From Candidatus Babeliales bacterium (GTDB lineage: Bacteria; Babelota; Babeliae; Babelales; JACPOV01): a stretch of DNA of 64,000 nucleotides. The notes beneath the pieces were generated by a model. The model was not told where the DNA came from, searched no databases, and saw only the letters and a list, made by a program, of their open reading frames with translations. The position numbers and the translations under genes were made by a program. Shown one piece after another: positions 1 to 64,000 of this stretch (positions within the stretch are counted from its first letter, which is position 1; every line of letters begins with the position of its first letter). The stretch spans positions 731,938-795,937 of the forward strand of contig DATALT010000002.1 in the NCBI GenBank assembly GCA_036260945.1, in the 5' to 3' direction.

Positions 1-2
1 GG

Positions 3-1163
3 TTGCTGGATTTTGAACGAGCGCTCGATTTTTGCATCGAGTACGCAATTAAAGAACAAGTCGATTTCTTTTTATTTTCGGGCGACGCGTATAAAACAAC
101 GAATCCAAGCCCAACGCAGCAACGCCTTTTGCTTAAATGTTTTTTGAAACTGCACAAAGCACAAATTCCACTCGTTATGGTGGTCGGTAATCATGATAAT
201 CCACTCAGCTTTGGAAAAGCGCACACGCTTGATCTCTTTAATGATTTGCCACTAAGCGGTTTTCATGTAATGGCAAAGCCGCATGCGTTTGTGTTACAAA
301 CAAAAAGTGGGCCGGTAAATATTGTCGGGCTCCCGTGGCCGAATCGTACAACGATCGCCACATCGCAAAATCATATGTTCAAATCTGCGGGAGAATTAAC
401 CGATTATATTTCTCAATCAACGGTCGCAATTTTGCAGCATTTAATTACCCAACTTGATCCACAATTGCCTTCAGTTCTTGCTGGGCATTTAACCGTAAGC
501 TCAGGAATTTTTTCTGGTTCTGAAAAACGAGCGGTATACGGAAATGATCCACTTTTTTTACCATCACAATTAGCAATTGCGCCGTTTGACTATGTCGGCC
601 TTGGCCATTTGCATCGTTTTCAAGATTTAAATGCGCACGCGCACCCGCCAGTAGTTTATTCAGGATCGCCAGAACGAATAGATTTTGGGGAACGAAAGGA
701 AGAAAAAGGTTTTTGCGATGTACGGATTTCCCAAAAAGGGAAAACATCGTACGAATTTATCAAAACGCCCGCACGCCCTTTTATTCAAATCGAAGTTCAT
801 TTACAAGCAGATTGCGATCACACACAACAAATTCTTGATGCACTCAAAGAGCACGATATCGCCCAAGCAATTCTGAAAATTATTTATCACGTCGCTCCAA
901 CAATAAAAGATACGGTCGACTTATCTAAAATTGAACGCGCATGCGCTTCAGCACTGCATGTCGTAGGCATTATTCCGGTGCACCAACCAAAAAATCGTGA
1001 AAAAAGATCCAATTTAAAAGTTGATATGGATCTAGAAACTATTTTGGATCTCTATTTTTCCGGCAAGCCAGAACTAGCAGCGCAAAAAGAAAATCTTATT
1101 GCTAAAGCGCTTGCACTCAAAGATGAACTGGCTCTAAACGAAATAACGAGTGGGAATGACTGA
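3..1163 (+). CDS. sbcD: DNA repair exonuclease SbcD (Mre11-family nuclease), 5'-partial at window edge
   Basis: Calcineurin-like phosphoesterase motifs in translation (GDAYK, VVGNHDNP, GHLH); the ORF runs into the window start. Confidence 0.8.
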   Translation: MLDFERALDFCIEYAIKEQVDFFLFSGDAYKTTNPSPTQQRLLLKCFLKLHKAQIPLVMVVGNHDNPLSFGKAHTLDLFNDLPLSGFHVMAKPHAFVLQTKSGPVNIVGLPWPNRTTIATSQNHMFKSAGELTDYISQSTVAILQHLITQLDPQLPSVLAGHLTVSSGIFSGSEKRAVYGNDPLFLPSQLAIAPFDYVGLGHLHRFQDLNAHAHPPVVYSGSPERIDFGERKEEKGFCDVRISQKGKTSYEFIKTPARPFIQIEVHLQADCDHTQQILDALKEHDIAQAILKIIYHVAPTIKDTVDLSKIERACASALHVVGIIPVHQPKNREKRSNLKVDMDLETILDLYFSGKPELAAQKENLIAKALALKDELALNEITSGND

Positions 1164-1188
1164 AAAAAATAGAGTTTCAGATCCTATT

Positions 1189-2373
1189 TTATGCACTTGT
1201 TGTTGCATCGTGAGAATAATAAACGATCGATGCAGAATCAAAAAGCTGATCTTTATATTTCTTAAATAGATCGACCGATTTCTCTTGGCGCAATTCTGCA
1301 ACAATATGCTTATAGCGTTTTTTGAGAGAAACTAAGCGCTGCGGTTTTTTTGCCGATACCTTAAAGAGTTCAAAGCCGCCATTCGTTTCTAGTGGTTCAG
1401 AAATCTTATTTACATCCAGCGATAATAGAAAGCGCATATGCTCCGCCATTTCGCTCTCTTTGAGCCAAAACTCATCTTCCCAAGATGTAATAAATGAAGT
1501 ATCGCCCGCGGCAATTTTATTTACCAACTCATCTTTAGAACTAACTTGAGAAAAAGAAACAAATGCTCTTGAAATTTTTACTCGAGGTTCATTATAAATT
1601 GGATGCTCTTTGTAATAGGCTTCTATCTCATTTTCAGGTACCACAACGCCTTGCATTTTCATTTCGCTCATATAATTGACCGCGTACATTTTTTTCAGCT
1701 CTTTAATACCTTCTTGCAGCGTATAGCCAGATTGCGCAAGAATTTTTTCTAAATCGCTCATGCTCCAATTATTTTGTCTGCAGAGGCCATCAATATAATT
1801 GTTGACGATTGAGTTATCGTTCGGGTCCATTTTTTGGCGCTCAATAAGCTGCATCCAATTTTGATAAACCAACTCATTAAACGCAAACATCTCTAGTTTT
1901 TCAGCATCAGTGCGAGCAGCCATTGGCGCTAAACCTGGCCGGTATTTGTCGGTCTCGCAAAAAATTTGGCATCTCTCTGGGCCGTTAACTGCGCAGGCAA
2001 CCCCATCCAGATAAACTCTGCCCGCTTTCATGGGTTTTGGGGGCGCAACGACGAGCATTTTCTTATCCGCTAGCGGATCGTCGGTCTTTTTTATCTCTTG
2101 AGAATGGGTCAGTTGTTTGCTGGCTTTAGAGCCTTTTTGTGCCTTAGATGAATCATCACTTTTTTTTGCAGCAAGCGTTGCCGCTGCAGGTTTTTTTTGC
2201 GCTGATTTGTTGGTTACGCTCGTTGCTTTTTTAGGCGCAGTTGCCGGTAAAGCGTTCTTAGTAACCGTTGCCTGCTTTTTAGGGGAGGTAGAAGGCTTGC
2301 AAAACCCTCCAGAGCTAAAACCGGCTAGCAAAACGATTAAGAGGAGAAAATTACGCATATTCATTCGAGTCAT
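1189..2373 (-). CDS. SurA/PpiD-like periplasmic chaperone (PPIase family) with Lys/Ala-rich N-terminal linker
   Basis: Signal peptide followed by a K/A/S-rich low-complexity linker and a SurA-N-like chaperone region; the start may be an internal Met near 2358. Confidence 0.5.
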   Translation of the reverse strand: MTRMNMRNFLLLIVLLAGFSSGGFCKPSTSPKKQATVTKNALPATAPKKATSVTNKSAQKKPAAATLAAKKSDDSSKAQKGSKASKQLTHSQEIKKTDDPLADKKMLVVAPPKPMKAGRVYLDGVACAVNGPERCQIFCETDKYRPGLAPMAARTDAEKLEMFAFNELVYQNWMQLIERQKMDPNDNSIVNNYIDGLCRQNNWSMSDLEKILAQSGYTLQEGIKELKKMYAVNYMSEMKMQGVVVPENEIEAYYKEHPIYNEPRVKISRAFVSFSQVSSKDELVNKIAAGDTSFITSWEDEFWLKESEMAEHMRFLLSLDVNKISEPLETNGGFELFKVSAKKPQRLVSLKKRYKHIVAELRQEKSVDLFKKYKDQLFDSASIVYYSHDATTSA

Positions 2374-2461
2374 CCTTTAAAGTAGTTTCCCAGCCTTGCC
2401 TTTTTTACCAGAGATCTCATTTTTTATTCGGGGTCCCCAAACAAACTCTTAAGTTTTTTGG

Positions 2462-2499
2462 GGTCAAAATAAGAAGGGGCACCGATATAATGCCCCTTC
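2462..2499 (-). terminator. putative intrinsic terminator downstream of the 2543-3676 minus-strand gene
   Basis: Inverted repeat GAAGGGGCA-9nt-TGCCCCTTC at 2473-2499, followed on the minus strand by TTATTTTG. Confidence 0.45.
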
Positions 2500-2542
2500 T
2501 GGTTATTAGCTTAAAATGTTTCACGCTAATGCGCAACTGGCC

Positions 2543-3676
2543 TTATGCACCCTTTATGGCTGATGGCGCTTGGGAAATGCTGTCCCCTTGCTCTTCATCG
2601 CCCTGATTCATGCTTTGCTTTTGGCCACCCTTTTCCATCATATTGTTCATTTCTTCTTCTTTAAGCTTCTTTTTTCGCTCAAAATAGTCTTTGTTTTCAA
2701 CGATCTTGAACTCATTGCGGAGGCTTTCGAGCTCTTTATTGAACAATTCGCCCATTTTTTGCTGCTGCAAGAACGCCTCTATGCGGGGCTTAATTTGATC
2801 GAACGGCACATATTGTGCATCTTTTTTAGCGGTTGCTTTAATAACCCACGTTTTGTCTTTACCTGAAGCCATTTCAATAGCAGGGAATTTCTTCATGCCA
2901 TTTATTTTTTCGCGAACCACTGGATCAACATCAAAACTCATTTCATTAATTTCTTGGAACGATTTAACGTTGCCTTTTGCTTCTCGTGCTGCTTGTTCAA
3001 AATCAGCTTTGCCTTCTTTCACTTTTGCCAAGAATGCTTGAGCATCTGATGGTTTATCAAATGTTGCAATTTGCGCTGCAACGCCGCCGCGATTCATCAT
3101 GAGCTCAGGAATGGTTTTCTTGTTTTCATCATAATACTTGCGCACTTCCGCTTCACTCACATTTACTGGGTGAGCTTCTTGGAAATATTTTACCGCCAAT
3201 TGACGCTTGCCGAAATCAACGATCATTTGAAGATCTTTTTTGTATGCGTCTTTTTGGTCTATGCCACTTTTTGCAAGCCAAGCTTGAAGCATTTCTTCAT
3301 TTGCCATGCTCTTGAAAAGTTCCATTTCAGCATCTGGCATCAGCGCAATAAGCTGCTTTAATTGCGGTTGCGCTTCAAGAACAGTGCTTACATAATTTTC
3401 AAAACGATCAACTGTAATGCGCGGTTTGCCATCGATAGAAAGTAAAACTTCTCCACTTCCCGCTGGCATTTGATCCACAGCGGCAGATGATTCGCTTCTT
3501 TCTTCATTCTTGCTGCCAAAAAAATCACATTGAGGCAAAACTACTAAAATTGATAAAACAAACACTCCTTGGAGTGATCTATAAAGATGCATCTTCACGA
3601 GATCCTTTCTTTGATACATATAATTATTTTTTTCTGGTGGTAGCGTACCATAGAACGAAAATCGTTGCAAAATCAT
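2543..3676 (-). CDS. SurA-like periplasmic chaperone / PPIase-family protein
   Basis: Internal signal peptide (a likely true start near 3592) and SurA N-domain-like helical region; second of two tandem chaperone genes. Confidence 0.45.
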   Translation of the reverse strand: MILQRFSFYGTLPPEKNNYMYQRKDLVKMHLYRSLQGVFVLSILVVLPQCDFFGSKNEERSESSAAVDQMPAGSGEVLLSIDGKPRITVDRFENYVSTVLEAQPQLKQLIALMPDAEMELFKSMANEEMLQAWLAKSGIDQKDAYKKDLQMIVDFGKRQLAVKYFQEAHPVNVSEAEVRKYYDENKKTIPELMMNRGGVAAQIATFDKPSDAQAFLAKVKEGKADFEQAAREAKGNVKSFQEINEMSFDVDPVVREKINGMKKFPAIEMASGKDKTWVIKATAKKDAQYVPFDQIKPRIEAFLQQQKMGELFNKELESLRNEFKIVENKDYFERKKKLKEEEMNNMMEKGGQKQSMNQGDEEQGDSISQAPSAIKGA

Positions 3677-4335
3677 ATAACGCGTGCAGCAACAGCTCCG
3701 TAAAGCGCTTCGGGTTTACACCCGTATAAAATAGTGCGCGCAACTGCGTGTAATGTGGCTCCAGTTGTCAGCAAATCATCAATAAGCAAAAGAGTTGCGC
3801 CATCATACTTTTTTAAATCTCCGATTGGAGCAAACGCATCGCAAATAATTTCGGAGCGTTCGTGAATTTTTCTGGATGATAAATAAGGAGTCGATGTTTT
3901 TCGTTTTATGATCTGCGCAATCGGCTTTCCAGAAATTTTATTTATTGTTTGCGCAATCACCTCTGCTTGATTATATCCGCGCCATGCATAACGCCGCCAG
4001 TGCAAAGGCACTGGAACAATATAATCAAAATCTAAAACAGAAATTGCAGTGCGTTGCCAAATTAACTCTCCCAATTGAACACTGGCAACGCGGGAAGACC
4101 AACTTTTTCCAAGAATAAGCGATTTGAGTGGCTCTTCATAAACACCGGCCGCAAAAACTGGCATCTGAAAAGATTTAGTGACTTCAATAGTTTTTGAAAC
4201 AACGGGCTTTACTTGAGCTGCACATTGCGCGCACCACCATGCTTTTTCAAAAAGAATAATGCCACAATAGGTACAAAATGATGGTGCAATGAGGTGGCGC
4301 ACATTATTAATAAGTAAATGTTTAATTATTCCCAT
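3673..4335 (-). CDS. comFC: ComF-family phosphoribosyltransferase-domain protein
   Basis: N-terminal CxxC...CxxC zinc-finger motifs and C-terminal PRTase motif LLIDDLLTTGATL. Confidence 0.7.
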   Translation of the reverse strand: MGIIKHLLINNVRHLIAPSFCTYCGIILFEKAWWCAQCAAQVKPVVSKTIEVTKSFQMPVFAAGVYEEPLKSLILGKSWSSRVASVQLGELIWQRTAISVLDFDYIVPVPLHWRRYAWRGYNQAEVIAQTINKISGKPIAQIIKRKTSTPYLSSRKIHERSEIICDAFAPIGDLKKYDGATLLLIDDLLTTGATLHAVARTILYGCKPEALYGAVAARVI

Positions 4336-5534
4336 TGATGAAAATATTTCTCAACTTGTTCACTGCGATTTTGTTCGTAGCACCATCTATCCCACATAAA
4401 TTCATAACCAACTATATATTTTAAATATTGGTCTTCAGAATAACGTCCATGAACTTTATTATTTTTTAATCGATGCATTGTCTGATGCAATTGTCGAATC
4501 ACTTTGACAGCGTAGTAGCGATCAATAGAATCGGGATGTGTGCTTGGTGGCTTGCCATACAACTCTTCCATCATAACCAACAACTCTCCATTGTTCTCAT
4601 GAAATGCATGGCCTGCTAAAAAGTTTTCAATCAGCAAGGCATGATCTAGTCTTTGAGCTGCAGGTCGCTGGTCCGCACGATATTCAGCGAATAGACAGAG
4701 ATCAGAAAATTCAATTTTTTTTTCACCAACCGTAATCAAGTGCGAAAAAATTATCCTGTATGCATGATCTCGCTTTTTCCCATGGCCAGCAATCTCATGA
4801 AGTAATGTTGCTTTTTGCTGATCACGAGTGAGCCAAAAAAACTTTCTTCCTAATAATAAGACTTGGTCACGCGGCTGTTTTACTATTGAAATGGAGGATG
4901 TCTTAGTACGCCGCTTTGTGAGTTTAATAGCTTCTCCCATTGCAGCGATGCGGGCATTATTTTTTCTGTCGTAAGTAACTTTTAAAGACCCTTTTAGCTG
5001 TTCCTGCTCGCAAATCTCTTCGATCATTTTAGTGATCGCTAAAGAATTATCTCGCCTAAGAAAATCCCTATCCGGGTAAATTGAAATTTTTTGCTGCGAT
5101 AATTTTTTTTGATAATTTTCCAATTTTGTTAATTCTTTTTCTACGTTCTCTACCGATTGATCAGATATGCCCAAATCTTTTTTTGTTATTTCAAGTGCAC
5201 GTTTTCCCTGTTCCTTCAACACTTCTTTTACAAACGTTTTTACGGTCAGGCCATTTTTTTGCAATTCTTGCACAAACTCATCCATCGGATGTTTTTCACA
5301 ATTGCCGCGCAAATAACAACTACGCTGTTCTTGATATTTTTCATCTTTAATAAGATCGTAAATCGTTTCAAACTGCTTATTATGAATTGTTTTTTCGATA
5401 AATTTACAGCGCGCATTTTCTGGTGAATTCATTCCAAAAAAATTTTGGACATTTACCCAGTAGCTTTGCTCTACTTTGCAAAAAATATTTTGCGAAATTG
5501 TGAAAAGAAAAAATAATCCGAATATAAAACGCAT
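4326..5534 (-). CDS. hypothetical secreted protein with HExxH motif (possible zinc metallopeptidase)
   Basis: N-terminal signal peptide; LLHEIAGH motif; no other recognisable family. Confidence 0.45.
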   Translation of the reverse strand: MRFIFGLFFLFTISQNIFCKVEQSYWVNVQNFFGMNSPENARCKFIEKTIHNKQFETIYDLIKDEKYQEQRSCYLRGNCEKHPMDEFVQELQKNGLTVKTFVKEVLKEQGKRALEITKKDLGISDQSVENVEKELTKLENYQKKLSQQKISIYPDRDFLRRDNSLAITKMIEEICEQEQLKGSLKVTYDRKNNARIAAMGEAIKLTKRRTKTSSISIVKQPRDQVLLLGRKFFWLTRDQQKATLLHEIAGHGKKRDHAYRIIFSHLITVGEKKIEFSDLCLFAEYRADQRPAAQRLDHALLIENFLAGHAFHENNGELLVMMEELYGKPPSTHPDSIDRYYAVKVIRQLHQTMHRLKNNKVHGRYSEDQYLKYIVGYEFMWDRWCYEQNRSEQVEKYFHQWE

Positions 5535-5568
5535 TTGTCCACCCTAAAAAAATAAAATCCTACATTCC

Positions 5569-6000
5569 CTAAAAAAGAAGACGCAGCACTATATTTGCAA
5601 CAACGCCCGCTACGATATCATCAAGCATAATTCCCCAAACGCCAGGAAGACGTTCTGTGCGGCCGATAAACGATGGTTTACAGATATCAAGAATGCGAAA
5701 AAGAATAAATCCTGCACATAACGTGGTTGAGGTTAACGCAATACCATAAAAAGTTACCAAGCAACCAACAACTTCGTCGATCACAATTTCGTGCGGATCT
5801 TTTTTATCAAAAAAAGGCAAACTTGCGCGCACCAATGCAAAACCAATGCCAATTGTTGCTGCAAGAATAATGAGATAATCCAACGAAAACCGCGAAATAA
5901 GAATTACCAACGGCAATGTTACGAGCGTCGCCATCGTACCCGGCGCCGGTGCATACCCAATTTTTGAAAGTGTTACTGCACGTTGCGCAAAGCTACTCAT
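5569..6000 (-). CDS. pgpA: phosphatidylglycerophosphatase A
   Basis: PgpA-like membrane protein ending in the LPGVWGIMLDDIVAG motif; start chosen at the internal Met, giving an ATGA overlap with lspA. Confidence 0.65.
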   Translation of the reverse strand: MSSFAQRAVTLSKIGYAPAPGTMATLVTLPLVILISRFSLDYLIILAATIGIGFALVRASLPFFDKKDPHEIVIDEVVGCLVTFYGIALTSTTLCAGFILFRILDICKPSFIGRTERLPGVWGIMLDDIVAGVVANIVLRLLF

Positions 6001-6461
6001 TTTGATTTTCCCCCAAACGATTCTATAATCATCAATCCCGCACCTATAACTATTGCTGCATCGGCCACATTGAAAACCGGCCAAGACCACTGCCCAAAAG
6101 AAACCAGAATAAAATCAACAACCCCGCTATACATAATTCTATCAATAAAATTAGAAAGGCCGCCCGCAATAATAAGCATTTCGCCAACAATGCTAAATCC
6201 TCTTGCCGCACGTTGCCATGCATAACAAATAAGCATCATGCAAAACGCACCAATTACAAACGTAATTATCCAATAAGCATATTCGGGCGCTGAATTAAAA
6301 AATCCCCAAGAAATTCCACGATTCATCGTTTTAGTCAATTCAAGAAACGATGTGATACGATAACTTGATGAAAGAAACGTAAGAACGCACCATTTACTCA
6401 CGCGATCTAGAATAATTATTCCAAAAAATAATGCGGCATAAAAGAGTGATCTATTTTTCAT
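5997..6461 (-). CDS. lspA: lipoprotein signal peptidase II
   Basis: About 154 aa, four TM segments; conserved NRGISWGFF and FNVADAAI motifs. Confidence 0.85.
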   Translation of the reverse strand: MKNRSLFYAALFFGIIILDRVSKWCVLTFLSSSYRITSFLELTKTMNRGISWGFFNSAPEYAYWIITFVIGAFCMMLICYAWQRAARGFSIVGEMLIIAGGLSNFIDRIMYSGVVDFILVSFGQWSWPVFNVADAAIVIGAGLMIIESFGGKSK

Positions 6462-8773
6462 CGAATCACCGCGCCGGTATTTTTTAATTTCATGAGAACG
6501 TGATCGTACAAATGATCAATTTCTTGCTGAGATAATGTTTTTTCTGCATCGCGCGCAAAGAAACGAACCGTAACCGATCGCTGATCTTGCCATTCATCTT
6601 TTTCATAGAAATCTACAAGTTCGACTTTATAAATTCTGCCATCCGCATCTAAAATAGTTTTCTTGATTTGTTCAACCGTAATCGTACGCGCAATCATCAT
6701 GCTAATATCAAACCAAGTTGAAGGATATTTTGCTAACGGAGTAAAACGTTGCGCATCAACCGCTGCATTTTTAGTCAGTTCTTGTACATCAAGCTCAAAA
6801 ATAAATGCATTTCCTTCGACAACGCTCCCAAGAAATGCGCTGTTTGCCATTCCTGCATACCCAAGAGATGCGCCATTTACTTGAATGCGCGCAGTTTGAT
6901 GCGGATGCATCCAGGGCTCGATAGTAGTCGCTTGTTTCCATTCAGCTGCTATATTCAGCATAGAAAAAAGCTTACTCAATTGATTCTTAAGAACATAAAA
7001 ATCAAGCGCAGCTTTGGCAAAAATAATTCCGGCTAGATTCTTTTTTTCAATAACCTGTGTGCCCTTTTTATCCCAAACATTATTATATTCAAAAAAACGA
7101 AGCTCACGCTCAGTTTTATTCTGAACCACATTTTTTATTAAATGCGGCACAAGGCTTGTTACCATCGCTTGCCAGTTTTCTGAAACAGGATTTTGAATAG
7201 TAACCGTTTGCGCAGGTTGCCATTTTAATTGACGCAAAAACTCTTCATCAAAAATTGCATAATTCGTTACTTCGTGCGCTGAAAGTGAATAGGCACAGAA
7301 ATTTTTTAGATTCCGTTCTTGAAACGTAGCTGAAAGCGATGATGGTTTGAGTTTTAGAGCTGGCATTTCGAGCGGAATAGTATTGTATCCAAAAAAGCGC
7401 CCAATTTCTTCAACGATGTCTTCTTTTACAAACGTTTCTTTCGATGAACGAAAAGTAGGAATGCTTAAATGATAAACATTTTTCTCCCTCTTAACGCCAA
7501 AATCAAGCGCTTTTAAAATTTTTCCAATCTCAGCTGCTGGAACTGGTGCACCTAAACGAGAAGTAATAAAATCGTGCGAGATTTTTAACTCTTCTTGCCC
7601 AACTGCATGCCCCAAGAGTACAAGAGAACCCGCAAGTTCAAATTCAATTTTATTTTCACTCAAAAGAGTTAAAAATCTCCCGAGTGCTTTAATCACGTTA
7701 TTAGGATCTAAGCTTTTTTCAAACCGAGATGATGCTTCGGTACGTTTTTTTACACGCAATGCCGTTTTGCGAACTCTTCCCGCATCAAAACATCCCGCTT
7801 CGATAAAAATGGATTTCGTTGTTGCACTTACCGCTGACGATGCCCCGCCCATAACGCCAGCAAGTCCTAAAGATTTTGCACCGTCGCTAATAACCAGATC
7901 TTCAGGATCGACCGTTATTGTTTGGCGATCAAGAAGTTCAAGCGTTTGTTCGCGGTTCGCGCATCCAGCTTCAATTTTTTTCACATCTATTTTTGCTGCA
8001 TCAAACGCATGCATCGGTTGACCAATATCAAACATAACGTAGTTAGTAGTATCCACAATTGCGTCGATAGGTTTGCTATCGACACGTGCCAAACGATGCG
8101 CCATCGAAATTAATGATGGGCAATAGGAGATCGATGAAATATAGCCACCGCCAAGTTGTTTAACCAACTCAGGATTTTTTATCTTCAGAGAAAATGGACG
8201 TTCTTTGCTTGAAGACGAAATCGACTCGTGCCGTTCGATCGGAAACTTTTTGATTATTTCTTTTTCTGAACGCATTTTAATTTTTAAGATTGCGCTTATT
8301 TCGCGCGCGATGCCGCGATGGCCCCATAAATCAGGCCGATGCGTCACCGATTTATTATCAAGATGCAAAATATAATCTTCGCTTTCAAAAGAATCTTTCC
8401 AAGATCCCTCAAGCTCTTTTTCGGTCGCGCTCAATGCGCCAATGAGCCCTTCTTTAGCCGCATGCCAATCGGCAAGCGTGGCCCAACGAACATCTTTATT
8501 GTTGTGAAAGACGAGAAACACAGCGCCCGCTACTGCATCAGTGCGAGAAGGCAGTGTAAACTCTTTATCAAGCTCCGCGCTGAAGAGAATAACTTTTTCT
8601 TTATCAATCTTTAAAACGGTGCCCAACGTGAAATGGTCCGTATTAAGCGTAATATGCTCAACCTGCTCAATCTCAGCGGTCGTCGTATTAAAACGGCGCA
8701 CCAACTCCTGGATATCATAATCTGCCCATGATCCCTTCAAATGATCAAAAATCCAAGAGAGCGATAATTTCAT
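6458..8773 (-). CDS. pheT: phenylalanine--tRNA ligase beta subunit
   Basis: 771 aa; recognised by overall similarity and the large minus-strand ORF. Confidence 0.85.
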   Translation of the reverse strand: MKLSLSWIFDHLKGSWADYDIQELVRRFNTTTAEIEQVEHITLNTDHFTLGTVLKIDKEKVILFSAELDKEFTLPSRTDAVAGAVFLVFHNNKDVRWATLADWHAAKEGLIGALSATEKELEGSWKDSFESEDYILHLDNKSVTHRPDLWGHRGIAREISAILKIKMRSEKEIIKKFPIERHESISSSSKERPFSLKIKNPELVKQLGGGYISSISYCPSLISMAHRLARVDSKPIDAIVDTTNYVMFDIGQPMHAFDAAKIDVKKIEAGCANREQTLELLDRQTITVDPEDLVISDGAKSLGLAGVMGGASSAVSATTKSIFIEAGCFDAGRVRKTALRVKKRTEASSRFEKSLDPNNVIKALGRFLTLLSENKIEFELAGSLVLLGHAVGQEELKISHDFITSRLGAPVPAAEIGKILKALDFGVKREKNVYHLSIPTFRSSKETFVKEDIVEEIGRFFGYNTIPLEMPALKLKPSSLSATFQERNLKNFCAYSLSAHEVTNYAIFDEEFLRQLKWQPAQTVTIQNPVSENWQAMVTSLVPHLIKNVVQNKTERELRFFEYNNVWDKKGTQVIEKKNLAGIIFAKAALDFYVLKNQLSKLFSMLNIAAEWKQATTIEPWMHPHQTARIQVNGASLGYAGMANSAFLGSVVEGNAFIFELDVQELTKNAAVDAQRFTPLAKYPSTWFDISMMIARTITVEQIKKTILDADGRIYKVELVDFYEKDEWQDQRSVTVRFFARDAEKTLSQQEIDHLYDHVLMKLKNTGAVIR

Positions 8774-9015
8774 AACAATACCCTTATTTTTCTATCGGAG
8801 GCTGTTGGAGGCTATTACCCTGAGAACACTCGTCCACAATTTGCATTACAAATACTGAAAAAATCAGATTTTTGGCTCAAAATGTATGAATTTTAGAGTA
8901 CGCCAAATTGCAAAAATGATCAATCGGAGCAAATTCTAATTGCTTGTGGCGATTCATTACTTTTTCTATATACTCAATTAAGTATGTTTTCCTCACATTA
9001 CCCCATAACTATATT

Positions 9016-9993
9016 ATGCCGCCGCAAGAACCGATTTTACGCGTCGCAAACCTCACGAAGGCGTTTATAACGCGCCCCTTTTTTGCGCACACAATATCTC
9101 AGGCGATCGCCGTGCGCGACGTTTCATTTGATATCCATAAAGGGGAAATCGTGGGCCTACTTGGGCCAAACGGTGCGGGAAAAACGACGACGCTTCAAAT
9201 GCTGATCGGAACCTTAAAGCCAACCTCTGGAACAATTCATTATTTTAATCAGGATTTTTTTCTCAACCGCTCCGAGCTTCTTCAGCGAATCGCTTTTGCC
9301 AGCGGCTCAATTAAACTGCCCATCACTATTTCCGTTGCACAAAATCTTGATATTTGTGCTCGTTTATATGGCCTTGCGCGAGCTGTACGAAAAAATCGCA
9401 TTGAGCAATTATTAACCACGTTTGGCATTTTTCAGTTAAAAGATCTTTCAACAGGTCAGCTTTCGGATGGGCAAATTTCTCGCGTCATGATAGCTAAAGC
9501 GTTTTTAGCACAACCAGAAATCGTATTTCTTGATGAAGCGACAGCCTCTCTAGATCCGGAGATTGCACTTACGGTACGCCAGTTCTTGCTTGAGGAAAAA
9601 AAAACACGTGGTACTGCGATGCTCTTTGCATCGCATAATATGGAAGAAGTTGCCTCATTGTGCGATCGAGTTCTTATTATGAATAATGGGATGCTGGTTG
9701 CTGATAGCAGTCCGCGTACACTAGCAAAAGAAGTTACCACGGTGAGAGTCCAATTTACTGGCGCTCACGATATACAGAAAATGGATCAGTTTTTGAATCG
9801 TCATGCGGTTGCGCATAGCATCGATAAAGAAAAAATTACGATTGAGCTCGATGAGCATTCAATTGCTCAACTATTGCAGCATTTTGCTCGAGAAGAGATC
9901 GTTTATTCCACTATTTCGATCGAGAAACCGACGCTGGAAGATTATTTTTTAAAAATCACAAATCCGCATAAAACCCTCAAGGAACTCGCATGA
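9016..9993 (+). CDS. ABC transporter ATP-binding protein
   Basis: Walker A GPNGAGKTT, ABC signature LSDGQ, Walker B IVFLDEATASLD; start taken at Met 9016 (the ORF-track TTG at 8944 is less likely). Confidence 0.85.
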   Translation: MPPQEPILRVANLTKAFITRPFFAHTISQAIAVRDVSFDIHKGEIVGLLGPNGAGKTTTLQMLIGTLKPTSGTIHYFNQDFFLNRSELLQRIAFASGSIKLPITISVAQNLDICARLYGLARAVRKNRIEQLLTTFGIFQLKDLSTGQLSDGQISRVMIAKAFLAQPEIVFLDEATASLDPEIALTVRQFLLEEKKTRGTAMLFASHNMEEVASLCDRVLIMNNGMLVADSSPRTLAKEVTTVRVQFTGAHDIQKMDQFLNRHAVAHSIDKEKITIELDEHSIAQLLQHFAREEIVYSTISIEKPTLEDYFLKITNPHKTLKELA

Positions 9994-10778
9994 AATGGCA
10001 TCGCATCTGGGCGATGGTAGTTCGTTATATGCTTACTTGGATACGCAATCTCCACAATTTCTTGGATGATATTTTATGGCCTATTTTAGATATCATTCTT
10101 TGGGGAATGACAAGCATGTGGATGCAAGACCAGCAGCACGGATCGTTGTCTTCCAATATTCTGGTACTGTTAAGTTGCTTGGTGTTTTGGTACGTGGTGC
10201 AAAGGGCTCATGATGCGGTTTCTATGAACGCACTCGAAGAGCTTTGGGATAGAAACTTTATTAATTTATTTTCCACCCCCCTCACTATTTTTGAGTGGAT
10301 GACGGCGATCATCATTCTGAGTTTTTTTAGAATCTTTTATACACTTTTTATCTGCGTCGCGATGGTTTGGCTCCTTTATTCATGCAATGTTTTTTCTTCA
10401 GGGTTGATGCTTCTCCCCTTTTTGTTTTCGCTTCTTTTATCCGGCCTATTTATCGGTTTTTTCACCACCGCATTTATCATGTACTGGGGAAGAAAAGCGC
10501 TGTTCTTTTCGTGGACCGTTAGTTGGATTTTTTCACCATTCAGTTCAGTCTACTATCCACTTGAAACACTCCCAAAATGGGGCCAATATATTGGTAAACT
10601 AATGCCAATGACCTATGCATTTGAAGGGTTGCGCACGATCGTGACGCATCACTATTTTCCAATGGACTACCTTGTGATAAGCATCGTACTGAATATTATC
10701 TACGTTATTTTATCGATGATGTTCTTTGTTTTTATGTTTGAGCAATCCCGCATCAAGGGCTTTACCAGCCTTCAGTAA
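9990..10778 (+). CDS. ABC-2 type transporter permease
   Basis: Six predicted TM segments; start overlaps the ATPase stop (ATGA); classic operon arrangement. Confidence 0.75.
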   Translation: MKWHRIWAMVVRYMLTWIRNLHNFLDDILWPILDIILWGMTSMWMQDQQHGSLSSNILVLLSCLVFWYVVQRAHDAVSMNALEELWDRNFINLFSTPLTIFEWMTAIIILSFFRIFYTLFICVAMVWLLYSCNVFSSGLMLLPFLFSLLLSGLFIGFFTTAFIMYWGRKALFFSWTVSWIFSPFSSVYYPLETLPKWGQYIGKLMPMTYAFEGLRTIVTHHYFPMDYLVISIVLNIIYVILSMMFFVFMFEQSRIKGFTSLQ

Positions 10779-10855
10779 AAAAGCGCAGCTCGACGAGTAA
10801 ATAGATCCATGATAAAGTAACAAAAAACTATTATTTATTCGCGGTAACGGGATTT

Positions 10856-11815
10856 ATGGGCAAAATTACTATTTTTTATAAATACGTCGATATCGAATAC
10901 CCAACAGCCATCATGAAATGGCAAAAAAAACTGTGCGTTGAACTTGGGCTCAAAGGCCGGATCTTAATTGCGCATGAAGGAATCAATGGCACGGTTGGCG
11001 GCACCGATGAAGGTATAGAACTTTATCAAAAAACGATGCTGGAACATCCACTATTTGGCGGCATTGATTTTAAAGATAGCGCTGGCGCCGCAGATTATTT
11101 CCCTCGTTTGCGCATTGCCGTCCGCCCAGAAATTGTGCATTTAGGCCTTGATACTAAAAAGTTCACCGCAAAAGACGCGGGAAAACATCTTTCTCCTCAG
11201 CAAGCTCACGAATTTATGGCGCATATGAATGAAGATACGATTGTCCTTGATACCAGAAACAGCTATGAGTGGAAAATCGGCCAATTCAAAACGATAAACA
11301 CCATCAACGCCCCTACTGAATATTTTAGGGAGTTTCCTGAATTTATCGATACGAACCTAGAAACATTTAAAGATAAAAAGATTTTAATGGCATGCACCTC
11401 GGGCGTACGCTGCGAGCGCGCATCAGCCTATTTAAAATCGAAAAATGTAGCCAAAGAAGTATATCAAATTAATGGCGGCATTCAGCGCTATACCGAACAA
11501 TTTCCTGACGGATTCTTCCGCGGAAAAAATTATGTGTTTGATGGACGCGTCACAGCAAAAATTAATGACGATTGCGTGGGCAATTGTGATCGCTGCAACG
11601 CACCTTATGATGAACCTATCAATTGCATCAACGCCGAATGTAATAAACAGGTAATCTTATGCGACAATTGCCAATCAACGTTAATAAATACCTGCAGCGA
11701 AATCTGTTCACAATTAGTACGTGAGCATAAAGTAAAAGTTCGCACTAAGCCATCACGAATTGGGCGCACGAATCAAAGCAATGAATCTGATCCAGCACAA
11801 TGTTCCATTAAATGA
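10856..11815 (+). CDS. trhO: rhodanese-domain tRNA U34 hydroxylase (TrhO/YceA family, UPF0176)
   Basis: N-terminal ILIAHEGINGTVGG motif, rhodanese active-site Cys (CTSGVRCE), Cys-rich C-terminus. Confidence 0.75.
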   Translation: MGKITIFYKYVDIEYPTAIMKWQKKLCVELGLKGRILIAHEGINGTVGGTDEGIELYQKTMLEHPLFGGIDFKDSAGAADYFPRLRIAVRPEIVHLGLDTKKFTAKDAGKHLSPQQAHEFMAHMNEDTIVLDTRNSYEWKIGQFKTINTINAPTEYFREFPEFIDTNLETFKDKKILMACTSGVRCERASAYLKSKNVAKEVYQINGGIQRYTEQFPDGFFRGKNYVFDGRVTAKINDDCVGNCDRCNAPYDEPINCINAECNKQVILCDNCQSTLINTCSEICSQLVREHKVKVRTKPSRIGRTNQSNESDPAQCSIK

Positions 11816-12719
11816 CAAAAACTGGTTTAAAACGGGCGGAGCTGCACGTTTTTTTATTGAGCCTGCAAACGCGCAAGACTTTCAATATGCGTGTGCCTTT
11901 GCACAGCAAAATAATTTGCCTATTTTCGTACTAGGTGAAGGCGCCAACGTATTAATTAGTGATGATGGCTTTGACGGTTTGGTAATTCGTCCATTTCTCA
12001 AACAAATTACTCACGAGATTATCGATGACAAAATAGCATTTGTTCATGCAGGAGCTGGCGTTACGATTAACGATTTGATTGAATATTGCTTGCAGCATAA
12101 TTTAAGTGCACTTGAAGAGTTCAGCGGCATTCCTGGCACCGTCGGCGGATCGGTCTATATTAATTTGCACTATTTTGAATTCTTACTTGATCAATTTTTA
12201 GTAAGGGCCGAAGTTATTGAGCGAGAAACGGGAATTATAAAAACAGTTTCTCCCGAGTGGTTCAATTTTGCGTACGATTTTTCTACGCTGCACGATGAAA
12301 AACATTATTTGGTCCATGCAACTTTTAAAACTAAACGTATTTCTGAACTTGAAACGGCGTATGCGCGCGGGCGCCGCACAGAAATTATGCGGCATCGCTT
12401 CAAACGGTATCCAATAGCTAATACCTGCGGCAGCTTTTTTAGAAATTTTTTGCCTCATGAAATTGAACCAGAAAAAACTGGAGTAAAACTGCCTTATATC
12501 GCTTATTATTTAGATAAAATCGGGGTAAAAGGAAAACTTTCTGTTGGTGATGCAATCGTTTCTCATCAACATGCAAACATGATCATCAACCGCGGCAACG
12601 CAACGAGCACCGATATTATTAATTTGGCGCAAAAAATGCAGGAATTGGTGCATAAAGAATTTAATTTGACGCCGCATGCTGAATGCAGATTAATTGGATT
12701 TAAAGATACATTAATATAG
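11781..12719 (+). CDS. murB: UDP-N-acetylenolpyruvoylglucosamine reductase
   Basis: FAD-binding N-terminus (WFKTGG, VLGEGANVL) and MurB C-terminal domain; start taken at MNLIQ (overlaps the trhO end). Confidence 0.85.
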   Translation: MNLIQHNVPLNDKNWFKTGGAARFFIEPANAQDFQYACAFAQQNNLPIFVLGEGANVLISDDGFDGLVIRPFLKQITHEIIDDKIAFVHAGAGVTINDLIEYCLQHNLSALEEFSGIPGTVGGSVYINLHYFEFLLDQFLVRAEVIERETGIIKTVSPEWFNFAYDFSTLHDEKHYLVHATFKTKRISELETAYARGRRTEIMRHRFKRYPIANTCGSFFRNFLPHEIEPEKTGVKLPYIAYYLDKIGVKGKLSVGDAIVSHQHANMIINRGNATSTDIINLAQKMQELVHKEFNLTPHAECRLIGFKDTLI

Positions 12720-12727
12720 AAGAAATT

Positions 12728-13399
12728 ATGAATTATTTGTTACTTGTACTTTTTGCTATGAATGTGACTGCAATAAGCGCAAATCCAAGAATTTTTACTC
12801 TCGAGAAAAATGCAAAAAATATTCCCGTCTGCACCGAAGGGGATAAAATAATATTCGAAGAGGAAAAAAAATCCACTTATAGAGTTTCCACGATAGTACC
12901 CGAAACAGAAAAAAATTACGGAGTGATATATCTTCGCAATTGCAACTGGGAATCACAAAACCATAAAAAAATATTTTTCGCGAATGATGAACTTAAAGTT
13001 GTCCAGGCTGCTACCGGGCAAGATCTTTTCAATGCGCGACAACTTCAAATTAAAACTCGATATTATAATTTTCAAACATGTAAGTCAAAACCTATTGTCT
13101 ATCGGGGAGAGAAATGGTACCTGCTTGAAAAACCAGAATGGCATCCCTCCGGCTCCACGCTAAAATTGCGTCAACAAAATTTTTTTGCCGAAACAGGAAT
13201 CACACTTGCGACCATTCACACACTTAAATTTTCAGCAGAAAAAATCTGGAACAACTATACCACTGCCGAGTTTCCTGGCCCAGAAGAATATTACAGAAAA
13301 TATTATTGGGGGCGCATTGCTGCGGTTACAACTGCCAGCGTAGCTACAACTCTTGGCTGCGCTTATTTAGCTTATAAAAAATTCTGGGCAAAAAATTAA
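12728..13399 (+). CDS. hypothetical secreted protein with C-terminal hydrophobic anchor plus basic tail
   Basis: Signal peptide; C-terminus ...AAVTTASVATTLGCAYLAYKKFWAKN. Confidence 0.5.
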   Translation: MNYLLLVLFAMNVTAISANPRIFTLEKNAKNIPVCTEGDKIIFEEEKKSTYRVSTIVPETEKNYGVIYLRNCNWESQNHKKIFFANDELKVVQAATGQDLFNARQLQIKTRYYNFQTCKSKPIVYRGEKWYLLEKPEWHPSGSTLKLRQQNFFAETGITLATIHTLKFSAEKIWNNYTTAEFPGPEEYYRKYYWGRIAAVTTASVATTLGCAYLAYKKFWAKN

Positions 13400-13409
13400 A
13401 CATTTACCA

Positions 13410-14027
13410 ATGAAGCAATTTGGTTGGCTTTTCTTTTTTCTCATCAGCTCTTTGCTTAACTGCATGGAGAAAGACTTTCCCATAAACAAAAATATTTGGA
13501 AACACCAAATCAAATGCTCCGATGGCATCACCTTTCTGACCATGCAAGAACTATCTCGGTTTCAATCACTCAAACCGCAAGCCAAGATTGCACTTCCAAC
13601 AATTTCAGTTTTGGCAATAAATATACTTTCACGTCCCGAAGCATCTTTCCCTGGAATTATGTACGAAATAAAAAAACAAAAAGCTCTTACCTGGGATAAA
13701 CTTCTTCACCTTTATAAAGCTGCAGAGTATCTAAAAGTATGCGATGAAAAAAAACAATTATGCTTAGAATTATTGAAGCGGAAATCTTATTCGGTTCATA
13801 ATCTTTTGGAAATAGAAAAAGTTTCGGCGCAAAATCGCTCTATTACATTAGAAAATGGCACCCTTACGATTAAAACTGGTTACTTAAAAACACTCGAAGG
13901 CATCCAGGCTCTTGCAGACAAAAAAATTTCAGCGTATCAAAAAAGCGTTACACGTATTATCATTTGGTTATTACTCATGTCAAAAACCAATAAAATCTCT
14001 AGACGTTTCCGAAAACCGACTGAATAA
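13410..14027 (+). CDS. hypothetical protein (possible N-terminal part of a frameshifted gene)
   Basis: ORF with signal-like N-terminus; overlaps the next ORF by about 115 nt in another frame across poly-A tracts. Confidence 0.4.
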   Translation: MKQFGWLFFFLISSLLNCMEKDFPINKNIWKHQIKCSDGITFLTMQELSRFQSLKPQAKIALPTISVLAINILSRPEASFPGIMYEIKKQKALTWDKLLHLYKAAEYLKVCDEKKQLCLELLKRKSYSVHNLLEIEKVSAQNRSITLENGTLTIKTGYLKTLEGIQALADKKISAYQKSVTRIIIWLLLMSKTNKISRRFRKPTE

Positions 14028-14550
14028 ATTAAACTTGGAACTCATTCTTGAAAATTTTCCTGAACTTACCTTCATTAAGAGCCACAGCAACAGTATATCT
14101 GAGGTCGTTTTTCCTGAGAATCCACCAAATCAGCATTGTTTAATTGATCTTCGCAAGAACCTTTTTTATAATTTTGATCTTAATACAAAAAATAACGATA
14201 AACTTGCCAAAAAAACGTTTTGGTCTCGATTGCACAGTAAATTGCCATCGCAAGAATCGGATCAATTTACATTAGGTTTATTCAGCGTTGGTCTTGCCGC
14301 TTCGGGGATCCATGCAATTATACCACTCGCCAAGCTTTTCCTCGGAATCGAACACTTTGAAAAAAGGGAGAACAAAAAGGCATGGCATAAACCAATACCC
14401 TTTTTATTTCCTATTTTAAGTTCGTACCCATTTGAAACTGCTGCTTTAAGTACGTTTCTGCTTTCGTGGGTTGCAGTTCTGGGAGCCTATGAATTGATTG
14501 CTCAACGCGCTAAAAACTCGCCTACATTTAACTTTGTGTATTTTGATTGA
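13912..14550 (+). CDS. hypothetical protein with leucine-rich-repeat-like segment (possible C-terminal part of a frameshifted gene)
   Basis: TTG start only; LDVSENRLNKLNLELILENFPELTFIKSHSNSISEVV fits the LxxLxLxxNxL periodicity; C-terminal TM. Confidence 0.35.
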   Translation: MQTKKFQRIKKALHVLSFGYYSCQKPIKSLDVSENRLNKLNLELILENFPELTFIKSHSNSISEVVFPENPPNQHCLIDLRKNLFYNFDLNTKNNDKLAKKTFWSRLHSKLPSQESDQFTLGLFSVGLAASGIHAIIPLAKLFLGIEHFEKRENKKAWHKPIPFLFPILSSYPFETAALSTFLLSWVAVLGAYELIAQRAKNSPTFNFVYFD

Positions 14551-14621
14551 AAAAATCTATGCAATAAATTAACCTGGGTACCTTTTTAAGATCACTATCG
14601 GATTGTACAAATTTTTTCAAT

Positions 14622-14650
14622 TTGACACGTAACGGTCAATTGGTATTCTG
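14622..14650 (+). promoter_or_regulatory. candidate sigma-70 promoter for the 14708 gene
   Basis: TTGACA (14622-14627), 17-nt spacer, TGgTATTCT extended -10 (14642-14650). Confidence 0.25.
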
Positions 14651-14707
14651 GTTAAAATCTAATCATTTTCGCGTTTGCTGCGTTGTTACGTTTTTTACCA
14701 ATGAAAT

Positions 14708-15607
14708 TTGATTCACGATATGGAGATCCTTGTGTTAAAAAAATCGGTGTTAATTACCTTACTTTTCCAGATAGCTACAAGTAACACCCTAAAAGCCGGA
14801 TTATTTGGACTGGAAAGCAATCCTCAAGCTCTCTTTGCCGCTACTGCTTTATGCGTTGCTGTTCCGACGATTTTATATAAAACCTGCTCCAATAAACCCC
14901 AAAAATCACGCGGTGAGCGTGAGCTCGAAAAATTTGTCGCCCATTTTAAAATTCCGGAAACGACAGATCTAACAACGTTAATAGATAAAGGCAATGATAT
15001 TGATCGCCTTATCAATGCCTATCGCGCACAGAGATTAATTGAGAATGAAAAGTTTAAGTATGTAGGTATACCCCTGAAATATGCAAAAAAGACATCCGAT
15101 GGACTTGTAGAGATCTTTGCACAAAAGATTACACCTAGTGACCAACAGGAAGAAAAATATTCGCTAGCTCAAGTGAAAGATTTTGCCTCATTTGTTGAAC
15201 TATCTGGATTGAGCGATTTCGGCGATAATGCTAATCAAAATATCATTTATGCCAATGATAAGCTTTATGTGATCGACACTGAAAACTCTTCATTTGAAGC
15301 TAATACCTATGGCTTTAAAGCAACTAATTTAAAGAGCTTAAAAATATTTTTTGGCAAAAGAATTTCAGATGACGCATCCCATTGGCTAGATGCTAAAATA
15401 GATGAATTGAAAACAACACATCAAGACTCGGGTATAGAATGCCCTACTATTGCAACTATGCCAGATCTTTATACAACTAGTTTTGATCTACAGCTTGTAA
15501 AAAAACAATTGCAGTTAAATAGAGCAGTTAAACAATATGGTCCAGAGTATGTGAAAATGAGAGCATTGTATAATGAATTGAGAAAAGACACAGAGACATT
15601 ATTATAA
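14708..15607 (+). CDS. hypothetical membrane-anchored protein with protein-kinase-like catalytic motif
   Basis: N-terminal TM region; LSDFGDNANQNIIYANDKLYVIDTE shows DxxxxN followed 17 aa later by an [IV]D[FT][EG] motif, as in the ePK/atypical kinase catalytic loop and DFG. Confidence 0.45.
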   Translation: MIHDMEILVLKKSVLITLLFQIATSNTLKAGLFGLESNPQALFAATALCVAVPTILYKTCSNKPQKSRGERELEKFVAHFKIPETTDLTTLIDKGNDIDRLINAYRAQRLIENEKFKYVGIPLKYAKKTSDGLVEIFAQKITPSDQQEEKYSLAQVKDFASFVELSGLSDFGDNANQNIIYANDKLYVIDTENSSFEANTYGFKATNLKSLKIFFGKRISDDASHWLDAKIDELKTTHQDSGIECPTIATMPDLYTTSFDLQLVKKQLQLNRAVKQYGPEYVKMRALYNELRKDTETLL

Positions 15608-15619
15608 ACGGTCTACAGC

Positions 15620-16294
15620 ATGAATAATGAATTTATCTTTATCATCCACTCTCTTATTATTAGCTTCTCAACTCTGTATGCGCTCCGCATAGGTAAAGAT
15701 GCACTTATCGCGCTCGTTGCGACGCTGAGCATTATTGCAAACTTGTTTGTCACCAAGCAAATTGCTCTGGGCGGATTTATTGTTACCGCTGCCGATGCCT
15801 ATACAATCGGTGCCGTTCTTTCGCTTAATATGCTCCAGGAATATTTTGGCAGCAAAACAGCAATTCGCGCAATATGGATAAGTTTTTTTATGATGTTTGT
15901 CGCAGCCATTGCCGGACAAATTCAGCTTTGGTATCTGCCAGCACTCTGCGATTCGATGCATCCTCATTTTCAGGCGCTTTTATGCAATAGCCCCCGCATT
16001 ATTGCTGCATCGCTCATTGCCTATTTAGCATCTCAGCATCTGGATCGAGCGATTTTTGCATGGCTCTCTAAGCAATTATCGGGAAATCTCATGATCGCCC
16101 GCTTTTGCAGCTCAACGATTATTGCCCAGCTGGTGGACACCCTTCTATTCACCTTTTTAGGGCTTTATGGCATAGTAGAATCTGTGTGGGACGTTGTCCT
16201 TATCAGCTATTTTATTAAACTATGCGCCGTAATACTTACCATTCCAGCTATCTGGCTATCGAGGTTTATAGGCCAAATGACCAATAGGCCATGA
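15620..16294 (+). CDS. yhhQ: queuosine precursor transporter (YhhQ/DUF165 family)
   Basis: About 224 aa multi-TM protein with YhhQ-family conserved blocks; immediately upstream of tgt. Confidence 0.75.
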   Translation: MNNEFIFIIHSLIISFSTLYALRIGKDALIALVATLSIIANLFVTKQIALGGFIVTAADAYTIGAVLSLNMLQEYFGSKTAIRAIWISFFMMFVAAIAGQIQLWYLPALCDSMHPHFQALLCNSPRIIAASLIAYLASQHLDRAIFAWLSKQLSGNLMIARFCSSTIIAQLVDTLLFTFLGLYGIVESVWDVVLISYFIKLCAVILTIPAIWLSRFIGQMTNRP

Positions 16295-17424
16295 ATTTAC
16301 CGTTTAGATTTGAACTCATTCACCAATCAAAAAAATCACGTGCCCGCGTAGGAAGAATTCATACGCCGCATGGAGCAATTGATACTCCTAATTTTGTCGC
16401 CGTTGGCACCAACGCTACGCTCAAGGCTCTCGATAGCAAAACGGTGGATGATATTGGCCTTCAGCTGATGTTTTGCAATACCTATCACTTAATGCTCCAT
16501 CCTGGTACCGATACGGTTGCCAAGGCGGGCGGTTTGCATAAATTCATGAACCGTCGCCAGCCGCTCATTACCGATTCTGGCGGATTTCAAGTATTTAGTT
16601 TGGCATATGGCGGCGTAAAAGATGAGCTGAAAAGTAAGGGCCAAAAAAAATTAACCAATTCTGTGATTAAAATCGATGAAGAGGGCGTTCTCTTTCGCTC
16701 CTATCGGGACGGTGCTGCCGTTTTACTCACGCCCGAAACCTCGGTGCAAGCGCAAAAAGAGCTTGGGGCCGATATCATTATTCCTTTTGATGAATTGCCT
16801 CCCTATCATATTGATCCAACCGTTCTGAAAAAATCGCTCGCGCGTACCCATCGCTGGGAAAAACGATCTCTTGATTATCATCTTAAACACGCAAATAATC
16901 AGGCAATGTATGCAGTGATCCATGGCGGCATTAATCCGGAAATGCGCAAGGAAAGTGCCCAATATTTAACCAATTTAGCATTTGATGGCTTTGCTATCGG
17001 GGGTAGCTTAGGAAAATCCCGCATCGAAATGATTGAAATGCTGACACATCTCATGCCTGAAATTCCTGTTGATAAACCAAACCATTTGCTCGGGATTGGC
17101 GATCTACCTTCGCTTGAAGCTGCAGTCCCTTTAGGAATAGATACGTTTGATAGTTCTCATCCAACTAAATGCGCACGCCACGGATTATTGTTTACGTTTA
17201 ATGGCTTTGTAAAAATTGAAAAAAATGAAAATAAACAATCGTTTGAGCCGATTGATAAAAACTGCACCTGCTTAACGTGCACAACGTACACCCGTTCATA
17301 CGTACATCATCTTTTTAAAGCGCATGAAGTTACTGGCCATATTCTTGCCACCATTCATAATCTTCATTTCATGGTCCAACTTATGGCACAGTATCGACAA
17401 CGCATTCTTAACGACGAAATATAA
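16291..17424 (+). CDS. tgt: queuine tRNA-ribosyltransferase
   Basis: Conserved N-terminus (GRIHTPHGAIDTPNFVAVGT) and zinc site CTCLTCTTYTRSYVHHL. Confidence 0.9.
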   Translation: MNLPFRFELIHQSKKSRARVGRIHTPHGAIDTPNFVAVGTNATLKALDSKTVDDIGLQLMFCNTYHLMLHPGTDTVAKAGGLHKFMNRRQPLITDSGGFQVFSLAYGGVKDELKSKGQKKLTNSVIKIDEEGVLFRSYRDGAAVLLTPETSVQAQKELGADIIIPFDELPPYHIDPTVLKKSLARTHRWEKRSLDYHLKHANNQAMYAVIHGGINPEMRKESAQYLTNLAFDGFAIGGSLGKSRIEMIEMLTHLMPEIPVDKPNHLLGIGDLPSLEAAVPLGIDTFDSSHPTKCARHGLLFTFNGFVKIEKNENKQSFEPIDKNCTCLTCTTYTRSYVHHLFKAHEVTGHILATIHNLHFMVQLMAQYRQRILNDEI

Positions 17425-17429
17425 AATCA

Positions 17430-18170
17430 ATGAGAGAAATTCTTTCTTTACAAAATGATCACATAAAAGATCTTGTTCGCCTCGCGCACGAGGCAAGCGA
17501 ACGCAAACATCAACAAAAATTTATCGCTGAAGGTATACGCACTGTTAGCACGCTTCTGAAAAGCAAAATGCATTTAGTGGAACTTATTTCAACGCATTTT
17601 ATGCTGATGCAAGCGCACGAAGTTGCGCCGGATGAAAAAATTACGGTCGTTTCCGACGCTGTACTGAACAAAATAAGCCCGAGCAGTTCACCGAGCGGCA
17701 TTTTGGGTGTTTTTGAGATTCCGCAACACGCGAAAAATGAACCACTAAGTTCAGGAATTGTATTGTCCGGCATTTCAGATCCTGGAAATATGGGCACCTT
17801 AATCCGCACCTGCGCAGCAATAGGGAAAAAAACAGTCGTGGTTCTTGAAGGGGTTGATCCTTTTAATCCGAAAGTAATTCAAGCGACTGCTGGCGCGATC
17901 GGATTAGTAAATATTTTCCAATGTACGTGGCCAGAATTTCTCACGCGCAAAAAAGATATGCAACTTTTTGGATTGGTAGTTCAAGACGGCAAACCGATGC
18001 ACAAATTAGCTGAAAATAGTTTATTAATGATAGGCAGTGAAGCGCATGGCATCCCAGAAGAATATTTATCTGCATGTGATGAACTTATCACTCTCTCAAT
18101 GCCGGGCGGAACTGAAAGTTTAAATGCTGCCATTGCAGGTTCGATTGCGATGTACCTTGGATTTTTATAA
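17430..18170 (+). CDS. TrmH/SpoU-family RNA 2'-O-methyltransferase
   Basis: SpoU methylase motifs (GNMGTLIRTCAA, ESLNAAIAGSIAMY). Confidence 0.75.
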   Translation: MREILSLQNDHIKDLVRLAHEASERKHQQKFIAEGIRTVSTLLKSKMHLVELISTHFMLMQAHEVAPDEKITVVSDAVLNKISPSSSPSGILGVFEIPQHAKNEPLSSGIVLSGISDPGNMGTLIRTCAAIGKKTVVVLEGVDPFNPKVIQATAGAIGLVNIFQCTWPEFLTRKKDMQLFGLVVQDGKPMHKLAENSLLMIGSEAHGIPEEYLSACDELITLSMPGGTESLNAAIAGSIAMYLGFL

Positions 18171-18292
18171 AATTCAATTTGCTCATCAAATTTTATGAGA
18201 AAACTGAACGATCACGCGCTACCACGACTTGCCCAATTTATTGATACTTTCTACACTCATAAGTAGAAAATTTCCAGCTTCACCGCTTTTTT

Positions 18293-19633
18293 TTGTCACC
18301 AAAGGTTGCAATTTCCATGGCACAAACGCAAAAACTTTCATTGCTCGATGCAATACTCATTAATATAAACGTTATGTTTGGCACTGGCGTGCTGATCAAT
18401 ACGGTAAATTTAGCGGTAATCGCAGGATTTCTAGGCTTTGCAAGCTATATTACGGTAGCACTTTTAATGCTTCCCCTCATTTTTTCTATCGCAGCAACGT
18501 TGAATCGCCATCCATCAGGCGGATTTTATGCGTATGCTGCAACCGATATTCATCCAGCGGTTGGCTTTTTAAGCGCATGGTCGTACTTTGTTGGAAAATT
18601 AGCATCCGCAGCGTTGCTCATCCATATTTTTACTTCAACCATGAAAGTAATTATTCCCGCTTTGGATTCAATACCTTCATTGCCAATTGACTTTGCAATT
18701 CTCGGGCTGTTTACATGGCTCAATATGTTCAATATTAAAACCGGCACGCGCATTACGTACGGTTTTATCTTTTGCAAATTCACACCAATTATTTTTGCAA
18801 TCTTAAGTTGCTTGGCATTATTCTCAAAATGGCATATTCCAGTCGATAGTATGTTATGGGCAGGAATCCCATCCACCATCCCACTCGTGCTTTACGCATT
18901 TGTTGGTTTCGAAGTAGCATGCTCGATTAGTAATTCGATCGAAGATGCTGAAAAAAATGGCCCGAAATCCATCTTGTACTCTTTTGGGATCGTAGTTTTT
19001 CTAACCGTGCTTTACCAACTGCTCATGTTTGCGACTATTGGCGAAGGGCTCACGCAACTACCTAATTTTTTAGGCATTTTTAAAGTAGTTCTTAATGAAA
19101 TTATACCATCAGCCGGTGCTTTCAAAGCGGTTTTGTTAAAATTATTTTATATCGCCGGCGCCTCATCCGCACTCGGTGGAAGCTATGGCATTTTATTTAG
19201 TAACTCATGGAACTTGTATACGCTCGCCCAATTTAAACATATCCCCTTTGCAAAGTTCTTCACTTCGCTTAATAATTATCAGGTGCCATTTATGTGCGTA
19301 CTTGCTGAAAGTGCAATTTGCGCAGGCTATTTATTGCTCACCGCAGGTCATCAAGTAACATTGCAGCAAATTAGCGTTTTAGGATGCACCATTGCGTATG
19401 CATGCAGCGTGCTTGGGCTTATTAAAGCGCACCGCCACGAATCACTTAGCTCAAATCCCTTTGTTGCATGGGCCGCTATAGGAAGCTGCCTCTTGCTTCT
19501 TGGTAGCTGCATTCGCAATTTCATCTCGAGCGGAATTATCTATCTTGGATTCTTTGGCATATTAATAGCGCTTGGCATGATACTTTATGCAGCAACAGCT
19601 CTTTCTGGCTCAGCGAATCTTAAGCGTCATTAA
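18293..19633 (+). CDS. APC-family amino acid permease
   Basis: About 12 TM segments; amino-acid/polyamine/organocation family-like N-terminal motif (INVMFGTGVLI). Confidence 0.75.
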   Translation: MSPKVAISMAQTQKLSLLDAILININVMFGTGVLINTVNLAVIAGFLGFASYITVALLMLPLIFSIAATLNRHPSGGFYAYAATDIHPAVGFLSAWSYFVGKLASAALLIHIFTSTMKVIIPALDSIPSLPIDFAILGLFTWLNMFNIKTGTRITYGFIFCKFTPIIFAILSCLALFSKWHIPVDSMLWAGIPSTIPLVLYAFVGFEVACSISNSIEDAEKNGPKSILYSFGIVVFLTVLYQLLMFATIGEGLTQLPNFLGIFKVVLNEIIPSAGAFKAVLLKLFYIAGASSALGGSYGILFSNSWNLYTLAQFKHIPFAKFFTSLNNYQVPFMCVLAESAICAGYLLLTAGHQVTLQQISVLGCTIAYACSVLGLIKAHRHESLSSNPFVAWAAIGSCLLLLGSCIRNFISSGIIYLGFFGILIALGMILYAATALSGSANLKRH

Positions 19634-20671
19634 CGCGATCAAGCACAAAATAAGTGAAATGATGCCAAAGCGAATCGTAATTTTTGCTTCTTGCCAACCA
19701 AGCAGCTCAAAATGATGATGAATTGGCGCCATTTTAAATATTCGCTTACCGCGATAACGGTACGAATAAACTTGCATCATCACCGATAACGCCTCAACAA
19801 CAAACAAGCCTCCCGCAATGCACAAAAGCAATTCTTGCTTTGCCATGAGCGCCATTAACGCAAGTGCACCCCCCAGGGCTAACGATCCAACATCTCCCAT
19901 GAAAATTTGCGCAGGATAGGCATTGTACCACAAAAAGCCAATCGAGGCGCCCACGAGCGCTGCGCCAACCACTGCCAATTCTGCAGTTCCTGCAAATGGA
20001 ATATGCAAATAGTTAGCGAACATATAATGGCCAGCTGCATAGCAAATTAACGAAAAGGTGGCAAAATTAGGAATAAGAGAACCTATTGCAAGCCCATCGA
20101 GTCCATCGGTTAAATTTACTGCATTGCTCGCTCCAACCATGATAAACGTCGCCCACAAAATAAAAAATATTCCGATGTTTGGATTAAGAGATTTAAAAAA
20201 TGGAAAACTAATCGAAGTGGAAACGCCGTTGAGAAACATAGAAATTGCGCAACATGCAGCAACTACGCATTGCGATAAAAATTTCATGCGCGATGAAATG
20301 CCTTTGCGCGTTTTAATTTTTAACCAATCATCCCAAGCACCAATCACACCAAAACCAACCAAGCCAAAAATCATAATGAGTATTTGATAATGCAAAATAG
20401 GAGCCCAGAGCAAAACCGTCGCCAACACAACGAATAGAATAAACACACCGCCCATCGTTGGCATATCATCTTTCTCTTTATGCCGCTCAGGAGTCCATTC
20501 TCGCGCTTTTGATCTAAAAAATTTTTTTGATGTTTCAATAAAAAATTCGCCGAACAAAAAAGAAAAACAAAGTGAAGTTAACAAAGCTGCCATTGCGCGA
20601 AAGCTCACATAATGCAACACGTTCCAAAATGAAGATGTTGCTTTAAAATACATGGATAAATAATACAGCAT
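19610..20671 (-). CDS. mraY: phospho-N-acetylmuramoyl-pentapeptide transferase
   Basis: Conserved NAVNLTDGLDGLA and HHHFE motifs; 10 TM segments. Confidence 0.9.
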   Translation of the reverse strand: MLYYLSMYFKATSSFWNVLHYVSFRAMAALLTSLCFSFLFGEFFIETSKKFFRSKAREWTPERHKEKDDMPTMGGVFILFVVLATVLLWAPILHYQILIMIFGLVGFGVIGAWDDWLKIKTRKGISSRMKFLSQCVVAACCAISMFLNGVSTSISFPFFKSLNPNIGIFFILWATFIMVGASNAVNLTDGLDGLAIGSLIPNFATFSLICYAAGHYMFANYLHIPFAGTAELAVVGAALVGASIGFLWYNAYPAQIFMGDVGSLALGGALALMALMAKQELLLCIAGGLFVVEALSVMMQVYSYRYRGKRIFKMAPIHHHFELLGWQEAKITIRFGIISLILCLIALMTLKIR

Positions 20672-20776
20672 TTGAAATCCTGACGAATGTAATATTCAAT
20701 TTTTTTTACTATCAGTTAGAATAATACGCAATTCACTATCTGTGAACTTTAGTTGCAAAATTAATAAGGGGCATAT

Positions 20777-22105
20777 ATGAAATTTTTATTCATCATTTTT
20801 TTTGCGATAATTTTTACTATAAATGCAGCACACGTTGAAAAAAAAATTAACGATCCGAAGACAATTTATGATGATCCAGCTGTTTTAACAGAAAAGAGCT
20901 CTGGCGAAAATCCACATCCGACCTATACCGAAGGAGGTATTCTGCAAGAGGCATCGAAGACTTCGCGTAATTCTAGTGGCGCTAGTGTCGCACAGGAGGC
21001 TACAAAAAAAGTTATTTCTCCAAGGCCATTATCGCCAAAATCTGTAGCTGACTCTATTTTCGTAAAAAAAGACAAGGTCGAGCGTAAAAGCACAGCAGTC
21101 CCGGCAACACCGCCTATTACACTTTCTGAAGAAGAGATGAAAAACGTTTCTAATGAAAAACGAATTTCTAAAAGAATCAATGAGTTGGAACTAAAAAACG
21201 CACTTCTGCGTAAAGATTGGGCGGGATGGAATGCATGGCTACATTCAGATGTTAAACAAAAAAAGCAAAAATGGATTGAGCTCGCAGCATGGAATCGAAT
21301 GGCTGTGGCAACCAAATATTTAGAAAAAATTGAAGATGATATTCAAAAATGGAAAGATCGAAAAAAACAATTAAAAAGCGTTTCAGCCCACGCTCTTTCG
21401 CCATCGGAAAAAGAAGAGAAGGAAAATTATGAAAAAGCAGCAATTATCTTGGCCCGGCCGATTGAAGACCGTACTCCGGCAGAAAAGGATATTCTGCTAA
21501 GTATTAAGAAAAAACATAAAGTTGAAGAGAGCGATTTTTATGACGAATTCTTCAAATTACAACATAAGGGACTTCGCGTTCCACCAGCACTTTTGAGAGA
21601 TTTTGTTAGTAACCCCTTGCTCGTTTTTCACGATAAAGCTATAAATAGCGATGGCCAAATTGAGCCAGACTTTACTCCACTTATCGATGATAATGAATTA
21701 GAAGAAAATGAAAAAATAGAAAAATATAAGTATTCAGCCCCAAAAAGATCAACCTACAAGATTCTAGGTGATTTTAAGAACGCAGTAAAAAAATGGGAAA
21801 ATGCATATTATGAAAAAGAAGACCAATTAATTTCAAGACAAAAAAATTATGAGAAATTTTCAGATGCAAGTAAGTATATGGAAATTGCGATTCATGATCT
21901 TAAAATAAAAGAAATAGAAGAAGCACATACAAAAACCATTAAAGATCTGGATAGAGTAATATCAACCTTGGCAGCCACTAACGAATCTCTAAAAAAAGGG
22001 GTTTCTCCAAGCAGCCGCAGAAATGGCTTTCTAGTCGGCGCAGCGAGTGCAACAACGGTTTGTACTTTGATTGGCACTTTTGTCTGGTGGAAATATAAAA
22101 AATAA
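20777..22105 (+). CDS. hypothetical secreted coiled-coil protein with C-terminal anchor
   Basis: Signal peptide; K/E-rich coiled-coil; C-terminus NGFLVGAASATTVCTLIGTFVWWKYKK. Confidence 0.5.
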   Translation: MKFLFIIFFAIIFTINAAHVEKKINDPKTIYDDPAVLTEKSSGENPHPTYTEGGILQEASKTSRNSSGASVAQEATKKVISPRPLSPKSVADSIFVKKDKVERKSTAVPATPPITLSEEEMKNVSNEKRISKRINELELKNALLRKDWAGWNAWLHSDVKQKKQKWIELAAWNRMAVATKYLEKIEDDIQKWKDRKKQLKSVSAHALSPSEKEEKENYEKAAIILARPIEDRTPAEKDILLSIKKKHKVEESDFYDEFFKLQHKGLRVPPALLRDFVSNPLLVFHDKAINSDGQIEPDFTPLIDDNELEENEKIEKYKYSAPKRSTYKILGDFKNAVKKWENAYYEKEDQLISRQKNYEKFSDASKYMEIAIHDLKIKEIEEAHTKTIKDLDRVISTLAATNESLKKGVSPSSRRNGFLVGAASATTVCTLIGTFVWWKYKK

Positions 22106-22143
22106 TTCTTTAATAGTTTTTTAATTTAGGGACGCGAATCTAT

Positions 22144-22746
22144 ATGAAATATCATGTACTTATCTTTACTTCATTGGTTATTCACAATTTTGCCTTTGGA
22201 ATGGAAACGAAAAACAAATCAATTCCAGCAATAAAAACAGGAATTCCTTGGGATAATTTAACTCCTGGAAATAAGCTGGATCTACTACTCGAAAAGTACC
22301 AACCGGCTATCGCCAGCTATCGCAAGACAGTGAACGAAAAAATTCAAAGTACTAATGGCAAGCGTGGCACTACTTCTTATAAAACAGAAGAAATTATCGA
22401 TGAAAATCATTCTGTTTTTGAAAAAAATGGAATTATACTTACTTTTGATAAAGTCCCGAAAGATACACACGATACAGGCCCAGCGTATCTCATTGAACCT
22501 ATGGAAAATTTGCTTTCTTTATTGGAACAATCAAACCTTAAAAATGAACAATTAATAATCGATTGCTCAGCTCATTATAACGCCGATCATGCGCTGAATA
22601 AAAAGATTGCTTTCACAGACCTACATGTTACTCACGAGAAAAGAAAATCTCAGGCCTATGGATTTGCTTTTGGCGCGCTAGCAATTGGAAGTATCTGGGC
22701 AGCAACAAAAGCATTTGTATGGTGGAAATCTCGAAAAGCAGCATAA
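22144..22746 (+). CDS. hypothetical secreted protein with C-terminal anchor (paralogous C-terminus to the 20777 gene)
   Basis: Signal peptide; C-terminus YGFAFGALAIGSIWAATKAFVWWKSRKAA. Confidence 0.5.
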   Translation: MKYHVLIFTSLVIHNFAFGMETKNKSIPAIKTGIPWDNLTPGNKLDLLLEKYQPAIASYRKTVNEKIQSTNGKRGTTSYKTEEIIDENHSVFEKNGIILTFDKVPKDTHDTGPAYLIEPMENLLSLLEQSNLKNEQLIIDCSAHYNADHALNKKIAFTDLHVTHEKRKSQAYGFAFGALAIGSIWAATKAFVWWKSRKAA

Positions 22747-22794
22747 AAACAGCCACATTTTTAGCTTCTCAACTTTAAGAATTTAATTATCCAT

Positions 22795-22838
22795 GCGCCA
22801 ATTGATTTTCATTTTGAAATTAATTGGCGCATTTTGTT
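22795..22838 (+). terminator. intrinsic terminator after the 22144-22746 gene
   Basis: GCGCCAATT...AATTGGCGC 9-bp stem (22795-22830) followed by ATTTTGTTT. Confidence 0.55.
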
Positions 22839-22991
22839 TACCAACCCCTATTCTCACTGAATCAACAGGCTTGCCCAAACGCTCATTTTTTCACGTTTCC
22901 TGTATCACCAAAAGCGATTCTGAACCGAGAAAATGACATATTCATACGTTTATTATAAAAAATGGCTGAACATTCTCACCACCCACCCCCT

Positions 22992-23019
22992 TTGACATAT
23001 CGACTCAATCGACTAATCT
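22992..23019 (+). promoter_or_regulatory. candidate sigma-70 promoter for the 23078 gene
   Basis: TTGACA, 16-nt spacer, TAATCT; lies about 60 nt upstream of the ATG, which has a GGAGA Shine-Dalgarno. Confidence 0.3.
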
Positions 23020-23077
23020 GGAGATTGTGGCTAGCAGGAGTAGTAAAGTAAAACAAAAACTCTATTATGGAGAACAT

Positions 23078-23491
23078 ATGAAATATACCTCACTGAGAGC
23101 CTCTTGCCTTATAACTATTGGTCTGATTGCGGCGCCTGCGCTTTGCGTAGCTACCGTTTCAGCTGATAACGCGGCTCAATCACACGTCAACCCTGTGGAT
23201 AAAGCGGTCCAAATCCTGGAAGCCTATGCACAGCAACAAAAATCGTTCAGAGAATTCGTCGATGAACTTATTAAAATGATCCAAGAACATCGAGAAACGG
23301 TAAAAACTCTTATCGATCAGCCGGTTCCTGATAAAGATGCCTATATCGATAACTTGATTGTCCGTCTTGAAAGTATCAAGGGTACGAAGAATCCGATAGC
23401 TGCCTTAAATACTCTGAAAGATTATCGTTGGCTGCTAGATAGATTTAAGCGATACACTGGATACGTTGTATCCCTCATTAAAAGAAACTAA
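23078..23491 (+). CDS. hypothetical small secreted protein
   Basis: Start at MKYTSL with a GGAGA Shine-Dalgarno; signal peptide ending ATVSA. Confidence 0.45.
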   Translation: MKYTSLRASCLITIGLIAAPALCVATVSADNAAQSHVNPVDKAVQILEAYAQQQKSFREFVDELIKMIQEHRETVKTLIDQPVPDKDAYIDNLIVRLESIKGTKNPIAALNTLKDYRWLLDRFKRYTGYVVSLIKRN

Positions 23492-23579
23492 GACTTGGGG
23501 AAATGGAGGTTACATTTATCCCAATCTAAAAGTGATCTTTTTAGTAAAATTCCTGAGAAATTTTTATTAAAACGATAGC

Positions 23580-23608
23580 TTGCCACAATTGCTATCAGTA
23601 TCATAATT
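23580..23608 (+). promoter_or_regulatory. candidate sigma-70 promoter immediately upstream of a terminator hairpin
   Basis: TTGCCA (23580-85), 17-nt spacer, ATAATT (23603-08). Confidence 0.3.
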
Positions 23609-23622
23609 CGGTAAACTAAGCT

Positions 23623-23657
23623 GCGAGGGCCTATAAAAAAGCCCTCGCTTTTTTACT
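23623..23657 (+). terminator. strong intrinsic terminator-like hairpin upstream of mnmG
   Basis: GCGAGGGC-10nt-GCCCTCGC followed by TTTTTTACT. Confidence 0.6.
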
Positions 23658-23692
23658 AACCGATTTAACTGGCGCTGGTGGATAGAAAACAA

Positions 23693-25546
23693 ATGAGCAT
23701 CGATCATTCTTTATCGTACGATTTTGACGTCATTGTTGTAGGAGGCGGCCACGCAGGAATTGAGGCTGCTTACGCATCTGCTCGCTTGGGATCACGCACA
23801 CTGATGATAACCCTCAATCTCGATCGCATAGGATTTATGCCCTGCAATCCGGCGATTGGCGGCGTTGGAAAAGGGCACATTGTTTTTGAGATTAGCGCGC
23901 TTGGCGGTTTAATGCCCAAATTGTGCACGCAAACCTATCTACAAGCCCGCATGCTTAATACCAGTAAAGGCCCGGCCGTTCAAGGGCTTCGCCTTCAAAT
24001 CGATAAACACGCCTATAATAAATTAAGTAAACAAACACTTGAACATACAGAAAACCTGACCCTTATGATGGGAATGGTTGAAAATCTGATCCTTAATGAA
24101 AAGAATGAAGTATGCGGCATAAAAACTCGCGAAGGAGCAGAGTATACCGCTCGTTCGGTTATTCTCACAACCGGCACCTTCTTAAATGGCCTTATCCATA
24201 TTGGCCAAACAAATTATTCAGCCGGGCGCCAAGGTGACGAATCGGTGCCTCATCTTTCTCATTTTTTAGCAAATTTGGGAATCAAAATTGGCCGCTTAAA
24301 AACCGGAACTCCTCCCCGCTTATTGCGTTCAAGCCTCGATTTTTCAAAAATGACCATGCAAGAGCCTGATAATTTGGACTATCTATTTGAGTTCAAACCC
24401 CAAACCGTCACCAGCTCTCATGCATGCTACATTACGCACACAAACGAAAAAACTCACGAGATTATAAGAAAAAATTTACATCTTTCGCCGATGTATAGCG
24501 GTAACATCAAAGGTATTGGCCCGCGCTATTGCCCATCAATCGAAGATAAAATTGCTCGCTTTGGTACCAAAACTTCGCATCATGTTTTTGTAGAACCAGA
24601 AAGTGCTTCAAGTGAAGAAGTGTACCCTAACGGTATTTCCACCTCTTTGCCGCTCGAAGTGCAAAAACAATACGTGCGTACGATTCCCGGATTTGAAAAT
24701 GCGGTCATTGTGCGCCCTGGTTATGCAGTTGAATACGATTTTGTTTTGCCAGATCAACTCAGTAGCTCACTTGAAGTTAAGCATGTTTCCGGTTTGTTTT
24801 TAGCTGGCCAAATTAATGGCACAACTGGATACGAAGAAGCTGCCGGGCAAGGAATTATTGCGGGAATTAACGCACACTTGAAAGCTACAGGGCAAAAACC
24901 TTTCATCCTATCACGCCAAGAAGGATATATTGGCGTAATGATAGACGATTTAGTAACACTCGGCGTTGATGAACCCTATCGCATGTTTACGTCGCGCGCG
25001 GAACGCCGCCTTTCTTTGCGGCAAGATAATGTTTTTTATCGGCTTGCGCAAACGAGCTACAATTTAGGGCTCATTAATAAATCGTTTTATGATGAAATCA
25101 AACAAGAGCAAGCACTCGTTGCGCAAGTAGTCCGCGATATTCGTTCCGGAAAAAACAATGATGATTTATTGAAATTATTGGGCCGAGATGAAACAAATAT
25201 CGAACGAATTCATGAGATAACGAATAATGCTTTAAACAATCGTGCTGCATTAGCAGTATGGGCAGAAGTGCGCTACGAACCGTATTTAAAGCGCGATCTT
25301 AAGGAAATGGAAAAAGCGCTACATATGCAAGATCTTGAAATTCCTGAATCGCTTGATGTTACACTTATTGCCGGTCTATCAAAAGAATTACAAGAGAAAT
25401 TAAGAAAACATAAACCAAAAAATATCGCAGCCGCTTCGCTTATTCCAGGAATGACTCCTGCAGCAATCGCGGTACTTATTTTTAAAATCAGAGAGCATAG
25501 TAAAATAAAAGCAAAAAAAGATTCATGTTTAGAGGAAGTACAATGA
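23693..25546 (+). CDS. mnmG: tRNA uridine 5-carboxymethylaminomethyl modification enzyme MnmG (GidA)
   Basis: FAD-binding [15 protein letters not shown]; full-length MnmG architecture; an alternative start is at 23678. Confidence 0.9.
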
Positions 25547-26265
25547 AAAAATTAGCCCAACTTTTATTTGTTTTATCGTCAGTTTCAGCTATTTCGTTCG
25601 GCGGCGATTCGATAATAGTTGAAGAATCAACGGCGGCATCGCCCACAAAAAAGATATCAACAAAACCGATAATCAAAGAAGAAGCAAAAAAAGTAGCCAG
25701 TCCTCAGAAAAAAACAACATCGCCCGCATCAGAAACTATTGAAAAAAAGAGTTGCACTAAAGATGCGGCAAAAAAACCGGCCGGCAATACCCCAAACAAA
25801 GACAACAAAGCCCCAGAAAAGAAAAAGAGCGGCTACGTAAACCCCTACGCAATAAAAAAAGAAACAGGCCAACCTGAGCCGATTGTAGTTGAGAAACCGA
25901 TTGCTGCCCCGGTAATCATGTCTGAGCAAAAAAAAGAACCGGTGATTGCGCAAAAAGAAAAAAAAGGACGCACGGTTCAGATAAAAAATTCGATCACTAA
26001 AGACATGATCACGTATCATCATTGGACAGGAAAACACACGCCAGATTTTGTTTTAAAAATTAACGGCAACGAAGTTAAGCAAGGAGTAACCGCTTCGGTT
26101 CCTGTCGAAAACAATGCGGTTAAATTTGAATACATTTTTAATTTTGCAAACGGATACTACAAAGATACAAAAAAAGCTGAGTTTACTCTTCCTGCAGGTG
26201 ATGCTTTTGAACTCGATTTCTCATGGAAATCGCAACCAAATATAAAAATTATTCCAGCCAAATAA
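25543..26265 (+). CDS. hypothetical secreted protein with Lys/Pro-rich linker and a C-terminal globular domain
   Basis: GAGGAAG Shine-Dalgarno plus ATG at 25543; signal peptide; K-rich low complexity (aa 40-150). Confidence 0.5.
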
Positions 26266-26271
26266 AAAAAA

Positions 26272-26309
26272 ATACACCAGGCGCACTCAAGCATCTGGTG
26301 TATTTTCAA
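26272..26309. terminator. bidirectional intrinsic terminator between convergent genes
   Basis: ATACACCAG-14nt-CTGGTGTAT flanked by an A-run upstream and a T-run downstream. Confidence 0.6.
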
Positions 26310-26320
26310 TACTTACTTTC

Positions 26321-27619
26321 TTAATATTTACGCTGCAACAATAATCCGCCAGCAAAAAGAGCCGCAAAGAGTGGTATCATGCCAACTAAGCGCTCGTGCA
26401 TCGTGCTGCCAAAATTATAGAAGCTATAGATTGCAAGCCCTAAGACTGCAATAATCGCAGCAATGGTAACTAAAATTGAAGCCATCGATTTTTTTTCACT
26501 GCTCAATTGTATTTTCAAGAGCGAGATAAAAGGCAAAAGGAACGCAGTGAAGATACCAAGATTGCAAAGGCTAAAAGCATAATCGATATTGGTAATATGG
26601 CGCACCAAAAAAAACGCAACAAGCCCTTGTAAAACGGTAGCAACCCAAGGGCGACCACGTTTACTTAAGCGAGAAAGCATTGGAGAAAAATAGAAAAGTT
26701 TTTCTTCAGCCATTGAATGGAGCAAAATTGAATTGCCATTCATCATTCCGTTTGCGCCCGCAAAAATTGCAAGAACCGAGGCGATTGAAATAAGGAAACT
26801 CAACAAAACTGCTATCGCTGGAATCGGCCATGCAACAAAATCTCCAAATGCAGGCGCACCCAATTCTGAAAGTTTTTGAACTCCCATTATATTAATCACA
26901 CTGAAGTTAAACAGCGTATAAATAAGGGTCGTCAAAACAAAACCAATCAAAATAGCTCTCGGTGCATTTTTTTTGCTATCTTCAATCAAATGGCTAATGC
27001 TTGCGCAATATTCAAATCCGAAATAACCAAATATGGCCATTGGCATAGCAAACGGAACAAGCGCTAATTCTTGGCTGCTTACTGCTAATGTTTGCGGTTT
27101 AAATACGAAAGGCAAAACAAGAATACCCGCAATAAGTGGAATAATTTTAGTAATGGTTAACCCATTGAGCAATCTACCGAGCGATTTAAGGCTCATAAGA
27201 TTTAAGAAAGTGGTACTGCCGATGATAAGTAAATCAAACGCAAAAGTATGGTCGGTGAGCCAATTTGATCCCATCATAACGGTCAATGTTTTTCTCAATG
27301 CCATAAATTCGACGACAAGCGCAAACGTATACCCAACGATATAAAGCCAACCACTGGCAAAACCTGCCGTTCGATTGAGGCCTTCTTTAGCGTAAAGATA
27401 GAATCCCCCCGCTCCTGGAAACATACGGCTTAATTGTACCGTACTCAGAACAATAGGTAAGAAAATAAGGGCCACCATAATCCAAGCCAAATAACTTGCG
27501 TTTCCGGCGATTGCAGCCATGCTACCAGGGCCGATCAGGATACCGGATCCGATCATAATATTAAGATTCAGCAAAATGGCGGTGAACAACGAAATTTTGT
27601 GTTGTTTCATGATACCCAC
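26321..27619 (-). CDS. APC-family amino acid permease
   Basis: 12 TM segments; APC-like motifs; second permease paralog in the window. Confidence 0.75.
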   Translation of the reverse strand: MGIMKQHKISLFTAILLNLNIMIGSGILIGPGSMAAIAGNASYLAWIMVALIFLPIVLSTVQLSRMFPGAGGFYLYAKEGLNRTAGFASGWLYIVGYTFALVVEFMALRKTLTVMMGSNWLTDHTFAFDLLIIGSTTFLNLMSLKSLGRLLNGLTITKIIPLIAGILVLPFVFKPQTLAVSSQELALVPFAMPMAIFGYFGFEYCASISHLIEDSKKNAPRAILIGFVLTTLIYTLFNFSVINIMGVQKLSELGAPAFGDFVAWPIPAIAVLLSFLISIASVLAIFAGANGMMNGNSILLHSMAEEKLFYFSPMLSRLSKRGRPWVATVLQGLVAFFLVRHITNIDYAFSLCNLGIFTAFLLPFISLLKIQLSSEKKSMASILVTIAAIIAVLGLAIYSFYNFGSTMHERLVGMIPLFAALFAGGLLLQRKY

Positions 27620-27761
27620 TCGTTTAGGTAGTAAAAAAATAAAAAAACAGATATTGAGTTTAGCTTATAAACTTGAAGTTGTACACACTTTGCAACTTTG
27701 GGCTTGTTTGACTAGGCTTGCATTATTGGCCTTTCGCAGGGATTACCTAGGAGAAAAAATT

Positions 27762-28292
27762 ATGTTTTTCGGATGCTTTATACCTAAAAAAAATCTCGTG
27801 GCGGGATTACTAATCCTTATCGGATGGTCGCCGTTGATTCACTCGCATGGCGCAACTGAGCAGAAATTGTTCCTCGGGCGCCAATGGGCATTTCTTGAGC
27901 ATCATTTCATTGTGAAACCTCAAGAAGCTTCAGCCTCTTTTATTTCAGCGCTCAAGAAAAATATCTCATCAATTTTTGTCGCGATGCTGGCAGGCTATGG
28001 TGCTTACCAAGGAACGCGTTATCTCTTTCCTGAAAAAATAACCCGGCATCAACTTCCCGCTCGAGCTCTTGCAATTTTTATTTGCGTACCTGCAGCCGCA
28101 TTATGGGCAGGACTCGCGATGCATAACTATGCAACCTATCTTATTGAAACTAATACCGAGTGCCACTCAATAGAGTCTTTTGTAAAAAATTTGACCGAAT
28201 TAGATCAATCGAATGTTAAAGTAGAGGTTGAATTATACGATCAAAAAACTATTTACTCACCAATACTTACTTACAATCTTACAAATTGCTAA
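27762..28292 (+). CDS. hypothetical membrane protein
   Basis: AGGAGA Shine-Dalgarno plus ATG at 27762; several hydrophobic segments; the ORF-track upstream extension overlaps the permease and is unlikely. Confidence 0.4.
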   Translation: MFFGCFIPKKNLVAGLLILIGWSPLIHSHGATEQKLFLGRQWAFLEHHFIVKPQEASASFISALKKNISSIFVAMLAGYGAYQGTRYLFPEKITRHQLPARALAIFICVPAAALWAGLAMHNYATYLIETNTECHSIESFVKNLTELDQSNVKVEVELYDQKTIYSPILTYNLTNC

Positions 28293-28345
28293 CATGAGCC
28301 TGAAAAATTATTTAACTTTGAGTGACAATAAAGGAAGGATTACAC

Positions 28346-28885
28346 GTGAATCATCGTTTTCTTTTACTCGTTTGCATTGCTTTTTATGGGTCGCCCTCAT
28401 TTGCACATGTAGATAAAACTCTTTTAATTGGCCTTGAAGCCAATATTCAAGCAAAAGCAATAGAGCACAAAGTTAATCTCGTTGAACATTGTGATAAATT
28501 TTACAAAAACCTTTCAGAGATTATCGCAACGCATTGCGCGAGCCCAAACGTTGAAAAACCGGAAAACGAGCTTGCCTCGTTCATCATTTGCCGATGTGCA
28601 AGACAATTTTTTCTATTGCTTGATGAGCAGAATAACCGATTCATGGAAATGCAATACAGCAAATTTGCCCAAATAGGCAGCATATTAGAAAGAATGGATG
28701 CGGAATTTAAATTCTATAAAAAAGAAATGGATGCTATCGTTGATGAAATTAATCATGTGAATAAAGCGCCTTCAAAAACACATGCAGAACTTGAAGAACT
28801 AAGTAAAAACTTCAGTGCACTTCTAAAAAAACATGCGTTTCCCGAAGAAGTAATTGAGCATCATACGACGCATGGGCAGAACTAA
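28346..28885 (+). CDS. hypothetical secreted helical protein
   Basis: AGGAAGG Shine-Dalgarno 7 nt before GTG at 28346; signal peptide MNHRFLLLVCIAFYGSPSFA. Confidence 0.4.
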   Translation: MNHRFLLLVCIAFYGSPSFAHVDKTLLIGLEANIQAKAIEHKVNLVEHCDKFYKNLSEIIATHCASPNVEKPENELASFIICRCARQFFLLLDEQNNRFMEMQYSKFAQIGSILERMDAEFKFYKKEMDAIVDEINHVNKAPSKTHAELEELSKNFSALLKKHAFPEEVIEHHTTHGQN

Positions 28886-29043
28886 AAGAGCTCCCAGGCG
28901 ATTATCTCAGAAAAATAAATTTGCAAAATGACACCATTTTGTTTTTAAAAATAATGTTTTATTGCAAAATTGAAATATTTATCTATATATTCATAATAAA
29001 TATGAACTAATAATTTTTTGAACTACTCGATGGGTGTTCAATT

Positions 29044-31077
29044 ATGAAAAAAAGAAGTTTATTTTTCTTATGCATTATATCACTTGCAAGCATGGTATTT
29101 CTTCACGCCGTTGAGCAAAAACGTTCTATTCTCATTATTGAAACAGGAAATAATGATCGCATTAATTTTAAAAAAACACTTGATGCGCTAGCAACCGCTG
29201 GATTTGAACCAGTTTTTAAACAGGCGTACAATGTAACCCCATCAGATATTGCTCATCATAATGCAATATGGCTCGTTTTGGATCCGTCTTTTTACAGTGC
29301 AACTGCTCGGGATTTGACTAAACAAAATAGTGTTCAAACGCCAATGCTGCGACATCTCTATATGCTTATTGATCATCTCAAAACAAAAAAAAACAGTCTC
29401 ATTGGTTTAATAATACCCGTTACGGGAAATCCCGTGCTGGTTGCGAGCATAACAGAACAACTGCTTGAAAAATTGCAACTCCTAGAAAATAAAACTCCGG
29501 AAAACCGGCGCTACGTTTCTCACTTTATTAATCACTTTGTCCGTTCCGATGAAAGTAAAAGTCAGCATTATCGCACTGCTCTGCTCGATAAACGCGCACA
29601 GGCACCTTTACAAGCTGGTTCTTCTTACCCTGCCGCTCCGGAACTTTTGGCAGAACTGCTCCCGAAATCGGTCCAAAAAATAGCTCCGCTCAGTCCGCTT
29701 TATCCTTTAGGAATAAAGATACGTAATGAAAAAACGGGCAATACGATTTTTCTGACAAGCATGAATATGATTCAAACAACTGAAATTAAAGAGCCATTTA
29801 AGTTAACACCAATGGATAAAAAACTCAGAACCGCATTGAATGCACAAATCTACAGCACATTAAGGCAAGCTGTGGGTGCCACAAAAAACGAGCCTATTCT
29901 TCAATCACAACATCGAGATTCTCTCGAAGAACGTTTCAAAAGAATTTTGAGTCCTGCTTACCATCGTTTTAAAAACGAGGGAATCGTATGCGCCTGGATG
30001 AATCTTGAACCATACGATGGAAAAGAGCAAGAAGCTGTGGATGATATTTCTAATGCGGGAATTAATCTCATGTGGTTTGAGCTCCTACCCGAAGTCTTTT
30101 TGGCAAACTCTGCAGGCCAAAAAGAAAAAAAACAGGCTTTTCTTGATTCAATAAAGCGGTTCACTCAAGCTATGAAAAAGAGAGAAACCTTAACCAGCAA
30201 ACCATTACCGCTGTTTTTTATGGGTGCCAATTTAACCAGCAATTTGCGCGGCATTCCGCAGCGCGATCCTGCATGCGATATGTATGGCGAGTGTTACGAA
30301 AACATACCGAGTCCATTTGATATTGAACATTTTTGGAAGCCAGAGTTTTTAACCGTGTTTGATAGATTTGTAGATGAATGGGAAAAAAACATTGGCAATG
30401 GCGTACCGCTTGCGGGGGTTTTTCTTGATTTAGAAATGTATCATGCACAAAATCAAACGGGGCAATTTTTGCCAACGATGGATTTTTCAACAACCGCATG
30501 GCGACTCTACACGAAAAAACATCCTCTGGAAAATAATGAATCGGCCGCTACGATTAGCGAGCGCGTTCGTTATTTGCTTAAAACAAATAAAATGGATGAA
30601 TATTTTGCTACATTAAGGCAAGAAGCAACGATAATCGGCTCACTATTGCGCACGCATATTAAAAAAAGATTACCCAACGCACTTATCGGCGCATACAATA
30701 TTAATTTACCTAATAGTTGGTTCTATCAAGGGCTCAGTAAAGGATTAAGCAGTCCCACAGAGCCACTCATTTGTGCAACATTTAATATGGAATTTCGAGA
30801 GCATCAAAAAGAACTGGAAAAACAAGACACCCATCTTATGCATTTGCCCGTTATTCTTCTCTCAAAATTTAAAAAAATTGAAGATTTTGAACTCGTTGGC
30901 CAGATGATGAAAGATCATGATGGTATTTGGCTGAATAAATTTTCTCGGTTGGCGCAAGAACGAGATCCTGAAAATAAAATATGGTACAACCTTGAAACAA
31001 CAAATCTGGAAACTAAAACGGTGGTAGAAAACCTCGCAAAATCACTCGAAGCTGCTCGATCAGAAAATCAAAATTAG
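29044..31077 (+). CDS. hypothetical large secreted protein (677 aa)
   Basis: Signal peptide; long uninterrupted ORF; no recognisable motif. Confidence 0.55.
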   Translation: MKKRSLFFLCIISLASMVFLHAVEQKRSILIIETGNNDRINFKKTLDALATAGFEPVFKQAYNVTPSDIAHHNAIWLVLDPSFYSATARDLTKQNSVQTPMLRHLYMLIDHLKTKKNSLIGLIIPVTGNPVLVASITEQLLEKLQLLENKTPENRRYVSHFINHFVRSDESKSQHYRTALLDKRAQAPLQAGSSYPAAPELLAELLPKSVQKIAPLSPLYPLGIKIRNEKTGNTIFLTSMNMIQTTEIKEPFKLTPMDKKLRTALNAQIYSTLRQAVGATKNEPILQSQHRDSLEERFKRILSPAYHRFKNEGIVCAWMNLEPYDGKEQEAVDDISNAGINLMWFELLPEVFLANSAGQKEKKQAFLDSIKRFTQAMKKRETLTSKPLPLFFMGANLTSNLRGIPQRDPACDMYGECYENIPSPFDIEHFWKPEFLTVFDRFVDEWEKNIGNGVPLAGVFLDLEMYHAQNQTGQFLPTMDFSTTAWRLYTKKHPLENNESAATISERVRYLLKTNKMDEYFATLRQEATIIGSLLRTHIKKRLPNALIGAYNINLPNSWFYQGLSKGLSSPTEPLICATFNMEFREHQKELEKQDTHLMHLPVILLSKFKKIEDFELVGQMMKDHDGIWLNKFSRLAQERDPENKIWYNLETTNLETKTVVENLAKSLEAARSENQN

Positions 31078-31353
31078 AATACGCAGAACTCTTGCGCACC
31101 AAACTCATTATTAAGTACAGTAACTTCGTTATATTTGGACGACAAGGAGACCATCATGAACACCGAGCGCTGTACGATGAGTACTATAACAGCCAACTCA
31201 ATAAATTTCTTTTTTTCCCATCTTCATTATTTTAGCAGCAGCCCCCAGTGTCGCTCCATTGAAGCTTATTTTTGGCCCGACCGGTCATCAAACTAATTCG
31301 ATTTTAATTTCTCATTTATTTTTATGTGTACTTCTTCAGAAGGGAGTTTTGCT

Positions 31354-31521
31354 ATGAAGCATAGTAATGGCACGTTATGGATCGTGCTTAAACTGGTTGT
31401 TCTTTTTTTCATTGCTCTTATCGAGCCACTTGCAATAAGAATCAATGCAAAGAATCAACCAGAAAAAGCATTCGAATTTTCTACCGAGCCGGTTACGACC
31501 GTTGCTCAAACAAAGTTTTGA
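31354..31521 (+). CDS. possible small single-TM membrane protein (55 aa)
   Basis: AAGGGAG Shine-Dalgarno 7 nt upstream of the ATG; hydrophobic core LWIVLKLVVLFFIALI; 3' end overlaps the convergent SPFH gene. Confidence 0.25.
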   Translation: MKHSNGTLWIVLKLVVLFFIALIEPLAIRINAKNQPEKAFEFSTEPVTTVAQTKF

Positions 31522-32509
31522 TTGATGCAAAAGAACCCATTAATGAACTGGCTTCATAAGGAACAACCACAAGTTTATCGTTTTTACCTTTGGTCAGCTC
31601 TTGCAACGATTTTATATAATTCATTGCAATTAAATAGGCAAGCGGATCGGATTGTGGCAATTGAGCTGCAATAAGTTGAACCGACTGAACGTCTGCGTTC
31701 ATTAATTTAAGGCGAGCTTCCGCCTCTCCTTGCGCTGCAATCACTGCAGATTGCGCATCCCCTGTTGCCTTCAAAATCGTAGATTCTTGAATTCCTTCAG
31801 CTTCGGTAATAAGCGCTTGCTTCATACCTTCCGCTTCTAAAATCCGAGCACGGCGATCTCGCTCAGCGCGCATCTGCTTTTCCATAGCCTGCCTGATATC
31901 TTCTGGCGGATTAACTTCCTGCAATTCTACTCGGTTTATTTTGACGCCCCATTTATGCGTCGCATCATCGAGAATATGCTGCAGTTTCTCGTTAATTTTA
32001 TCTCGAGAAACAAGTGACTCATCAAGATCAAGCGAACCAACGAGATTACGTAACGTTGTTTGCGTGAGTTTTTCTATCGCTTCAGGCAAATTCATTACGC
32101 CATAAACAGCTAATTCCGGATCGGTGATCTGATAGTAAAGCAACGCACTAATTTCCATCATGACGTTATCTTTTGTAATAACGCTTTGCTTTGGAAAATC
32201 GTATACCGATTCACGCAAATCTATTCGAGTGAAAACGCGCGTAATGCGCACCGGAAAACGACCGCGATCATCAGGAACTAAAAAGCTCCAAAGCACTTCG
32301 CGAGGCTCATCAATAAAAGGGATAAGAATATGCATTCCAGGTCCCAGAATTTTATGGAACTTGCCCAAACGCTCCACAATGACAACTTCAGCTTGTTTGA
32401 CTAAAAACAGCGTTTTAAAAAGAAAAAAAGCGAGTCCTATGATAGAAAAAATGAGAATGAGAAAACCAAAAACTGCAATCTCGCCAGACATGAAATGTTT
32501 TAGAACCAT
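31493..32509 (-). CDS. SPFH/band-7 (stomatin/prohibitin-like) membrane protein
   Basis: N-terminal TM then SPFH domain (VVIVERLGKFHKILGPGMHILIPFID) and a coiled-coil tail; start taken at MVLKH with an AAGGGG Shine-Dalgarno. Confidence 0.8.
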   Translation of the reverse strand: MVLKHFMSGEIAVFGFLILIFSIIGLAFFLFKTLFLVKQAEVVIVERLGKFHKILGPGMHILIPFIDEPREVLWSFLVPDDRGRFPVRITRVFTRIDLRESVYDFPKQSVITKDNVMMEISALLYYQITDPELAVYGVMNLPEAIEKLTQTTLRNLVGSLDLDESLVSRDKINEKLQHILDDATHKWGVKINRVELQEVNPPEDIRQAMEKQMRAERDRRARILEAEGMKQALITEAEGIQESTILKATGDAQSAVIAAQGEAEARLKLMNADVQSVQLIAAQLPQSDPLAYLIAMNYIKSLQELTKGKNDKLVVVPYEASSLMGSFASIKTLFEQRS

Positions 32510-32799
32510 GATGATCCCCTTCGGTGTAAAAAAACTATTGGATTTACCGAGGCAATAGGCATTTTTCAGTATAAAGAAACAAAGCAAGAAAGCAATCCGA
32601 GTCATTTTCATATTTTTATAGTTGTGAAAAAAGCGGAATGGGAGAAATACAGCAAAAGAGGTTGGAAACATCGATACTTTTCCACTCAGATTCTCGCACA
32701 AATGCTTTCTGGCCGATTAAATCGGCAAGCAAAACCCTTTGTCCTTTGCTCCTCGATCGGCTAAACTTGAAGTGTGAATATAACTGTAAAGGTGCTTTA

Positions 32800-33792
32800 A
32801 TGAGCAATAAAAACCTTTTATCTACACATCTTCTTATCGCCGCACTTCTTTCACTTTCATTCTCCGGATGTGAAACTAGCAGAGATAAAATGCATCTCAA
32901 AGAAGAACCATCTGCAACGCAAGATGTTATAGCAACAAGTTCAAAAAGTGACGTTATTGATCTGCCTATCGCCCAACCAACCGCACCTCGCATTACTGTT
33001 TGGGTACATGGAACCCATTTCTGGTTCAATAAAATGTTTAAAAGTATGACAGCCCAAGAAGAAGGCGTTTATTTAGCTTCCGATCTACCAAACGACTATC
33101 TTTATAGAAAGTTGATCGTTAATCGACTATGCAAAGCCGCCCCTTGCGAATTTAACCACGAACATTTTTATATTTTAAGTTGGACAGGTGTTTTAAGTTC
33201 TCGTGCAAGAATTAATGCTGCGCGATCTTTGCTGCGAGATTTAAAAAAAATATGTGCAGCTTACCGTGAAAAATATGGGGCACAGCCGGCCATCTGTTTG
33301 ATAACACATAGCCACGGTGGCAACGTAGCGCTCAATTTAGAAGTTGTAAACGATCCACAAGATCCGATTATTATCGACAAATTGGTGATGCTTGCCGTTC
33401 CTGTTCAGGTTGAGACAGCTCAATATGTAAAATCACGTTATTTTAAAAAAATCTATTCGCTCTATTCTACCTACGATATGATTCAGATCGGCGACATGCA
33501 ACGTTTTGGATACCATATCGATGATCCTCAACGTTCAAGCATTCCACTTTTTTCTGGACGCAAATTTGAACCATGCGAAAATCTTTTGCAAGTAAAAGTA
33601 CGATTTGATGGAGTGGGGCCATTCCATCTTTCATTCATATTGTCGACGTTCGTCCTTGCATTGCCAGATATTTTAGCAACGCTCGACCAAGTGCCACTTC
33701 CGATACAAAATTGCGAGCCGATGATTCTGCGGCTGAAGAGAAATAAAATTCCTATTTTATTTTCTGAAGCAGAAACGCCTCGGCGTTTTTAA
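32800..33792 (+). CDS. putative lipoprotein alpha/beta-hydrolase (lipase/esterase-like)
   Basis: Lipobox-like LSFSGC; VWVHGT oxyanion-like block and ITHSHGG nucleophile-elbow-like GxSxG variant. Confidence 0.5.
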   Translation: MSNKNLLSTHLLIAALLSLSFSGCETSRDKMHLKEEPSATQDVIATSSKSDVIDLPIAQPTAPRITVWVHGTHFWFNKMFKSMTAQEEGVYLASDLPNDYLYRKLIVNRLCKAAPCEFNHEHFYILSWTGVLSSRARINAARSLLRDLKKICAAYREKYGAQPAICLITHSHGGNVALNLEVVNDPQDPIIIDKLVMLAVPVQVETAQYVKSRYFKKIYSLYSTYDMIQIGDMQRFGYHIDDPQRSSIPLFSGRKFEPCENLLQVKVRFDGVGPFHLSFILSTFVLALPDILATLDQVPLPIQNCEPMILRLKRNKIPILFSEAETPRRF

Positions 33793-34679
33793 GCAAATGG
33801 CCGATGTGCACTGAGTTGTTCATCTAATTTTGCAATTCTCGAAAAATAAATACATCGCCAGAAGAAAGGATAATTGGCATAGACAATACGTTTCTCTCTT
33901 AATTTATAAAATTCGCTGCGGCGTAGCATTTCTTTAATTTCTTCTTTTTCCCTTTTTTCCATTTGATTATAGTGGAAATCGCTATTACTGATACGCTCAA
34001 ATAGCTCGATGTATGGCCTAACTTTTTGTTCGTGAAATTTTGCGGCTTTTACAAGATCGCTTTTAAATGAAATTCGCATTGGCACAATGATTAACTGTAG
34101 AGTTTTTTTTCTCTCTATTTCTTCCTTTTGTTGTAATAGAACCTGCGCTCTCCTCGATTCCTCTTTCTCATTCTCAAATCTTTTTTTCTTTTCTTGTTCT
34201 TTCAGCATATCAATTTGAAGATGTTTAATATTCGAGATCATCTTTTCAATGTGTTCCTGCCCAGGTGATGACAGCGAACCCCATTGATCATCTAATCCTT
34301 TCTTCAAACATTCTTGTCCCGTGATGAGTCCCTTCTGATAATTTATCATCGCTGCATTATTGGTAGGCCCAAGTTTGAGAGAATCTATATCTTTTAGAAA
34401 AGAAGGTTCTTTAAAATTCTTTTCAGCTAATGCCGCTCGTATTTCTTGCTGCAGCTCATAAATCCGCACATGTGGCTCTTTTTCTACGACTCTTTTTTTT
34501 CTACTATTATTTGTTTTAGATTCAGAAGTTTTCTTAGGTTCAAGCATTTTTTTACCAAGATCGATAAAACTAAGAACATCATGGTCTAATTCAAATTTTT
34601 CTTCCGTATTAGTTTCCATAGCTTTTAAACTATAGAAATTTAAAACAAGTAAACTAAAAACGATGCTTATTTTTTTCAT
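33789..34679 (-). CDS. hypothetical secreted coiled-coil protein
   Basis: Signal peptide; E/K-rich heptad-like sequence. Confidence 0.5.
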   Translation of the reverse strand: MKKISIVFSLLVLNFYSLKAMETNTEEKFELDHDVLSFIDLGKKMLEPKKTSESKTNNSRKKRVVEKEPHVRIYELQQEIRAALAEKNFKEPSFLKDIDSLKLGPTNNAAMINYQKGLITGQECLKKGLDDQWGSLSSPGQEHIEKMISNIKHLQIDMLKEQEKKKRFENEKEESRRAQVLLQQKEEIERKKTLQLIIVPMRISFKSDLVKAAKFHEQKVRPYIELFERISNSDFHYNQMEKREKEEIKEMLRRSEFYKLREKRIVYANYPFFWRCIYFSRIAKLDEQLSAHRPFA

Positions 34680-34736
34680 ATAATTATCCCTCTAAGGGTA
34701 ATTATAGCTCACCTAGGGTACAAAGCCAAATAAGCC

Positions 34737-36602
34737 TTATTTTATAAGCTTTTTTACGCATTGCTCAATTGCAATCGCATTGATCTTTTCAAAATCTAAA
34801 AGTTCTTCAGGTTTTCCCGATCTTGCTAGTTGAGTAACGGCCAAGCATTCAATAGCGATATCTTCATTGCGTAATGCAAAGCACACCGCCTCACCAATAC
34901 CGCCCGAAAGATAATGATCTTCAACGGTAATAATACGCCCACCAGATTTTTTTCCTACTTTTTTAAGCACATCTTCTGCCAATGGTTTCACGCTATAAAG
35001 ATCGATGACCGAAACGTAAACGCCTGTTTTCTTTAAAGCTTCGTACGCTTTTAGCGCTTCAAAAACCGTAATTCCTGCAGCAACAATGCACGCTTGATCG
35101 TTTTCGCTTTGCTTTAAGATTCGGCATCCACCAATTTCGAATTTATCATCTGCTTGATAAATTACCGGCGTTTCTCCGCGTGTTGTTCTTAAATAACTGA
35201 TCGATTCGTGATGGTTTGCCATAAGTTCAACAAGTTTCCAAGTGCTCACCGCATCACATGGATACAAAACAATAGAGCCGGGCAAGCTTCGCATCATCGC
35301 AATATCCTCAAGCGCCATTTGAGAAGGCCCATCTTGACCAATTGAAACGCCGGCATGCGATCCGATGAGCCGTAATGGACAATTTCCTATTGCTGCCATT
35401 CGTAATTGATCAAATGCACGCGTGAAAAAACAACCAAAAGTAGAAACAAACGGCACTGCACCCCGCGTTTGTGCGCCAACCGCCATACCTACCATATTTT
35501 GTTCAGCTATAAAACATTGCACAAATCTATCAGGAAAATCTTTCTCAAAAATCTCTGCAAAAGTTGAGTTTTTTACTTCAGCATCAAAACTCATGATGTT
35601 GTCGTTATGTTTTCCTGCTGCAGCTAACGCTTGTCCGAACGCTTTTCGCGTGGCGATTAATTGTCCTATTGTATATCTAGGTTTTTCCAAATTAATTTTT
35701 TTATTTTCAGAAACGTGCTTAGATTTTTCTGGCAATTGCGGCTTCCAGCTATAGATTGGTTTTTGCACATCACCAGCAAATCTTTTTTTCAATTCATCTA
35801 ATAAACCAAGAAGCTCATCTTTTTTAAACGCTTTTCCGTGAAAACCGTTCTTATTTTCAACTTCGTTAATGCCATATCCCTTGAAGGTGTGCGCAAGAAT
35901 CATAGTTGGTTGGCCATTTGGAATGCGAGACGTATCGCATGCTTTGATAATTTCATCGATAGAATGACCATCGATTTTATGGGTATTCCATCCGAATGCA
36001 CGCCACTTTTTTGCATGCTCTTCTAATTTATCCCCTTCGATTGTTTCTGCAGTTTGCCCCAATCGATTAACATCGATAATACCAATAACATTATCGAGCT
36101 TATAGAAATTTCCCAACTCTGCCGCTTCCCAAACTGATCCTTCTGCTACTTCGGAATCACCCATCAAAACATACGTATAAAAAGAACGGTTTGTTTTTTT
36201 AGCGCGCAATCCCATTCCAAGCCCTATAGAAAGCCCTTGCCCGAGTGAACCCGTGGGTGCATCAACCCATTCAAAACGAGGAACAGGGTGCCCTTCAAGC
36301 TTTGATCCAAAACTGCGCATCATCAGCAATTCTTTTTCGCTCAGAACTCCCAATTCTTTCCAAACCGAATAAAGGAGCGGTGCCGCATGCCCTTTAGATA
36401 AAATGAACCTATCGTTATTCGGATTTGCATGGTTTTTTGGATCGAAATGCATCGCATAAAAAAAGAGTACGGCGACAATATCTGCAGCTGAAAGACAAGA
36501 GGTAGGATGTCCTGAGCCGGCTTGCGTGGTTGCTTGGAGGGAATCGACCCGTAATTGATACGCGGAATGTCGCAAAAATGGTATAAGATCGCTTTTATTC
36601 AT
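34737..36602 (-). CDS. tkt: transketolase
   Basis: TPP-binding motifs (GSGHPTSCLS, GDSEVAEGS) and C-terminal domain; start at MNKSDL with a GGGGA Shine-Dalgarno. Confidence 0.9.
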   Translation of the reverse strand: MNKSDLIPFLRHSAYQLRVDSLQATTQAGSGHPTSCLSAADIVAVLFFYAMHFDPKNHANPNNDRFILSKGHAAPLLYSVWKELGVLSEKELLMMRSFGSKLEGHPVPRFEWVDAPTGSLGQGLSIGLGMGLRAKKTNRSFYTYVLMGDSEVAEGSVWEAAELGNFYKLDNVIGIIDVNRLGQTAETIEGDKLEEHAKKWRAFGWNTHKIDGHSIDEIIKACDTSRIPNGQPTMILAHTFKGYGINEVENKNGFHGKAFKKDELLGLLDELKKRFAGDVQKPIYSWKPQLPEKSKHVSENKKINLEKPRYTIGQLIATRKAFGQALAAAGKHNDNIMSFDAEVKNSTFAEIFEKDFPDRFVQCFIAEQNMVGMAVGAQTRGAVPFVSTFGCFFTRAFDQLRMAAIGNCPLRLIGSHAGVSIGQDGPSQMALEDIAMMRSLPGSIVLYPCDAVSTWKLVELMANHHESISYLRTTRGETPVIYQADDKFEIGGCRILKQSENDQACIVAAGITVFEALKAYEALKKTGVYVSVIDLYSVKPLAEDVLKKVGKKSGGRIITVEDHYLSGGIGEAVCFALRNEDIAIECLAVTQLARSGKPEELLDFEKINAIAIEQCVKKLIK

Positions 36603-36691
36603 ACTAAATCCCCAATCGTTCTCTTCATTATGGCAGCGTTTATGATACACTTGGGTAAAGATACACCAACCGCTTACTATCTAAAAGATCT

Positions 36692-37477
36692 ATGTACCCA
36701 ACACTCATTCATATTTACGGTCCAATTTCTATTCACTCGTACGGCGCGATGATTGCGCTTGGGTTAATTATTTTTAGCCTTTTAGCACTCAATGATCCCC
36801 GCCGCGAAAAAATTTTAACGACCGATCTTTTTATAATGCTGCTGATCCGGGGAATTATTGCTGCAATTGTGGGCGGCAAAATTCTTTTTGCGCTCACTAA
36901 TTGGCACCTTTTTGAACATCCTTTTGAGTTTATCGAGTTTTGGCACGGAGGTTTTTCAATTTTGGGAAGCATCCTCAGCGTGATTGCGGTGATTCCTTGG
37001 TATTTAAAAAAATACTCAATTGATAAGTGGCAGTTACTTGATCTAGCAGCTCTTTATGCACCGCTCTTGCAAAGTATTGCGCGCATAGGATGCTTTTTTG
37101 CTGGATGTTGCTTTGGCCTGCCAACCAGATTGTTTGTCGGCATTTCTATTGCCGATGAGTATGGAAACGTATGCATGCGCCATCCATCGCAATTATATAG
37201 TTCTGCGCTTCTGTTTTTTATTTTTCTTTTTCTCTATGCCATTTTGCAAAAACGGGTACGTACACCCGGCGTGCTCGCACTTTGGTACGTAGCGCTTGTA
37301 ACAGCAGAGCGGTTTTTTGTAGATTTCTTTAGAGAAGATCACATTATTGTACCAATGCCCTTTCTTCCTTTTTTTTCAATTAATCAATGGATTGCTCTGA
37401 TTATGTGTCTAACATCGGTTGGATTACTTCTTGCGGGCATGAAGCGAAAGCACTATGAGCCTTTTCAATTTCATTAA
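36692..37477 (+). CDS. lgt: prolipoprotein diacylglyceryl transferase
   Basis: Lgt signature (IHSYG, multi-TM, about 260 aa). Confidence 0.85.
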   Translation: MYPTLIHIYGPISIHSYGAMIALGLIIFSLLALNDPRREKILTTDLFIMLLIRGIIAAIVGGKILFALTNWHLFEHPFEFIEFWHGGFSILGSILSVIAVIPWYLKKYSIDKWQLLDLAALYAPLLQSIARIGCFFAGCCFGLPTRLFVGISIADEYGNVCMRHPSQLYSSALLFFIFLFLYAILQKRVRTPGVLALWYVALVTAERFFVDFFREDHIIVPMPFLPFFSINQWIALIMCLTSVGLLLAGMKRKHYEPFQFH

Positions 37478-39251
37478 AGGTCATGTTTCGATAATTGATG
37501 TGGTCAGTGAATATGCAAGTTTGAAAAAAGCAGGACTTTATTTAAAAGGAAACTGCCCTTTCCATCATGAAAAAACTGCATCATTTACCGTAAGTCCGCA
37601 TAAAGAAATTTATTATTGCTTTGGATGTCACTCTGGCGGCGATGTGATTTCGTTCATTGCAAAAGCCGAGCAATGCACGCAATTGGAAGCGGCGCAGTAT
37701 TTAGCGGAGCGCTATAATATTCAAATACCGCAAGAATATTTGAGCTATAATAAAGAAGCTGCGCATCAAAAAACTGACGAAAAAAAACGATATTGGCTTC
37801 TATGCAATTTAATTGCACAATGGTGCCACGAACAGCTAAAAAAAAATAAAGATGCACTTGCGTACATCAAACAACGTTCAATAAATGATGAAACAATTGA
37901 GCGATTTAAAATTGGTTATTTTCCTCAATCACCACAAGCTATTAAAGATTTAATCGACGTGATCCGCCAGCATCATTTTATGGCGCAAGATCTTCTGACA
38001 ACAAACGTCGTCTCCGAAAGTAAAGGAATGTATTATTCTCCGCTTGCAGATCGGATAATTTTCCCTATTGCGGACCCGATGGGGCGCCGCTGCGGTTTTG
38101 GCGGAAGAATTTTTAGACAGAATGACGAACGACCAAAATATTATAATTGTAAGGAAAGCCCCTATTTTTCAAAAGGCTCCCTTCTTTTTGGATTCGATTT
38201 AGCAAAAAAAGAGATTCAAGCTCACAATGGTGTTTATTTAGTTGAAGGGTACATGGACTGCCTCATGATGGCGCAGTACGGTTTTCTTAATACGGTAGCT
38301 ACGCTTGGAACCGCCTGCACCCCAGAACAACTAAAGCTGCTTTCTCGATACGCTCAACAAGTTTTCGTTCTTTACGATGGTGATGATGCGGGTAAAAAAG
38401 CAATGCTGCGCCTAACCCAGCTTTGTTGGCAGGTAAATTTGGAGCTGCGCGTCATTGAATTGCCTAAAAAAGAAGATCCTGATTCGTTCCTGCGCAAGGG
38501 CGGGAACTTAGCCCCGTTGGCTGCTGCAGCGCACGATATTTTCATTTTCTTTGTAGATACGGTCGGCTCCGGGTTTATTAACAAAACCCTCCATGAAAAA
38601 ATGGACACGATTCGCGAGCTTATTCAGATTATAGGAACAGTGGAAGATCCCCTCAAAAAGGACATTCTGCTCCAGAGGGTTGCAAAGACCTGCGACATAC
38701 CATTTCAAGCATTGGCAAGCGAAGCCCAGCGGCAGGGCAATTTTTCTAGCACCAGCGCCCCAAACGGTCTGCCAGAATCTGATACCCCTCGGCATAGCCC
38801 ATCCTCGCTGGCAATCGCACTTAAAGAAGTACCTCTCTTGGAAAAAAAATTATTTTCTGTTATAATAAATAACATGAATTTGTTAAAAAACGAAGATGAA
38901 GAGTACCTGACCGAATATGCAACGCCACCCGTGCGCGATCTTCTGATAAAACTGCAATTATTAAGAAAAGAAAGCGAACCGGTGGATTTTTCACTTTTTT
39001 TTGAACATTTATCTGATCAGGAGAAAGTATTAATGAGTCAGCTGCTTCTTGAGTGTCATGAATACGACGGACCAGAGAATTTTGATTATTTGCTCACACA
39101 ATTTCAAAAGAAAAACTGGAAATCGTTCGTAACAGATACTAAAATCAAATTAAATCGAGCAAAGCAAGAAAACGACGAACCGGGCGTTCAAAAAATTTTA
39201 ACTCATTTTCAAGAGCTGAAACAAAAACTTGTCAGCAGGGGCCTTATATGA
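37455..39251 (+). CDS. dnaG: DNA primase
   Basis: Zinc finger [11 protein letters not shown]...[11 protein letters not shown]; TOPRIM EGYMDCL...DGDDAG. Confidence 0.9.
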
Positions 39252-41497
39252 TTAAAAAAGCAGTCAAAAAGACAACATCTTCTAAATCTAAGAAGATCGT
39301 ACAAGTTAAAAAAAGCTCGGTTGCCGCAAAAGTATTGCGCGCGGCTACAAGTACTATTGCACGAGCGCTCAGCAAACTTGCCCCGGCAAAAAAATCGGCT
39401 CCCGCTCCTAAAAAGCCGCAAGCTAAAAAGAAACAAATAGCAAAACCTGCCGTTGCCCCTAAAATTAAAAAAGCTGCTGCACCCGTTACTCAAAAAAAAC
39501 CTGCGCCAGCTCCAGTTGCAAAACCACAAGAAAAAAAACCTACTGCTCCAGCAGTCAAACCGGTCCTTGCAGCAACTCCTCCCGCGCCAACTAAACCGGT
39601 AGCAAAACAACCTGCGAAGCCGACAAAAAAAGCTCCTGCAAAGCCAAGTTCAGCTCCGGAAATTGATCTGAAAGATGAAATATTTTCTACCATCCTTGAA
39701 AAAGGGAAGAAAATTGGTGCTCTTACCTATGAAGAACTGATTGAGTTCAGACAGCGCTACCAACTTTCTGATAAAGAGCTTTCAGAACTTATGCGCGTTC
39801 TTCCTCAAGAGGGCGTAGAACTTATCATGCAAGAAGAAGTTTCGGACGCTTATATTGAAGATCTTCCAAAAGATGAACTTGTTCCTGCTGCGCTTCCAGG
39901 TACCTTTGATGCACAAATAGAAATTGACACCGAAGAAGAAGAATCTGGCCAAGAAGATGAAGACGAAGCAGAAGAAGAGGAAGATAAATTAGTTGTTAAA
40001 GAAACAGCCTCTTCAGCACAATTGACCGATGGCGTAAAATGTTATTTACGTGATATTGGTAAAATTCCGTTGCTCAACAAAAAAACAGAGAAAGTAATTG
40101 CGGATCAGATTGCGCTTGGCAAAAGTGAAGCGATCGCCTCTATTTCAAAATTTCCGTTTATTCATAAAGAGTTGGTAAATATCGCGGATAAATTACAACG
40201 CAATACGCTTCCACTCAAAGATATTATTCAGTTCTCTGAGTTTGACCAAGAAAATCTTCCCAAAATTGAAGAAGAAAAAATGGCACTTCTTTCTATTTTG
40301 CTTGAAGTAAAAAACTTAATAGGCAACGAAGAGCAAATCTATCGCAGTTATCGAGCTAAACTTGCCGACCCTGCACAAAAAAAAGAGATGCTTGATAAGG
40401 TAAAAGAAAACAAAGAAGAGATCAGCAAAACCATTCAAACGATCAAGATCTCTAATAAGCTCATTCGCAAGCTCGCAAAACGGATTGAAAAAGCGATGCT
40501 CAAAATCGAAGAGAAAAAAGCTGAAATAGCGCTCGCTGAAAACGATTTAAAATCGCTTGCTCATCCTGAACATCCTTCTGCTGAACAAATTGCGCAAAGA
40601 GAAGAAATTGAGCGCATCATCCGCGGCGGATTTAAAACGATTAAAAAAGTTGAAGGCGAAATGGGTATCAGCCAGGAGCAAATTGAGAAAAATTATAATC
40701 AGCTCCAAGCCGGCCTTGATAAAGATAAACGAGCAAAAGATGATCTTGCAAAAGCAAACTTGCGCCTCGTTGTAAACATCGCAAAGAAATATATCAATAA
40801 AGGCCTCCCATTCTTAGATTTAATCCAAGAGGGAAACATCGGTTTAATGCGCGCGGTTGAAAAATTCGACTTTGAGCGCGGATTTAAATTTTCTACCTAT
40901 GCAACTTGGTGGATTCGCCAAGCAATTACTCGTGCAATAGCAGATCAGTCGCGTACAATTCGCGTACCGGTACATATGGTTGAAACGCTTAATAAAATTA
41001 ATAAAATCAAGCGCGTCTTTATCCAAGAACACGGCCGCGAACCATCTCACGCCGAACTTGCTAAAGAACTCAATATTGATGAAAAGAAAATTAAAAACAT
41101 TATCAAAATCTCTAAGGAACCTATCTCTCTTGAAACACCCGTTGGTGATAGTGAAGATGCGTTCATTAAAGACTTTATTGAAAACGAAAACGATTTCTCT
41201 CCTGCAGATACGGTCGCAAGTAATGATTTAAAAGAGCGTGTGCGCGAAGTTCTCAAAACACTTACACCACGTGAAGAAAAAGTCATTAAAATGCGTTTTG
41301 GTATCGATGTAGCTTCTGAGCATACGCTCGAAGAAGTAGGTAAGGATTTTTCCGTTACTCGTGAACGTATTCGCCAAATCGAGGTCAAGGCATTGCGCAA
41401 ACTCCGCCATCCATCTCGTAGCAAAAAGCTCCAAACATTTTTCGATAAAGAGTTTGAGAATTTGGATAAAGATTTTGATAATATGCCCAATGACTAG
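39248..41497 (+). CDS. rpoD: RNA polymerase sigma-70 factor RpoD with about 135-aa Lys/Ala/Pro-rich (histone H1-like) N-terminal extension
   Basis: Regions 1.2-4.2 present ([49 protein letters not shown], region 4 helix-turn-helix); dnaG-rpoD synteny. Confidence 0.9.
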
Positions 41498-41553
41498 AAA
41501 ACAACATATTTAGTAATGAAAACAATTGTATTAATTTAAGGACCTTTTGATTT

Positions 41554-42864
41554 ATGGAACCTCCTTCGCTCTTTGATCATCTAATGTATACCGAAATAAT
41601 CGGTTTTATTATTGCGCTCATTTTTTGTGCAATATTTTCTTTCCTTGAAACGAGTATTACGGCACTGCGTCTTTTTAAGCTTAAAGAACTTGCAAGCAGT
41701 ACTTCATCTCGCTACAGAACACTCATGGCAACACTCGAAGAGAATCCACATCAGGTTCTTATTACCATATTAATTGCAAATAATATCGCAAACGTCACTG
41801 CCGCCGCATTAATTACAAACGTTATGGAGCGGATTTTTGCGCACCTTAATCTTTCTGGTAGCCTTGGCTTTTCGCTTGGAATTGGTATTGCTACGATCGC
41901 CATTTTAATTTTTGGGGAAGTTATTCCTAAAAACATGGCCAAAGTTCATGGTGCAGCATTGCTCCCATCCACCATGTGGTTCACTAACTTTATTTTCTAT
42001 CTTTTCTATCCGCTGGTAACTTTTCTCCTTAAATTTTCATCGAGCATCATTGCTTTCTTTGGTGGATCTTCGGAGCCGAGTGAATCGGTTACTTCTGAAC
42101 ATGAAGTACGCTTTTTGATCGATTATATTAATGAAAAAGGATTGATGGAGCGTGAAAAAACTGAAATGCTTCAAAGTATTTTTAAGCTTGGCAGTAAATC
42201 GGTACGCGAAATTATGGTTCCTGCAAGCGATATCGTAATGATCAACGCAGATACTCCACTCAAAAAAGCGGTAGAAACGTTTTCAAAATATCAGTTCTCT
42301 CGCTTTCCTATTTATGATGGGACAGCAGATAATATTATTGGCATGATTCACCAAAAAGATGTTTTTGTGGTAATGTCCAAAGGTGAAGAAAAATCACTAA
42401 CCGAGCTTGTTCGCCCAATTCTTTTTGTTCCTGATACGATGCGCATTAATCAATTGCTGCGCGAATTTAGAGAGCAACGCAAACATATTGCAATCGTTCT
42501 TAATGAGCACGGCATTATTACCGGCTTGGTGACGCTTGAAGACGTGCTTGAAGAAATCGTCGGCGATATTAGCGATGAATACGAACCAATTACAGAAAAA
42601 ATTATTCCGCACGAAAAAGGCGGCTGGATTGTTGATGGCGCAGTCGATCTTGAATCGCTCGCAAAAGTTTTGCATATCACTTTTGAATATGAAGAAGATG
42701 TCGTTACACTCGGCGGGTTTTTAACTTACCAATTACAGCATTTACCTAAAAAAGGTGAATCGATTGTTTATAAATCGTATACTTTCCAAGTTCAGAAAGC
42801 GAGCCCTCGACGAGTTTCTCAAGTTCTGGTAACGCACGAAAAAACGAACGCCCCAAAAAAATAA
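41554..42864 (+). CDS. CNNM/TlyC-family transporter (DUF21-CBS-CorC_HlyC)
   Basis: Four N-terminal TM segments, CBS pair, C-terminal CorC/HlyC domain. Confidence 0.8.
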   Translation: MEPPSLFDHLMYTEIIGFIIALIFCAIFSFLETSITALRLFKLKELASSTSSRYRTLMATLEENPHQVLITILIANNIANVTAAALITNVMERIFAHLNLSGSLGFSLGIGIATIAILIFGEVIPKNMAKVHGAALLPSTMWFTNFIFYLFYPLVTFLLKFSSSIIAFFGGSSEPSESVTSEHEVRFLIDYINEKGLMEREKTEMLQSIFKLGSKSVREIMVPASDIVMINADTPLKKAVETFSKYQFSRFPIYDGTADNIIGMIHQKDVFVVMSKGEEKSLTELVRPILFVPDTMRINQLLREFREQRKHIAIVLNEHGIITGLVTLEDVLEEIVGDISDEYEPITEKIIPHEKGGWIVDGAVDLESLAKVLHITFEYEEDVVTLGGFLTYQLQHLPKKGESIVYKSYTFQVQKASPRRVSQVLVTHEKTNAPKK

Positions 42865-42957
42865 TTTGCTGGTGTATATTTAAAAAAGTTGACTGTTTTG
42901 CGATCATTTTTTTAGTCTTTCTGCAGCATAAAATAGTTTTGGCTCAGGAGCTGGAGA

Positions 42958-43416
42958 ATGAAGATACATTACGTTGTATTGATCGCTTGCTGCTTTTTCT
43001 CTTCAAAAAATTATACCGCCTCGCGCGCTTCTCATTCACTCAGTGAACGGCCAGTGATGTATTTTCCCGTTCCACTTTATAATGAAAATGAACAGCGCGA
43101 AATTATCGAACACATCGATGATCAAATGGTGCAAAAACCAAAGCCCAATTGGCTTCGGCACTTACTGTGCATTATAGCAAATATTGGAAGAGCGATTCTT
43201 GAACGAGAAAATAAAGATCAAATGCATCTTCATGTGGGCAATATTTTTAATAATGTCGCTTCGCTTGCCCATGAATTTTCCACACGATCACTATCGGCTC
43301 ACGATAGAAAAAAAGCAATAGAACAATTAATTGAGCAAATCGAGGATCTTGCACAAACGCTCCCCGAGCCGGTTGTTGTTTGCGGCAAAAAAAATATCGT
43401 ATGCATCCAACGTTAG
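42958..43416 (+). CDS. hypothetical small secreted protein
   Basis: Signal peptide. Confidence 0.4.
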   Translation: MKIHYVVLIACCFFSSKNYTASRASHSLSERPVMYFPVPLYNENEQREIIEHIDDQMVQKPKPNWLRHLLCIIANIGRAILERENKDQMHLHVGNIFNNVASLAHEFSTRSLSAHDRKKAIEQLIEQIEDLAQTLPEPVVVCGKKNIVCIQR

Positions 43417-44165
43417 TAAGTATTCAGTACACGCTCAACGATATGTGGCACCATAGAATTACTTCATTTGCATCTGCCGTATGCACATCACTATATTTGA
43501 TAGGTTATTTTTTAACAACGCTTATTGTGAGCGGGCATACGAAAGTGCTTATAGATTTTTGCTGCGGCGCTTATCATCTTTTTTCAATCTTGTTTGTTCT
43601 TATTTTTGTATTGAATTATTTGCACCGGCTAGAGCACACTCATTTTTATCATTGGTTTTTAACGAGTGGATGCTCGCGGGCTGAATTCATCATTGGTGCT
43701 TTTGGCGCATTATGTATGCTGATGATTGCCACTGCGTTTCTATTTTTTTTGGCATCAATTCTTTTTTTACATCATCAAACGAATGTTTGGTTTTTTTACT
43801 TATGGCCCGTATTTTGTGCACACGCTCTTGAAGGAGTATTTCTTATTTCTTTTGCATATTTTTGGAGCACACTTCTTTCACTTTATTGGTGCTATGCAGC
43901 ACTTCTGGGATCATATCTGATTTGCCTTCTTAATCATTCTTGGATCGTGATAATCGAACAAAAAACAACTGGGATTGCGCGCGCTGCTTGCTTTGCATTT
44001 TATTATTTAATGCCAGATTTGGATCTTCTTAACATTCAATCGAACGTGATGTATGAGCTACCAATAAATTATTCACAATTATTTTTTGCTACAACCTACA
44101 TTCTCTGCTATTGTGCTCTGTTGCTAATAGGAACGGTCACAGTCTTTCAAAAAAAGAATCTATGA
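43401..44165 (+). CDS. hypothetical polytopic membrane protein
   Basis: Six or more hydrophobic segments. Confidence 0.4.
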   Translation: MHPTLVSIQYTLNDMWHHRITSFASAVCTSLYLIGYFLTTLIVSGHTKVLIDFCCGAYHLFSILFVLIFVLNYLHRLEHTHFYHWFLTSGCSRAEFIIGAFGALCMLMIATAFLFFLASILFLHHQTNVWFFYLWPVFCAHALEGVFLISFAYFWSTLLSLYWCYAALLGSYLICLLNHSWIVIIEQKTTGIARAACFAFYYLMPDLDLLNIQSNVMYELPINYSQLFFATTYILCYCALLLIGTVTVFQKKNL

Positions 44166-44345
44166 TCAAAATACTTGCGCAATCCCACTATTTCAAACTT
44201 CAGAATTAAAAACTATCTAAAAATTGCCACTTTACGGGTTGGCCGAAAAACGCCCGCTAGACAATTTCTTAAGATCAATTTACAATTATAAATAGAATCA
44301 AAAAACTCATTTTTTACCCTTTTTTTACATAAGAACACAACGATT

Positions 44346-46136
44346 ATGTCAGCTTCAAAAATTCGTAATATTGCAATTATTGCTCACGTTGACCATGGTA
44401 AAACTACCCTGGTTGATAAACTCTTGCGCCAATCGGGCACTTTGACCGACATGCAAACGGACCGCGTTATGGACTCAAACGCCATTGAAAAAGAACGTGG
44501 TATTACCATTTTGGCAAAACAAACCGGTATCTATTATAACGATTACAATATCAATATCGTTGATACCCCAGGACATACCGACTTTGGTGGTGAGGTTGAG
44601 CGTACATTGCAAATGGTTGAAGGCTTTTTACTTCTCGTAGATGCAGCTGAGGGTGTTCTTCCAGGAACCCGTTTCGTTTTGCGTAAAGCGCTTGAACTGA
44701 ACCTGAAGCCGATCGTTCTTATCAATAAAATTGACCGTCCCGATGCAAATATTGATCACACCGAAAATGCGGTGCACGATCTGTTTCTCGATTTAGCCAC
44801 CGATTCTTCCCAACTTGATTTTCCATTGCTTTATGGTTCATCTAAGCTCGGTTTTGCTGGTTACGACAAATCGGCTCGCTCAGGCGATATGAACCCTCTT
44901 TTTGATGCAATTATCAAAAACGTTCCGGCTCCAAAACCGTATGCCGATTACTTGCAAATGCTTGTTACCAGCTTAGATTATTCAGACTTCCTGGGAATTG
45001 TTGCTATCGGGCGGGTTTTCAGTGGTTCGATGAAAGTTGGCCAAGATATTGTTTGCTGCAAAGATACTACGATCAGCAAGCCAACAAGAATTACAAAAAT
45101 TTATACATTCCATGGTCTTCAAAGAAAAGAAACACCGGAAGTAAGCTACGGCCAAATCGTGGCAGTAACTGGATTTAACGAACCCGTAACTATTGGTATG
45201 ACTCTTTGCCAGCTTGATCAGCCGCACCCATACCCATACGTTTCTATCGATGAACCGACCTTATCTGTCTTCGTTTCGGTAAACGATTCCCCATTTAGCG
45301 GCAGAGATGGAAAACTTCTAACCTCTCGCCAAATCAAAGATCGCCTTGAAAAAGAGCTAAAAATTAACGTCGCATTGCGCGTTGAGCCAACAGATTCGCC
45401 CGAAACCTTTAAAGTTTCAGGACGCGGCCAACTGCACTTGGGCATTTTATTTGAAAATATGCGCCGCGAAGGCTTCGAATTCCAACTTTCTGCGCCTGAA
45501 GTTATCTATAAAACGATCGATGGCGAAAAATGCGAACCGATCGAATACGTTGTTATCGATATTGATCCTGAATACCAGGGGATCATTATGGAACGCTTGG
45601 GCAAAAAGAAAGCTGAGCTTAAAAATCTTATTCAGCAGCACAACGGCCGCTTGCGTATGGAGTTTGAAATTCCAGCACGCGGGCTTCTTGGATTCCGTTC
45701 GCAGTTCTTAACCGATACGCGCGGAACCGGCTTATTCACAACTCAATTCCATGGCTATCAACCGTACAAGGGTGATATCCCTGGCCGCACTAAAGGTGCA
45801 ATGGTTTCGATGGATAACGGCGTTGCAACTGCGTATGCACTCGATAACTTACAAGATCGGGGCACGCTTTTTGTCAGCCCTACTGACGAAATTTATGAAG
45901 GCATGATCGTTGGTGAAAACAGCCGCGATAATGATATGGATGTCAATCCATGTAAAGCGAAAAAGTTAACAAACATGCGCGCATCAGGATCTGATGATCT
46001 TATTAAGATTACTCCAGCGCGCTTCATGGAGCTTGAACGCTGCATGGAATGGATTCAACCTGATGAATTGATCGAAGTAACACCGCATCATATTAGATTG
46101 CGCAAAAAAGCATTACGCGCTTCAATGCGAAAATAA
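44346..46136 (+). CDS. typA: translational GTPase TypA/BipA
   Basis: [19 protein letters not shown]-motifs; EF-G-like domain order; 596 aa. Confidence 0.9.
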
Positions 46137-46152
46137 CGTTTATCATTTTTTC

Positions 46153-46905
46153 ATGGCACGCTACAAATTTATTTTAGCATATGATGGCACTGCGTATTCA
46201 GGTTGGCAACAGCAGCCTAATAACTCTGCCGTTAGTAATGTGCTTGAAAAAAAATTTAAAGAAGTTTTTTTTCGGCCAATTTCTGTCATCGGCGCATCGC
46301 GCACTGATGCTGGAGTGCATGCACTTGGGCAAGTTGTTATTTTTGATTCTGAACTTTCAATAGAACCTTATGCGCTTGAACGGGCTTGGAATAACAAGTT
46401 GCCCAACGATTTGCTTATTCGTTCAATCGAATATGCGCCAACATCATTCCACCCTCAGGCAAACGTTAAACAAAAAGAATATTGGTATCATTTTTTTCTG
46501 CATCGTCCACTGCCATTTGCTGCGCGCTATGGATTTTGGATGCGGCATGAAATCGATCTAAAAAAGTTAAACGATGCTTTGCAAATTTTTGTAGGGACGC
46601 ATGATTTCCGTTCATTTTGCAGCGGTGAACAACCAACAACCATACGCACAGTAGATGAGATTTCGGTCGACTATATAAAAAGATTCGGTGTTTATCGGAT
46701 TAAAGTTCGTGGCCCTAAATTTTTGCGGTATATGATTCGTAGAATGGTTGGCGCAGCACTTGAAGTTTCATCGCGACCTGAGTTATCAATAAGATATATC
46801 GAAGAAATATTGAATGCGAAAAACCCTGAGCATACGCTTCCAAATGCGCCGGCTCATGGATTAATGCTCGCTCACATTGAATATAATGAAGGATCTCATG
46901 AGTAA
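46153..46905 (+). CDS. truA: tRNA pseudouridine38-40 synthase
   Basis: YDGTAYSGWQ and RTDAGVHA catalytic-Asp motifs. Confidence 0.85.
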   Translation: MARYKFILAYDGTAYSGWQQQPNNSAVSNVLEKKFKEVFFRPISVIGASRTDAGVHALGQVVIFDSELSIEPYALERAWNNKLPNDLLIRSIEYAPTSFHPQANVKQKEYWYHFFLHRPLPFAARYGFWMRHEIDLKKLNDALQIFVGTHDFRSFCSGEQPTTIRTVDEISVDYIKRFGVYRIKVRGPKFLRYMIRRMVGAALEVSSRPELSIRYIEEILNAKNPEHTLPNAPAHGLMLAHIEYNEGSHE

Positions 46906-47464
46906 ATTCACTCGTAGTCGCCTGCTCGCTTTTGCTCTAGCAATTTCAGTTATGGTTGGCGGCGGCATAATTGCAGTTCATCACTATGTTGCAAAATCAA
47001 AAATTGAAATTTTAGATTTTGATGAAAATAGAGATAAATCGTTCATTCTAGATATTTTCAAGAACGATTGGTACTGGCTGGTAAGTGAATATTCAACCGA
47101 TTTTTCTCCCGAATATATGATGCATTATCGCGCATCATCAAAAAGCGCAGAGAATATTGGTGATCTTACGATAAAAGTAATTTATGAAAACGGAAAACCT
47201 GTTGGATTTACTGCATACCATAAATTATCGCTCTATATTGGACGTATTATCTTCGTAGCTGTAGATAAAAATTTCCGTTCCAAAGGATATGGATATAAAT
47301 TGCTACAATTGGCGGTTGATGATCTAAAATCACGCGGCGCACAAAAAATTCGCCTCGTAACACGTACGAACAATGCACCTGGAATCAAGCTTTACACACG
47401 TTTCGGGTTTAAAGAAACAAGTCGGGATGAAGATGGATTTGTTTATTTCCAATATGAGGTATAA
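46898..47464 (+). CDS. GNAT-family N-acetyltransferase with N-terminal TM
   Basis: GAAGGA Shine-Dalgarno plus ATG at 46898; acetyl-CoA motif RSKGYGYKLL. Confidence 0.65.
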   Translation: MSKFTRSRLLAFALAISVMVGGGIIAVHHYVAKSKIEILDFDENRDKSFILDIFKNDWYWLVSEYSTDFSPEYMMHYRASSKSAENIGDLTIKVIYENGKPVGFTAYHKLSLYIGRIIFVAVDKNFRSKGYGYKLLQLAVDDLKSRGAQKIRLVTRTNNAPGIKLYTRFGFKETSRDEDGFVYFQYEV

Positions 47465-47488
47465 ACTATCGGCGTAAATCACAAAAAA

Positions 47489-48403
47489 ATGGTAGCGGTA
47501 ATGAAAAGCATTCATAAGATGAAAAAAAATATTTTTTTTTGTTTTCTCAGTTCTTATTTTTTATGGGCAACAGTAAGTGCTCTTCAAGCAAATGACCAAA
47601 TTAAGCAAGGAAATCTTGCACTTCCAACTTCGCAGCGCCCAGGTCCACTCTATGGATTTGGCCAAAATGTTTTTCAGCGTGGTGATTTGCTCGGATTAAT
47701 GTTCATTCCGTTCATTGGAAAGAAACATGAACAATTCACCGAAATTAATTCAGGAATTCTTTACGGAATTAATAATAGTTCATCAATTTTTGTGCTAATT
47801 GAATCTTCACCTCAATATAAAGTCAATAATAATCGCGCATCGGGTATTGAAGATATGTTCATTCAATATGAATATGCCCCCTATTTTAAACGAAACTATA
47901 GATCAAGCGATTATTTTACTGTCGTTGCAACTCTCTTTATGCCCACCGGCCCTGTGTTAAAACTACCTCGCGCATTTGGCTCGCCGTCATTCTTTTTTGG
48001 CGCGACAGTGGGAACAGTCCGCGAGCAATGGTACATCTACACTTCTCACGGTGCACTTATAACAACAAGTCACAAAGGCACAAAAATTGGGAACGAGATT
48101 GTATATCAGTTTGGATTGGGAAAAAATATTGCATATAGATCTGATAAATGGATTCTAAATTGGTTGGTCGAATTTTTTGGGCTTTATTCATTCAAAGATA
48201 AAATTCACCGTATGATAGATCCAAATACTGGCGGAAACGTAATTTCAATTATTCCCTCGCTCTGGTTTTCTAACCAGCGCTTCATTTTACAAGTCGGCTG
48301 CGGGTTCGTGCCAGCTCAGAATCAAAACGGAATACAAAATAAATTCACCTATTTTGGAGCGGTCAATCTTGTGTGGAAATTTGCAGGGCCAGCTTTACAT
48401 TAA
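47489..48403 (+). CDS. hypothetical secreted protein (possible outer-membrane protein)
   Basis: Signal peptide; alternating hydrophobic pattern; no family recognised. Confidence 0.4.
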   Translation: MVAVMKSIHKMKKNIFFCFLSSYFLWATVSALQANDQIKQGNLALPTSQRPGPLYGFGQNVFQRGDLLGLMFIPFIGKKHEQFTEINSGILYGINNSSSIFVLIESSPQYKVNNNRASGIEDMFIQYEYAPYFKRNYRSSDYFTVVATLFMPTGPVLKLPRAFGSPSFFFGATVGTVREQWYIYTSHGALITTSHKGTKIGNEIVYQFGLGKNIAYRSDKWILNWLVEFFGLYSFKDKIHRMIDPNTGGNVISIIPSLWFSNQRFILQVGCGFVPAQNQNGIQNKFTYFGAVNLVWKFAGPALH

Positions 48404-48422
48404 ATAGGGAGCTTGTACGGTT

Positions 48423-49151
48423 ATGTACTCGATTAAAAAAATGATTCTTTCTACAGTCGTTATTCTGAGCACAATTGGTTGTATTTTTTATTTTAATCAT
48501 AAGCAAACAGGCCCAAAATTTGCCGAGGGAACAAAAATGCTTATTTTTGATTTCGATGGAACCATCGCAGATTCTCTCCCAGCTCTCTTTCAAGCTCTTA
48601 ATAATAATGCTTCTTACTATGGTTACAAAAAAATAGACAATCTTAATTCTTTAATCGGCAAAGATAGTGCAGAATTGCTTCAAGCTTTTGAGATTTCCTT
48701 TATTAAATTACCGCTTGTTGTTAACGCAATTCGTAAAGAAATAAGCACCCAAATGACATCTATTAAACCGTTTGATAACCTCCTTTCAATTTTTTCGCAA
48801 TTACATTCTCAAGGAATAAAACTAGGGATTGTAACCACAAATTCAACAGAAAATGTTAAACAATTTCTTGCGCACCACAATCTTGATTATTTTGATTTAA
48901 TTCATGGCGGCAATAGCTTGTTCGGCAAAGGAAAAATTCTCCATCAACTATTAAAAGATCATAATCTGAAAGCGTCTGATATTATTTACATCGGGGATGA
49001 AACCCGCGATATAGATGCGGCAAAAGAAAATAGCATTAGATGTGCCGCTGTCACCTGGGGATTATGCACCGCAGAAAAACTCACAATTAAAAAACCAGAT
49101 TTTATGATAAGTGAAAAATCTGAATTATTAGCTCTGGCGCAACTAATTTAG
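48423..49151 (+). CDS. HAD-superfamily hydrolase (phosphatase) with N-terminal TM
   Basis: HAD motif I (LIFDFDGTIADS), motif II (VTTNS), motif IV (GDETRDID). Confidence 0.75.
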   Translation: MYSIKKMILSTVVILSTIGCIFYFNHKQTGPKFAEGTKMLIFDFDGTIADSLPALFQALNNNASYYGYKKIDNLNSLIGKDSAELLQAFEISFIKLPLVVNAIRKEISTQMTSIKPFDNLLSIFSQLHSQGIKLGIVTTNSTENVKQFLAHHNLDYFDLIHGGNSLFGKGKILHQLLKDHNLKASDIIYIGDETRDIDAAKENSIRCAAVTWGLCTAEKLTIKKPDFMISEKSELLALAQLI

Positions 49152-49182
49152 AACTATGCAATTAATAATTTATAAGTAGTTG

Positions 49183-50442
49183 CTATTTTTTTGCCAATAA
49201 CAGAATCATCGCACAAAAACTTAAGCACGCAGCATACGTAAAACCAATTGCTGGCGAAAATAAATTCCAAAGACCCCCAACAAGTGCACTTGAAATAAAA
49301 TCGCCAACGCCATCTATCGCTTGCAGAATACCGAAACCAGTTCCGCGCACATCTTCTGGAAGTAGGGTTGCTGCATGCGCCTTTTTAAGTGCTTTAACCG
49401 TTCCTGAGCTCAATCCCGCAATTCCAAAAAGAAGAAACCATAGTGATACCTGCGTCGGCTCAAAAATAAGGCACATGCTTGTTAGGCCGAATGCGCCGAA
49501 CCCAAAAATAGCCAATAACTTTTTTCGATTCACAAAATCGCTTAATGACCCAATACTGAACTCGCATAATGATCGAATAATGTTAAAAAAAACATAGAAT
49601 AGAATTACCCAACCACTTGCAATAATTGATGAACTTTTCATCACCATATACTGCTTTTGAACGCGATAAATTAAAAGCGTTTGGTTAAAATTACCAAGAC
49701 CAAAAAGAAGCACAACCCAAAGGAAATATTTAAAATCTGGCGGCAGTTGATCTATTTCTTTCAGCCACGGTTGAGGAGATTTACGCATTCGCTCGTTCTC
49801 TTTTATTTCGCGTGTAAAAACGAGGAGCGCAAATAATGAAAAAATACCTGGAATAATTGCAATAAAAAAAATCGTTCTGAATGAAACTTTGTTCACGATA
49901 AAATATGTCAGTAGTGGCCCTACAATCGCCCCAGCGCTATCGAGGGCCCTATTAAAACCAAACGCTCGCCCATAATATTTCGATGTGACGATTTTTGAAA
50001 GCCATGTATCTCGAATTGGCTCACGCATAGCCTTAAAGAGCCACGCAATCGTTTTATAAAATAGAACATTCCACACGGACGATGCTGTTCCGATCAAACC
50101 TACAAAAATAGGCATGATGCCGTAACCAGCAATCAGATAGGGTTTGTAATGAGCAACTGTATCTGCAAGGCGCCCAGATAACACTCTTGTAATCGATGCC
50201 AAGCCGTTTGACAACCCTTCTATAATTCCTAACGCGAACGCTCCATAACCGGGACCAACGAGTTGCTCAATAAACAACGGCAAAATGGGGGTCGTCATTT
50301 CGAAACAAAAATCACTAAAAAAGCTTGTTAATCCAAATCCAACAATAGTTCTATTCAACCAAGAGTGCTTAATCTTCAATCTTTTTCCTCTCCATCTCTT
50401 TTGGTAATCGAATGTGCATTTGATTAAGTATCCATGGCGCAA
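49183..50442 (-). CDS. MFS transporter
   Basis: 12 TM segments; start uncertain because the ORF-track start overlaps the gpmI 3' end by 74 nt. Confidence 0.7.
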   Translation of the reverse strand: MRHGYLIKCTFDYQKRWRGKRLKIKHSWLNRTIVGFGLTSFFSDFCFEMTTPILPLFIEQLVGPGYGAFALGIIEGLSNGLASITRVLSGRLADTVAHYKPYLIAGYGIMPIFVGLIGTASSVWNVLFYKTIAWLFKAMREPIRDTWLSKIVTSKYYGRAFGFNRALDSAGAIVGPLLTYFIVNKVSFRTIFFIAIIPGIFSLFALLVFTREIKENERMRKSPQPWLKEIDQLPPDFKYFLWVVLLFGLGNFNQTLLIYRVQKQYMVMKSSSIIASGWVILFYVFFNIIRSLCEFSIGSLSDFVNRKKLLAIFGFGAFGLTSMCLIFEPTQVSLWFLLFGIAGLSSGTVKALKKAHAATLLPEDVRGTGFGILQAIDGVGDFISSALVGGLWNLFSPAIGFTYAACLSFCAMILLLAKK

Positions 50443-51889
50443 TGTCTGCTAATTCTTTAAGGCAAGAAACATCTATTTTTTCTTTTTCAGCGTTCATTGC
50501 AATAAAGTAAACAGGATTTGTTGTATGCGATGTTTGTTCATGGCCTGTTTCGGGATCGATCATTTGCTCTGCATTCCCGTGGTCGCCAGTGATGCAAAGA
50601 ATTCCATGAGCCTTTTTCACACCTTCCCATAGTTTTTTTAATTGATCATCGAGGCACTCGATCGCTTTAACCGTCGCGTTAAAATCTCCTGAATGACCCA
50701 CCATATCAGCATTTGCATAATTTATTAAAAAAAAGTCGTACTTGTTTTCTTGCAATACTTCCAAAGCTCTTTTTGTAATTTCGGGTGCGGACATACACGG
50801 AGCGTCAGCGTAACTGCGATAACCCAGCGATGGGATGAGCACGCGCATTTCGTTGGTTAATTTTTCTTCTTTGAGCCCATTAAAAAAATAGGTAATGTGC
50901 GCATATTTTTCAGTTTCTGCTAATGCACACGTCTTTTTTCCGCTCGCGCTCAATACTTCTTTTAAGGTGTTTTTTACTTCGAGCTGCTCAAACAAAAATG
51001 GCGTATCATTATGTTTATCATACTGCGTCATCGTTATAAAAAATGAAAGTGATACGCGTGATCGAGAAAAATGAGAAAACGATTGAGCAACAAAAGGTTC
51101 TGTTAATTGGCGCGCGCGATCTGGCCTAAAATTGAAAAAAATAAGACCATCATCCGGTTCAATAGTACGCATCGCTTTGAGTTGCGTGGGCGGTACAAAT
51201 TCATCAGAAATATTTTCTGCGTAATAATATTCAAGAGCCGCGCGCCATGATTCAAATTGAATCTCTTGAGGCTCCGTTAATATTTTATAACTTTGCTCGG
51301 TTCTATCCCAATGCTGATCTCTATCCATCGCATAAAATCTGCCATGCAGAGAACCTATCGTTCCAATGCCATTTTTTTTGCACCATATCTCTAATTCATT
51401 TAAAAAATATTCAGCAGATCGTTGGGGAACATCGCGGCCATCAAGAATTGCATGAATAACTACTCGCTCAATATTATTTTCTTTTGCTGCTTTTAGAAGC
51501 GCATAAAGATGCTTAATATCGCTATGAACTCTGCCATTTGAAACTAATCCAATTATATGGAGCTTATTTTTTTTATTGATTTTTCTGAGTGCCTTAACGA
51601 GCATTTTATTTGAAAAAAACTTACCGTTCTTGATTGCAGTATCGATCCGCACCGCATCGCTTTCAATACGTCTACCGGCTCCGATCGTAAGATGCCCAAC
51701 TTCCGAGTTACCAATCCGACCTTTGGCCAAACCAACCGCGTTTCCCGATGCGGCAAGCAATGTATGCGGATACTTTTCGAGAGCCATTTGAAAAAAAGGT
51801 TTTTCTGCATGCGCTATCGCATTTCCGTTTGTTTGTTCACTGCGCCCAAATCCATCCAGTATCACTAAAACTAAGGTTTTTTTTTCCAT
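50369..51889 (-). CDS. gpmI: 2,3-bisphosphoglycerate-independent phosphoglycerate mutase
   Basis: N-terminus LVILDGFG; full iPGM length with metal-binding blocks. Confidence 0.9.
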   Translation of the reverse strand: MEKKTLVLVILDGFGRSEQTNGNAIAHAEKPFFQMALEKYPHTLLAASGNAVGLAKGRIGNSEVGHLTIGAGRRIESDAVRIDTAIKNGKFFSNKMLVKALRKINKKNKLHIIGLVSNGRVHSDIKHLYALLKAAKENNIERVVIHAILDGRDVPQRSAEYFLNELEIWCKKNGIGTIGSLHGRFYAMDRDQHWDRTEQSYKILTEPQEIQFESWRAALEYYYAENISDEFVPPTQLKAMRTIEPDDGLIFFNFRPDRARQLTEPFVAQSFSHFSRSRVSLSFFITMTQYDKHNDTPFLFEQLEVKNTLKEVLSASGKKTCALAETEKYAHITYFFNGLKEEKLTNEMRVLIPSLGYRSYADAPCMSAPEITKRALEVLQENKYDFFLINYANADMVGHSGDFNATVKAIECLDDQLKKLWEGVKKAHGILCITGDHGNAEQMIDPETGHEQTSHTTNPVYFIAMNAEKEKIDVSCLKELADIAPWILNQMHIRLPKEMERKKIED

Positions 51890-52048
51890 ATCAAGCTCTC
51901 GTTTCTTTTTTTTATATATGGTACACTCCGCTCAACCGATAGCGTACTTTCCGATTAAATCTAATGCCAATAGTCGGAAGTTTGGAAGCTATTAATTCTT
52001 TTTTTATTCAAGCCAATTTTGAAATAATAAACTGTGGAAGGATATACG

Positions 52049-52774
52049 ATGATGCACCTCTTGTTTATTGCTTTATCTTTTTTTACCGCATGCGCTGCAA
52101 ACGATGTGATGGAGTTCGATGAACTGGATCGCGATAACATTTGTATTATTCGCCTTAAAGATCGTGCAACGCAAGAACCATGCATCTGCGTACTTGAGCC
52201 TAATGCATTAAACACAGAAAGCGTTAACATTGCGCGTGAGCAATGCTCAACAAGTTGTGCATTGTGGGATTTCTATGCTCGTTCACCTCGGGAAAATACA
52301 TGCAATCGCCTAACGCACCGATCCGATAATGAATCCAATCAGATCATTCTTTCTATAGAATTTTCCAAAAATACAGCGAATATAGCGGTTTCTCTTGATA
52401 ATTCTTTGGAATTTGAAGACGCGATCATTGTATCGTTGGAAACTATCGCTTCTTTAATTGATGATGCAGTGACTCTTGCTATGCAAAGCCAATCAACAAA
52501 TGCCGCTCAAGACCCTGAAGATCCAGAGCCAACCGAAACCGGCACGGGCACTGGACAAATCCAAGCCCCATACTCAGAATTTGAAGCGTATCCGGATGAA
52601 ATTCCGGCAGTTATTAAACGCAGCGGAGCTACCTATACCGATTATGCTCGGCAAGCATACGCGCTCGCACTTTACCATTATTATTTATTAGCTGATTTTC
52701 TGGATAGCTCTCTCAACAATGTAAAAGCTTATTTTTCGCCAAATCGTTCATATGAAAAAAATTACAACCGATAA
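52049..52774 (+). CDS. hypothetical acidic secreted/lipoprotein
   Basis: GGAAGGA Shine-Dalgarno plus ATG at 52049; FTAC lipobox-like; PEDPEPTETGTGTG linker. Confidence 0.4.
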   Translation: MMHLLFIALSFFTACAANDVMEFDELDRDNICIIRLKDRATQEPCICVLEPNALNTESVNIAREQCSTSCALWDFYARSPRENTCNRLTHRSDNESNQIILSIEFSKNTANIAVSLDNSLEFEDAIIVSLETIASLIDDAVTLAMQSQSTNAAQDPEDPEPTETGTGTGQIQAPYSEFEAYPDEIPAVIKRSGATYTDYARQAYALALYHYYLLADFLDSSLNNVKAYFSPNRSYEKNYNR

Positions 52775-53516
52775 ACATTTTTTTGCTCTTTATTATCCCC
52801 ATGCACAGCGGCATGCAAAATCTTCATTCATCATTACCGATGAATTGATGATTCATCGAGTTGTTCGCGTTCTTCGCTTTGAAAAGAATGATGAATTTAT
52901 CTTATTTGATAAAGAACTTCGTAGCATCGTTATACTTACCGCTGTAGATAAACATTCCATTACCGTACAAGTTTTAGATACTCAAGAAAACATTCAACTC
53001 ACCCCAACGATTACGGTGCTTATTCCCGTCTTAAAGCGAGAAGCGCTCGAAGAAGCGATATACAATGCTGTGGAATGTGGAGCAAATGAAATCCAATTAA
53101 TGATAACCGAAAAAACGCAGCGGGCATGGGGCGGTGCAAAAGAACAAGAGCGATTAGAAAAAATTATTATCGCTGCATCTGAGCAAGCAAAACATTTTAC
53201 GCTTGCTGGTCTCAAAGCGCCAAAAGCGTTCAATGAACTTTTGCAAAGCACAAAAAAAGAACCGTTTATTTTTTTTGACGCCCAAGGAGAGCACCTTTCT
53301 CAAACGATAAAAACATTGCATGGGCAAAAGCACACCCATTTGCGTTTAATGTTTGGGCCTGAGGCAGATCTTTCTTTAGCTGAAAAAGAAACACTCAAAA
53401 AACATAACGCTTTTTGTACTAAACTCACATCTACCATTTTGCGTGCACCCCAAGCGGTTGCCGTTGGAGTTGGCGCTATTCGTTCCCTTTTAACACATGA
53501 TGATAGTGCTCAATAA
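52752..53516 (+). CDS. rsmE: 16S rRNA (uracil1498-N3)-methyltransferase RsmE
   Basis: RsmE-family length and blocks (PUA-like N-terminus, SPOUT C-terminus). Confidence 0.7.
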   Translation: MKKITTDKHFFALYYPHAQRHAKSSFIITDELMIHRVVRVLRFEKNDEFILFDKELRSIVILTAVDKHSITVQVLDTQENIQLTPTITVLIPVLKREALEEAIYNAVECGANEIQLMITEKTQRAWGGAKEQERLEKIIIAASEQAKHFTLAGLKAPKAFNELLQSTKKEPFIFFDAQGEHLSQTIKTLHGQKHTHLRLMFGPEADLSLAEKETLKKHNAFCTKLTSTILRAPQAVAVGVGAIRSLLTHDDSAQ

Positions 53517-54624
53517 GCTGAGCAATGCATTTTTCTGCACGATAATTTTGTGCAGTTTGAACTGCTCCTTGCGATAGTTTTTGATGCAAATGGTTATCGG
53601 ACGCTAAGGTTTCTAGTTTTGTTTTCATTTCATCGATATTTGCAACTAAAAATCCATTAACCATCGATTGTACAATATCGCGCGAGCCGGGAGCATCAAC
53701 CGCAATAACCGGCAACCCATTTGCCATCGCTTCTGCTAGCACGAGGCCCTGCGTTTCTGTTTTTGATGCAAATATAAACGCATCTGCTGAGCGATATTCA
53801 TGCGAAAGAATTTCTTGCGCCGGCTTTTCTATAAATCGCACTTCATTTGGACTAAATTTACAAAATCCGTATGCATATTTTTGCAATTCATTATACAAAG
53901 ATCCGTAGCCTATCAAGGTTAATTCAAATTTATTGATATCAAGCAATCGCATTGTATCGAGCAAGAAAAATAAATTTTTTTCAGTAACAAATCGAGAAAC
54001 TGTGAGCATTCGAAACCTTTTATTGTTTTTTACATGCTCGCTTGAAAAGAAATGATCCCTTATTGGAGTCGGAATAACGGTGATCGATTTTCTAATGCCG
54101 ACATCTTCCAATTGTTTTTTTATAGACGAACTGGGCGCAATAAGAAGATCGGTACGCGCACAAAAACGCTGCACTAAATAGGTGATAGTTTTTGTCGTTA
54201 CCGGTTGCGGTAGAAGTGGTACGTAATGCGCATACTCTTCGTATTGCGTGTGATAAGTAAATATAAGCGGTATCTTATTTTTATAAGCTAATTGTTGCGC
54301 AACATCCCCCAAGAGAAACGGATGATGCACGTGGATTATATCGGGGCGAAATTCTGCTATCAGCTTTTTCATAAAGGCGTTAATTCTCCAGGGAACCGCC
54401 ATATGATTGCCTTTGTGTAAGAAAGTGATCGCCGATGGAATTCTGATCACATACGATTCATCTTTGCATGGAACACCAAAATCGAGCGTTATGAGCCGAA
54501 CTTCATGGCCTCGCCCCATCAATTCTTCAATTAATATTGTAAGCGCACTCACAACACCGCCGCTATACGGCTTAAAATTATTTGAAACAAAAAGAATTTT
54601 TAATTGTCTCTGATCTTCGAGCAT
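53476..54624 (-). CDS. family 4 glycosyltransferase
   Basis: GT4 EX7E-type C-terminal domain (FASKTETQGLVLAEAMANGLPVIA). Confidence 0.8.
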   Translation of the reverse strand: MLEDQRQLKILFVSNNFKPYSGGVVSALTILIEELMGRGHEVRLITLDFGVPCKDESYVIRIPSAITFLHKGNHMAVPWRINAFMKKLIAEFRPDIIHVHHPFLLGDVAQQLAYKNKIPLIFTYHTQYEEYAHYVPLLPQPVTTKTITYLVQRFCARTDLLIAPSSSIKKQLEDVGIRKSITVIPTPIRDHFFSSEHVKNNKRFRMLTVSRFVTEKNLFFLLDTMRLLDINKFELTLIGYGSLYNELQKYAYGFCKFSPNEVRFIEKPAQEILSHEYRSADAFIFASKTETQGLVLAEAMANGLPVIAVDAPGSRDIVQSMVNGFLVANIDEMKTKLETLASDNHLHQKLSQGAVQTAQNYRAEKCIAQLIEHYHHVLKGNE

Positions 54625-54744
54625 GCATTATTCCAGTACGGTTATGTACGAATATAATTTCAGTGTATCTAGAATACGCTCTACCGCCAATTAGAAAAAA
54701 TTAATAACAAATCAAATCTCTCTTTTAAATACTGGGGTCCCTGG

Positions 54745-54766
54745 AAAAACTTGATCAAGTTTTTCT
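54745..54766. promoter_or_regulatory. perfect 22-bp palindrome GAAAAACTTGATCAAGTTTTTC (operator-like), about 120 bp upstream of the GT4 gene
   Basis: Exact dyad symmetry centred on GATC; extends imperfectly to about 30 bp. Confidence 0.35.
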
Positions 54767-54778
54767 GGGGTAAAAAGA

Positions 54779-54809
54779 AGGGCGAGTGGAGTGTCCCGCC
54801 TCGCCCTTA
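54779..54809 (-). terminator. GC-rich hairpin downstream of the RGG-protein gene
   Basis: AAGGGCGAG-13nt-CTCGCCCTT; on the minus strand it is followed by CTTTTTAC. Confidence 0.5.
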
Positions 54810-54831
54810 TGATGGAGTAGAGTGTGTTCTT

Positions 54832-55836
54832 TTAATATGCTCTACCGCTTGTTGTTGCTACGGGTTGCTTGATCGTCATTGCTGGATTATCTCTTTGTGC
54901 CGGCTGCGATACATTCATCATGCCACTCTGATCTATTTGGCTTGATATATCAGCAGGCATATTTTTTTGTAAACCTGATAAGTGCAATTGTACTTTTGAA
55001 ATTCGGTCATCAAGCTTATCTATTTGGCCTTTGAGTTTTTGCGCTTGCGCACTGTTTTTATCTGCAATTGCATCATATTGAGTATGTAAAGCATCCATAT
55101 GCTGACCATAATCATCACGAAGTTTTTTCAATTGTGTTTGAACGTCATCCCATTTTTTATCTTGTGCAAGCTGATCCAACGCCATTGGATCCATTCCTGG
55201 CTCTATTTCTTCATCAACTAAATCGTATCCCCAATATGGATAGTAATCGTTGTACACAACACTAACCGCTTGTTGAGGAATTGCGTAATCATACCAAAGT
55301 GCTAATGCGCCTAAACCGAGAAGTCCTGCGCCCCATCCCCATGCCCATGGAGAAAGGCCCCAACCCCAGCCCCAGCCGCCCCACCAGCCGTTGCCCCAAC
55401 CGTGGTTACGCCAGCCATGATTTCCATGATGCGCAAATGAACGATTTCCTCGTGCGCCACGACCAGCACCCCTGCCTCTACCCATTCCACGCGCGCCACG
55501 CCCTGCACCTCTACCTGCAGCTCCTCTGCCCATTCCGCGAGCCCCCCCGCGACCCATACCTCGAGCGCCAGTTCGCGATATTCCGCGTCCGCCACCGGTT
55601 CGCGCCATCCCGCGGCCTCCACCAGTGCGAGCCATACCTCGTCCGCCACCGCGCCCCATACCGCCACGGCTCATTGATCTACCACCGCCACCGCGACTCA
55701 TGCCTCTACCACCGCCGCCACGTCCACCGCCTCCGCGGCCACCACCACCGTGGCCACCACCACCGCGAGCATCAAGCATATCAACAGCCATTACGCTGAT
55801 GATTGCTACGAGCACTATCGCCAAAAATTTCTTCAT
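54832..55836 (-). CDS. secreted low-complexity protein with RGG/GGGR repeats and a Trp-Gly-rich segment
   Basis: Signal peptide; about 25 degenerate GGGR(G/M) repeats; HGWRNHGWGNGWWGGWGWGWG block; C-terminal coiled-coil. Confidence 0.6.
   Translation of the reverse strand: MKKFLAIVLVAIISVMAVDMLDARGGGGHGGGGRGGGGRGGGGRGMSRGGGGRSMSRGGMGRGGGRGMARTGGGRGMARTGGGRGISRTGARGMGRGGARGMGRGAAGRGAGRGARGMGRGRGAGRGARGNRSFAHHGNHGWRNHGWGNGWWGGWGWGWGLSPWAWGWGAGLLGLGALALWYDYAIPQQAVSVVYNDYYPYWGYDLVDEEIEPGMDPMALDQLAQDKKWDDVQTQLKKLRDDYGQHMDALHTQYDAIADKNSAQAQKLKGQIDKLDDRISKVQLHLSGLQKNMPADISSQIDQSGMMNVSQPAQRDNPAMTIKQPVATTSGRAY
55300..55770. repeat. GC-rich degenerate tandem repeat (CCACCGCC-like units) encoding the RGG repeats
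   Basis: Local GC island in an AT-rich genome; all alternative-frame ORFs across it are repeat artifacts. Confidence 0.7.
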
Positions 55837-56080
55837 CCTACTCTCCTTTTTTTGCGCACTTCGCGCATGTATACTTATGATTATTTTACTATTTGCAATT
55901 AAAACAACGCAATTAATTTTATCATTTGTGCTTATTAACCTTATTTTTCCGCATTTTTTAAGGTATGCGTGAAAAATTTATCTGTAAAAGAGAAACAGGA
56001 AAAACAAAAATTCTTCTATCGCTATAATGAATAAAAATGATGTAGTTTGAATAGCGAAAAACAAATGAAGGAGAAAAAAA

Positions 56081-56710
56081 ATGCGTACAATTAAAGCTTT
56101 TTTGGTAATTGCGCTCATTGCACAACCATTGCAAGCAAAACTTCTCAATTTTGAAAACCAAACTACAGCACAAAAAATTGCATTGGGTGCTGGAACTTTG
56201 GGCTATTTAGGATATCTGGGATATAAATATTATTCTTGCAAAAAAGAAGTCGCAGAAAATAAACACCTTATTAAACAACATGAAGGAAAAGGCACAGTTC
56301 CTGTACCAAAAAAAATTGAAGAAATGTTTGAAGCGAAGAACTTAGCATCATTAGCAAAAAATCCTAACCGCGAATACCGCTGGAAACCTCAAGTGGAACG
56401 AATCCAAACAGAAAAACGCAAGTTCGTTCCGGGTTGCCTCACTCATATAACAAGATCGCTATGTCATCCATTTGTTGTTGAAAATCTATACATTACAGTA
56501 AGTGAAAAAGATCCCGCGCAACTATTAATAAAGTCAAATTCACAGGGTGAAGACAGTGATGCAAGCGCCATAGAAGATTATGGACAAAACCGCGTTTCAT
56601 TGCACGATTCAAAATTCAAAGTCAACGGATGGAAAGCGGCGGTTTTAATTCAAGCATCTATTGGATTGGGATTATTATGCCAACAAGCGGTACGTTTAAT
56701 GGGTAAATAA
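56081..56710 (+). CDS. secreted/membrane protein, paralog 1 of a 5-gene tandem family (bilobed N-terminal hydrophobic domain plus C-terminal anchor)
   Basis: GAAGGAG Shine-Dalgarno; signal peptide then IALGAGTLGYLGYLGY; C-terminus AAVLIQASIGLGLLCQQAVRLMGK. Confidence 0.55.
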   Translation: MRTIKAFLVIALIAQPLQAKLLNFENQTTAQKIALGAGTLGYLGYLGYKYYSCKKEVAENKHLIKQHEGKGTVPVPKKIEEMFEAKNLASLAKNPNREYRWKPQVERIQTEKRKFVPGCLTHITRSLCHPFVVENLYITVSEKDPAQLLIKSNSQGEDSDASAIEDYGQNRVSLHDSKFKVNGWKAAVLIQASIGLGLLCQQAVRLMGK

Positions 56711-56822
56711 ATGAAAAGCTAACGCTTGTTTAACAGTTTCTAGTAAACGCATGTATTTATTTAAAAATTGTTACAGATTGCTATACTGAATCGGCTTTAA
56801 CAATTTTTAATGAGAGATTTTT

Positions 56823-57293
56823 ATGAAAAACTTTATGCGCATCTCGGCGCTCTTAATGGTTCTTACTTTGCCGATACACGAATCGATCGCAGAGCAACAA
56901 TATGGGTTTAGCGCTGATTCTTTCTCGAATGCAAAAAAAATTGCTGCCACCGCTGGCATCGTTTTTGGAATTGGATTTACTGCATATCAGCGCCATAGAG
57001 CAAAACAATTTATACAAAGTGAAAAAAATAATAAGAATGTCGATAGATCGCACACACTTAAAACTATCTACGCAACTCTCGGCAGCGTCACCAGCGCCAC
57101 GAAAGATCATTCATTCTTCCCCTGGCAAGTTCAAACGTCAAAATTTATTGTATGTAAAAATGGCTCGGAAGACGAAATTCACGTACTTACGCCACAATTT
57201 GGTCCGTTAGTGGGATCTCTGCCAAAAGCACTCTTTACGGTTGGCGCATTTGCACTAATCGGATCGCAAATGCTGCGCTCTCCTGGTAAATAA
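56823..57293 (+). CDS. paralog 2 of the tandem family
   Basis: Signal peptide then IAATAGIVFGIGF; C-terminal FTVGAFALIGSQMLRSPGK. Confidence 0.55.
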   Translation: MKNFMRISALLMVLTLPIHESIAEQQYGFSADSFSNAKKIAATAGIVFGIGFTAYQRHRAKQFIQSEKNNKNVDRSHTLKTIYATLGSVTSATKDHSFFPWQVQTSKFIVCKNGSEDEIHVLTPQFGPLVGSLPKALFTVGAFALIGSQMLRSPGK

Positions 57294-57359
57294 TTTTTCT
57301 AAGAGTTTTATTTAAGGGATCGCTCAATTGCGGTCCCTTCCTTTTAAGGAGACCTCAAA

Positions 57360-57914
57360 GTGAAAATTCGTACATTGCGTATAGTTTTAATAATGTCGCT
57401 TTACTGCATTCCAGCATCAGTTATTAGTGCACCGGTCATTAATGCGATCGACTCAAAGACAATAAGCCTTTTTTCAGTCGGGGCAGCGACCGGCTTGCTT
57501 ATCTCGCTTTTTCATCGCGATTGGGTGCTTGATAAAGTCGCACAAATTAATCAGATGCACGGCTCTGGTGATTTATGCGATTCGACGCTTTGGAGTCCAT
57601 TCTCGTTTAACGGGATCGATGATACGGTAATGGGCAAACCATTCGCGAAATCTTCAGAAGAAACTCGCGTGGAAGAGCAATTTCAATACAACTTAATCAG
57701 TGATAGAGTTCACTTTCCAACCCTCATGTCGACTCGCCATACAGTAACTAACGATTATTTAGTTAAAAAAGATAAGAGAGGTAAAAAATTTGCAATTAAA
57801 ACTCATACGAGTTTTCATACAGTTGAAGTTGGCAGCATTTATCCTTACATCTTTGGAACCGCACTCATAACCCTTGGCACTGGTTATGCATTCACGCTTT
57901 TAAATAAAAAATAA
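57360..57914 (+). CDS. paralog 3 of the tandem family
   Basis: GTG start; signal peptide then FSVGAATGLLISL; C-terminal FGTALITLGTGYAFTLLNKK. Confidence 0.5.
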   Translation: MKIRTLRIVLIMSLYCIPASVISAPVINAIDSKTISLFSVGAATGLLISLFHRDWVLDKVAQINQMHGSGDLCDSTLWSPFSFNGIDDTVMGKPFAKSSEETRVEEQFQYNLISDRVHFPTLMSTRHTVTNDYLVKKDKRGKKFAIKTHTSFHTVEVGSIYPYIFGTALITLGTGYAFTLLNKK

Positions 57915-57924
57915 ATCGACCACA

Positions 57925-58473
57925 ATGAATTATTCTTCTGGCATCTTAGTATTGCTCTTATTATTTTCTCAAAATGCTATTCAGTCATTTGATCAAAAAA
58001 ATTTGTATGCTGCAGCTGGAATCGGTGCACTCACTTTAGTAGGAGTGCAATGGTGTTATTTGCATCAAGTTTCAAAAAAAATAGTTCATGAAAAAAGAAT
58101 CCCTTTTATCTTGGAAAAAGAAGATTCATTAAAAGATTATTTACAACCATATTGCCCTATCTTTTCAAGCACGCTTAAAAATCAAATTGAGCCAGAGGAG
58201 TTAAATAAAAAAAAGAATGGCGAAACAATTGAATCAACAATTATCTTCAAAAAATATAAATTCCCTTTTTTGTTTTACATAGAAAATAATCTCACTTTGG
58301 AGTACACCATTCAAGGTGCGGAAAATCTATTTTCGGAGAATAAAATCGATCTGGGAAAGATTAAAAAGCATACCGCACAAGTAAAACCTGTTTTTTATAC
58401 GGTTCCATTATTGAGTTTTTTTGCCGGATGGATGGGCGCACGAATAACGCAATCGCATCCAAAAAAAATCTAG
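57925..58473 (+). CDS. paralog 4 of the tandem family
   Basis: Signal peptide then YAAAGIGALTLVGV; C-terminal LLSFFAGWMGARITQSHPKKI. Confidence 0.55.
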   Translation: MNYSSGILVLLLLFSQNAIQSFDQKNLYAAAGIGALTLVGVQWCYLHQVSKKIVHEKRIPFILEKEDSLKDYLQPYCPIFSSTLKNQIEPEELNKKKNGETIESTIIFKKYKFPFLFYIENNLTLEYTIQGAENLFSENKIDLGKIKKHTAQVKPVFYTVPLLSFFAGWMGARITQSHPKKI

Positions 58474-58659
58474 AATTATATTTATTCAACTCACCTGAAG
58501 AACCGGTGTTCACCAATCAATCTTTTTATCTTCGACAATATTGCTACCTATGTATAAAAAATTACCCCTTTGGTTTATTTTTTCAGATTGACATTTAAAT
58601 CAATTATGGCAAACTAGTTAATATAACACCAAAAATCAATAGTTATCGAGGAGAAATTT

Positions 58660-59325
58660 ATGTTTAAATCTAAAAAATTAGCGATAATGCTTATGCTGCT
58701 AACGTTGCACCTAGCAATAAGCTCGAAATCTAATGCGGCCAGCGATGTATCAACATTCGCTTTAGGAACTGGCGTGGGAGCAGCTCTAGTTGGCTTTAAC
58801 TGGCTTCAAACTAACGTTTATTCTTATTTGATTAACAAATACAACCAAGAAAATGCTCCCCTAGCACCACAAGATATACAAGAACAAATAAGACGTACTG
58901 CAAGCAATAATTATCAAGCTTTCGAGCAGGATGTAAAAAAAACGCCAATACACTTAAGCGCTATTACCCTAGATCAGATTAATACACAAAAAACAACAAT
59001 CGCAAATCAATTCTATATCGGTCACAATGAGCACTCACAACAGTTTAAAGCTCAGGAAATGAAAAATCCCGTCTCGTTAACGGTGCCTGAAGATAGAGTG
59101 ACCTCTTTCTTCCCTTATATTTTTAAAGCTGATTCACACTTAAATATATCTTACTCAGTAAATAATGATGATAAGTATATTTATTCAACTCCCACCGCCG
59201 TAACATCGCACACCGCTCAAGTTGGCGTAAGTTCTCACGCTTATTTGAAAACGTTTGGTGTTTGCTGCGTATCAGGATTAATGGCTCTTGGGACAAAAAA
59301 AGCAATTGAATATTTTACACGATAA
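58660..59325 (+). CDS. paralog 5 of the tandem family
   Basis: Signal peptide then FALGTGVGAALVGF; C-terminal GVCCVSGLMALGTKKAIEYFTR. Confidence 0.55.
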   Translation: MFKSKKLAIMLMLLTLHLAISSKSNAASDVSTFALGTGVGAALVGFNWLQTNVYSYLINKYNQENAPLAPQDIQEQIRRTASNNYQAFEQDVKKTPIHLSAITLDQINTQKTTIANQFYIGHNEHSQQFKAQEMKNPVSLTVPEDRVTSFFPYIFKADSHLNISYSVNNDDKYIYSTPTAVTSHTAQVGVSSHAYLKTFGVCCVSGLMALGTKKAIEYFTR

Positions 59326-59342
59326 ATTTATCATTACGGTAT

Positions 59343-59373
59343 GAGGCATCTAAGAAAAGATGCCTCTTTTTTT
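59343..59373. terminator. strong intrinsic terminator after the paralog array (shared with the convergent transaldolase gene)
   Basis: GAGGCATCT-6nt-AGATGCCTC followed by TTTTTTT. Confidence 0.7.
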
Positions 59374-60031
59374 ATGGAAACTTATCAATATTTAGCTTTT
59401 TCCAATCCGCATCAAATAGTTGAATGCCGCGATCTGTAAGTAAATGACTGCTCGCTTGTTCTAGCACTACAACAGGGAGTGTCGCTGCATCTGAGCCGGC
59501 CGCAATTGCTTCATGAAGATGCCGCACAGAACGAAGCGATGCTGCAAGCAAACCGGTTTGATAATCGTAGCAATCAAGCATATCGCCAATTTCAAAAAGA
59601 AGATCGCTTCCGCGTACATCGATATCATCCCATCTTCCGATAAACGGCGAAATATAGGCAACGCCAAGTTTGCACATAAAAAGAGCTTGCTCAAGGGTGA
59701 AAACAAGCGTTACATTCACACGCAATCTATCTTCCACTAATTTTTTGATGACCGCATAATAATCTTTGTGGCAAGGCACTTTTACAAGAATATTTTTATG
59801 CAATTTTGCGATTTGATGAGCTTGTTCATAAACTTTTTTTGGTTCTTTTTCGGTAATTTCTACCGAAATTTCCCCAGCAGGAAGCAATGCACAAATCTCA
59901 TTCACTGTTTGCCGCGGATTACCGCCAGCTTTTGATAAATGCGATGGATTAGTGGTAACGCCATCAATAAGGCCAGTTGTTGCCCATTGGCGAATTAATC
60001 CTATATCAGCCGTATCGAGAAATATCTTCAT
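59372..60031 (-). CDS. tal: transaldolase (short fructose-6-phosphate-aldolase-like type)
   Basis: MKIFLDTADIGLIRQWATTGLIDGVTTNPS N-terminus; catalytic Lys region ILVKVP. Confidence 0.85.
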   Translation of the reverse strand: MKIFLDTADIGLIRQWATTGLIDGVTTNPSHLSKAGGNPRQTVNEICALLPAGEISVEITEKEPKKVYEQAHQIAKLHKNILVKVPCHKDYYAVIKKLVEDRLRVNVTLVFTLEQALFMCKLGVAYISPFIGRWDDIDVRGSDLLFEIGDMLDCYDYQTGLLAASLRSVRHLHEAIAAGSDAATLPVVVLEQASSHLLTDRGIQLFDADWKKLNIDKFP

Positions 60032-60249
60032 ATATTTTTTTTCCTGTTTTATCCCCACAAATTCCAACTGATCTATCAACAGTATCGCCCCAGATTATTA
60101 TTGACGTCAAGAAAGCTAGATCTCTTTTTCCCCCACAATCATGACTGAAAGTCATGTGAGCAGATTAAAAATTCTTGCAGAGCTTCAAGTGCCTTGTTTA
60201 TGGTAACATTTATAGGTCATTTATTTGTCAAAAAAAGGAGACAACTTCC

Positions 60250-60459
60250 ATGGCACAATTCAAATTCAGTAAACTGGATACCACTACCCAAGGTATTATT
60301 TTATTTACCCTCGGCGTCGTACTTTTACTCTATACACTTAACATTTTCACCGCTTGGTTCAATGCAATTCTCATCATCAGCGCATTTGCGATGCTCGTAA
60401 TCGGCGCAATAAAATTAGAATTACCTGAGCGCTTGAAAAAATTATTCAAAAAACGCTAA
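60250..60459 (+). CDS. small two-TM membrane protein (69 aa)
   Basis: AAGGAG Shine-Dalgarno 7 nt before the ATG; two hydrophobic helices; basic C-terminus. Confidence 0.4.
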   Translation: MAQFKFSKLDTTTQGIILFTLGVVLLLYTLNIFTAWFNAILIISAFAMLVIGAIKLELPERLKKLFKKR

Positions 60460-60547
60460 CGGGGACAATTGCTCTAACGCACTTCGCTCCTAGATCTCTT
60501 CATTTTTCTATATCTATAGCTAGAGATAATCTAGACGCTCAACCAAT

Positions 60548-60584
60548 CTGCTGCTTGTACCTTTCACTTGAGTACAAGCAGCAG
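60548..60584. terminator. 13-bp perfect-stem hairpin between convergent genes
   Basis: CTGCTGCTTGTAC-11nt-GTACAAGCAGCAG; the flanks are only weakly U-rich. Confidence 0.45.
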
Positions 60585-60592
60585 AAGTTAAT

Positions 60593-63500
60593 TTAGTTCG
60601 TTTCTTGTTTAGTAATAATAACGCGTGTTGGCACGGCCATCTTAATATTGTGCTCTCTAAATAGTTTTGTCAGCCCCAATCGAACATCACTGGCAATATC
60701 CCATTTACGCATAATATTCACATCGCTCACAAATCCGCGTACTTTGAATCTAAAACCGTTTTCATCAAAATCGTTCAAGCGCACTACCGGGCGCGGGCTT
60801 TTGAGTACATCAGGATTATTTTCCAGAACATGCAAAATTAACGATTTAACTTTTACCGGATCGGTATCGAACGGTACCGTAAAATCGATATCATCAAACC
60901 CTATGAAATTGCGCGCATAGTTCCAATTATTAATTGGCCTACTTAAAATCATAGAATTAGGAACGATGATCGTATAACTATCGCGTCGACGCATAATAAT
61001 TGAACGAGGGGTAATTTTTCGTACCACACCTTCATAATCGGCATCGATCATAATATAATCGCCCACCTGAATCGGGCGCTGTACTAAAATAATGAAATAC
61101 GAAATAAAGTCACCAATTGGTTCTTTAACAATGTAACCAATCGAACCGATTACAACACCAATTGCTAGAAGTAGCGTGCCAAGGCCGCCCCATTGAAAAC
61201 CAAAATAAATCGCTATAACAATAATAAGATAGCGTAAAATACTTGTAACCGTATTTTGCACTCCCAAATCAACCGGCAATAGATCAAAAATTAATTTGAG
61301 CACAAATCGATTAATGAGAAGCGCGAGTACAAATCCACCAGCGATAAATGAAAGCACCACGAATAATTTAAGAGGCGTGAAATAAATGAGTTGCCCCGTT
61401 GTTTTATCCACACCGGTATCAAAAAGTTGAAAATTAAGTGCTTGAGAAACATCGTTCCATGAAAATGGAATCATCCAAATGCGCGTTGCAACAACAACTG
61501 CAAAACAAAGCGTCACAATAAAAAGCGCAATCACAGAAAGACCATACAACGTTTTTGCATAGGCAAACCGTTCATGAGTCGATTCATCATCCGCTGCAAA
61601 ATAGGCGGCAGATAAAAAGCGTCTAATGTAAAGATTTGCAATCATCACGAGCTTTGCAAGTACAACCGTTCCGATCGCGCCCCATAAAATATAGGAGATC
61701 AAATTGCCATAACCCCCAACATACGGATCACTAATAATCATGATCCCCACGATAGCCGCGAGCAATAAATAATAATACGTATTTATATATTTCGAGATCC
61801 AAGCACCAATAGTACCTTGGCGCGAAATAAACGTTACCACCTCTTTTCTGCCAATCGCAAAAATTACTAAAATACGCAAAAAGAGAGAGTAGGTGGCTAA
61901 AAGAATCGTAGGCAATTCAGATTTATGGATGGTTGCCGCAATAAATGCTTCACGAAATAAAAGTACAATAATTGAAACGTATGAAAAAATATAGGCAACC
62001 GATGCAAAGCGAGGCTCAAAAGACTTACCAAAAAGCGGATAGTTTTGCGTACGATTTAATCCGATAACAAAACGAACTGAGCGCGTGGCAACATACAAAA
62101 AGAATGGGATAGAAACTAAATAAAAAATAACCTTCAAGAAAAGATCGGTAATAAAATCCTGAGAGAAAGCGACAAAGAACACCGACCATATAAAAAGCGG
62201 CAGGAAATGCTTTTCTATGCAAAAAAGAATCATCCCAGAAATACGTGCTAAATAAAAAACAATTTTATGAATTGGCGTTGCGGCCAAAAGCCATCCGCGA
62301 ATGATTGCGATCAAACGACGCAAGTAATTATAGAGAAGTACGAGTAAAAATGCGCAACCAATCAGCATCAGCACTAAAAGTGGGCGCTGCAATAAATCGG
62401 TAAACGAAGCGACAAACGATTTCCACCCAACTTTACTCATCGCATTTTGCGCCAACTGCTGAACATCTTTGAAAAAAACATTCAGATCGGGAAAGAAATT
62501 AGTCAGCCCGCGCCAAGAAATCGCGTATTCAGATCGCTGCCAAATACTTTTTGCTTCCAACTCTCCGAGTACAAAGTTTAATTCTTTGTTTGTTTCATCA
62601 AGCGTTGCAATAAGATTTGATTCAACTTCAATCAATCTGCTCGTGTTTTCTATCTGCTCTGCAATTACTTTTTCAGAATCTGCAAGACGTTCAACAATGG
62701 CGGTATAGCGCGTTGGATAACGCTTGAAAACCAGATCTTGCTCGTTTTGTACTTCTTGAATAAATGCTTTGAGATTTGCAGCTTCTTTGTTTTGCAAATT
62801 CAATAAATTCGTCGTAGCATTTCGTTTATCGTTAAGTAACGCTAATTCACGCTGCGTTTCAGCACTTTGTTCCTTAAAGCGTTTAACAAACGCTCCAATT
62901 TCGTCACTCGATTTGAAACGACGCTGGGTTACTTGTTGCCACATGGAAAGAATAGCGGAGCTGATCTCTTGCCGCTTAAAATTTGCGTCTTCTAGATCGA
63001 TCTGCGCATGCAAATATTCTATTTTTCTATCAATAAGCTGGATTTGTGCGTTTTTGGAGCCTATCTCAGTAATCGCACTATACCCTTCTGGCGTTTTATT
63101 GGTAATACTCCACGAAGCAATATCCCGTTCGCTCACCGCATAGCGACGACTTAATAAATCAAGTTCTCTTTTTAACCGTTCACGCTCTGCAGTCAGCGAT
63201 TTAATTTCTTGATACAGTTTATCTTTTGCTTCGAGCGCTTCGGTTTTGCTTTTTTCAATTTTTTCCCGAGCCGCAATCACTTCCGTATCGGAGACACGAA
63301 ATGCACCTTTTATTTTATTAAGGTTCTCTTTTAATATTTTTAATTTTTCATTTTCAAGAAAAATTTTCGTATTAATGAGAGAAATTTTGCGCACCATTTC
63401 AATAACTTTAAGGTCTGCTACCTGCTTTTCATAGTTCGCAAAACGCTCAGTTAAATCAAGGAGCTCGCCACGCTGCGCAAAATTAAACTCTTTATAAAGA

Positions 63501-64000
63501 GTAACCGTCTTGCTGCCAAAATCTTCTTGGGCTCGCTTCTTTTCTTGGTACTCCTTTTGCGCAAGAGCCGCTTTCTTTTTGCGGTTATCAAGCTCTACGA
63601 GCGCATCGTTTTTCTGCGTGGCAAGCTGAGCAACCGCATCTTCTTGATACACCACTTTTTGGTTTGCACTGCGCAGTGCATCAAAATTATAAAATGCGCG
63701 CGGCTCAATAATTAAAGATTTAAAGGCTGGGTCTTTTTTATGATCTTCAAGCGCTTTGATATGCGCTTCAAGATCGGCGGTAATTTCTTTACGTACAAGC
63801 TGCATGTTAAAAAGAGCTTGATGGATTTCATTGAGCGATGAAATCTTTTTATTAAAGAAATCCGCATCTTTACCTTGAGCTGCACGCTGAGCGTTCTTTA
63901 CCTCTACCAAAGCGCGATCGGTCAGCTCTAACTGATTCGCTATCTTTTTTTGCTGCTCTTGATTTGCAGGCTTCCACTTTTTATCTTCTCCTTTTACATG
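60593..64000 (-). CDS. MscK/KefA-like large mechanosensitive channel (MscS family), N-terminus beyond the window
   Basis: Long coiled-coil periplasmic region, about 11 TM segments, C-terminal MscS domain; the reading frame stays open to the window end. Confidence 0.8.
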   Translation of the reverse strand, partial: HVKGEDKKWKPANQEQQKKIANQLELTDRALVEVKNAQRAAQGKDADFFNKKISSLNEIHQALFNMQLVRKEITADLEAHIKALEDHKKDPAFKSLIIEPRAFYNFDALRSANQKVVYQEDAVAQLATQKNDALVELDNRKKKAALAQKEYQEKKRAQEDFGSKTVTLYKEFNFAQRGELLDLTERFANYEKQVADLKVIEMVRKISLINTKIFLENEKLKILKENLNKIKGAFRVSDTEVIAAREKIEKSKTEALEAKDKLYQEIKSLTAERERLKRELDLLSRRYAVSERDIASWSITNKTPEGYSAITEIGSKNAQIQLIDRKIEYLHAQIDLEDANFKRQEISSAILSMWQQVTQRRFKSSDEIGAFVKRFKEQSAETQRELALLNDKRNATTNLLNLQNKEAANLKAFIQEVQNEQDLVFKRYPTRYTAIVERLADSEKVIAEQIENTSRLIEVESNLIATLDETNKELNFVLGELEAKSIWQRSEYAISWRGLTNFFPDLNVFFKDVQQLAQNAMSKVGWKSFVASFTDLLQRPLLVLMLIGCAFLLVLLYNYLRRLIAIIRGWLLAATPIHKIVFYLARISGMILFCIEKHFLPLFIWSVFFVAFSQDFITDLFLKVIFYLVSIPFFLYVATRSVRFVIGLNRTQNYPLFGKSFEPRFASVAYIFSYVSIIVLLFREAFIAATIHKSELPTILLATYSLFLRILVIFAIGRKEVVTFISRQGTIGAWISKYINTYYYLLLAAIVGIMIISDPYVGGYGNLISYILWGAIGTVVLAKLVMIANLYIRRFLSAAYFAADDESTHERFAYAKTLYGLSVIALFIVTLCFAVVVATRIWMIPFSWNDVSQALNFQLFDTGVDKTTGQLIYFTPLKLFVVLSFIAGGFVLALLINRFVLKLIFDLLPVDLGVQNTVTSILRYLIIVIAIYFGFQWGGLGTLLLAIGVVIGSIGYIVKEPIGDFISYFIILVQRPIQVGDYIMIDADYEGVVRKITPRSIIMRRRDSYTIIVPNSMILSRPINNWNYARNFIGFDDIDFTVPFDTDPVKVKSLILHVLENNPDVLKSPRPVVRLNDFDENGFRFKVRGFVSDVNIMRKWDIASDVRLGLTKLFREHNIKMAVPTRVIITKQETN

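What the first reader, a model, noticed from the sequence alone, without database searches (positions are those of the whole stretch)
12728..22746. Dispersed secreted proteins sharing a C-terminal 'G-F-x-x-G-A ... F-V-W-W-K' hydrophobic anchor
ORFs 12728-13399, 20777-22105 and 22144-22746 have unrelated bodies. All begin with a signal peptide and end with a near-identical Gly/Ala-rich hydrophobic helix followed by aromatic/basic residues (…GTFVWWKYKK, …KAFVWWKSRKAA, …LAYKKFWAKN). This is the architecture of C-terminal sorting signals (PEP-CTERM, GlyGly-CTERM and similar) or of tail anchors. The motif does not match any named sorting tag I know. It may define a lineage-specific sorting system, and its partner sortase-like enzyme may lie elsewhere in the genome.
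Basis: seen in the sequence. Interest (0 to 1): 0.55.

Follow-up and report, generated by a model that had tools for sequence, protein, structure and literature searches.

The report
Shared membrane anchor of two neighbouring genes
Two adjacent orphan genes of an uncultured Babeliales (Dependentiae/TM6) bacterium share an old, well-conserved C-terminal membrane-spanning tail, while the third gene only has the same general layout, so this looks like ordinary membrane anchoring and not a new protein-sorting system.

Summary
All three ORFs exist, are real genes (dN/dS below 1 against a sister genome), and have the layout signal-like N-terminus, soluble body, single C-terminal hydrophobic helix, Lys-rich end. 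The named motif (GFxxGA, 12 residues, FVWWK) occurs only in the two adjacent genes 20777-22105 (P2) and 22144-22746 (P3). Their tails align without gaps (shuffle p<2e-4; profile-profile E 5e-9). Their bodies show no detectable similarity. The tail of 12728-13399 (P1) is no more similar than its composition predicts (p 0.08-0.3) and scores nothing against the tail profile.

A tail profile searched against 1.84 billion cluster representatives found only P2, P3 and one metagenomic P2-like fragment. A DNA pattern for the motif found nothing in JGI metagenomes or IMG/VR. No curated sorting-signal model matches, and no rhomboid, CPBP, exosortase or sortase gene lies in the 64 kb.

The tails are more conserved than the bodies, and the P2/P3 duplication is old. 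Best reading: lineage-specific type I membrane proteins, with P2 and P3 probably co-transcribed and sharing a constrained stop-transfer anchor. Interest is low.

The parts
12728..13399 (+). P1, a 223-aa orphan protein (NCBI name: hypothetical protein VHO47_04370). Layout: signal-like N-terminus, fast-evolving body, C-terminal hydrophobic helix, then KKFWAKN. It shares the architecture only and is not a member of the FVWWK tail family.
   Evidence: ORF; name. The ortholog in the sister genome (L008 2494-3114) is 26% identical in the body and 75% in the tail, with overall dN/dS about 0.4. Not hit by the tail profile; shuffle p 0.08-0.3.
13298..13396 (+). P1 tail (residues 191-223): KYYWGRIAAVTTASVATTLGCAYLAYKKFWAKN. 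It is a putative stop-transfer anchor with an aromatic/Lys cytoplasmic end.
   Evidence: Hessa-scale sum is +2.55 for the best 19-residue window, within the range of real TM helices of MraY, the permease and Vut1 in the same window. The ortholog has a 4-residue deletion inside the helix.
20766..20771 (+). Shine-Dalgarno-like AAGGGG, 5 nt upstream of the P2 start codon.
   Evidence: Read from the sequence.
20777..22105 (+). P2, a 442-aa orphan protein. Layout: signal-like N-terminus (MKFLFIIFFAIIFTINAA), a Ser/Pro/Thr-rich region predicted without structure, long predicted helices, and the C-terminal FVWWK tail.
   Evidence: ORF. The ortholog P0004 / L008 8649-9962 is 58% identical in the body and 88% in the tail; dN/dS is 0.26 in the body and 0.14 in the tail. 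The AF2 model has low confidence (pLDDT 46.8) and is mostly helical. No Pfam or NCBIfam family matched.
22025..22102 (+). P2 tail (residues 417-442): GFLVGAASATTVCTLIGTFVWWKYKK.
   Evidence: DNA pattern hit, tail profile 82 bits, Hessa-scale sum +1.33.
22144..22746 (+). P3, a 200-aa orphan protein (VHO47_04420). Layout: signal-like N-terminus (..HNFAFG|METK), a body with no detectable similarity to P2, and the C-terminal FVWWK tail. It starts 38 nt after the P2 stop codon.
   Evidence: ORF; name. The ortholog P0002 is 84% identical in the body and 100% in the tail; tail dN is 0 while dS is 0.28.
22660..22743 (+). P3 tail (residues 173-200): GFAFGALAIGSIWAATKAFVWWKSRKAA.
   Evidence: DNA pattern hit, tail profile 77 bits. 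It matches the tail of P0003 at 23 of 26 residues, with dN 0.05 and dS 1.1-1.8.
22793..22832 (+). Terminator-like hairpin (17-bp stem followed by TTTGTTT) after P3. No such site lies between P2 and P3, so P2-P3 is probably one transcript.
   Evidence: This is a consensus scan only; no transcript data exist.

Best explanation
P1, P2 and P3 are lineage-specific, fast-evolving type I (N-out, C-in) inner-membrane proteins of a Babeliales (Dependentiae/TM6) bacterium.

Inferred mechanism:
- The N-terminal signal peptide sends each protein through Sec and is removed by signal peptidase I.
- The body ends up in the periplasm.
- The single C-terminal helix, rich in Gly, Ala, Ser and Thr, stops transfer and anchors the protein.
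- The Trp/Tyr residues sit at the cytoplasmic interface, and the Lys/Arg end stays in the cytoplasm (positive-inside rule).

Shown here: P2 and P3 are adjacent, and their anchors are homologous through an old duplication or tail exchange. They are probably co-transcribed; that rests only on gene spacing and a consensus terminator scan. The anchor sequence is under much stronger purifying selection than the bodies.

Inferred from that: the anchor does more than supply hydrophobicity. The conserved GFxxG(A) is a small-xxx-small helix-packing motif, and together with the FVWWK juxtamembrane end it most likely mediates packing of P2 with P3 or with a shared membrane partner.

P1 is an unrelated protein that happens to use the same generic architecture.
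For: - **Organism:** named Candidatus Babeliales / Dependentiae by the NCBI records for P3 and its ortholog.
- **Architecture:** a hydrophobic N-terminus plus one C-terminal hydrophobic segment and none between. The best middle windows sum to +8 to +15 on the Hessa scale; the tails sum to +1.3 to +3.5, inside the -2.1 to +3.9 range of true TM helices of MraY, the permease and Vut1 in this window. A K/R cluster follows directly.
- **Real genes:** orthologs sit in a syntenic sister genome, with dN/dS 0.26-0.40.
- **Tail more conserved than body:** P1 75% against 26%, P2 88% against 58%, P3 100% against 84%. Tail dN/dS is 0.22, 0.14 and 0. The P3 and P0003 tails give dN 0.05 against dS 1.1-1.8.
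- **Homology limited to the tail:**
- **Old duplication:** P2 and P3 tails are 50% identical at the DNA level and dS is saturated.
- **Operon-like layout:** 38-nt gap, and the only + strand terminator-like hairpin comes after P3.
- **Tail found only in these families:**. Scans with P2-family peptide patterns (one of them from the tail) confirmed no relative in species genomes or metagenomes.
- **Context:** in the cultured Dependentiae species Chromulinavorax destructans, 44% of CDS carry predicted signal peptides and this set is enriched in ORFans (PMC6561590). Signal-peptide orphans are therefore the norm in this phylum.
Against: - No dedicated signal-peptide or topology predictor was available. 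Cleavage of the N-terminal segment and the N-out/C-in orientation are inferred.
- P1 has no Lys or Arg in its n-region.
- The tails are only moderately hydrophobic, and P3 carries a Lys inside the segment (..AATKAFVWW..).
- Sequence conservation of the P3-type tail is higher than a purely passive anchor needs, so a recognition role is left open.
- P0003 carries the same tail without a signal peptide, which would put a P2-like domain on the other side of the membrane if that gene is intact.
- The AF2 models are too poor to help.
Confidence: 0.7

Rival explanations
1. The tail is a cleavable tripartite C-terminal sorting signal: signature GFxxGA, a TM helix and a basic cluster. An as-yet unidentified intramembrane enzyme encoded elsewhere in the genome recognises it, removes the helix and attaches or releases the protein. 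This would resemble PEP-CTERM/exosortase, GlyGly-CTERM/rhombosortase or MYXO-CTERM/myxosortase.
For: - The form matches the tripartite design described by Haft and co-workers. A signal-like N-terminus is present.
- The tail sits on bodies with no detectable homology to each other.
- The P3-type tail also occurs on a P2-like body in P0003.
- The tail is under strong purifying selection.
Against: - Only two client families exist, they are adjacent genes, and nothing else was found in 1.84 billion representatives or in the collection scans.
- No NCBIfam sorting-domain model matches, even with the isolated tails at E<=10.
- The best-conserved block (FVWWK) is at the cytoplasmic end, whereas sorting signatures lie at the outer end.
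- The basic cluster is Lys-rich, not Arg-rich.
- For systems with one or few clients the enzyme is expected in the same operon. Here the neighbours are mraY, a small signal-peptide protein and mnmG.
- No rhomboid, CPBP, exosortase or sortase domain was found in the window genes scanned against Pfam or in the precomputed Pfam table for 12.1-32.7 kb.
Confidence: 0.08
2. The N-terminal hydrophobic segment is not cleaved, so the proteins are held in the membrane at both ends (a signal anchor plus a C-terminal TM) with the body in the periplasm. Alternatively they insert as tail-anchored proteins with the body in the cytoplasm.
For: - The -3/-1 sites are not ideal in P2 (N or I at -3).
- P1 lacks a positively charged n-region.
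- P0003 has the tail but no signal peptide.
Against: - The h-regions are short (about 12-15 residues) and are followed by small residues (AISA, NAA, AFG) that are conserved in the orthologs. This is typical of cleaved signals.
- P0003 is a single 1-kb metagenomic contig and may be a truncated gene.
Confidence: 0.12
3. P1 belongs to the same tail family as P2 and P3 but has diverged beyond recognition. The three tails would then descend from one mobile C-terminal module.
For: - Same overall layout and a similar small-residue-rich composition.
- An aromatic residue plus KK just after the helix.
- The P1 tail is also far more conserved than its body (75% against 26%).
Against: - No significant similarity was found.
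- The motif positions differ: no GFxxGA, no FVWWK.
- The helix length is variable, with a 4-residue indel between orthologs.
Confidence: 0.1
4. P2 and P3 are exported effectors whose C-terminal helix inserts into a host (protist) membrane after secretion.
For: - Dependentiae are intracellular parasites with large, orphan-rich predicted secretomes.
- The bodies evolve fast.
Against: - A Sec signal followed by a hydrophobic stop-transfer helix and a positive-inside end would normally arrest the protein in the bacterial inner membrane.
- There are no eukaryote-like domains and no secretion-system genes nearby.
Confidence: 0.05

Closest known systems
Bacterial type I bitopic membrane proteins (cleavable Sec signal peptide plus C-terminal stop-transfer anchor; textbook example M13 procoat, whose mature C-terminus is TM + KLFKKFTSKAS; recalled from general knowledge)
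   Same: An N-terminal signal, a single hydrophobic helix near the C-terminus, interfacial aromatic residues and a short Lys-rich cytoplasmic end. There are no other TM segments.
   Different: The bodies are orphans with no detectable homologs outside a very narrow Babeliales lineage. The topology has not been tested experimentally.
Tripartite C-terminal protein-sorting signals (LPXTG/sortase, PEP-CTERM/exosortase, GlyGly-CTERM/rhombosortase, MYXO-CTERM and JDVT-CTERM/CPBP-type myxosortases; Haft et al., 10.1101/2023.06.07.544157 and PMC3237569)
   Same: A short motif, then a TM helix, then a basic cluster at the extreme C-terminus of proteins that carry signal peptides. The tail is shared by bodies with no detectable homology to each other.
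   Different: - Only two adjacent client families are known.
- No curated model matches.
- Conservation peaks at the cytoplasmic end (FVWWK), not the outer end.
- The basic cluster is Lys, not Arg.
- No cognate enzyme gene lies nearby.
GxxxG / small-xxx-small transmembrane helix-packing motifs (glycophorin A type; general knowledge)
   Same: G-F-x-x-G-A is invariant in P2, P3, their orthologs and P0003, and it lies within a helix rich in Gly, Ala, Ser and Thr.
   Different: No evidence of oligomerisation exists. The motif is common in TM helices and is not diagnostic by itself.
Tail-anchored membrane proteins
   Same: A single TM helix within about 30 residues of the C-terminus.
   Different: Tail-anchored proteins lack an N-terminal signal peptide. 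P1, P2 and P3 all have one. Only the metagenomic fragment P0003 lacks it.

Membership tests
Tripartite C-terminal sorting signal (sortase / exosortase / rhombosortase / myxosortase class) | Signature motif, TM helix and basic cluster at the extreme C-terminus of a protein with an N-terminal signal peptide | tested here: met
   Met in form only: GFxxGA, a helix of about 20 residues, then K(S/Y)(R/K)K. The basic cluster is Lys-rich, whereas the cluster is usually Arg-rich. The signal peptide was judged by eye.
Tripartite C-terminal sorting signal (sortase / exosortase / rhombosortase / myxosortase class) | The same short domain recurs on several otherwise unrelated proteins of a proteome, or, in single-client systems, is encoded next to its enzyme | tested here: not met
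   The tail profile finds only P2, P3 and P0003 in 1.84 billion representatives and only P2 and P3 in the window. The two clients are tandem genes, and no enzyme gene is adjacent. The whole proteome of the MAG could not be scanned with proteome-sized E-values.
Tripartite C-terminal sorting signal (sortase / exosortase / rhombosortase / myxosortase class) | Match to a curated sorting-domain HMM (NCBIfam/TIGRFAMs) | tested here: not met
   No family matched the full proteins at E<=1. For the isolated 40-aa tails at E<=10, the only hit was a chance match of the P1 tail to a FetB permease model (E 0.15, 11.6 bits against a cut-off of 410).
Tripartite C-terminal sorting signal (sortase / exosortase / rhombosortase / myxosortase class) | Co-occurring cognate processing enzyme (sortase, exosortase/archaeosortase, rhombosortase, CPBP-type protease) | tested here: inconclusive
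   None was found in the 64-kb window: Pfam scans of 27 window proteins and the precomputed Pfam table for 12.1-32.7 kb show nothing of this kind.
Tripartite C-terminal sorting signal (sortase / exosortase / rhombosortase / myxosortase class) | Proteolytic removal of the C-terminal helix and re-attachment of the mature protein | not testable with these tools
   This needs proteomics.
Type I bitopic inner-membrane protein | N-terminal Sec-type signal peptide | tested here: met
   Heuristic only. The proteins have short n-regions, h-regions of 12-15 residues, and small residues at -1 (AISA|N, NAA|H, AFG|M) that are conserved in the orthologs.
Type I bitopic inner-membrane protein | Exactly one further TM-grade hydrophobic segment, near the C-terminus | tested here: met
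   Tail windows sum to +1.3 to +3.5 on the Hessa scale, within the range of genuine TM helices in the same window. The best internal windows sum to +8 to +15.
Type I bitopic inner-membrane protein | Positive-inside flank after the anchor | tested here: met
   The C-terminal ends are KKFWAKN, KYKK and KSRKAA.
Type I bitopic inner-membrane protein | Experimentally determined N-out/C-in topology | not testable with these tools
   This needs reporter fusions or protease protection assays.
Tail-anchored protein | No N-terminal signal peptide; post-translational insertion through the C-terminal TM | tested here: not met
   P1, P2 and P3 all have signal-like N-termini. Only P0003 lacks one.
FVWWK-tail family (defined here: GFxxGA-12 aa-FVWWK-xx-K) | Significant match to the tail profile | tested here: met
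   Met for P2 (82 bits) and P3 (77 bits). Not met for P1, which is absent from the 30 best hits, all of which apart from P2 and P3 score under 4 bits and shows shuffle p of 0.08-0.3.

The most novel reading that the evidence does not exclude
The P3-type tail is an exchangeable recognition module. It is kept almost unchanged (23 of 26 residues, dN/dS about 0.03-0.05) between P3 and a distantly related P2-like protein. A dedicated membrane partner would read it. That partner could be a minimal, lineage-private sorting or assembly factor, or P2 and P3 could form an obligate pair through their anchors. This would be a two-client sorting or assembly signal restricted to one Babeliales lineage.
Probability: 0.08. 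Interest if true: 0.45.

Novelty: new member of a known kind. Interest (0 to 1): 0.12.

Why it matters
It matters little beyond annotation. The result gives three hypothetical proteins of an uncultured protist parasite a likely location: periplasmic domains tethered to the inner membrane. It links P2 and P3 as a probable operon pair with a shared, constrained anchor. It also removes a candidate new sorting system from the list. If the constrained anchor did mediate a specific P2-P3 or partner interaction, it would be a small handle on envelope organisation in Dependentiae, a phylum with almost no experimental cell biology.

Tried and rejected
- **Word-indexed search with the 3-tail alignment.** It collected only 3 candidates and scored none. 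This is uninformative because of the tool's design, and it cost one of the three searches.
- **P1 full-length homolog search.** It found only P1 itself. Even the 34%-identical syntenic ortholog was missed, so P1 is effectively an orphan.
- **Scans of GTDB species genomes** with the P2-family alignment and with the conserved 677-aa neighbour, and a JGI metagenome scan with the P2 family. Pattern matches were at chance level and none was confirmed. Neither this MAG nor its sister genome seems to be in the species-representative set, so syntenic loci from more distant Babeliales could not be obtained.
- **Exact DNA pattern for the motif** in JGI metagenomes and IMG/VR: 0 hits. The positive control in the window gave 2 hits.
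- **AlphaFold2 of P3 and P2**: pLDDT 35 and 47. These are too poor for fold searches, so none were run.
- **Pfam, NCBIfam, PHROGs, PADLOC and PDB sequence searches** of P1-P3: nothing significant.
- **Extending the window** by exact look-up of the edge genes: not on record.
- **Recent duplication or gene conversion of the tail:** rejected. P2 and P3 tail DNA is only 50% identical, with saturated dS.
- **Tail conservation caused by an overlapping RBS or terminator:** rejected. The tails end 38 nt before the next start codon and 47 nt before the hairpin. The Val codon of FVWWK (GTC/GTA/GTT) and other third positions differ between copies.

Full report
**What is there.** The window comes from an uncultured member of the Babeliales (Dependentiae/TM6). 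The 200-aa product of 22144-22746 is identical to NCBI 'MAG TPA: hypothetical protein VHO47_04420 [Candidatus Babeliales bacterium]'. Its 86%-identical ortholog is from a 'Candidatus Dependentiae bacterium'.

All three are present, in conserved synteny (murB-P1-vut1-tgt-spoU-permease-mraY-P2-P3-x-mnmG), in the sister genome GCA_016191325.1 (locus L008). Between the two genomes their dN/dS is 0.26-0.40, against 0.02-0.07 for mraY, tgt, mnmG and spoU. They are therefore real protein-coding genes that evolve quickly.

No Pfam, NCBIfam, PHROGs, PADLOC or PDB sequence match of any significance was found.

**Checking the observation.** Each protein starts with a short hydrophobic segment followed by small residues (..AISA|NPR..TINAA|HVEK..AFG|METK), and these features are kept in the orthologs. 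Each has only one other hydrophobic segment, in its last 30 residues, directly followed by Lys/Arg.

- On the Hessa scale the tails sum to +1.3 to +3.5 per 19 residues.
- That lies inside the range of the true helices of MraY, the amino-acid permease and Vut1 from the same window (-2.1 to +3.9).
- It is far from the best internal windows of P1-P3 (+8 to +15).

The specific motif, however, belongs only to P2 and P3. Their tails align without a gap as GFxxGA-12 residues-FVWWK-xx-K. The supporting tests are:

- BLASTP E 3e-4.
- Smith-Waterman score 59 against 21.5 +/- 4.6 for shuffled tails, with 0 of 5000 shuffles reaching it.
- hhalign of the two families aligning only the last 32 columns, probability 95.9%, E 5e-9.
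- The back-translated pattern hitting the window exactly twice, with none expected.

P1's tail (..GRIAAVTTASVATTLGCAYLAYKKFWAKN) is no more similar than composition predicts. Shuffle p is 0.08 against P2 and about 0.3 against P3. It is not among the hits of a tail-profile hmmsearch on all 663 six-frame ORFs of the window, where P2 scores 82 bits, P3 77 bits and the next-best ORF under 4 bits. The two proteins that truly share a tail are adjacent genes, so they are not dispersed.

**How widespread is the tail?**

- A 40-position profile of the tails, searched with full HMMER against 1.84 billion cluster representatives of about 15 billion proteins, returned four proteins: P3, the P2 ortholog P0004, P0003 and one spurious repeat protein.
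- P0003 comes from a 1-kb ENA metagenome contig. Its body is homologous to the C-terminal half of P2 (26% identity over 204 residues, E 9e-9). Its tail is of the P3 type (23 of 26 identical).
- The exact DNA pattern for the motif gave 0 hits in JGI metagenome contigs and in IMG/VR.
- P2-family peptide patterns gave only chance-level matches, none confirmed, in 185,579 species genomes and in the metagenomes.

A tail as divergent from both types as P2 is from P3 (about 27 bits) would escape a database-wide search. A looser superfamily therefore cannot be excluded without scanning the organism's own proteome, which these tools could not reach. There is no positive evidence for one.

**Evolution of the tail.** In all three genes the tail is much better conserved than the body between the two genomes.

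| Gene | Body identity | Tail identity | Body dN/dS | Tail dN/dS |
|---|---|---|---|---|
| P1 | 26% | 75% | 0.34 | 0.22 |
| P2 | 58% | 88% | 0.26 | 0.14 |
| P3 | 84% | 100% | 0.35 | 0 |

(Identities; dN/dS.)

Between P3 and the much more distant P0003, tail dN is 0.05 while dS is 1.1-1.8. P2 and P3 tail DNA is only 50% identical with saturated dS, and third codon positions differ between copies, including the Val codon of FVWWK (GTC/GTA/GTT). The shared tail therefore reflects an old duplication or exchange maintained by selection on the protein. It is not a recent copy, and it is not an overlapping nucleic-acid signal.

P1's helix tolerates a 4-residue deletion in the ortholog, as expected of a generic anchor.

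**Context.**

- P2 has a Shine-Dalgarno-like AAGGGG 5 nt upstream of its start codon.
- P3 starts 38 nt after P2's stop codon.
- The only + strand terminator-like hairpin in the region (17-bp stem, 22793-22832) follows P3. A P2-P3 bicistronic transcript is likely.
- The neighbours are mraY (divergent), a 137-154-aa signal-peptide protein and mnmG.
- The window genes scanned against Pfam, together with the precomputed Pfam table for 12.1-32.7 kb, show LspA, Lgt, PgpA, ABC-2, MFS, CNNM and MscS membrane proteins. They show no rhomboid, CPBP/Rce1-like, exosortase or sortase domain.

**Most likely mechanism.** The steps below are inferred.

- Sec-dependent export, with removal of the signal peptide.
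- The C-terminal helix acts as a stop-transfer anchor.
- Trp/Tyr sit at the cytoplasmic interface, and the Lys-rich end is held in the cytoplasm by the positive-inside rule.
- The result is periplasmic domains tethered to the inner membrane, that is, type I bitopic proteins.

The invariant GFxxG(A), a small-xxx-small motif, and the strongly constrained FVWWK end suggest that the P2 and P3 anchors pack against each other or against a common membrane partner. That is an inference from conservation only.

The picture fits what is known of the phylum. In the cultured Chromulinavorax destructans, 44% of CDS have predicted signal peptides and that set is enriched in ORFans (PMC6561590).

**Comparison with known systems.** In form the tails resemble the tripartite sorting signals catalogued by Haft and colleagues: signature motif, TM segment and basic cluster (10.1101/2023.06.07.544157). 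They fail the tests that define such systems.

- There is no recurrence on many unrelated proteins.
- No curated model matches, even for the isolated tails.
- No adjacent enzyme gene exists, although for systems with one or few clients the enzyme is expected in the same operon.
- Conservation peaks on the cytoplasmic side and not at the outer signature position.
- The basic residues are Lys and not Arg.

The proteins are not tail-anchored proteins in the strict sense, because they carry signal peptides.

**Verdict.** The membrane-anchor reading is supported, and the new-sorting-system reading is not. One amendment applies, which is that the duplication is old. The organism's own proteome could not be scanned with proteome-sized E-values, so a looser tail family remains untested.

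This is an ordinary feature of orphan envelope proteins in a poorly studied phylum, and interest is low. The residual novel possibility is that the strongly constrained P3-type tail is a recognition module for a private partner. I put this at about 8%.

Noticed in passing
window 56081-59325 (+): Five tandem small ORFs (156-221 aa). Each has a signal-like N-terminus, a Gly/Ala-rich hydrophobic segment at about residues 30-55, and a weakly hydrophobic C-terminal segment with a basic end. BLAST finds no pairwise similarity. MAFFT shows only faint shared motifs such as HTAQV and FPxxF. This may be a highly divergent paralog array of small envelope proteins. It is a better example of a repeated architecture than the reported finding.
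   Followed up: partly
window 54832-55836 (-): A 334-aa protein with a signal peptide. It is followed by about 140 residues of Gly/Arg repeats (GGGGRG, RGMGRG) and a Trp/Gly-rich stretch (GWRNHGWGNGWWGGWGWGWG), then a Gln/Asp/Lys-rich C-terminal half.
   Followed up: no
window 13400-15610 (+): A roughly 2.2-kb segment that is absent from the sister genome, where the P1 ortholog is followed directly by vut1. It holds ORFs 13410-14027 and 13912-14550, which overlap in different frames and look like one frameshifted gene with LRR-like repeats (LDVSENRLNKLNLELILENFPEL) and two C-terminal hydrophobic segments. It also holds ORF 14708-15607. None has a Pfam match.
   Followed up: partly
L006 321-932 (protein P0003, ENA ERZ27257208): A 203-aa protein with a body like the C-terminal half of P2, a P3-type tail and no signal peptide. 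Stop codons occur upstream in all frames. It is either a truncated gene or a genuinely tail-anchored relative. It shows that the P3-type tail is attached to a P2-family body in another lineage.
   Followed up: partly
window 23027-23491 (+): A small signal-peptide protein just downstream of P3. Between the two genomes its N-terminus is conserved (95% over the first 22 residues of the shorter ATG-start form, 23078-23491, that was aligned) but its C-terminus is rapidly diverging (25% over the last 32 aligned columns). This is the opposite pattern to P1-P3.
   Followed up: no
window 43380-44165 (+): A 261-aa protein with about five predicted TM segments and no Pfam match. It is the only unassigned multi-pass membrane protein in the window. 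It lies 20 kb from P2/P3, and nothing links it to them.
   Followed up: no
window 18293-19633 (+) and 26321-27619 (-): Two paralogous amino-acid permeases (28% identity, E 8e-47) flank the P2/P3-mnmG region.
   Followed up: no

Follow-up and report, generated by a model that had tools for sequence, protein, structure and literature searches.

The primary sigma factor of a Candidatus Babeliales bacterium (phylum Dependentiae/TM6) is an otherwise complete group 1 sigma-70 protein (RpoD) with a polycationic tail fused ahead of its region 1.1. The gene lies in a 64,000-nucleotide stretch of DNA, hereafter the window. The tail is almost certainly a real, translated and disordered part of RpoD. Comparison with related sequences indicates that a positively charged extension before region 1.1 is a clade-wide trait that is labile in length and conserved in composition, not in sequence. 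As its most likely role we tentatively propose that of a non-specific, electrostatic nucleic acid-binding arm.

Identification of the rpoD Gene and Its Start Codon

Features of the locus are listed in Table 1. The encoded protein is identical to one annotated as RpoD of Candidatus Babeliales (P0001), and the same protein occurs on six contigs. The primase gene, dnaG, is located directly upstream of rpoD. This gene order is kept on the P0002 contig, where the equivalent gene contains Pfam DnaG domains and likewise overlaps rpoD by 4 nt. Moreover, an (A/T)AGGGG...ATGA junction is found in most of approximately 45 Dependentiae loci. A scan for promoters and terminators around dnaG-rpoD gave counts at chance level, and an Rfam scan of the window gave no matches.

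Table 1. Features of the dnaG-rpoD locus (window positions)
Feature	Positions	Strand	Evidence
dnaG (primase, 598 aa)	37455..39251	+	ORF; TGA stop overlaps rpoD ATG (ATGA)
Antisense ORF, 133 aa; artifact mirroring K/A/P codons, not a gene	39209..39610	-	F/R/S/C-rich; frame and length not kept in L001 and L002
Shine-Dalgarno-like AGGGG	39237..39241	+	6 nt before rpoD ATG
rpoD, primary sigma factor, 749 aa plus stop	39248..41497	+	ORF; Pfam/NCBIfam domains; P0001 identical
Polycationic disordered N-terminal extension, aa 1-136	39248..39655	+	Composition; pLDDT 36-59; fast-evolving
Only predicted helix within the tail, aa 26-41	39323..39370	+	AF2/DSSP helix, pLDDT 50-59
Second antisense ORF, inside rpoD	39490..39693	-	
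Sigma region 1.1, folded, aa 141-201	39668..39850	+	PF03979 (aa 144-201); AF2
Acidic disordered linker, aa 205-260	39860..40027	+	Net -14 in aa 226-250; pLDDT <50
Sigma region 1.2, aa 261-292	40028..40123	+	Pfam PF00140
Sigma region 2, aa 500-570	40745..40957	+	Pfam PF04542
Sigma region 3, aa 579-655	40982..41212	+	Pfam PF04539
Sigma region 4, aa 668-721	41249..41410	+	Pfam PF04545

Since low-complexity N-termini are often mis-called, we considered an annotation or assembly artifact, i.e., a true start that follows the tail, or fusion of a small basic gene to rpoD by a frameshift. Nothing was found in its favor, and this explanation is extremely improbable and already close to excluded. There is no in-frame ATG, GTG or TTG between codons 30 and 182; codon 30 itself, a TTG without a Shine-Dalgarno-like element, and codon 182, an ATG within region 1.1, were both rejected as starts. 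In addition, the coupled ATGA start and its Shine-Dalgarno-like element are present in most independent assemblies, and the ORF is unbroken in all orthologs despite many indels. Given the ATGA overlap, the AGGGG element, the recurrent junction and the lack of later starts, we regard the start codon at the N-terminus of the tail as secure on genomic grounds. An earlier note on this DNA had described a basic, Lys/Ala/Pro-rich N-terminal extension as a genuine part of RpoD. This description holds: a single ORF carries the extension and all sigma regions, and neither a frameshift nor a downstream start that would separate the two was found in the sequence. The same note had dismissed the antisense ORFs over the tail as composition artifacts, which also agrees with our data, as Phe makes up 21% and Cys 11% of the translation of the longer one, the orthologs keep neither its frame nor its length, and equally long off-frame open stretches are found elsewhere in rpoD.

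Domain Architecture of RpoD

Regions 1.1, 1.2, 2, 3 and 4 follow one another in this order, and all score above the Pfam gathering thresholds. Region 1.1 scores 23.0 bits (cut-off 22.5), and AlphaFold2 (AF2) predicts helices at residues 141-156, 161-171 and 175-187 (pLDDT 78-88), with a confident fold over residues 141-193. The protein passes the NCBIfam model for the RpoD C-terminus (TIGR02393, 377.7 bits; cut-off 354) and falls just under the cut-off of the full-length model (NF004208, 548.9; cut-off 555). It had been suggested that the basic residues replace or precede region 1.1. They precede it; replacement is not consistent with the Pfam match and the predicted fold, and both region 1.1 and the acidic linker that follows it are intact.

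Composition of the Tail

The tail contains 34 Lys, 31 Ala, 22 Pro, 2 Arg, 1 Glu and no Asp residues (25% Lys, 23% Ala and 16% Pro). Its net charge is +35 and its pI 11.7, and the rest of RpoD has a net charge of -19 and a pI of 5.3. From the composition of the remaining protein, the probability of finding at most one acidic residue in 136 is 2.7e-12. Apart from the helix at residues 26-41, AF2 predicts the tail to be disordered.

The GC content of the tail is 46% versus 39% in the rest of rpoD, a difference that stems from Ala and Pro codons, and its GC3 is low (0.26). This combination points to selection on amino acids rather than to AT drift or foreign DNA. Tandem Repeats Finder (TRF) detected no array at a score of at least 30, so that an origin from tandem repeats by recent slippage was rejected. 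At the protein level, the tail has no AKKA, AAKK or S/TPKK and a single PAKK, and no periodic motif. Thus, the wording "KKxAxPAxKP-type" used in the earlier note is apt as a statement of composition, but not of a regular repeat. Linkers rich in Lys, Ala, Pro and Thr are also present in unrelated secreted proteins encoded in the same window.

Evolution of the Tail in Dependentiae

We compared the 120 closest RpoD orthologs, the named ones all being from Babeliales/Dependentiae. This comparison, which had been proposed as a check, showed a net-positive extension before region 1.1 in every one of the 120 proteins, with variable length (14-183 aa) and variable sequence. The net charge of the extension ranges from +1 to +46, with mean contents of 31% for Lys plus Arg and 8% for Asp plus Glu. 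Within the tail, indels of 2-21 codons stay in frame, and only residues 1-8 and approximately 23-47 are conserved in sequence. In the closest pair, pN/pS is 0.28 in the tail and 0.04 in the core, i.e., about 7-fold higher in the tail. Long tails occur on at least five separate branches of the core tree, and many relatives have tails of merely 14-25 aa; sigma function in the clade thus does not depend on a long tail.

The variable length, the scattered long tails, the lack of conservation outside the two short stretches and the elevated pN/pS would fit a low-complexity expansion that is tolerated but serves little specific function, if any. On this account, an ancestral short, Lys-rich N-terminus repeatedly grew and shrank in host-dependent lineages with small populations, and selection only barred residues detrimental to solubility or to the function of region 1.1. 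The first 132 residues of Mycobacterium tuberculosis sigma-A, which are dispensable for complementation (PMC10011835), and the similar linkers in secreted proteins of the window point the same way. However, the net charge is positive in all orthologs, pN/pS in the tail is still below 1, enrichment in Ala and Pro opposes the AT-rich mutational background, and many unrelated RpoD clusters have acquired the same architecture (see below), which suggests a recurrent advantage. Overall, we consider such an expansion rather unlikely, if still a serious candidate.

The charge pattern of RpoD bears on a further alternative, in which the tail does not bind DNA but folds back onto region 1.1 and the linker, both acidic, and so adjusts how far free sigma is autoinhibited or how region 1.1 is ejected from the channel of RNA polymerase. 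Indeed, the +35 block lies directly beside an acidic one with a charge of roughly -24 to -27, and region 1.1 is known as a DNA mimic and autoinhibitor (PMC11888270). Against this, region 1.1 and the linker together carry a constant charge of -27 +/- 3 across the 120 orthologs, while the charge of the tail varies over its full range, and the two show no significant correlation in this set (Spearman rho -0.14, p 0.13). AF2 also gives no confident contact, with pLDDT of the tail below 60. As the two charges do not co-vary, a charge-compensation model was rejected, and an intramolecular regulator appears improbable.

A Short Amphipathic Helix in the Tail

The helix at residues 26-41 is Pro-free and amphipathic (hydrophobic moment 0.65), falls within the part of the tail that is best conserved after residues 1-8, and is conserved in L001 and L002. 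It could itself be the functional unit, together with the N-terminal MKKLFKKITEIVTGKK motif of a sister clade, and dock on a partner, be it the membrane, a lineage-specific regulator or a subunit of RNA polymerase, with the K/A/P stretch acting only as a spacer. Consistent with this idea, no other secondary structure is predicted in the tail, and a large clade with tails of 60-125 aa has retained an amphipathic motif at the N-terminus. Maximum hydrophobic moments of long tails average 0.52 versus 0.38 for shuffled sequences; however, only 30% of long tails exceed their own shuffles at p<0.05, so that the enrichment is moderately positive only. Short-tailed relatives have no such motif, the helix has no known partner, and its prediction is of low confidence. 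We therefore keep the helix as a minor and quite improbable alternative.

A Possible Nucleic Acid-Binding Arm

Region 1.1 occupies the downstream DNA channel of RNA polymerase and is then expelled from it. A flexible polycation at the N-terminal side of region 1.1 would thus be in a position to touch the duplex DNA that surrounds the channel. Contacts between the tail and DNA could lengthen the residence of holoenzyme on DNA, stabilize promoter complexes, or both, much as the K/A/P-rich tails of actinobacterial TopA, HupB and HbhA add DNA affinity to these proteins. The conserved short helix may serve as a separate docking element. Non-specific DNA binding by the tail is a reasonable guess, modeled on the tested tails of HbhA, HupB and TopA.

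Several observations count against the binding arm. The Lys density of 25% is below that of DNA-binding tails that have been tested, and AKKA, PAKKA and SPKK motifs are absent. M. tuberculosis sigma-A truncated up to residue 132 is functional (PMC10011835), tails of 14-25 aa are enough in many relatives, and very fast sequence turnover is also expected of a weakly constrained region.

A more far-reaching version, which we consider improbable, is that sigma acts as a nucleoid-associated protein in long-tailed Dependentiae, with the arm holding holoenzyme or free sigma along the chromosome or nascent RNA and the helix recruiting a lineage-specific partner. If so, transcription capacity would be coupled to the state of the nucleoid in a regulator-poor lineage, a mode of action not yet demonstrated experimentally for sigma-70.

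Basic Extensions in Other Primary Sigma Factors

The earlier note had stated that such a tail is not a described property of sigma-70. This statement is not supported. For Streptomyces HrdB and Bordetella pertussis RpoD, earlier work has noted lysine repeats, described there as typical of GC-rich genomes (PMC5714199), and the N-terminal extension of M. tuberculosis sigma-A has been studied (PMC10011835, PMC11888270). Furthermore, in a set of 108 representatives of diverse RpoD clusters, 21 carry a strongly basic segment N-terminal to region 1.2; in 9 of 10 sampled basic-tailed clusters, this segment is located upstream of the Pfam region 1.1. Our literature search found no description of the sigma tail of Dependentiae.

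Other uncharacterized basic-tailed clusters (e.g., P0210, P0269, P0166, P0250 and P0149) resemble the window protein in having a strongly basic, K/A/P/T-rich segment before region 1.1, whose Pfam match begins between residues 80 and 435. These clusters differ from it in that core identity is merely 40-45%, and P0149 has a sub-threshold match to Pfam HC2 that the window protein lacks. Judged by these sequences, the architecture is not unique, and the window tail is a further example of a known, poorly understood feature.

On its own, the finding is incremental and suggests nothing mechanistically new over what has been put forward for Lys-rich tails. Its wider interest is that basic, disordered extensions before region 1.1 are a recurrent and largely unstudied addition to primary sigma factors, being found in about one fifth of the diverse RpoD clusters sampled and in every Babeliales-type ortholog retrieved. 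Dependentiae provide a natural length series, with tails of 14-183 aa on nearly identical sigma cores, which could be used to study effects of the tail on promoter search, open-complex stability and sigma recycling.

Comparison with Known Basic Tails

The tail had been likened to the histone H1 C-terminal domain, chlamydial Hc1/Hc2 and AlgP. All are highly basic, disordered and rich in Lys, Ala and Pro, but the likeness is compositional only, and we reject kinship. Residues 1-136 had no match in Pfam (E<=10, the Hc1 and HC2 models included), in NCBIfam or in a HMMER search of a 5.8-billion-protein set. The winged-helix globular domain of linker histones H1/H5 (Pfam Linker_histone) is absent from the tail and from the whole of RpoD, as are, within the tail, the S/TPKK and AKKA motifs of H1/H5-type Lys-rich tails and, at both the DNA (TRF) and protein levels, the head-to-tail KPAA repeats of AlgP. 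H1, Hc1/Hc2 and AlgP are also free-standing chromatin proteins, whereas the window tail is an appendage of sigma. Among the ORFs of 80 aa or longer in the window, we saw neither a stand-alone Hc1-like gene nor one for HU.

In HrdB, the lysine repeats lie after the N-terminal domain, not at the extreme N-terminus. HrdB and B. pertussis RpoD share with the window protein a Lys/Ala-rich low-complexity segment in a housekeeping sigma factor, with a proposed contact to DNA. Their segments were described as repeats and as typical of GC-rich genomes; the window genome has approximately 40% GC and its tail has no repeat unit. The occurrence of such a tail in an AT-rich genome counters the published idea that ties lysine repeats to GC-rich genomes.

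Like the window protein, M. tuberculosis sigma-A has a long disordered N-terminal extension (205-225 aa) that E. coli sigma-70 lacks and that cannot be seen in structures (PMC10011835, PMC11888270). This extension is near the downstream DNA channel, and its deletion reduces steady-state transcription approximately 100-fold (PMC11888270). After removal of 42, 92 or 132 residues from its N-terminus, sigma-A was still able to complement and to transcribe, and only acidic residues 132-179 of the extension are essential (PMC10011835). Disorder is predicted over the whole M. tuberculosis extension, which is not homologous to region 1.1 (PMC11888270). An extension of this type takes the place of a recognizable region 1.1, whereas the window RpoD keeps a canonical region 1.1 and acidic linker, and the two extensions share no sequence similarity.

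The actinobacterial proteins TopA, HupB/HupS and HbhA are DNA-transaction proteins that, like the window RpoD, carry a terminal, disordered K/A/P-rich tail. Their tails confer sequence-independent DNA binding (PMC5714199, PMC10665949): HbhA cannot bind DNA without its tail, which also suffices for binding, HupB likewise needs its tail (PMC10665949), and that of TopA stabilizes the TopA-DNA complex (PMC5714199). These tails differ from that of the window protein in being C-terminal, in having AKKA/PAKKA repeats and in their higher Lys density.

The rpoD Gene and Its Neighborhood

The uninterrupted 749-codon open reading frame encodes, on sequence evidence, the primary sigma factor of a member of the Dependentiae (TM6), because its product contains the expected Pfam regions (see table), passes the NCBIfam C-terminal equivalog model of RpoD (377.7 bits, cut-off 354) and is identical to an annotated RpoD of Candidatus Babeliales found on six contigs (longest 1.06 Mb). 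It scored slightly under the cut-off of the full-length NCBIfam model (548.9 and 555, respectively).

The gene lies in a tight co-directional string, lgt-dnaG-rpoD-corC/CNNM, with overlaps of 23 nt (lgt/dnaG) and 4 nt (dnaG/rpoD), and the gene order is the same on the contig encoding P0002, an orthologue 83% identical. In contrast to the E. coli operon, which has the order rpsU-dnaG-rpoD, no rpsU is present upstream of dnaG. An extended -10 promoter-like site (TTGGAA-17-TG-TATAAT) within dnaG, 380 nt before the rpoD ATG, recalls internal rpoD promoters of other bacteria; in a scan of the region, promoter-like counts around dnaG-rpoD were no higher than chance.

Features of the window and of the RpoD protein (nucleotide positions unless marked aa)
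Feature	Position	Strand	Remarks
lgt-dnaG-rpoD-corC/CNNM	36692..42864	+	
Promoter-like site	38838..38866	+	
rpoD	39248..41497	+	
Tail	39248..39655	+	aa 1-136: 34 K, 31 A, 22 P, 2 R, 1 E, 0 D
Sigma-70 region 1.1	aa 144-201		Pfam, above gathering score
Sigma-70 region 1.2	aa 261-292		Pfam, above gathering score
Sigma-70 region 2	aa 500-570		Pfam, above gathering score
Sigma-70 region 3	aa 579-655		Pfam, above gathering score
Sigma-70 region 4	aa 668-721		Pfam, above gathering score
Antisense ORF	39209..39610	-	Listed as inside rpoD; longer of the two; F/R/S/C-rich product
Antisense ORF	39490..39693	-	Inside rpoD
GRG/RGG-repeat protein	54832..55836	-	334 aa, predicted secreted
Signal-peptide protein	1189..2373	-	K/A/P/T-rich linker
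Signal-peptide protein	25525..26265	+	K/A/P/T-rich linker

Start Codon and Antisense Frames

The rpoD ATG shares the sequence ATGA with the dnaG TGA stop and follows an AGGGG located six bases upstream. The same junction occurs in most of the approximately 45 Dependentiae species-representative loci inspected, and the 4-nt overlap is also present in the gene calls of the P0002 contig. Ahead of region 1.2, a further in-frame ATG, GTG or TTG is present at just three codons: 30 (TTG, not preceded by a Shine-Dalgarno-like element), 182 and 194 (ATG, within region 1.1 in each case). A start after the basic region would therefore destroy region 1.1. Several independent points argue that the start is genuine; a start downstream of the tail appears effectively excluded by the junction and the start-codon scan, and the assignment of the tail to RpoD in the earlier note is upheld. 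Its view of the antisense ORFs as composition artifacts was also borne out: the product of the longer one mirrors the K/A/P codons of the tail, its frame and length are lost in L001 and L002, the two closest species representatives, and off-frame open stretches of comparable size are present elsewhere in rpoD.

Composition and Structure of the Tail

The tail has a net charge of +35 and a pI of 11.7, versus -19 and 5.3 for the other 613 residues; given the acidic frequency in the latter, the probability of one or no acidic residue in 136 is 2.7e-12. Tandem Repeats Finder reported no tandem repeats in the tail, and a motif count gave a single PAKK and none of the canonical H1/HupB-type motifs AKKA, AAKK and S/TPKK; the formula KKxAxPAxKP given in the earlier note describes composition and not a repeat. 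GC content is 46% in the tail and 39% in the rest of rpoD (39.6% in the window), and GC3 is 0.26 versus 0.33. Since positions 1 and 2 of the Ala and Pro codons account for the increase while GC3 stays low, the segment is, by its codon usage, native, its amino acid content standing against an AT-rich background.

An AlphaFold2 model built with a 60-sequence alignment had three clear zones: a disordered segment (aa 1-139, pLDDT 36-59), with a predicted helix at aa 26-41 as the sole exception within the tail; a confident three-helix region 1.1 fold (aa 141-193, pLDDT 78-88); and a disordered acidic linker (aa 205-260), of which aa 226-250 carry a net charge of -14. The tail had been said to replace or precede region 1.1; it precedes it, as a disordered +35 appendage fused N-terminally to a normal region 1.1.

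Two signal-peptide proteins in the window, one a SurA/PpiD-like rotamase and the other without a Pfam match, have K/A/P/T-rich low-complexity linkers; thus, basic low-complexity segments are not restricted to RpoD in this proteome, those outside RpoD being placed in exported proteins. Another protein of the window, predicted to be secreted, has a signal peptide followed by GRG/RGG/GRGM repeats over about 110 aa; a Trp/Gly-rich stretch (WGNGWWGGWGWGWG) comes next, and the C-terminus is coiled-coil-like. It has no Pfam match.

Evolution of the Tail in Dependentiae

All 120 nearest homologues (at least 59% identical to the window RpoD; those named are all Dependentiae/Babeliales) have a net-positive extension before region 1.1, 14-183 aa long (median 56), with net charge of +1 to +46 and mean K+R and D+E contents of 31% and 8%. 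In a neighbor-joining tree of the core (RpoD without the tail), tail length is structured by clade, with tails of more than 90 aa on at least five separate branches. The window tail aligns well with those of L001 and L002 only at aa 1-8 and about 23-47, the remainder being full of in-frame indels of 2-21 codons; pN/pS for this pair is 0.28 in the tail versus 0.04 in the core. The retained charge, the in-frame indels and the pN/pS values are the hallmark of a disordered region that is translated and selected for composition and charge, not sequence.

Unlike the window clade, which has the internal helix instead, a large sister Babeliales clade (P0033-P0118; loci L012, L022, L027 and L040) has its own strongly conserved amphipathic motif at the extreme N-terminus (MKKLFKKITEIVTGKK; M[KR]K[LF][LF]K[KR]I[TS]E[MIL]V[KT]GKK), heading basic tails of 60-125 aa. 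A shuffle test for amphipathic 14-mers in long tails was positive on average (mean maximum hydrophobic moment 0.52 versus 0.38 in the shuffled tails) and significant in just 30% of proteins. Loci L002, L012, L039 and L049 come from MAGs labeled "uncultured Pseudomonadota", "Campylobacterota" or "Epsilonproteobacteria"; their RpoDs are 60-73% identical to the window RpoD, and the labels are probably wrong.

Possible Function

Region 1.1 sits in the downstream DNA channel of the holoenzyme and is displaced during open-complex formation (summarized in PMC11888270), so a tail on its N-terminus should emerge close to duplex DNA. K/A/P-rich tails bind DNA independently of sequence in every case tested, i.e., HbhA and HupB (PMC10665949) and TopA (PMC5714199). 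Given this placement and these analogies, the best reading is that the tail may be an arm that binds DNA (or RNA) electrostatically and non-specifically, which would lengthen DNA residence or stabilize the promoter complex. Co-variation lends no support to the idea that the tail folds back and neutralizes the acidic region 1.1: the charge of region 1.1 plus linker is steady at -27 +/- 3 against tail charges of +1 to +46 (rho -0.14, p 0.13). Near-neutral expansion is a serious alternative to the binding arm, as tail length is labile and tails of 14-25 aa are enough in many relatives. It is also favored by M. tuberculosis sigma-A, in which versions lacking 42, 92 or 132 residues retain complementation, the first 132 residues thus being dispensable and only acidic residues 132-179 essential (PMC10011835).

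Comparison with Known Systems

The resemblance to H1, Hc1 and AlgP holds for composition class and not for kinship. The tail alone had no Pfam match at E<=10 and no NCBIfam match, and a HMMER search with it against 5.8 billion proteins gave nothing significant; it differs from H1 in lacking the globular domain and S/TPKK motif, and from AlgP in lacking a KPAA-like repeat.

When the core was searched against 1.84 billion cluster representatives, 108 of the best 150 had at least 60 residues before region 1.2, and 21 of these 108 reached a net charge of at least +15 within 60 consecutive residues. In nine of ten basic-tailed representatives scanned, the basic block is followed by a Pfam region 1.1 that begins at residues 80-435; P0149, one of those scanned, matched the chlamydial HC2 model below threshold. 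Core identity of basic-tailed representatives to the window RpoD is just 40-45%, which argues that the architecture arose or persisted in many lineages. Three representatives of 1067-1158 aa (P0145, P0155 and P0167) have 550-630 residues before the part matching the window core and greatly exceed all solved sigma chains in length (<=652 aa).

Such a tail is not, as had been supposed, foreign to sigma-70. Besides these 21 representatives, lysine repeats are listed for Streptomyces HrdB and Bordetella pertussis RpoD and were suggested to accompany GC-rich genomes (Strzalka et al., PMC5714199), and M. tuberculosis sigma-A has a disordered N-terminal extension of 205-225 aa, whose deletion cuts steady-state transcription about 100-fold (PMC11888270). 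A literature search found no paper describing the Dependentiae sigma tail. Overall, the observation of the tail is confirmed and its interpretation partly supported; the tail represents a new, undescribed instance, in Dependentiae and in an AT-rich genome, of a known kind of sigma factor extension.

Follow-up and report, generated by a model that had tools for sequence, protein, structure and literature searches.

In the RGG literature, RG/RGG regions are defined by tri-RGG, di-RGG or tri-RG motifs with spacers of 0–4 residues, and to our knowledge they are normally discussed for nucleic-acid binding inside cells only. The Argonaute-hook tryptophans of GW182/TNRC6 lie about 10 or more disordered polar residues apart and engage separate PIWI pockets. 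The mycobacterial protein HBHA combines a coiled-coil or helical oligomerisation domain with a C-terminal, polycationic low-complexity repeat tail of high Lys, Ala and Pro content, by which it binds the host polyanion heparan sulphate on the surface of the bacterium; HBHA has neither a classical signal peptide nor a Trp-Gly block. Indolicidin, tritrpticin and lactoferricin-type peptides are 13–25 residues long, with Arg that binds lipid phosphates and dense Trp that enters the membrane interface.

Here we analyse a gene in a 64-kb stretch of DNA (the window) from a Candidatus Babeliales MAG. Its phylum, the Dependentiae, is widespread, almost uncultured and made up of intracellular parasites of protists, and most of its exported proteins have no known function. 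An initial annotation had described the product as a secreted protein of a host-associated organism, carrying eukaryote-like RGG repeats followed by a Trp-Gly block and a helical domain, and had proposed mimicry of host RNA-binding or phase-separating proteins. The attribution to a host-associated organism stands, as proteins of the window match exactly NCBI entries named Candidatus Babeliales bacterium and cultured Dependentiae are intracellular in protists (PMC6561590). Our analysis of sequence and models indicates that the protein belongs to a tiny uncharacterised bacterial family defined by a folded core, in which the Arg-Gly arm is optional.

Gene structure and genomic setting

The complete CDS occupies 54832..55836 of the window on the minus strand, as do all features of the gene given below, and encodes 334 aa plus a stop codon from an ATG start (ORF list). 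A Shine-Dalgarno element GGAGAG, read from the sequence, lies 5 nt upstream of the ATG (55841..55846), and the Shine-Dalgarno sequence GGAGAGTAGGATG is common to this gene and the sister genome GCA_016191325.1. At a distance of 26 nt from the stop codon, a terminator scan and the sequence reveal a terminator-like GC hairpin, GGGCGAG...CTCGCCC, followed by a T run (54772..54806). An orthologous GT4 (glycolipid-synthase-like) gene adjoins in both the window and the sister genome, and lies 2 kb off in the L005 locus; an operon with this gene was rejected because the terminator and a 207-bp gap separate the two.

The RG tract coincides with an island of 61–66% GC, as compared with 39.6% GC for the window, and is the sole Gly+Arg-rich stretch in a six-frame translation of the 64 kb. 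Its codons are native, with all four Gly codons mixed and a GC3 of 0.42 versus a background of 0.35, and its tandem repeats at the DNA level are short and diverged (3–4 copies, 75–86% matches). A Rfam scan of the whole window matched no RNA family, indicating that the GC island is not an RNA gene. Two Pro-rich shadow ORFs on the plus strand (55281-55799 and 55625-55972) were rejected as by-products of the GC-rich repeat, selection being seen in the minus-strand frame. The exact 334-aa product is absent from a collection of 15 billion proteins, and the numbering of the NCBI accessions appears to leave room for one protein between both neighbours. A literature search returned nothing on Dependentiae with glycine-rich proteins, secreted RGG effectors, bacterial glycine-arginine-rich signal-peptide proteins, or the MAG.

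The gene is intact and under selection

The sister genome, which was independently assembled in another project, carries an intact syntenic orthologue of 325 aa with 86% identity. The overall dN/dS between the two is 0.145, and the values for individual segments are 0.078 for the RG tract (at a dS of 0.59), 0.034 for the GW block and hydrophobic segment (aa 132-182) and 0.28 for the core, while dS ranges from 0.33 to 0.68 across segments and is comparable to that of the neighbouring glycosyltransferase (0.65). The low dN/dS in the RG tract and GW block indicates that these are selected coding sequence and no assembly artefact. The tract of the orthologue differs by an 8+1-residue indel.

The gene sequence is identical and intact in the Logan contig SRR12844112_155113. 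A G7 homopolymer within the codons CGC GGG GGG GCT (55542-55548; C7 on the plus strand) is the only G/C run of at least 7 in the window. In the assembly of SRR12844111 it is present as G8, and the resulting frameshift divides the gene into products of 108 and 233 aa; in that of SRR12844119 the contig begins 16 nt after the tract. The orthologue is without this homopolymer. A phase-variable homopolymer recurring in the family was considered and rejected, as G/C runs in the homologues do not exceed 5. Taken together, these data show a real gene that is under selection.

The signal sequence

A Sec-type signal sequence, MKKFLAIVLVAIISVMAVDMLDA (aa 1-23, 55768..55836), is recognised from its hydrophobicity and from a layout found family-wide. 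Judged by inspection for a positive n-region, an h-region of 10-15 residues, a polar c-region and a small residue at –1, the N-terminus divides into MKK, FLAIVLVAIISVMAV and DMLDA, followed by R, with KK in the n-region, 15 residues in the h-region, Ala at –1 and Arg at +1. Kyte-Doolittle values reach 2.42 in 19-mer windows and 3.59 in the top 10-mer. The n/h/c layout recurs in 13 further full-length members or look-alikes; no full-length family member departs from it or from the junction, in which a positive n-region and an h-region lead to Ala at –1 and then to RGG. By sequence, then, the N-terminus carries the features of a signal sequence, as the initial annotation had proposed.

In the short members P0017 and P0019 and the L003 ORF, the core directly follows the signal sequence, indicating that the core is an exported domain and that in long members the tract sits between signal and core. 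We infer that the whole chain is exported, with the periplasm, the surface, vesicles or the host as candidate final locations. By E. coli standards, 25 Arg after a signal sequence and an Arg at +1 are unfavourable for Sec export.

The RG tract is conserved in the orthologue and variable in the family

The RG/RGG tract comprises 108 residues (aa 24-131, 55444..55767), and the initial annotation, which had given about 125, was right about its composition and too generous about its length. It contains 55 Gly (51%), 25 Arg (23%), 10 Ala and 8 Met and is devoid of Lys, Asp and Glu, which results in a net charge of +25. Seven RGG motifs and 21 RG dipeptides form five tri-RG clusters, so that the tract carries a clustered motif of the eukaryotic type; the strict tri-RGG pattern is absent from it. 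The AlphaFold2 model gives the tract a pLDDT below 50, so that this highly charged stretch is predicted to be disordered.

Across the family, the tracts use Arg, His, Gly and aromatics, with 0–3% Lys and 0–6% acidic residues (none in Arg-rich members), despite the AT-richness of the genome. The tract is His-rich in P0015, P0012 and P0009 and Ser/Thr/Arg-rich in P0003 and P0011, whereas P0017, P0019 and the syntenic L003 ORF have no such tract. On these alignments, the tract is dispensable across the family.

The GW block and the hydrophobic segment

A His/Asn linker and Trp-Gly block follow (aa 132-160, 55357..55443), as examined by sequence, Wimley-White scales and dN/dS. The string HGWRNHGWGNGWWGGWGWGWG quoted in the initial annotation is found at aa 140-160, and 11 Trp fall within the 60 residues preceding the YYPYWGY motif. 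The Trp residues of the block are spaced 1–4 residues apart, and the block continues into a Leu/Gly/Ala hydrophobic segment. On both Wimley-White scales it is the most membrane-favourable segment of the protein, and its best 19-mer has an interface energy of –14.5 kcal/mol; by hydrophobicity, the block is therefore predicted to be strongly interfacial. The close spacing, the hydrophobic run-on and this energy fit a membrane-interface segment rather than the soluble Argonaute hook that the initial annotation had been reminded of. Most long family members have the GW block.

AlphaFold2 models the adjoining Gly/Trp/Leu hydrophobic segment (aa 161-185, 55282..55356) as a beta-hairpin packed against the core, with strands at 169-173 and 180-185 (pLDDT 79-87); alternatively, it would form a membrane helix. 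The Kyte-Doolittle value is only about 1.0, and the matching segment is not hydrophobic in P0012, P0016 and P0020. By comparison, the octanol scale of Wimley and White permits membrane insertion of aa 150-182.

A folded core defines a small family of Dependentiae proteins

The core starts with an IPQQAV helix and the invariant aromatic motif Y..YYPYWGY, which includes an ordered acidic loop (aa 186-218, 55183..55281; pLDDT ~90). Columns Y195, Y199, W202 and G203 are invariant and P200, Y201 and Y204 nearly so. The AlphaFold2 model continues with an LAQ..W helix and an antiparallel helical hairpin that ends in KVQLHLSGL (aa 219-304, 54925..55182), with helices at 219-225, 229-256, 263-292 and 295-304 and with W229, L236 and H285 invariant in this helical part. 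The chain closes with a Gln/Pro/Thr-rich tail of low confidence and the stop codon (aa 305-334, 54832..54924; pLDDT 50-60), and this tail is conserved in the close orthologue only. Modelled alone, the core reaches a pLDDT of 86.9 and a pTM of 0.80, and the C-terminal part is helical in two AlphaFold2 models, which bears out the helical domain of the initial annotation. The core is thus confidently predicted to fold into a compact, acidic unit of a beta-hairpin, the YYPYWGYG loop and a helical hairpin.

We defined the family by the motif Y..YYPYWGY(G/D)L, LAQ...W and a helical hairpin ending in (K/R)(I/V)QLH(L/I)xG(L/I), all of which this protein contains. An exhaustive profile search of 1.84 billion representatives gave 22 matches at E<=0.001, about 18 of which are genuine relatives, with member E-values from 1e-87 to 5e-5. 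All relatives with a nameable source are Dependentiae, placed by neighbouring housekeeping genes. A GTDB genome scan found one locus only, L003; a scan of metagenome contigs with the core profile yielded no confirmed locus, and a word-indexed search with the family alignment drew mostly low-complexity candidates and contributed nothing further. The ValRS-TPR locus of the sister genome contains no second paralogue, only an array of unrelated small exported ORFs. The distribution is patchy, as more than 120 ValRS clusters are listed (55-60% identity) against about 18 family members; being absent or undetectable in most Dependentiae, the family is not a universal envelope component.

Pfam and NCBIfam searches of the protein gave only sub-threshold coiled-coil noise (NPV_P10, HrpB7) and no RNA-binding domain, and a TraP match was rejected at 22 bits against a cut-off of 135 despite its E-value of 7e-5. 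A sequence profile search of the PDB likewise gave only coiled-coil noise (E>0.1), and a fold comparison found no match. Full-length and family-profile searches returned bacterial relatives only, with no eukaryotic protein and no eukaryotic GAR protein among them. The gene thus defines a small unannotated family, with a fold that is confidently modelled yet unmatched.

Proposed function and alternatives

We tentatively favour, at somewhat below an even chance, the view that the protein is exported and attaches to anionic membranes or polymers by means of its polycationic arm and Trp block. In this lineage, a disordered polycation of about 108 Arg, Gly and small residues and a Trp-Gly block are accessory, selectively maintained segments placed ahead of the core. 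After export, the Arg arm would bind polyanionic surfaces electrostatically, with phospholipid head groups, bacterial envelope polymers and the host-vacuole membrane as candidates, while the Trp-Gly block beside it would partition into the membrane interface. The helical-hairpin core would carry the conserved function, which is probably to oligomerise or to bind a partner. The candidates for the polyanion extend to nucleic acid, which suits the Arg/aromatic chemistry no less than lipid does. An arm that binds membranes or envelope polymers would be a simple example of charge-driven anchoring. The substitution values further suggest that strong purifying selection can maintain a long RG-type disordered tract on the exported side of a bacterial membrane.

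It is possible, though unlikely, that the protein instead has a housekeeping role in the periplasm or envelope, for instance as a cohesive matrix or tether, as a chaperone or in binding metals, and that its Gly-rich tract never touches the host and serves as a spacer or as a low-complexity region binding metals or ligands. The His/Gly-rich tracts of P0015, P0012 and P0009 do resemble metal-binding sequences, whereas the Arg-only tract studied here offers no potential metal ligands except 8 Met and 1 His. In addition, the small helical-hairpin core is like that of many periplasmic stress proteins, but no LTXXQ/Metal_resist profile of the Spy/CpxP/ZraP type, nor any other periplasmic family, was matched by HMM or fold. 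Purifying selection and synteny also speak for a housekeeping role, as does the adjoining GT4 gene; the terminator between the two genes and the patchy occurrence within Dependentiae weigh against it.

We consider it decidedly unlikely that the protein is a host-directed mimic that leaves the bacterium and reaches the host cytoplasm or nucleus, and no less so that it would there target host RNA, RNP condensates, transportin, arginine methyltransferases or Argonaute through its RG/RGG and GW sequences. The tract formally has tri-RG density, is under strong purifying selection and, in preferring Arg over Lys alongside aromatics, shares the chemistry of RNA-binding disordered regions. The phylum is obligately intracellular, with putative effectors that are Sec-dependent (PMC6561590). 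By comparison, relatives including a syntenic orthologue have a His-rich or Ser/Arg-rich tract or none, the core being what is conserved; the codon usage is native; neither an RNA-binding domain nor a eukaryotic homologue was found; the Trp residues lie in a hydrophobic, partly folded segment; and the dN/dS of 0.145 with conserved synteny looks like housekeeping rather than a fast-evolving effector. Furthermore, since 44% of the CDS of a cultured Dependentiae encode signal peptides (PMC6561590), the presence of one is not by itself a sign of delivery to the host. The mimicry put forward in the initial annotation found no positive evidence, and several of these results speak against it.

A more specific version appears more doubtful still. 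Here, the protein would be released into the protist host through vesicles or vacuole lysis, where the Arg-Gly arm would act as a genuine RG/RGG disordered region. With similarly low likelihood, it would then enter RNP condensates or the nucleolus or bind host RNA, its GW block helping it to cross or disrupt the vacuolar membrane. If true, this would be the first Sec-exported bacterial RGG-type effector, with a convergent eukaryote-like disordered region; an arm that reached the host would represent a new effector class. Under either reading, anchoring or release, the variation of the tract among orthologues (Arg-rich, His-rich or absent) is a natural experiment on its function.

Very improbable, in our assessment, is an inner-membrane hairpin with one transmembrane helix formed by the N-terminal segment, a second formed by aa 161-182 and the RG tract looping through the cytoplasm between them; comparably improbable is that such a loop binds the bacterium's own nucleic acids (DNA or RNA) at the membrane, which could serve, for instance, nucleoid condensation in the infectious particle. 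A true transmembrane helix at aa 161-182 could place the long-form core in the cytoplasm. The positive-inside rule predicts a cytoplasmic location for a loop of net charge +25, the octanol scale allows the insertion noted above, and the nucleoid of Dependentiae particles is condensed (PMC6561590). This topology is opposed by the second segment, which is weak, non-hydrophobic in several members and modelled as a core beta-hairpin, by the positive n-region and Ala-containing c-region of every member, as in cleavable N-in signal peptides, and by the short members, which have no loop.

Finally, a misassembled GC-rich repeat or a decaying pseudogene, the outcome that would have undone the initial annotation, is scarcely credible and already largely refuted: one of three run-level assemblies is frameshifted at G7/G8, another breaks 16 nt downstream and the exact product is missing from the protein collection, but the gene is intact in SRR12844112 and, with a dN/dS of 0.08 in the tract and no homopolymer, in the orthologue, the tandem repeats within it are short and have diverged, it is flanked by a Shine-Dalgarno site and a terminator, and one protein seems to fit between its neighbours by accession number.

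Comparison with known systems

With the GAR regions of fibrillarin, nucleolin and FUS, the tract has in common a disordered Gly/Arg composition, clustered RG/RGG motifs and the use of Arg rather than Lys. In contrast to these, it belongs to a bacterial protein and follows a Sec signal sequence, without an RRM, KH or other RNA-binding domain and without a strict tri-RGG; no sequence relationship to any eukaryotic protein was found, and the tract is optional in its own family. The likeness to eukaryotic GAR domains is compositional only, and the tract is convergent low-complexity sequence, neither an acquired nor a homologous host-like domain. The GW block and GW182/TNRC6 have in common GW/WG dipeptides flanked by Gly, Asn and His. 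The hook tryptophans are spaced in a disordered, non-hydrophobic context, whereas the 11 Trp here stand 1–4 residues apart, run on into a hydrophobic segment and lie partly in the modelled fold. The Listeria-type GW cell-wall module, an SH3-like unit of about 80 residues, is also distinct, as no Pfam GW match was obtained at E<=0.1.

Among exported bacterial proteins, P0004, P0005 and P0018 have a near-identical junction of signal peptide, Ala and RGGGG(H/R)GGGG, followed by a Gly/Arg/His tract, whereas their C-terminal domains are unrelated, lack the YYPYWGY core and occur in other genomic contexts. These sequences show that this gene does not stand alone and that tracts of this kind arise repeatedly among exported proteins of bacteria. 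As compared with the Arg/Trp peptides, the Arg block (108 residues) and the Trp block (~30) are here separate and fused to a folded domain, and the His-rich variants of the family would turn cationic only at acidic pH; we know of no lytic activity of this protein. In HBHA, the order and chemistry differ from the N-terminal Arg and Gly tract described here, and homology is not detectable; in pairing a helical domain with a polycationic low-complexity arm, HBHA nevertheless provides the closest functional analogy for the proposed mechanism.

Architecture of the 334-aa protein

An intact 334-aa ORF with an ATG start occupies exactly the interval proposed by the initial annotation, 54832–55836 on the minus strand. 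Its product starts with a putative signal sequence (MKKFLAIVLVAIISVMAVDMLDA, aa 1–23), a hydrophobic N-terminus reaching 2.4 in Kyte–Doolittle windows, followed by an RG tract (aa 24–131), a His/Asn/Gly/Trp block (aa 137–160) containing the quoted segment HGWRNHGWGNGWWGGWGWGWG, and a hydrophobic Gly/Trp/Leu/Ala stretch (aa 161–182). C-terminal to aa 182, the aromatic motif YNDYYPYWGY and an acidic loop precede two long helices, and the chain ends in a Gln/Pro/Thr tail. This layout and composition had been described accurately, except that the tract spans about 108 residues rather than about 125. By composition count over aa 24–131, the tract comprises 55 Gly, 25 Arg, 10 Ala, 8 Met, 4 Ser and 3 Thr; Lys, Asp and Glu are missing altogether. 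Motif counts within it gave 7 RGG, 21 RG and five tri-RG clusters, and no strict tri-RGG. No other Gly+Arg-rich stretch occurs in any frame of the window, and the tract forms a GC island of 61–66% as compared with 39.6% for the whole window. Two Pro/Arg/His-rich plus-strand ORFs opposite the tract (55281–55799 and 55625–55972; 172 and 115 aa) were rejected as by-products of the GC-rich repeats; such shadow ORFs could mislead gene callers.

Gene integrity and selective constraint

The gene is real, and an artefact or pseudogene is exceedingly improbable. A Shine–Dalgarno sequence, GGAGAG, precedes the ATG by 5 nt, and downstream of the stop codon lies a GC hairpin with a T run. In the RG tract, Gly and Arg codons are chosen as in the remainder of the window, with all four Gly codons present and a GC3 of 0.42 versus 0.35, indicating that the GC island arises from amino-acid composition and not from foreign DNA. 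Tandem repeats in the tract DNA are short and diverged (27 nt × 3, 75% matches; 15 nt × 3.9, 84%), and repeat collapse during assembly is therefore unlikely. Logan contig SRR12844112_155113 is identical to the window across 9,040 compared bases.

A sister genome from a separate project’s assembly (“Candidatus Dependentiae bacterium”, GCA_016191325.1, contig JACPOV010000008.1), with 96.8% identity in TypA and 90% in the glycosyltransferase GT4, shares the gene order iPGM, a 244–249-aa gene without Pfam match, RsmE, GT4, target gene and small-ORF array. Its orthologue is an intact 325-aa ORF, 86% identical, and its RG tract differs by indels of 8 and 1 residues and by a few substitutions. Nei–Gojobori comparison of the two copies yielded dN/dS of 0.078 for the RG tract (dS 0.59), 0.034 for the GW/hydrophobic segment (dS 0.50), 0.28 for the core, the conserved C-terminal folded part (dS 0.33), and 0.145 for the whole gene (dS 0.475), alongside 0.086 for the adjoining GT4 (dS 0.65). 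The low-complexity parts thus show the strongest protein-level conservation, with synonymous sites diverged normally.

The only G/C run of at least 7 in the 64 kb is a G7 inside the RG-tract codons CGC GGG GGG GCT (plus-strand C7, 55542–55548). The SRR12844111 assembly carries G8, which breaks the gene up into products of 108 and 233 aa, whereas the SRR12844112 assembly carries G7 and an intact ORF; in SRR12844119 a contig begins 16 nt downstream of the run. The run was not found in the sister orthologue or the other homologues compared. The G7/G8 difference could be slipped-strand (phase) variation or a homopolymer/coverage error.

A family with a variable signal-to-core tract

The protein has no match in Pfam or NCBIfam, and database, fold and literature searches found no annotation, structural relative or literature for its family. 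A word-indexed search returned P0001, a truncated product of the same gene; P0002, a fragment with 51% identity; P0003, a 237-aa relative of the same architecture; and P0004 and P0005, which resemble the window protein at the N-terminus only. A profile of the conserved region, searched against 1.84 billion cluster representatives, gave 22 matches at E ≤ 0.001, about 18 of them genuine and the others coiled-coil noise; a GTDB genome added a 104-aa member at locus L003. After the signal, the family alignment retains the order Y..YYPYWGYGLG, LAQ...W(D/E), helical hairpin and (K/R)(I/V)QLH(L/I)xG(L/I), with Y195, Y199, W202, G203, W229, L236 and H285 invariant.

The tract between signal and core differs in kind among members, being Arg/Gly in the window protein, P0007 and P0008, His/Gly in P0015, P0012 and P0009, Arg/Ser/Thr/Ala in P0003 and P0011, and absent from P0017, P0019 and the L003 ORF. 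Where present, tracts are Gly-rich, cationic through Arg or His, and contain aromatics, with 0–3% Lys and 0–6% acidic residues. The long P0003 (locus L001) and the short L003 ORF are syntenic, each lying between ValRS and a 735–765-aa multi-TM TPR protein whose copies at the two loci, like those of ValRS, are orthologues (56% and 47% identity for the two flanking genes); the tract and GW block were therefore gained or lost between orthologues.

All named neighbours of the L001 ValRS are from Babeliales or Dependentiae, and the GT4 at another family locus, L005, is 50% identical to that of the window. All members that could be placed are, judging from such comparisons, Dependentiae, within which the family is patchy, since the more than 120 Dependentiae ValRS clusters listed outnumber its roughly 18 members.

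Predicted fold and topology

AlphaFold2 on the family alignment gave pLDDT below 50 at aa 25–161 and 87–97 at aa 170–290; a core-only model (aa 161–303) reached a mean pLDDT of 86.9 and a pTM of 0.80. It contains strands 169–173 and 180–185, a short helix, an ordered loop bearing YYPYWGY, and helices 229–255 and 263–292 forming an antiparallel hairpin, in agreement with the helical C-terminal domain initially proposed. The “hydrophobic” segment is thus modelled within the fold rather than as a helix in the membrane, and the equivalent residues of P0012, P0016 and P0020 are not hydrophobic.

The signal peptide also held up, as all full-length members show a positive n-region, an h-region and a c-region mostly ending in Ala, followed by Arg-Gly-Gly, a pattern consistent with N-in, cleavable Sec signal peptides. 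In short members the core directly follows the signal, so the core is probably an exported domain; if the homologous long-form core shares the short-form compartment, the tract must be exported too. The alternative, an N-out hairpin, is argued against by the positively charged n-regions. Judged by E. coli, so many Arg residues, one of them at +1, would hinder Sec export, and this is the weakest step of the topology reasoning.

Neighbouring genes

GT4 (53476–54624, minus strand) is the downstream neighbour of the target gene, separated by a terminator, and likewise adjoins it in the sister genome (L013:5001–6149). Its best NCBIfam matches, both sub-threshold, are monoglucosyl-diacylglycerol synthase and GlcN-phosphatidylglycerol synthase. 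The L005 GT4 (3325–4467) lies 2 kb from P0008. On the other side, a tandem array at 56081–59325 (plus strand) comprises five small ORFs (209, 156, 184, 182 and 221 aa), each with a signal-peptide-like N-terminus, a Gly/Ala-rich hydrophobic stretch and a hydrophobic C-terminus; they have no Pfam match and only 14–23% identity to the first ORF. The array is kept in the sister genome, and ten ORFs of this type form a second, similar array there, between a TPR protein and ValRS (sister-genome loci L013:1214–3605 and L014:2647–6913).

A 769-aa TPR protein lies near ValRS in the sister genome. The proteins adjoining family members in two Dependentiae genomes (L001:10743–12950 and L003:6239–8536, minus strand) combine a multi-TM N-terminal half carrying an FQFDD motif with C-terminal TPR repeats, and look like TMTC/PMT-type GT-C glycosyltransferases. 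The sister genome further carries a polymorphic-toxin cassette (L011:13899–17090; a 302-aa Ntox21/Hint_2 protein and two CdiI_N immunity genes) between iPGM and an MFS transporter gene split in two; judged by ORF size, the window contains nothing comparable at the corresponding position (~49183–51889), between its MFS-like and iPGM ORFs.

Functional interpretation

In charge, the mature protein would be a block polyampholyte, in which an arm of about +27 without negative charge is followed by the Trp/Gly block and a core of net −8. On the Wimley–White scales, membrane partitioning is favoured by far the most in the GW block, whose best 19-mer scores −14.5 kcal/mol (interface) and −8.8 kcal/mol (octanol), and membrane-active peptides likewise combine Arg with closely spaced Trp. 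From these features we tentatively favour, at somewhat less than even odds, export of a protein whose arm and Trp block attach it to anionic membranes or polymers, possibly at the bacterium’s own envelope or the host vacuole membrane; the helical core would supply the conserved function, probably by oligomerising or binding a partner. His-rich tracts of family variants would carry charge only under acidic conditions such as those of a food vacuole. A role confined to the periplasm, whether structural, as a chaperone or in metal binding, seems unlikely.

More doubtful is a host-directed role, the initial annotation having read the protein as a secreted mimic of host RNA-binding or phase-separating proteins. 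Its premise of host association is right. Exact NCBI matches to the window’s TypA, RpoD, GT4, RsmE and two neighbouring hypothetical proteins (HEX2978350.1 to HEX2978366.1) are named “MAG TPA: ... [Candidatus Babeliales bacterium]”, and Babeliales are part of Dependentiae (TM6), a cultured member of which, Chromulinavorax, replicates inside protist cells (PMC6561590). Chromulinavorax exports by Sec, lacks LPS genes and has outer-membrane vesicles, and signal peptides are predicted on 44% of its CDS (PMC6561590); a signal peptide is therefore weak evidence of host delivery.

Mimicry itself gains no support from the comparative evidence on this real, conserved gene. The tract is variable and dispensable among family members, domain and protein searches found no RNA-binding domain or eukaryotic relative, codon usage is native, and the gene shows housekeeping-like constraint and synteny. 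The suggested likeness of the GW block to the Argonaute hook was not borne out, as Trp spacing and hydrophobic context differ. Moreover, P0004, P0005 (L016:1001–2128) and P0018, exported proteins from other contexts, share a near-identical start, signal peptide-(L/S)xA-RGGGG(H/R)GGGG, with unrelated C-terminal domains; the module thus recurs in bacteria without a link to host RNA biology. P0004 and P0005 have a conserved C-terminal domain of their own in common, without Pfam match.

A membrane hairpin whose cytoplasmic loop would bind nucleic acid is less likely still than mimicry.

An N-terminal module of this Gly/Arg/His type may recur among exported bacterial proteins. The family belongs to a general kind already known, exported bacterial proteins in which a helical domain is combined with a cationic low-complexity tract; what is unusual is that an RG-type disordered tract of 108 residues evolves under strong purifying selection on what would be the exported side of an intracellular bacterium’s membrane.

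Follow-up and report, generated by a model that had tools for sequence, protein, structure and literature searches.

Several kinds of small membrane proteins have parts in common with the proteins described here. M13 procoat, a protein of 73 aa, has a basic N-terminus, a hydrophobic helix, a short acidic loop, a second helix and basic residues, and ends soon after the second helix. It is inserted as a hairpin and then cut by leader peptidase, and its pattern of a basic flank and an acidic translocated loop is linked to this hairpin insertion. ElaB, YqjD and YgaM (DUF883) have a cytoplasmic domain before a C-terminal Gly-containing transmembrane (TM) helix with a few basic end residues, while OsmB, SlyB/Pcp and the Rickettsia 17-kDa antigen have a signal peptide soon followed by a Gly-rich small-xxx-small segment. 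In phytoplasmas, which are obligate intracellular bacteria too, the SVM and immunodominant membrane proteins form fast-evolving arrays of secreted or membrane proteins; their 5' end or signal is conserved, the mature part varies and the distribution is narrow, and the arrays bear recombination marks and signal-peptide plus C-terminal-anchor layouts. The chlamydial inclusion-membrane (Inc) proteins are defined by at least one pair of TM helices (15–32 aa each) with a loop of fewer than 30 residues, which is rich in Pro, Gly, Asn, Ser and Thr and free of Lys, Arg, Asp and Glu; an N-terminal type III signal and restriction to the phylum Chlamydiae are further criteria, and inc operons encode small, mutually dissimilar proteins with a common hydrophobic layout (PMC3048545).

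The Dependentiae (TM6) are widespread, almost uncultured protist parasites, and their host-interface molecules are essentially unknown. A MAG of Candidatus Babeliales (Dependentiae/TM6), an uncultured intracellular bacterium with a genome of ~1.06 Mb, contains a tandem array of five genes annotated as HEX2978365-69. In the 64-kb stretch of this genome that was analysed as a whole (the window), the locus is laid out as follows.

54832-55836, minus strand: Gly/Arg-repeat gene, divergent to the array; its secreted product contains a coiled coil and a hydrophobic stretch rich in Trp and Gly
55837-56080, no strand: divergent intergenic region between the Gly/Arg-rich gene (minus strand) and p1, with the GGAG of p1 inside
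56081-56710, plus strand: p1, ORF of 209 aa
56823-57293, plus strand: p2, ORF of 156 aa
57360-57914, plus strand: p3, ORF of 184 aa, with a GTG start and a GGAG site upstream
57925-58473, plus strand: p4, ORF of 182 aa, starting 10 nt past the p3 stop codon
58474-58659, plus strand: spacer before the fifth gene, GC 0.28, holding the GGAG ribosome-binding site of p5
58660-59325, plus strand: p5, ORF of 221 aa, occupying the variable fifth slot
59343-59366, no strand: GC-rich hairpin GAGGCATCT-loop-AGATGCCTC with a 9-bp stem, then TTTTTTT, with T-runs on both sides

The preliminary description of five adjacent plus-strand ORFs of 156–221 aa is exact in coordinates, strand and lengths. GGAG ribosome-binding sites precede p1, p3 and p5, and p4 is probably coupled translationally to p3, since it starts so close to the p3 stop codon. 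The array would be transcribed from the region upstream of p1, and a separate conserved spacer precedes the fifth gene and probably carries a promoter for it. The array promoter is presumably located in the intergenic region 55837-56080, where 'aaggagaaaaaaaATG' was found upstream of p1 and no confident promoter was identified; this region is 89% identical to that of a close relative (L004), a conservation at least equal to that of the flanking coding DNA. The hairpin at the other end is likely a bidirectional terminator for the array and the convergent transaldolase gene, and lies within a segment missing from L004.

Hydropathy reveals three hydrophobic segments in each protein: H1 begins at residues 1–8, H2 lies at about residues 26–55, and H3 is confined to the C-terminal 30 residues, with Lys/Arg behind it. 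H1 and H2 are spaced by 8–20 residues in all five, and a variable middle lies between H2 and H3. The common architecture proposed earlier, with a signal-peptide-like H1, a Gly-rich H2, a variable middle and a C-terminal H3 plus basic tail, is present in every member, as are the five Gly-rich segments quoted for it. Among all ORFs of 90–350 aa in the window, H1 and a C-terminal segment with H2 between them occur only in these five adjacent genes, although H2 of p1 fell below the threshold of the scan; the clustering is therefore not due to chance. In p1, H1 spans 3-22 (putative cleavage after AQPLQA), H2 33-48 (IALGAGTLGYLGYLGY), the middle 49-183 and H3 184-204, with the tail RLMGK. In p2, H1 spans 3-23 (putative cleavage after HESIA), H2 39-55 (IAATAGIVFGIGF) and H3 129-151, with the tail MLRSPGK, in which a more distant p2 orthologue in L002 likewise ends. 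In p3, H1 spans 3-30 (putative cleavage INA|IDSKT), H2 34-52 (FSVGAATGLLISL, with an invariant GxxxG) and H3 163-181, with the tail NKK, and a beta-module carries FP and HTVEVG motifs. The corresponding segments of p4 are 4-22, 27-45 (YAAAGIGALTLVGV) and 156-174, with the tail SHPKKI and the beta-module motifs YKFPFLF and HTAQVK, and those of p5 are 4-23 (putative cleavage after SKSNA), 30-47 (FALGTGVGAALVGF) and 194-213, with the tail KKAIEYFTR and the motifs SFFPYIF and HTAQVG.

The H1–H2 loops from p1 to p5 read KLLNFENQTTAQK, EQQYGFSADSFSNAKK, (A)IDSKTIS, FDQKN and ASDVST. An Asp is found in all except p1 and is invariant across nine sequences of the p3/p4/p5 group, and Lys/Arg directly follow H2 in p1, p2 and p4. 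On a crude Hessa-scale sum, H2 is marginally hydrophobic in p1 and p2 (7.2–7.8) and scores 2.7–4.7 in p3–p5, against −3 to +7.6 for proven multi-pass proteins of the same genome. By inspection for a basic n-region, an h-region of 10–15 residues and small residues at −3/−1, the N-termini of p1 (PLQA|K), p2 (ESIA|E), p3 (INA|I) and p5 (SNA|A) fit a Sec signal; p4 of the window has no basic n-region, and some p4 orthologues have poor −1/−3 residues.

The view that all five genes are paralogues holds within p3/p4/p5 and within p1/p2; between these two groups only the architecture is common. Outside the hydrophobic segments, p4–p5 (z = 4.0–4.6), p3–p5 (z = 3.6) and p3–p4 (z = 2.5) exceed shuffled sequences, all three pairs are also recovered when their subfamily profiles are compared with hhalign (E = 2.7e-4 to 3.5e-3), and the three proteins have a common FP...HTxQVG beta-module. 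p1 and p2 are alike in the linker, H2 and the juxtamembrane stretch (z = 6.8, 0/2000 shuffles). Between p1/p2 and p3/p4/p5, neither Smith-Waterman, hhalign nor the C-module HMM detects significant similarity, and the resemblance is at the level of motifs, F-x-P and H/T-x-Q-[VF]-G ahead of H3. Two independent AlphaFold2 models of low confidence (pLDDT 40 and 53) agree on one order of elements, with a long helix at H2, then three strands and finally a helix at the C-terminus; in that of p4 (mean pLDDT 52.8), helices at 24-56 and 159-176 flank three long strands.

Searches with the five proteins gave no hit in Pfam, NCBIfam, PHROGs, PADLOC or PDB sequences. When profiles were run against 1.84 billion representatives, nothing came up besides p5 itself and p3 and p4 orthologues, in keeping with the suggestion of an undescribed family. 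The family is limited to one genus-level clade and is recognisable by synteny and motifs. A type IV pilin or type II pseudopilin was rejected, as neither a class III signal (short hydrophilic leader, Gly at −1, Phe/Met at +1, Glu at +5) nor a Pfam N_methyl match was found. The glycine-zipper families (Gly-zipper_Omp/YMGG/OmpA, Rick_17kDa_Anti) gave no Pfam match above the curated cut-off, and OsmB, the best NCBIfam match of the p5 N-terminus, is at chance level (E = 0.018, 15 bits vs a cut-off of 98). Glycine-zipper envelope proteins lack the beta-module and the C-terminal anchor of the array proteins, which in turn lack a lipobox Cys. The ElaB family has neither an N-terminal signal peptide nor a second TM helix, and the array proteins have no DUF883 match.

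Orthologues of p1–p4 occur only in three close lineages (Candidatus Dependentiae genomes), and their order between the Gly/Arg-rich and transaldolase genes is kept in L004/L007 and a JGI contig. The L004 orthologues of p1 and p2 are 76% and 88% identical, with dN/dS of 0.21 and 0.41, respectively, the latter at an unusually low dS of 0.15. For p3, the orthologues in L004 (69% identity) and P0004 (55%) give dN/dS of 0.19–0.20, and for p4, three orthologues (P0008, 87%; P0010, 63%; P0005, 51%) give 0.32–0.48. From this restricted distribution and dN/dS range, p1–p4 are real genes that evolve quickly under relaxed purifying selection. The array genes (dN/dS 0.19–0.48) evolve faster than their neighbours (0.02–0.15), and four or five copies are found across related loci, both in keeping with the preliminary description; the word "diversifying" was too strong, because these values indicate relaxed purifying and not positive selection. 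In this the array differs from the phytoplasma proteins, for which positive selection is documented, whereas dN/dS here is below 0.5; the families are also unrelated. Conservation is uneven along the proteins. Between distant orthologues, H1 is the least conserved segment (25–38% identity), the middle domain is intermediate (44–47%), and H2 and H3 are 59–100% identical with invariant Gly positions. In the p3 orthologues, identity is 25–33% in H1 vs 81–100% in H2, and the junction xxA|[IV]DSKT is conserved in all three.

The fifth slot is variable. It is absent in two lineages, and in L006 it holds an unrelated gene of the same architecture, which follows a conserved spacer and begins with the same first six codons. 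The spacer 58474-58659 is ~85% identical in L006, though the gene bodies that follow are unrelated, and is wholly missing from L004, L007 and the JGI contig; nucleotide homology between the p5 region and L006 ends 19 nt into the gene and returns at 59370. Searches of 5.8 billion clusters and of 1.84 billion representatives revealed no p5 orthologue. The locus bears marks of recombination between strains, and its last slot is exchangeable. It defines a small protein family with conserved membrane helices, in which the terminal slot is swapped or lost among close relatives.

The preferred reading, to which a tentative probability of about 0.45 is given, is that these are genus-level, lineage-specific small integral membrane proteins which reside in the bacterium's own envelope and enter the membrane as a procoat-like hairpin; they could plausibly act at the envelope or at the interface with the host. 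The N-terminus would enter the cytoplasmic membrane with the basic n-region inside and H1 and H2 spanning, so that the short loop, including the conserved Asp, crosses the membrane. H1 would probably be cut off by signal peptidase I, leaving H2 N-out/C-in and fixed by the Lys/Arg-rich stretch behind it. The middle domain of 75–145 residues would remain cytoplasmic, ending in p3–p5 as a three-stranded beta-meander, and H3 would serve as a tail anchor. Small-xxx-small (GxxxG-type) motifs of H2 and H3 probably drive the packing of homo- or hetero-oligomers among array members. The loop Asp and the Lys/Arg after H2 point to hairpin insertion with a translocated acidic loop in the light of M13 procoat, a likeness that would be one of mechanism, by analogy, and not of homology; the array proteins add a domain of ~75–145 residues and a third hydrophobic segment. 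H2 and H3, the most conserved parts, may be the functional core in view of their identity, their invariant Gly and a crude hydrophobicity within the range of proven TM helices of the genome. In another member of the Dependentiae, C. destructans, 44% of CDS bear signal peptides and form an ORFan-enriched set (PMC6561590). Some features argue against the procoat-like hairpin. The basic C-terminal tail would end outside the cell, contrary to the positive-inside rule, cleavage of H1 is putative, with the poor −1/−3 residues of some p4 orthologues, the hydrophobicity of H2 is marginal in p1 and p2, and the confidence of the AlphaFold models is low. If the proteins are of the inner membrane with a cytoplasmic domain, they would be ordinary lineage-specific membrane ORFans, of which these genomes are full.

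A signal peptide with a C-terminal TM segment and basic tail is also found in unrelated proteins of the window (12728-13399, 20777-22105 and 22144-22746). These resemble common type I anchors whose tail stays in the cytoplasm, which favours a type I topology, a less likely though not negligible arrangement for the array as well. The proteins would be surface or periplasmic, with H1 cleaved, the mature chain exported, H3 acting as a stop-transfer segment and the basic tail cytoplasmic, as the positive-inside rule predicts. The Gly-rich H2 would then be an extracytoplasmic hydrophobic peptide near the mature N-terminus, which dips into the outer or a host membrane as a tether or fusion-peptide-like element or mediates oligomerisation. 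Its composition appears to resemble that of Gly-rich membrane-active peptides, and the weakly hydrophobic H2 of p1 and p2 might let translocation continue. On the other hand, H2 of p3–p5 matches accepted TM helices from this genome in hydrophobicity, and the Lys/Arg after H2 in p1, p2 and p4 would normally make it a stop-transfer segment.

The preliminary description had likened the two N-terminal hydrophobic lobes to those of Inc effectors. As in the incD-G operon, for example, tandem genes of an obligate intracellular bacterium encode small proteins with little sequence in common and the same hydrophobic layout, including two N-terminal hydrophobic segments fewer than 30 residues apart. The analogy turned out to be superficial. 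H1 appears to behave like a Sec signal peptide, judging from its start at residues 1–8, basic n-region, small −3/−1 residues and lowest conservation; it lies at 1-22 and leaves no hydrophilic segment before it, whereas the first Inc helix is internal and follows a type III signal. The spacing fits an Inc pair, but one partner is signal-peptide-like and, in p1 and p2, the other is marginally hydrophobic. The loop contains a conserved Asp and Lys, the third, C-terminal anchor is not required in Incs, and the proteins and their relatives belong to the Dependentiae, outside the Chlamydiae, with no sequence relationship to Incs.

It is improbable that the proteins are Inc-like or other effectors aimed at host membranes, which would be exported from the bacterium and become embedded in a host vacuole or organelle membrane via H1/H2 or H2/H3, although a moderately hydrophobic C-terminal helix with a basic tail could be a eukaryotic tail-anchor signal. 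In favour of such effectors are the obligately intracellular life in what is presumably a protist host (PMC4776705, PMC6561590), the inc-like combination of dissimilar small proteins with one hydrophobic architecture (PMC3048545), the fast evolution and the exchangeable fifth slot. Against them, a Sec-type H1 would direct insertion into the bacterial inner membrane, the charged loop is unlike Inc loops (PMC3048545), dN/dS is below 1, and the Pfam search found no eukaryote-like domains in the five proteins. The published surveys of TM6 genomes cited here (PMC4776705, PMC6561590) list only components of Sec, type II secretion and type IV pili, with no mention of a type III system, and no type III secretion genes lie within the window. 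It is quite improbable, too, that the array is a Sec-dependent functional counterpart of Inc in the Dependentiae, exported, inserted into host membranes and using the fifth cassette for strain-specific host adaptation; export may then proceed through, e.g., type II secretion or outer-membrane vesicles. If the proteins are located on the surface of the bacterium or in membranes of the host, the array would conveniently mark strain-level host adaptation and give experiments a starting point.

It is very improbable that the proteins are substrates of a C-terminal sorting enzyme of the sortase, exosortase or rhombosortase type, by which HTxQVG, H3 and the basic tail would be cleaved off. The motif stands 3–10 residues ahead of the C-terminal TM segment and basic tail in p3, p4 and p5, behind an N-terminal signal peptide, but it is confined to these proteins and their orthologues, and in p1 it is hard to recognise. 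No NCBIfam model, including those of sorting domains, matches the five proteins (E <= 1) beyond weak hits at chance level, and no gene for a sorting enzyme was noticed around the array. An LPXTG-, PEP-CTERM- or GlyGly-CTERM-type class was rejected, as the motif is missing from the other, unrelated C-terminally anchored proteins of the window. That the genes are spurious, or are pseudogenes in decay within an AT-rich spacer, as the lack of known domains and of a p5 orthologue might suggest, is hardly credible. For p1–p4 it is effectively refuted, since three further lineages keep their order and length and dN/dS is far below 1. Ribosome-binding sites are present as well, and p5 has motifs in common with p3 and p4.

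The Gly/Arg-repeat gene adjoins the array in every related locus, and its product has no family match above curated cut-offs. It is a syntenic neighbour, which does not imply functional membership of the array. In the more distant L008, which is without the array, the Gly/Arg-repeat gene adjoins other small membrane-protein genes.

The locus encodes a genuine, hitherto undescribed family of small predicted membrane proteins that is restricted to one clade and keeps its Gly-rich helices conserved. As a feature it is of a familiar kind and belongs with the lineage-specific arrays of membrane or secreted ORFans of obligate intracellular bacteria. It is under relaxed purifying selection, shows signs of recombination and has a terminal gene that can be exchanged. 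The five genes (p1-p5) were found exactly at the coordinates and on the strand of the preliminary description:

56081-56710, +, p1, ORF of 209 aa
56823-57293, +, p2, ORF of 156 aa
57360-57914, +, p3, ORF of 184 aa with a GTG start
57925-58473, +, p4, ORF of 182 aa
58660-59325, +, p5, ORF of 221 aa
59343-59366, strong hairpin, a likely terminator, at the 3' end of the array
One flank: iPGM, a hypothetical gene, RsmE, a GT4 glycosyltransferase and a Gly/Arg-repeat secreted protein
Other flank: a transaldolase-family gene, a small 2-TM ORF and a giant MscS-family channel

p1-p5 match HEX2978365-HEX2978369 (locus tags VHO47_04570-04590) exactly, on a 1.06-Mb contig of a Candidatus Babeliales MAG. 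This places the organism in the phylum Dependentiae/TM6, whose members live as obligate intracellular parasites of protists. Kyte-Doolittle scans give one common layout for the five proteins: a hydrophobic segment (H1) sets in at residues 1-8, the Gly-rich H2 comes 8-20 residues after it, and a third segment (H3) lies within the final 30 residues, ahead of Lys/Arg. Among all ORFs of 90-350 aa in the window, this layout is unique to the adjacent p1-p5. GGAG ribosome-binding sites are found for p1, p3 and p5, and the stop codon of p3 is 10 nt from the start of p4. Horizontal acquisition was rejected on composition, the GC content of the array (0.32-0.42) being unremarkable against that of the window (0.40).

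Scans of the five proteins against Pfam, NCBIfam, PHROGs and PADLOC, and a search of PDB sequences with a 9-sequence profile, returned nothing above chance, which upholds the view that the family is undescribed; Rfam gave no match on 55700-60600. A word-seeded search of 5.8 billion clusters with p5 returned the self-match and no relative. When p3, p4 and p5 served as a profile in an exhaustive search of 1.84 billion representatives, the matches were p5, an orthologue of p3 (P0004), an orthologue of p4 (P0005) and, as the sole non-orthologous match, P0006 (787 aa; E = 1.8e-4, 7 stretches). P0006 is a highly repetitive translated sequence and was judged spurious, its low-complexity match falling on the FP-motif region. 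A profile of all five proteins added an orthologue of p1 (P0009, 76% identical) and two additional orthologues of p4 (P0008 and P0010). Relatives were not found in two scans of genome contigs (with the MscS neighbour and with a p4 alignment) or in two scans of metagenome contigs (with p4 and p3 alignments). AlphaFold2 models had a pLDDT of 39.7 for p5 (3 sequences) and 52.8 for p4 (7 sequences).

The five genes had been described as paralogues, and alignment supports this within p3/p4/p5 and within p1/p2, not between the two groups. Outside the hydrophobic segments, shuffle tests gave z = 4.0-4.6 for p4-p5, 3.6 for p3-p5 and 2.5 for p3-p4, and hhalign of subfamily profiles gave E = 2.7e-4 to 3.5e-3 for pairs among the three. 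Features common to all three are an Asp preceding H2, a G-x-G-A core within H2, an [FL]-P motif, an H-[TS]-x-x-[VL] motif directly ahead of H3 and a Leu inside H3. Similarity between p1 and p2 extends over the linker, H2 and a juxtamembrane stretch (z = 6.8, 0/2000 shuffles). Shuffle tests, hhalign and a C-module HMM built from p3/p4/p5, which detected neither p1 nor p2, gave no link between the groups; resemblance is confined to motifs (FVP and FFP; LHDSKF and TPQFG before H3; TAHFG in a p2 orthologue). The array is therefore treated as a pair of recognizable paralogue groups built on one architecture, and a single origin of all five genes would be plausible.

Contigs of the array-protein orthologues place the locus in three other lineages. 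In two close relatives, L004 and L007 (GCA_016191325.1 and a Logan contig, whose proteins are identical at the array locus), the order is GT4, Gly/Arg gene, p1, p2, p3, p4 and transaldolase, with the stop codons of p4 and transaldolase just 5 nt apart. A JGI contig and three ENA fragments also carry four genes (228, 176, 183 and 182 aa), and L006, another close relative, preserves the C-terminus of p3, p4, a spacer and a fifth gene. The proposed comparison of copy number gives four genes in L004/L007 and in the JGI lineage, and five in the window. The array is absent from the more distant Babeliales examined (transaldolase 69-74% identical): in L008 the interval between transaldolase and the Gly/Arg gene is taken up by three other genes for small membrane proteins, oriented the opposite way, and one 139-aa gene lies between transaldolase and GT4 in L010. 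The family thus has a very narrow distribution, the array being limited to a clade at genus level.

Between the window and L004, dN/dS is 0.21 for p1, 0.41 for p2, 0.20 for p3 and 0.34 for p4, against 0.02-0.15 for neighbouring genes; against more distant orthologues it is 0.19-0.48 for p3 and p4 and 0.07 for transaldolase. The array genes are thus real and constrained, evolving several times faster than housekeeping genes. The expansion had been called diversifying, and for this there is no sign of gene-wide positive selection in p1-p4, whose dN/dS values span 0.19-0.48. Nucleotide identity to L004 is 81% for p1, 92% for p2, 73% for p3 and 92% for p4, compared with 82-89% for the neighbours. 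Over a dS range of 0.15 to 1.07, p2 (0.15) and p4 (0.21) stand low against the neighbouring genes (0.5-1.07), and this mosaic, alternating along the array, suggests recent recombination or exchange of single genes between strains.

The fifth slot shows cassette-like replacement or loss, not gradual divergence. The spacer ahead of p5 (58474-58659) is ~85% identical to that of L006, and p5 and the fifth gene of L006 have their first ~six codons in common; nucleotide homology then ends at 58678 and restarts at 59370 in the 3' end of transaldolase. The bodies of the two genes have no detectable similarity (Smith-Waterman, z = 0.8) and nevertheless encode the same layout of H1, Gly-rich H2, FP motif, H3 and basic end. 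In L004, L007 and the JGI lineage, spacer and fifth gene are both missing. A 19-nt direct repeat (18/19 identical) lies at 58474-58492, directly after the p4 stop codon, and at 59173-59191, inside the beta-module of p5; it could have been left behind when the fifth gene arose or was replaced.

Identity between distant orthologues is lowest in H1 (25-38%), intermediate in the middle domain (44-47%) and highest in H2 and H3 (59-100%). In the p3 family, the junction xxA|[IV]DSKT is kept while H1 is scrambled. Such a pattern is what a Sec signal peptide would show if it is cleaved off ahead of a membrane helix important for function. By a crude sum on the Hessa biological hydrophobicity scale, with values from the established literature, H2 comes to 2.7-4.7 in p3-p5 and to 7.2-7.8 in p1/p2, and H3 to 1.4-5.7; the MFS, Lgt-like and MscS proteins of the window have TM helices from -3 to +7.6, and cytosolic enzymes rarely score <8. 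On these figures H2, which had been proposed as transmembrane, can credibly be taken as a TM helix in p3-p5, with p1/p2 on the borderline. An Asp in the loop before H2 is invariant across the p3/p4/p5 group, and Lys/Arg follows H2 in p1, p2 and p4. The main model, given a probability of about 0.45, is an H1/H2 hairpin in the bacterial envelope with a cytoplasmic middle domain and H3 as a tail anchor. A type I arrangement is rather less probable: the mature chain would be exported, H2 would be an extracytoplasmic hydrophobic peptide and H3 an anchor with its basic tail inside. It satisfies the positive-inside rule for the tail and matches other window proteins that combine a signal peptide and a C-terminal TM helix with a basic tail, namely the ORFans at 12728-13399 (+), 20777-22105 (+) and 22144-22746 (+). 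The last two are adjacent and share the C-terminal ending 'G.....FVWWK[YS][KR]K', so that they may represent a further small family with C-terminal anchors.

The array had also been likened to the inclusion-membrane (Inc) proteins, which are found only in Chlamydiae and are defined by a pair of TM helices, each 15-32 aa long, by a loop of 3-22 residues (30 as the search threshold) without Lys, Arg, Asp or Glu, and by an N-terminal type III secretion signal (Dehoux et al., PMC3048545). The helix spacing of the array proteins formally agrees with this definition, whereas their first helix is signal-peptide-like and at the extreme N-terminus, their loop has conserved charged residues, and they occur in a different phylum. 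The TM6 genome surveys consulted list only Sec, type II and type IV-pilus components and do not mention type III (PMC4776705, PMC6561590). The data do not support counting the array proteins as Incs. Signal peptides are present on 44% of the CDS of C. destructans, with ORFans over-represented among these (PMC6561590); ORFans with signal peptides are therefore the norm in Dependentiae. Localization to host membranes would make the locus of sharply higher interest, and such a role is improbable. Type IV pilins or pseudopilins (no class III signal, a C-terminal TM helix present), sortase- or exosortase-type sorting signals (motif confined to the array family), lipoproteins (no lipobox) and outer-membrane beta-barrels (no C-terminal aromatic residue, proteins too short) were rejected.

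The neighbouring Gly/Arg protein is a conserved secreted protein of unusual composition (window 54832-55836 (-); L004 8782-9759; L008 10743-11309), with a signal peptide, ~130 residues of GGGR/GMGR repeats, a Trp/Gly-rich stretch (GWRNHGWGNGWWGGWGWGWG) running into a hydrophobic segment, and a coiled coil. No family scored above curated cut-offs, the best NCBIfam match being TraP (E = 7e-5, 22.6 bits vs 135). Its gene adjoins small membrane-protein genes even in the distant, array-less L008. In close relatives, the interval between an MFS transporter and iPGM holds a polymorphic-toxin cassette (a Hint_2/Ntox21 toxin with one or two CdiI_N immunity genes; L004 2462-4278 and the JGI 3300047160 contig), which is missing from the window, where the two genes abut (50369-50442). 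On the other side, between transaldolase and the MscS gene, lies a conserved 2-TM ORF (60250-60459 (+), 69 aa, 91% identical in L004). The MscS-family protein (60593-64000 (-), ~1188 aa, 97.8% identical in L004) has a long coiled-coil region at its N-terminus and extends past the window end, and the pair is kept even in L008. Past the MscS gene, in a region short of which the window stops, relatives carry comparable runs of five or six small signal-peptide genes of 131-190 aa (L008 191-3320 (-); L004 18476-20630; JGI contig). Several of their products have a C-terminal '...Y.NP.Y...(V/I)YYLP'-like motif, a hint that they form one more tandem family of secreted proteins.
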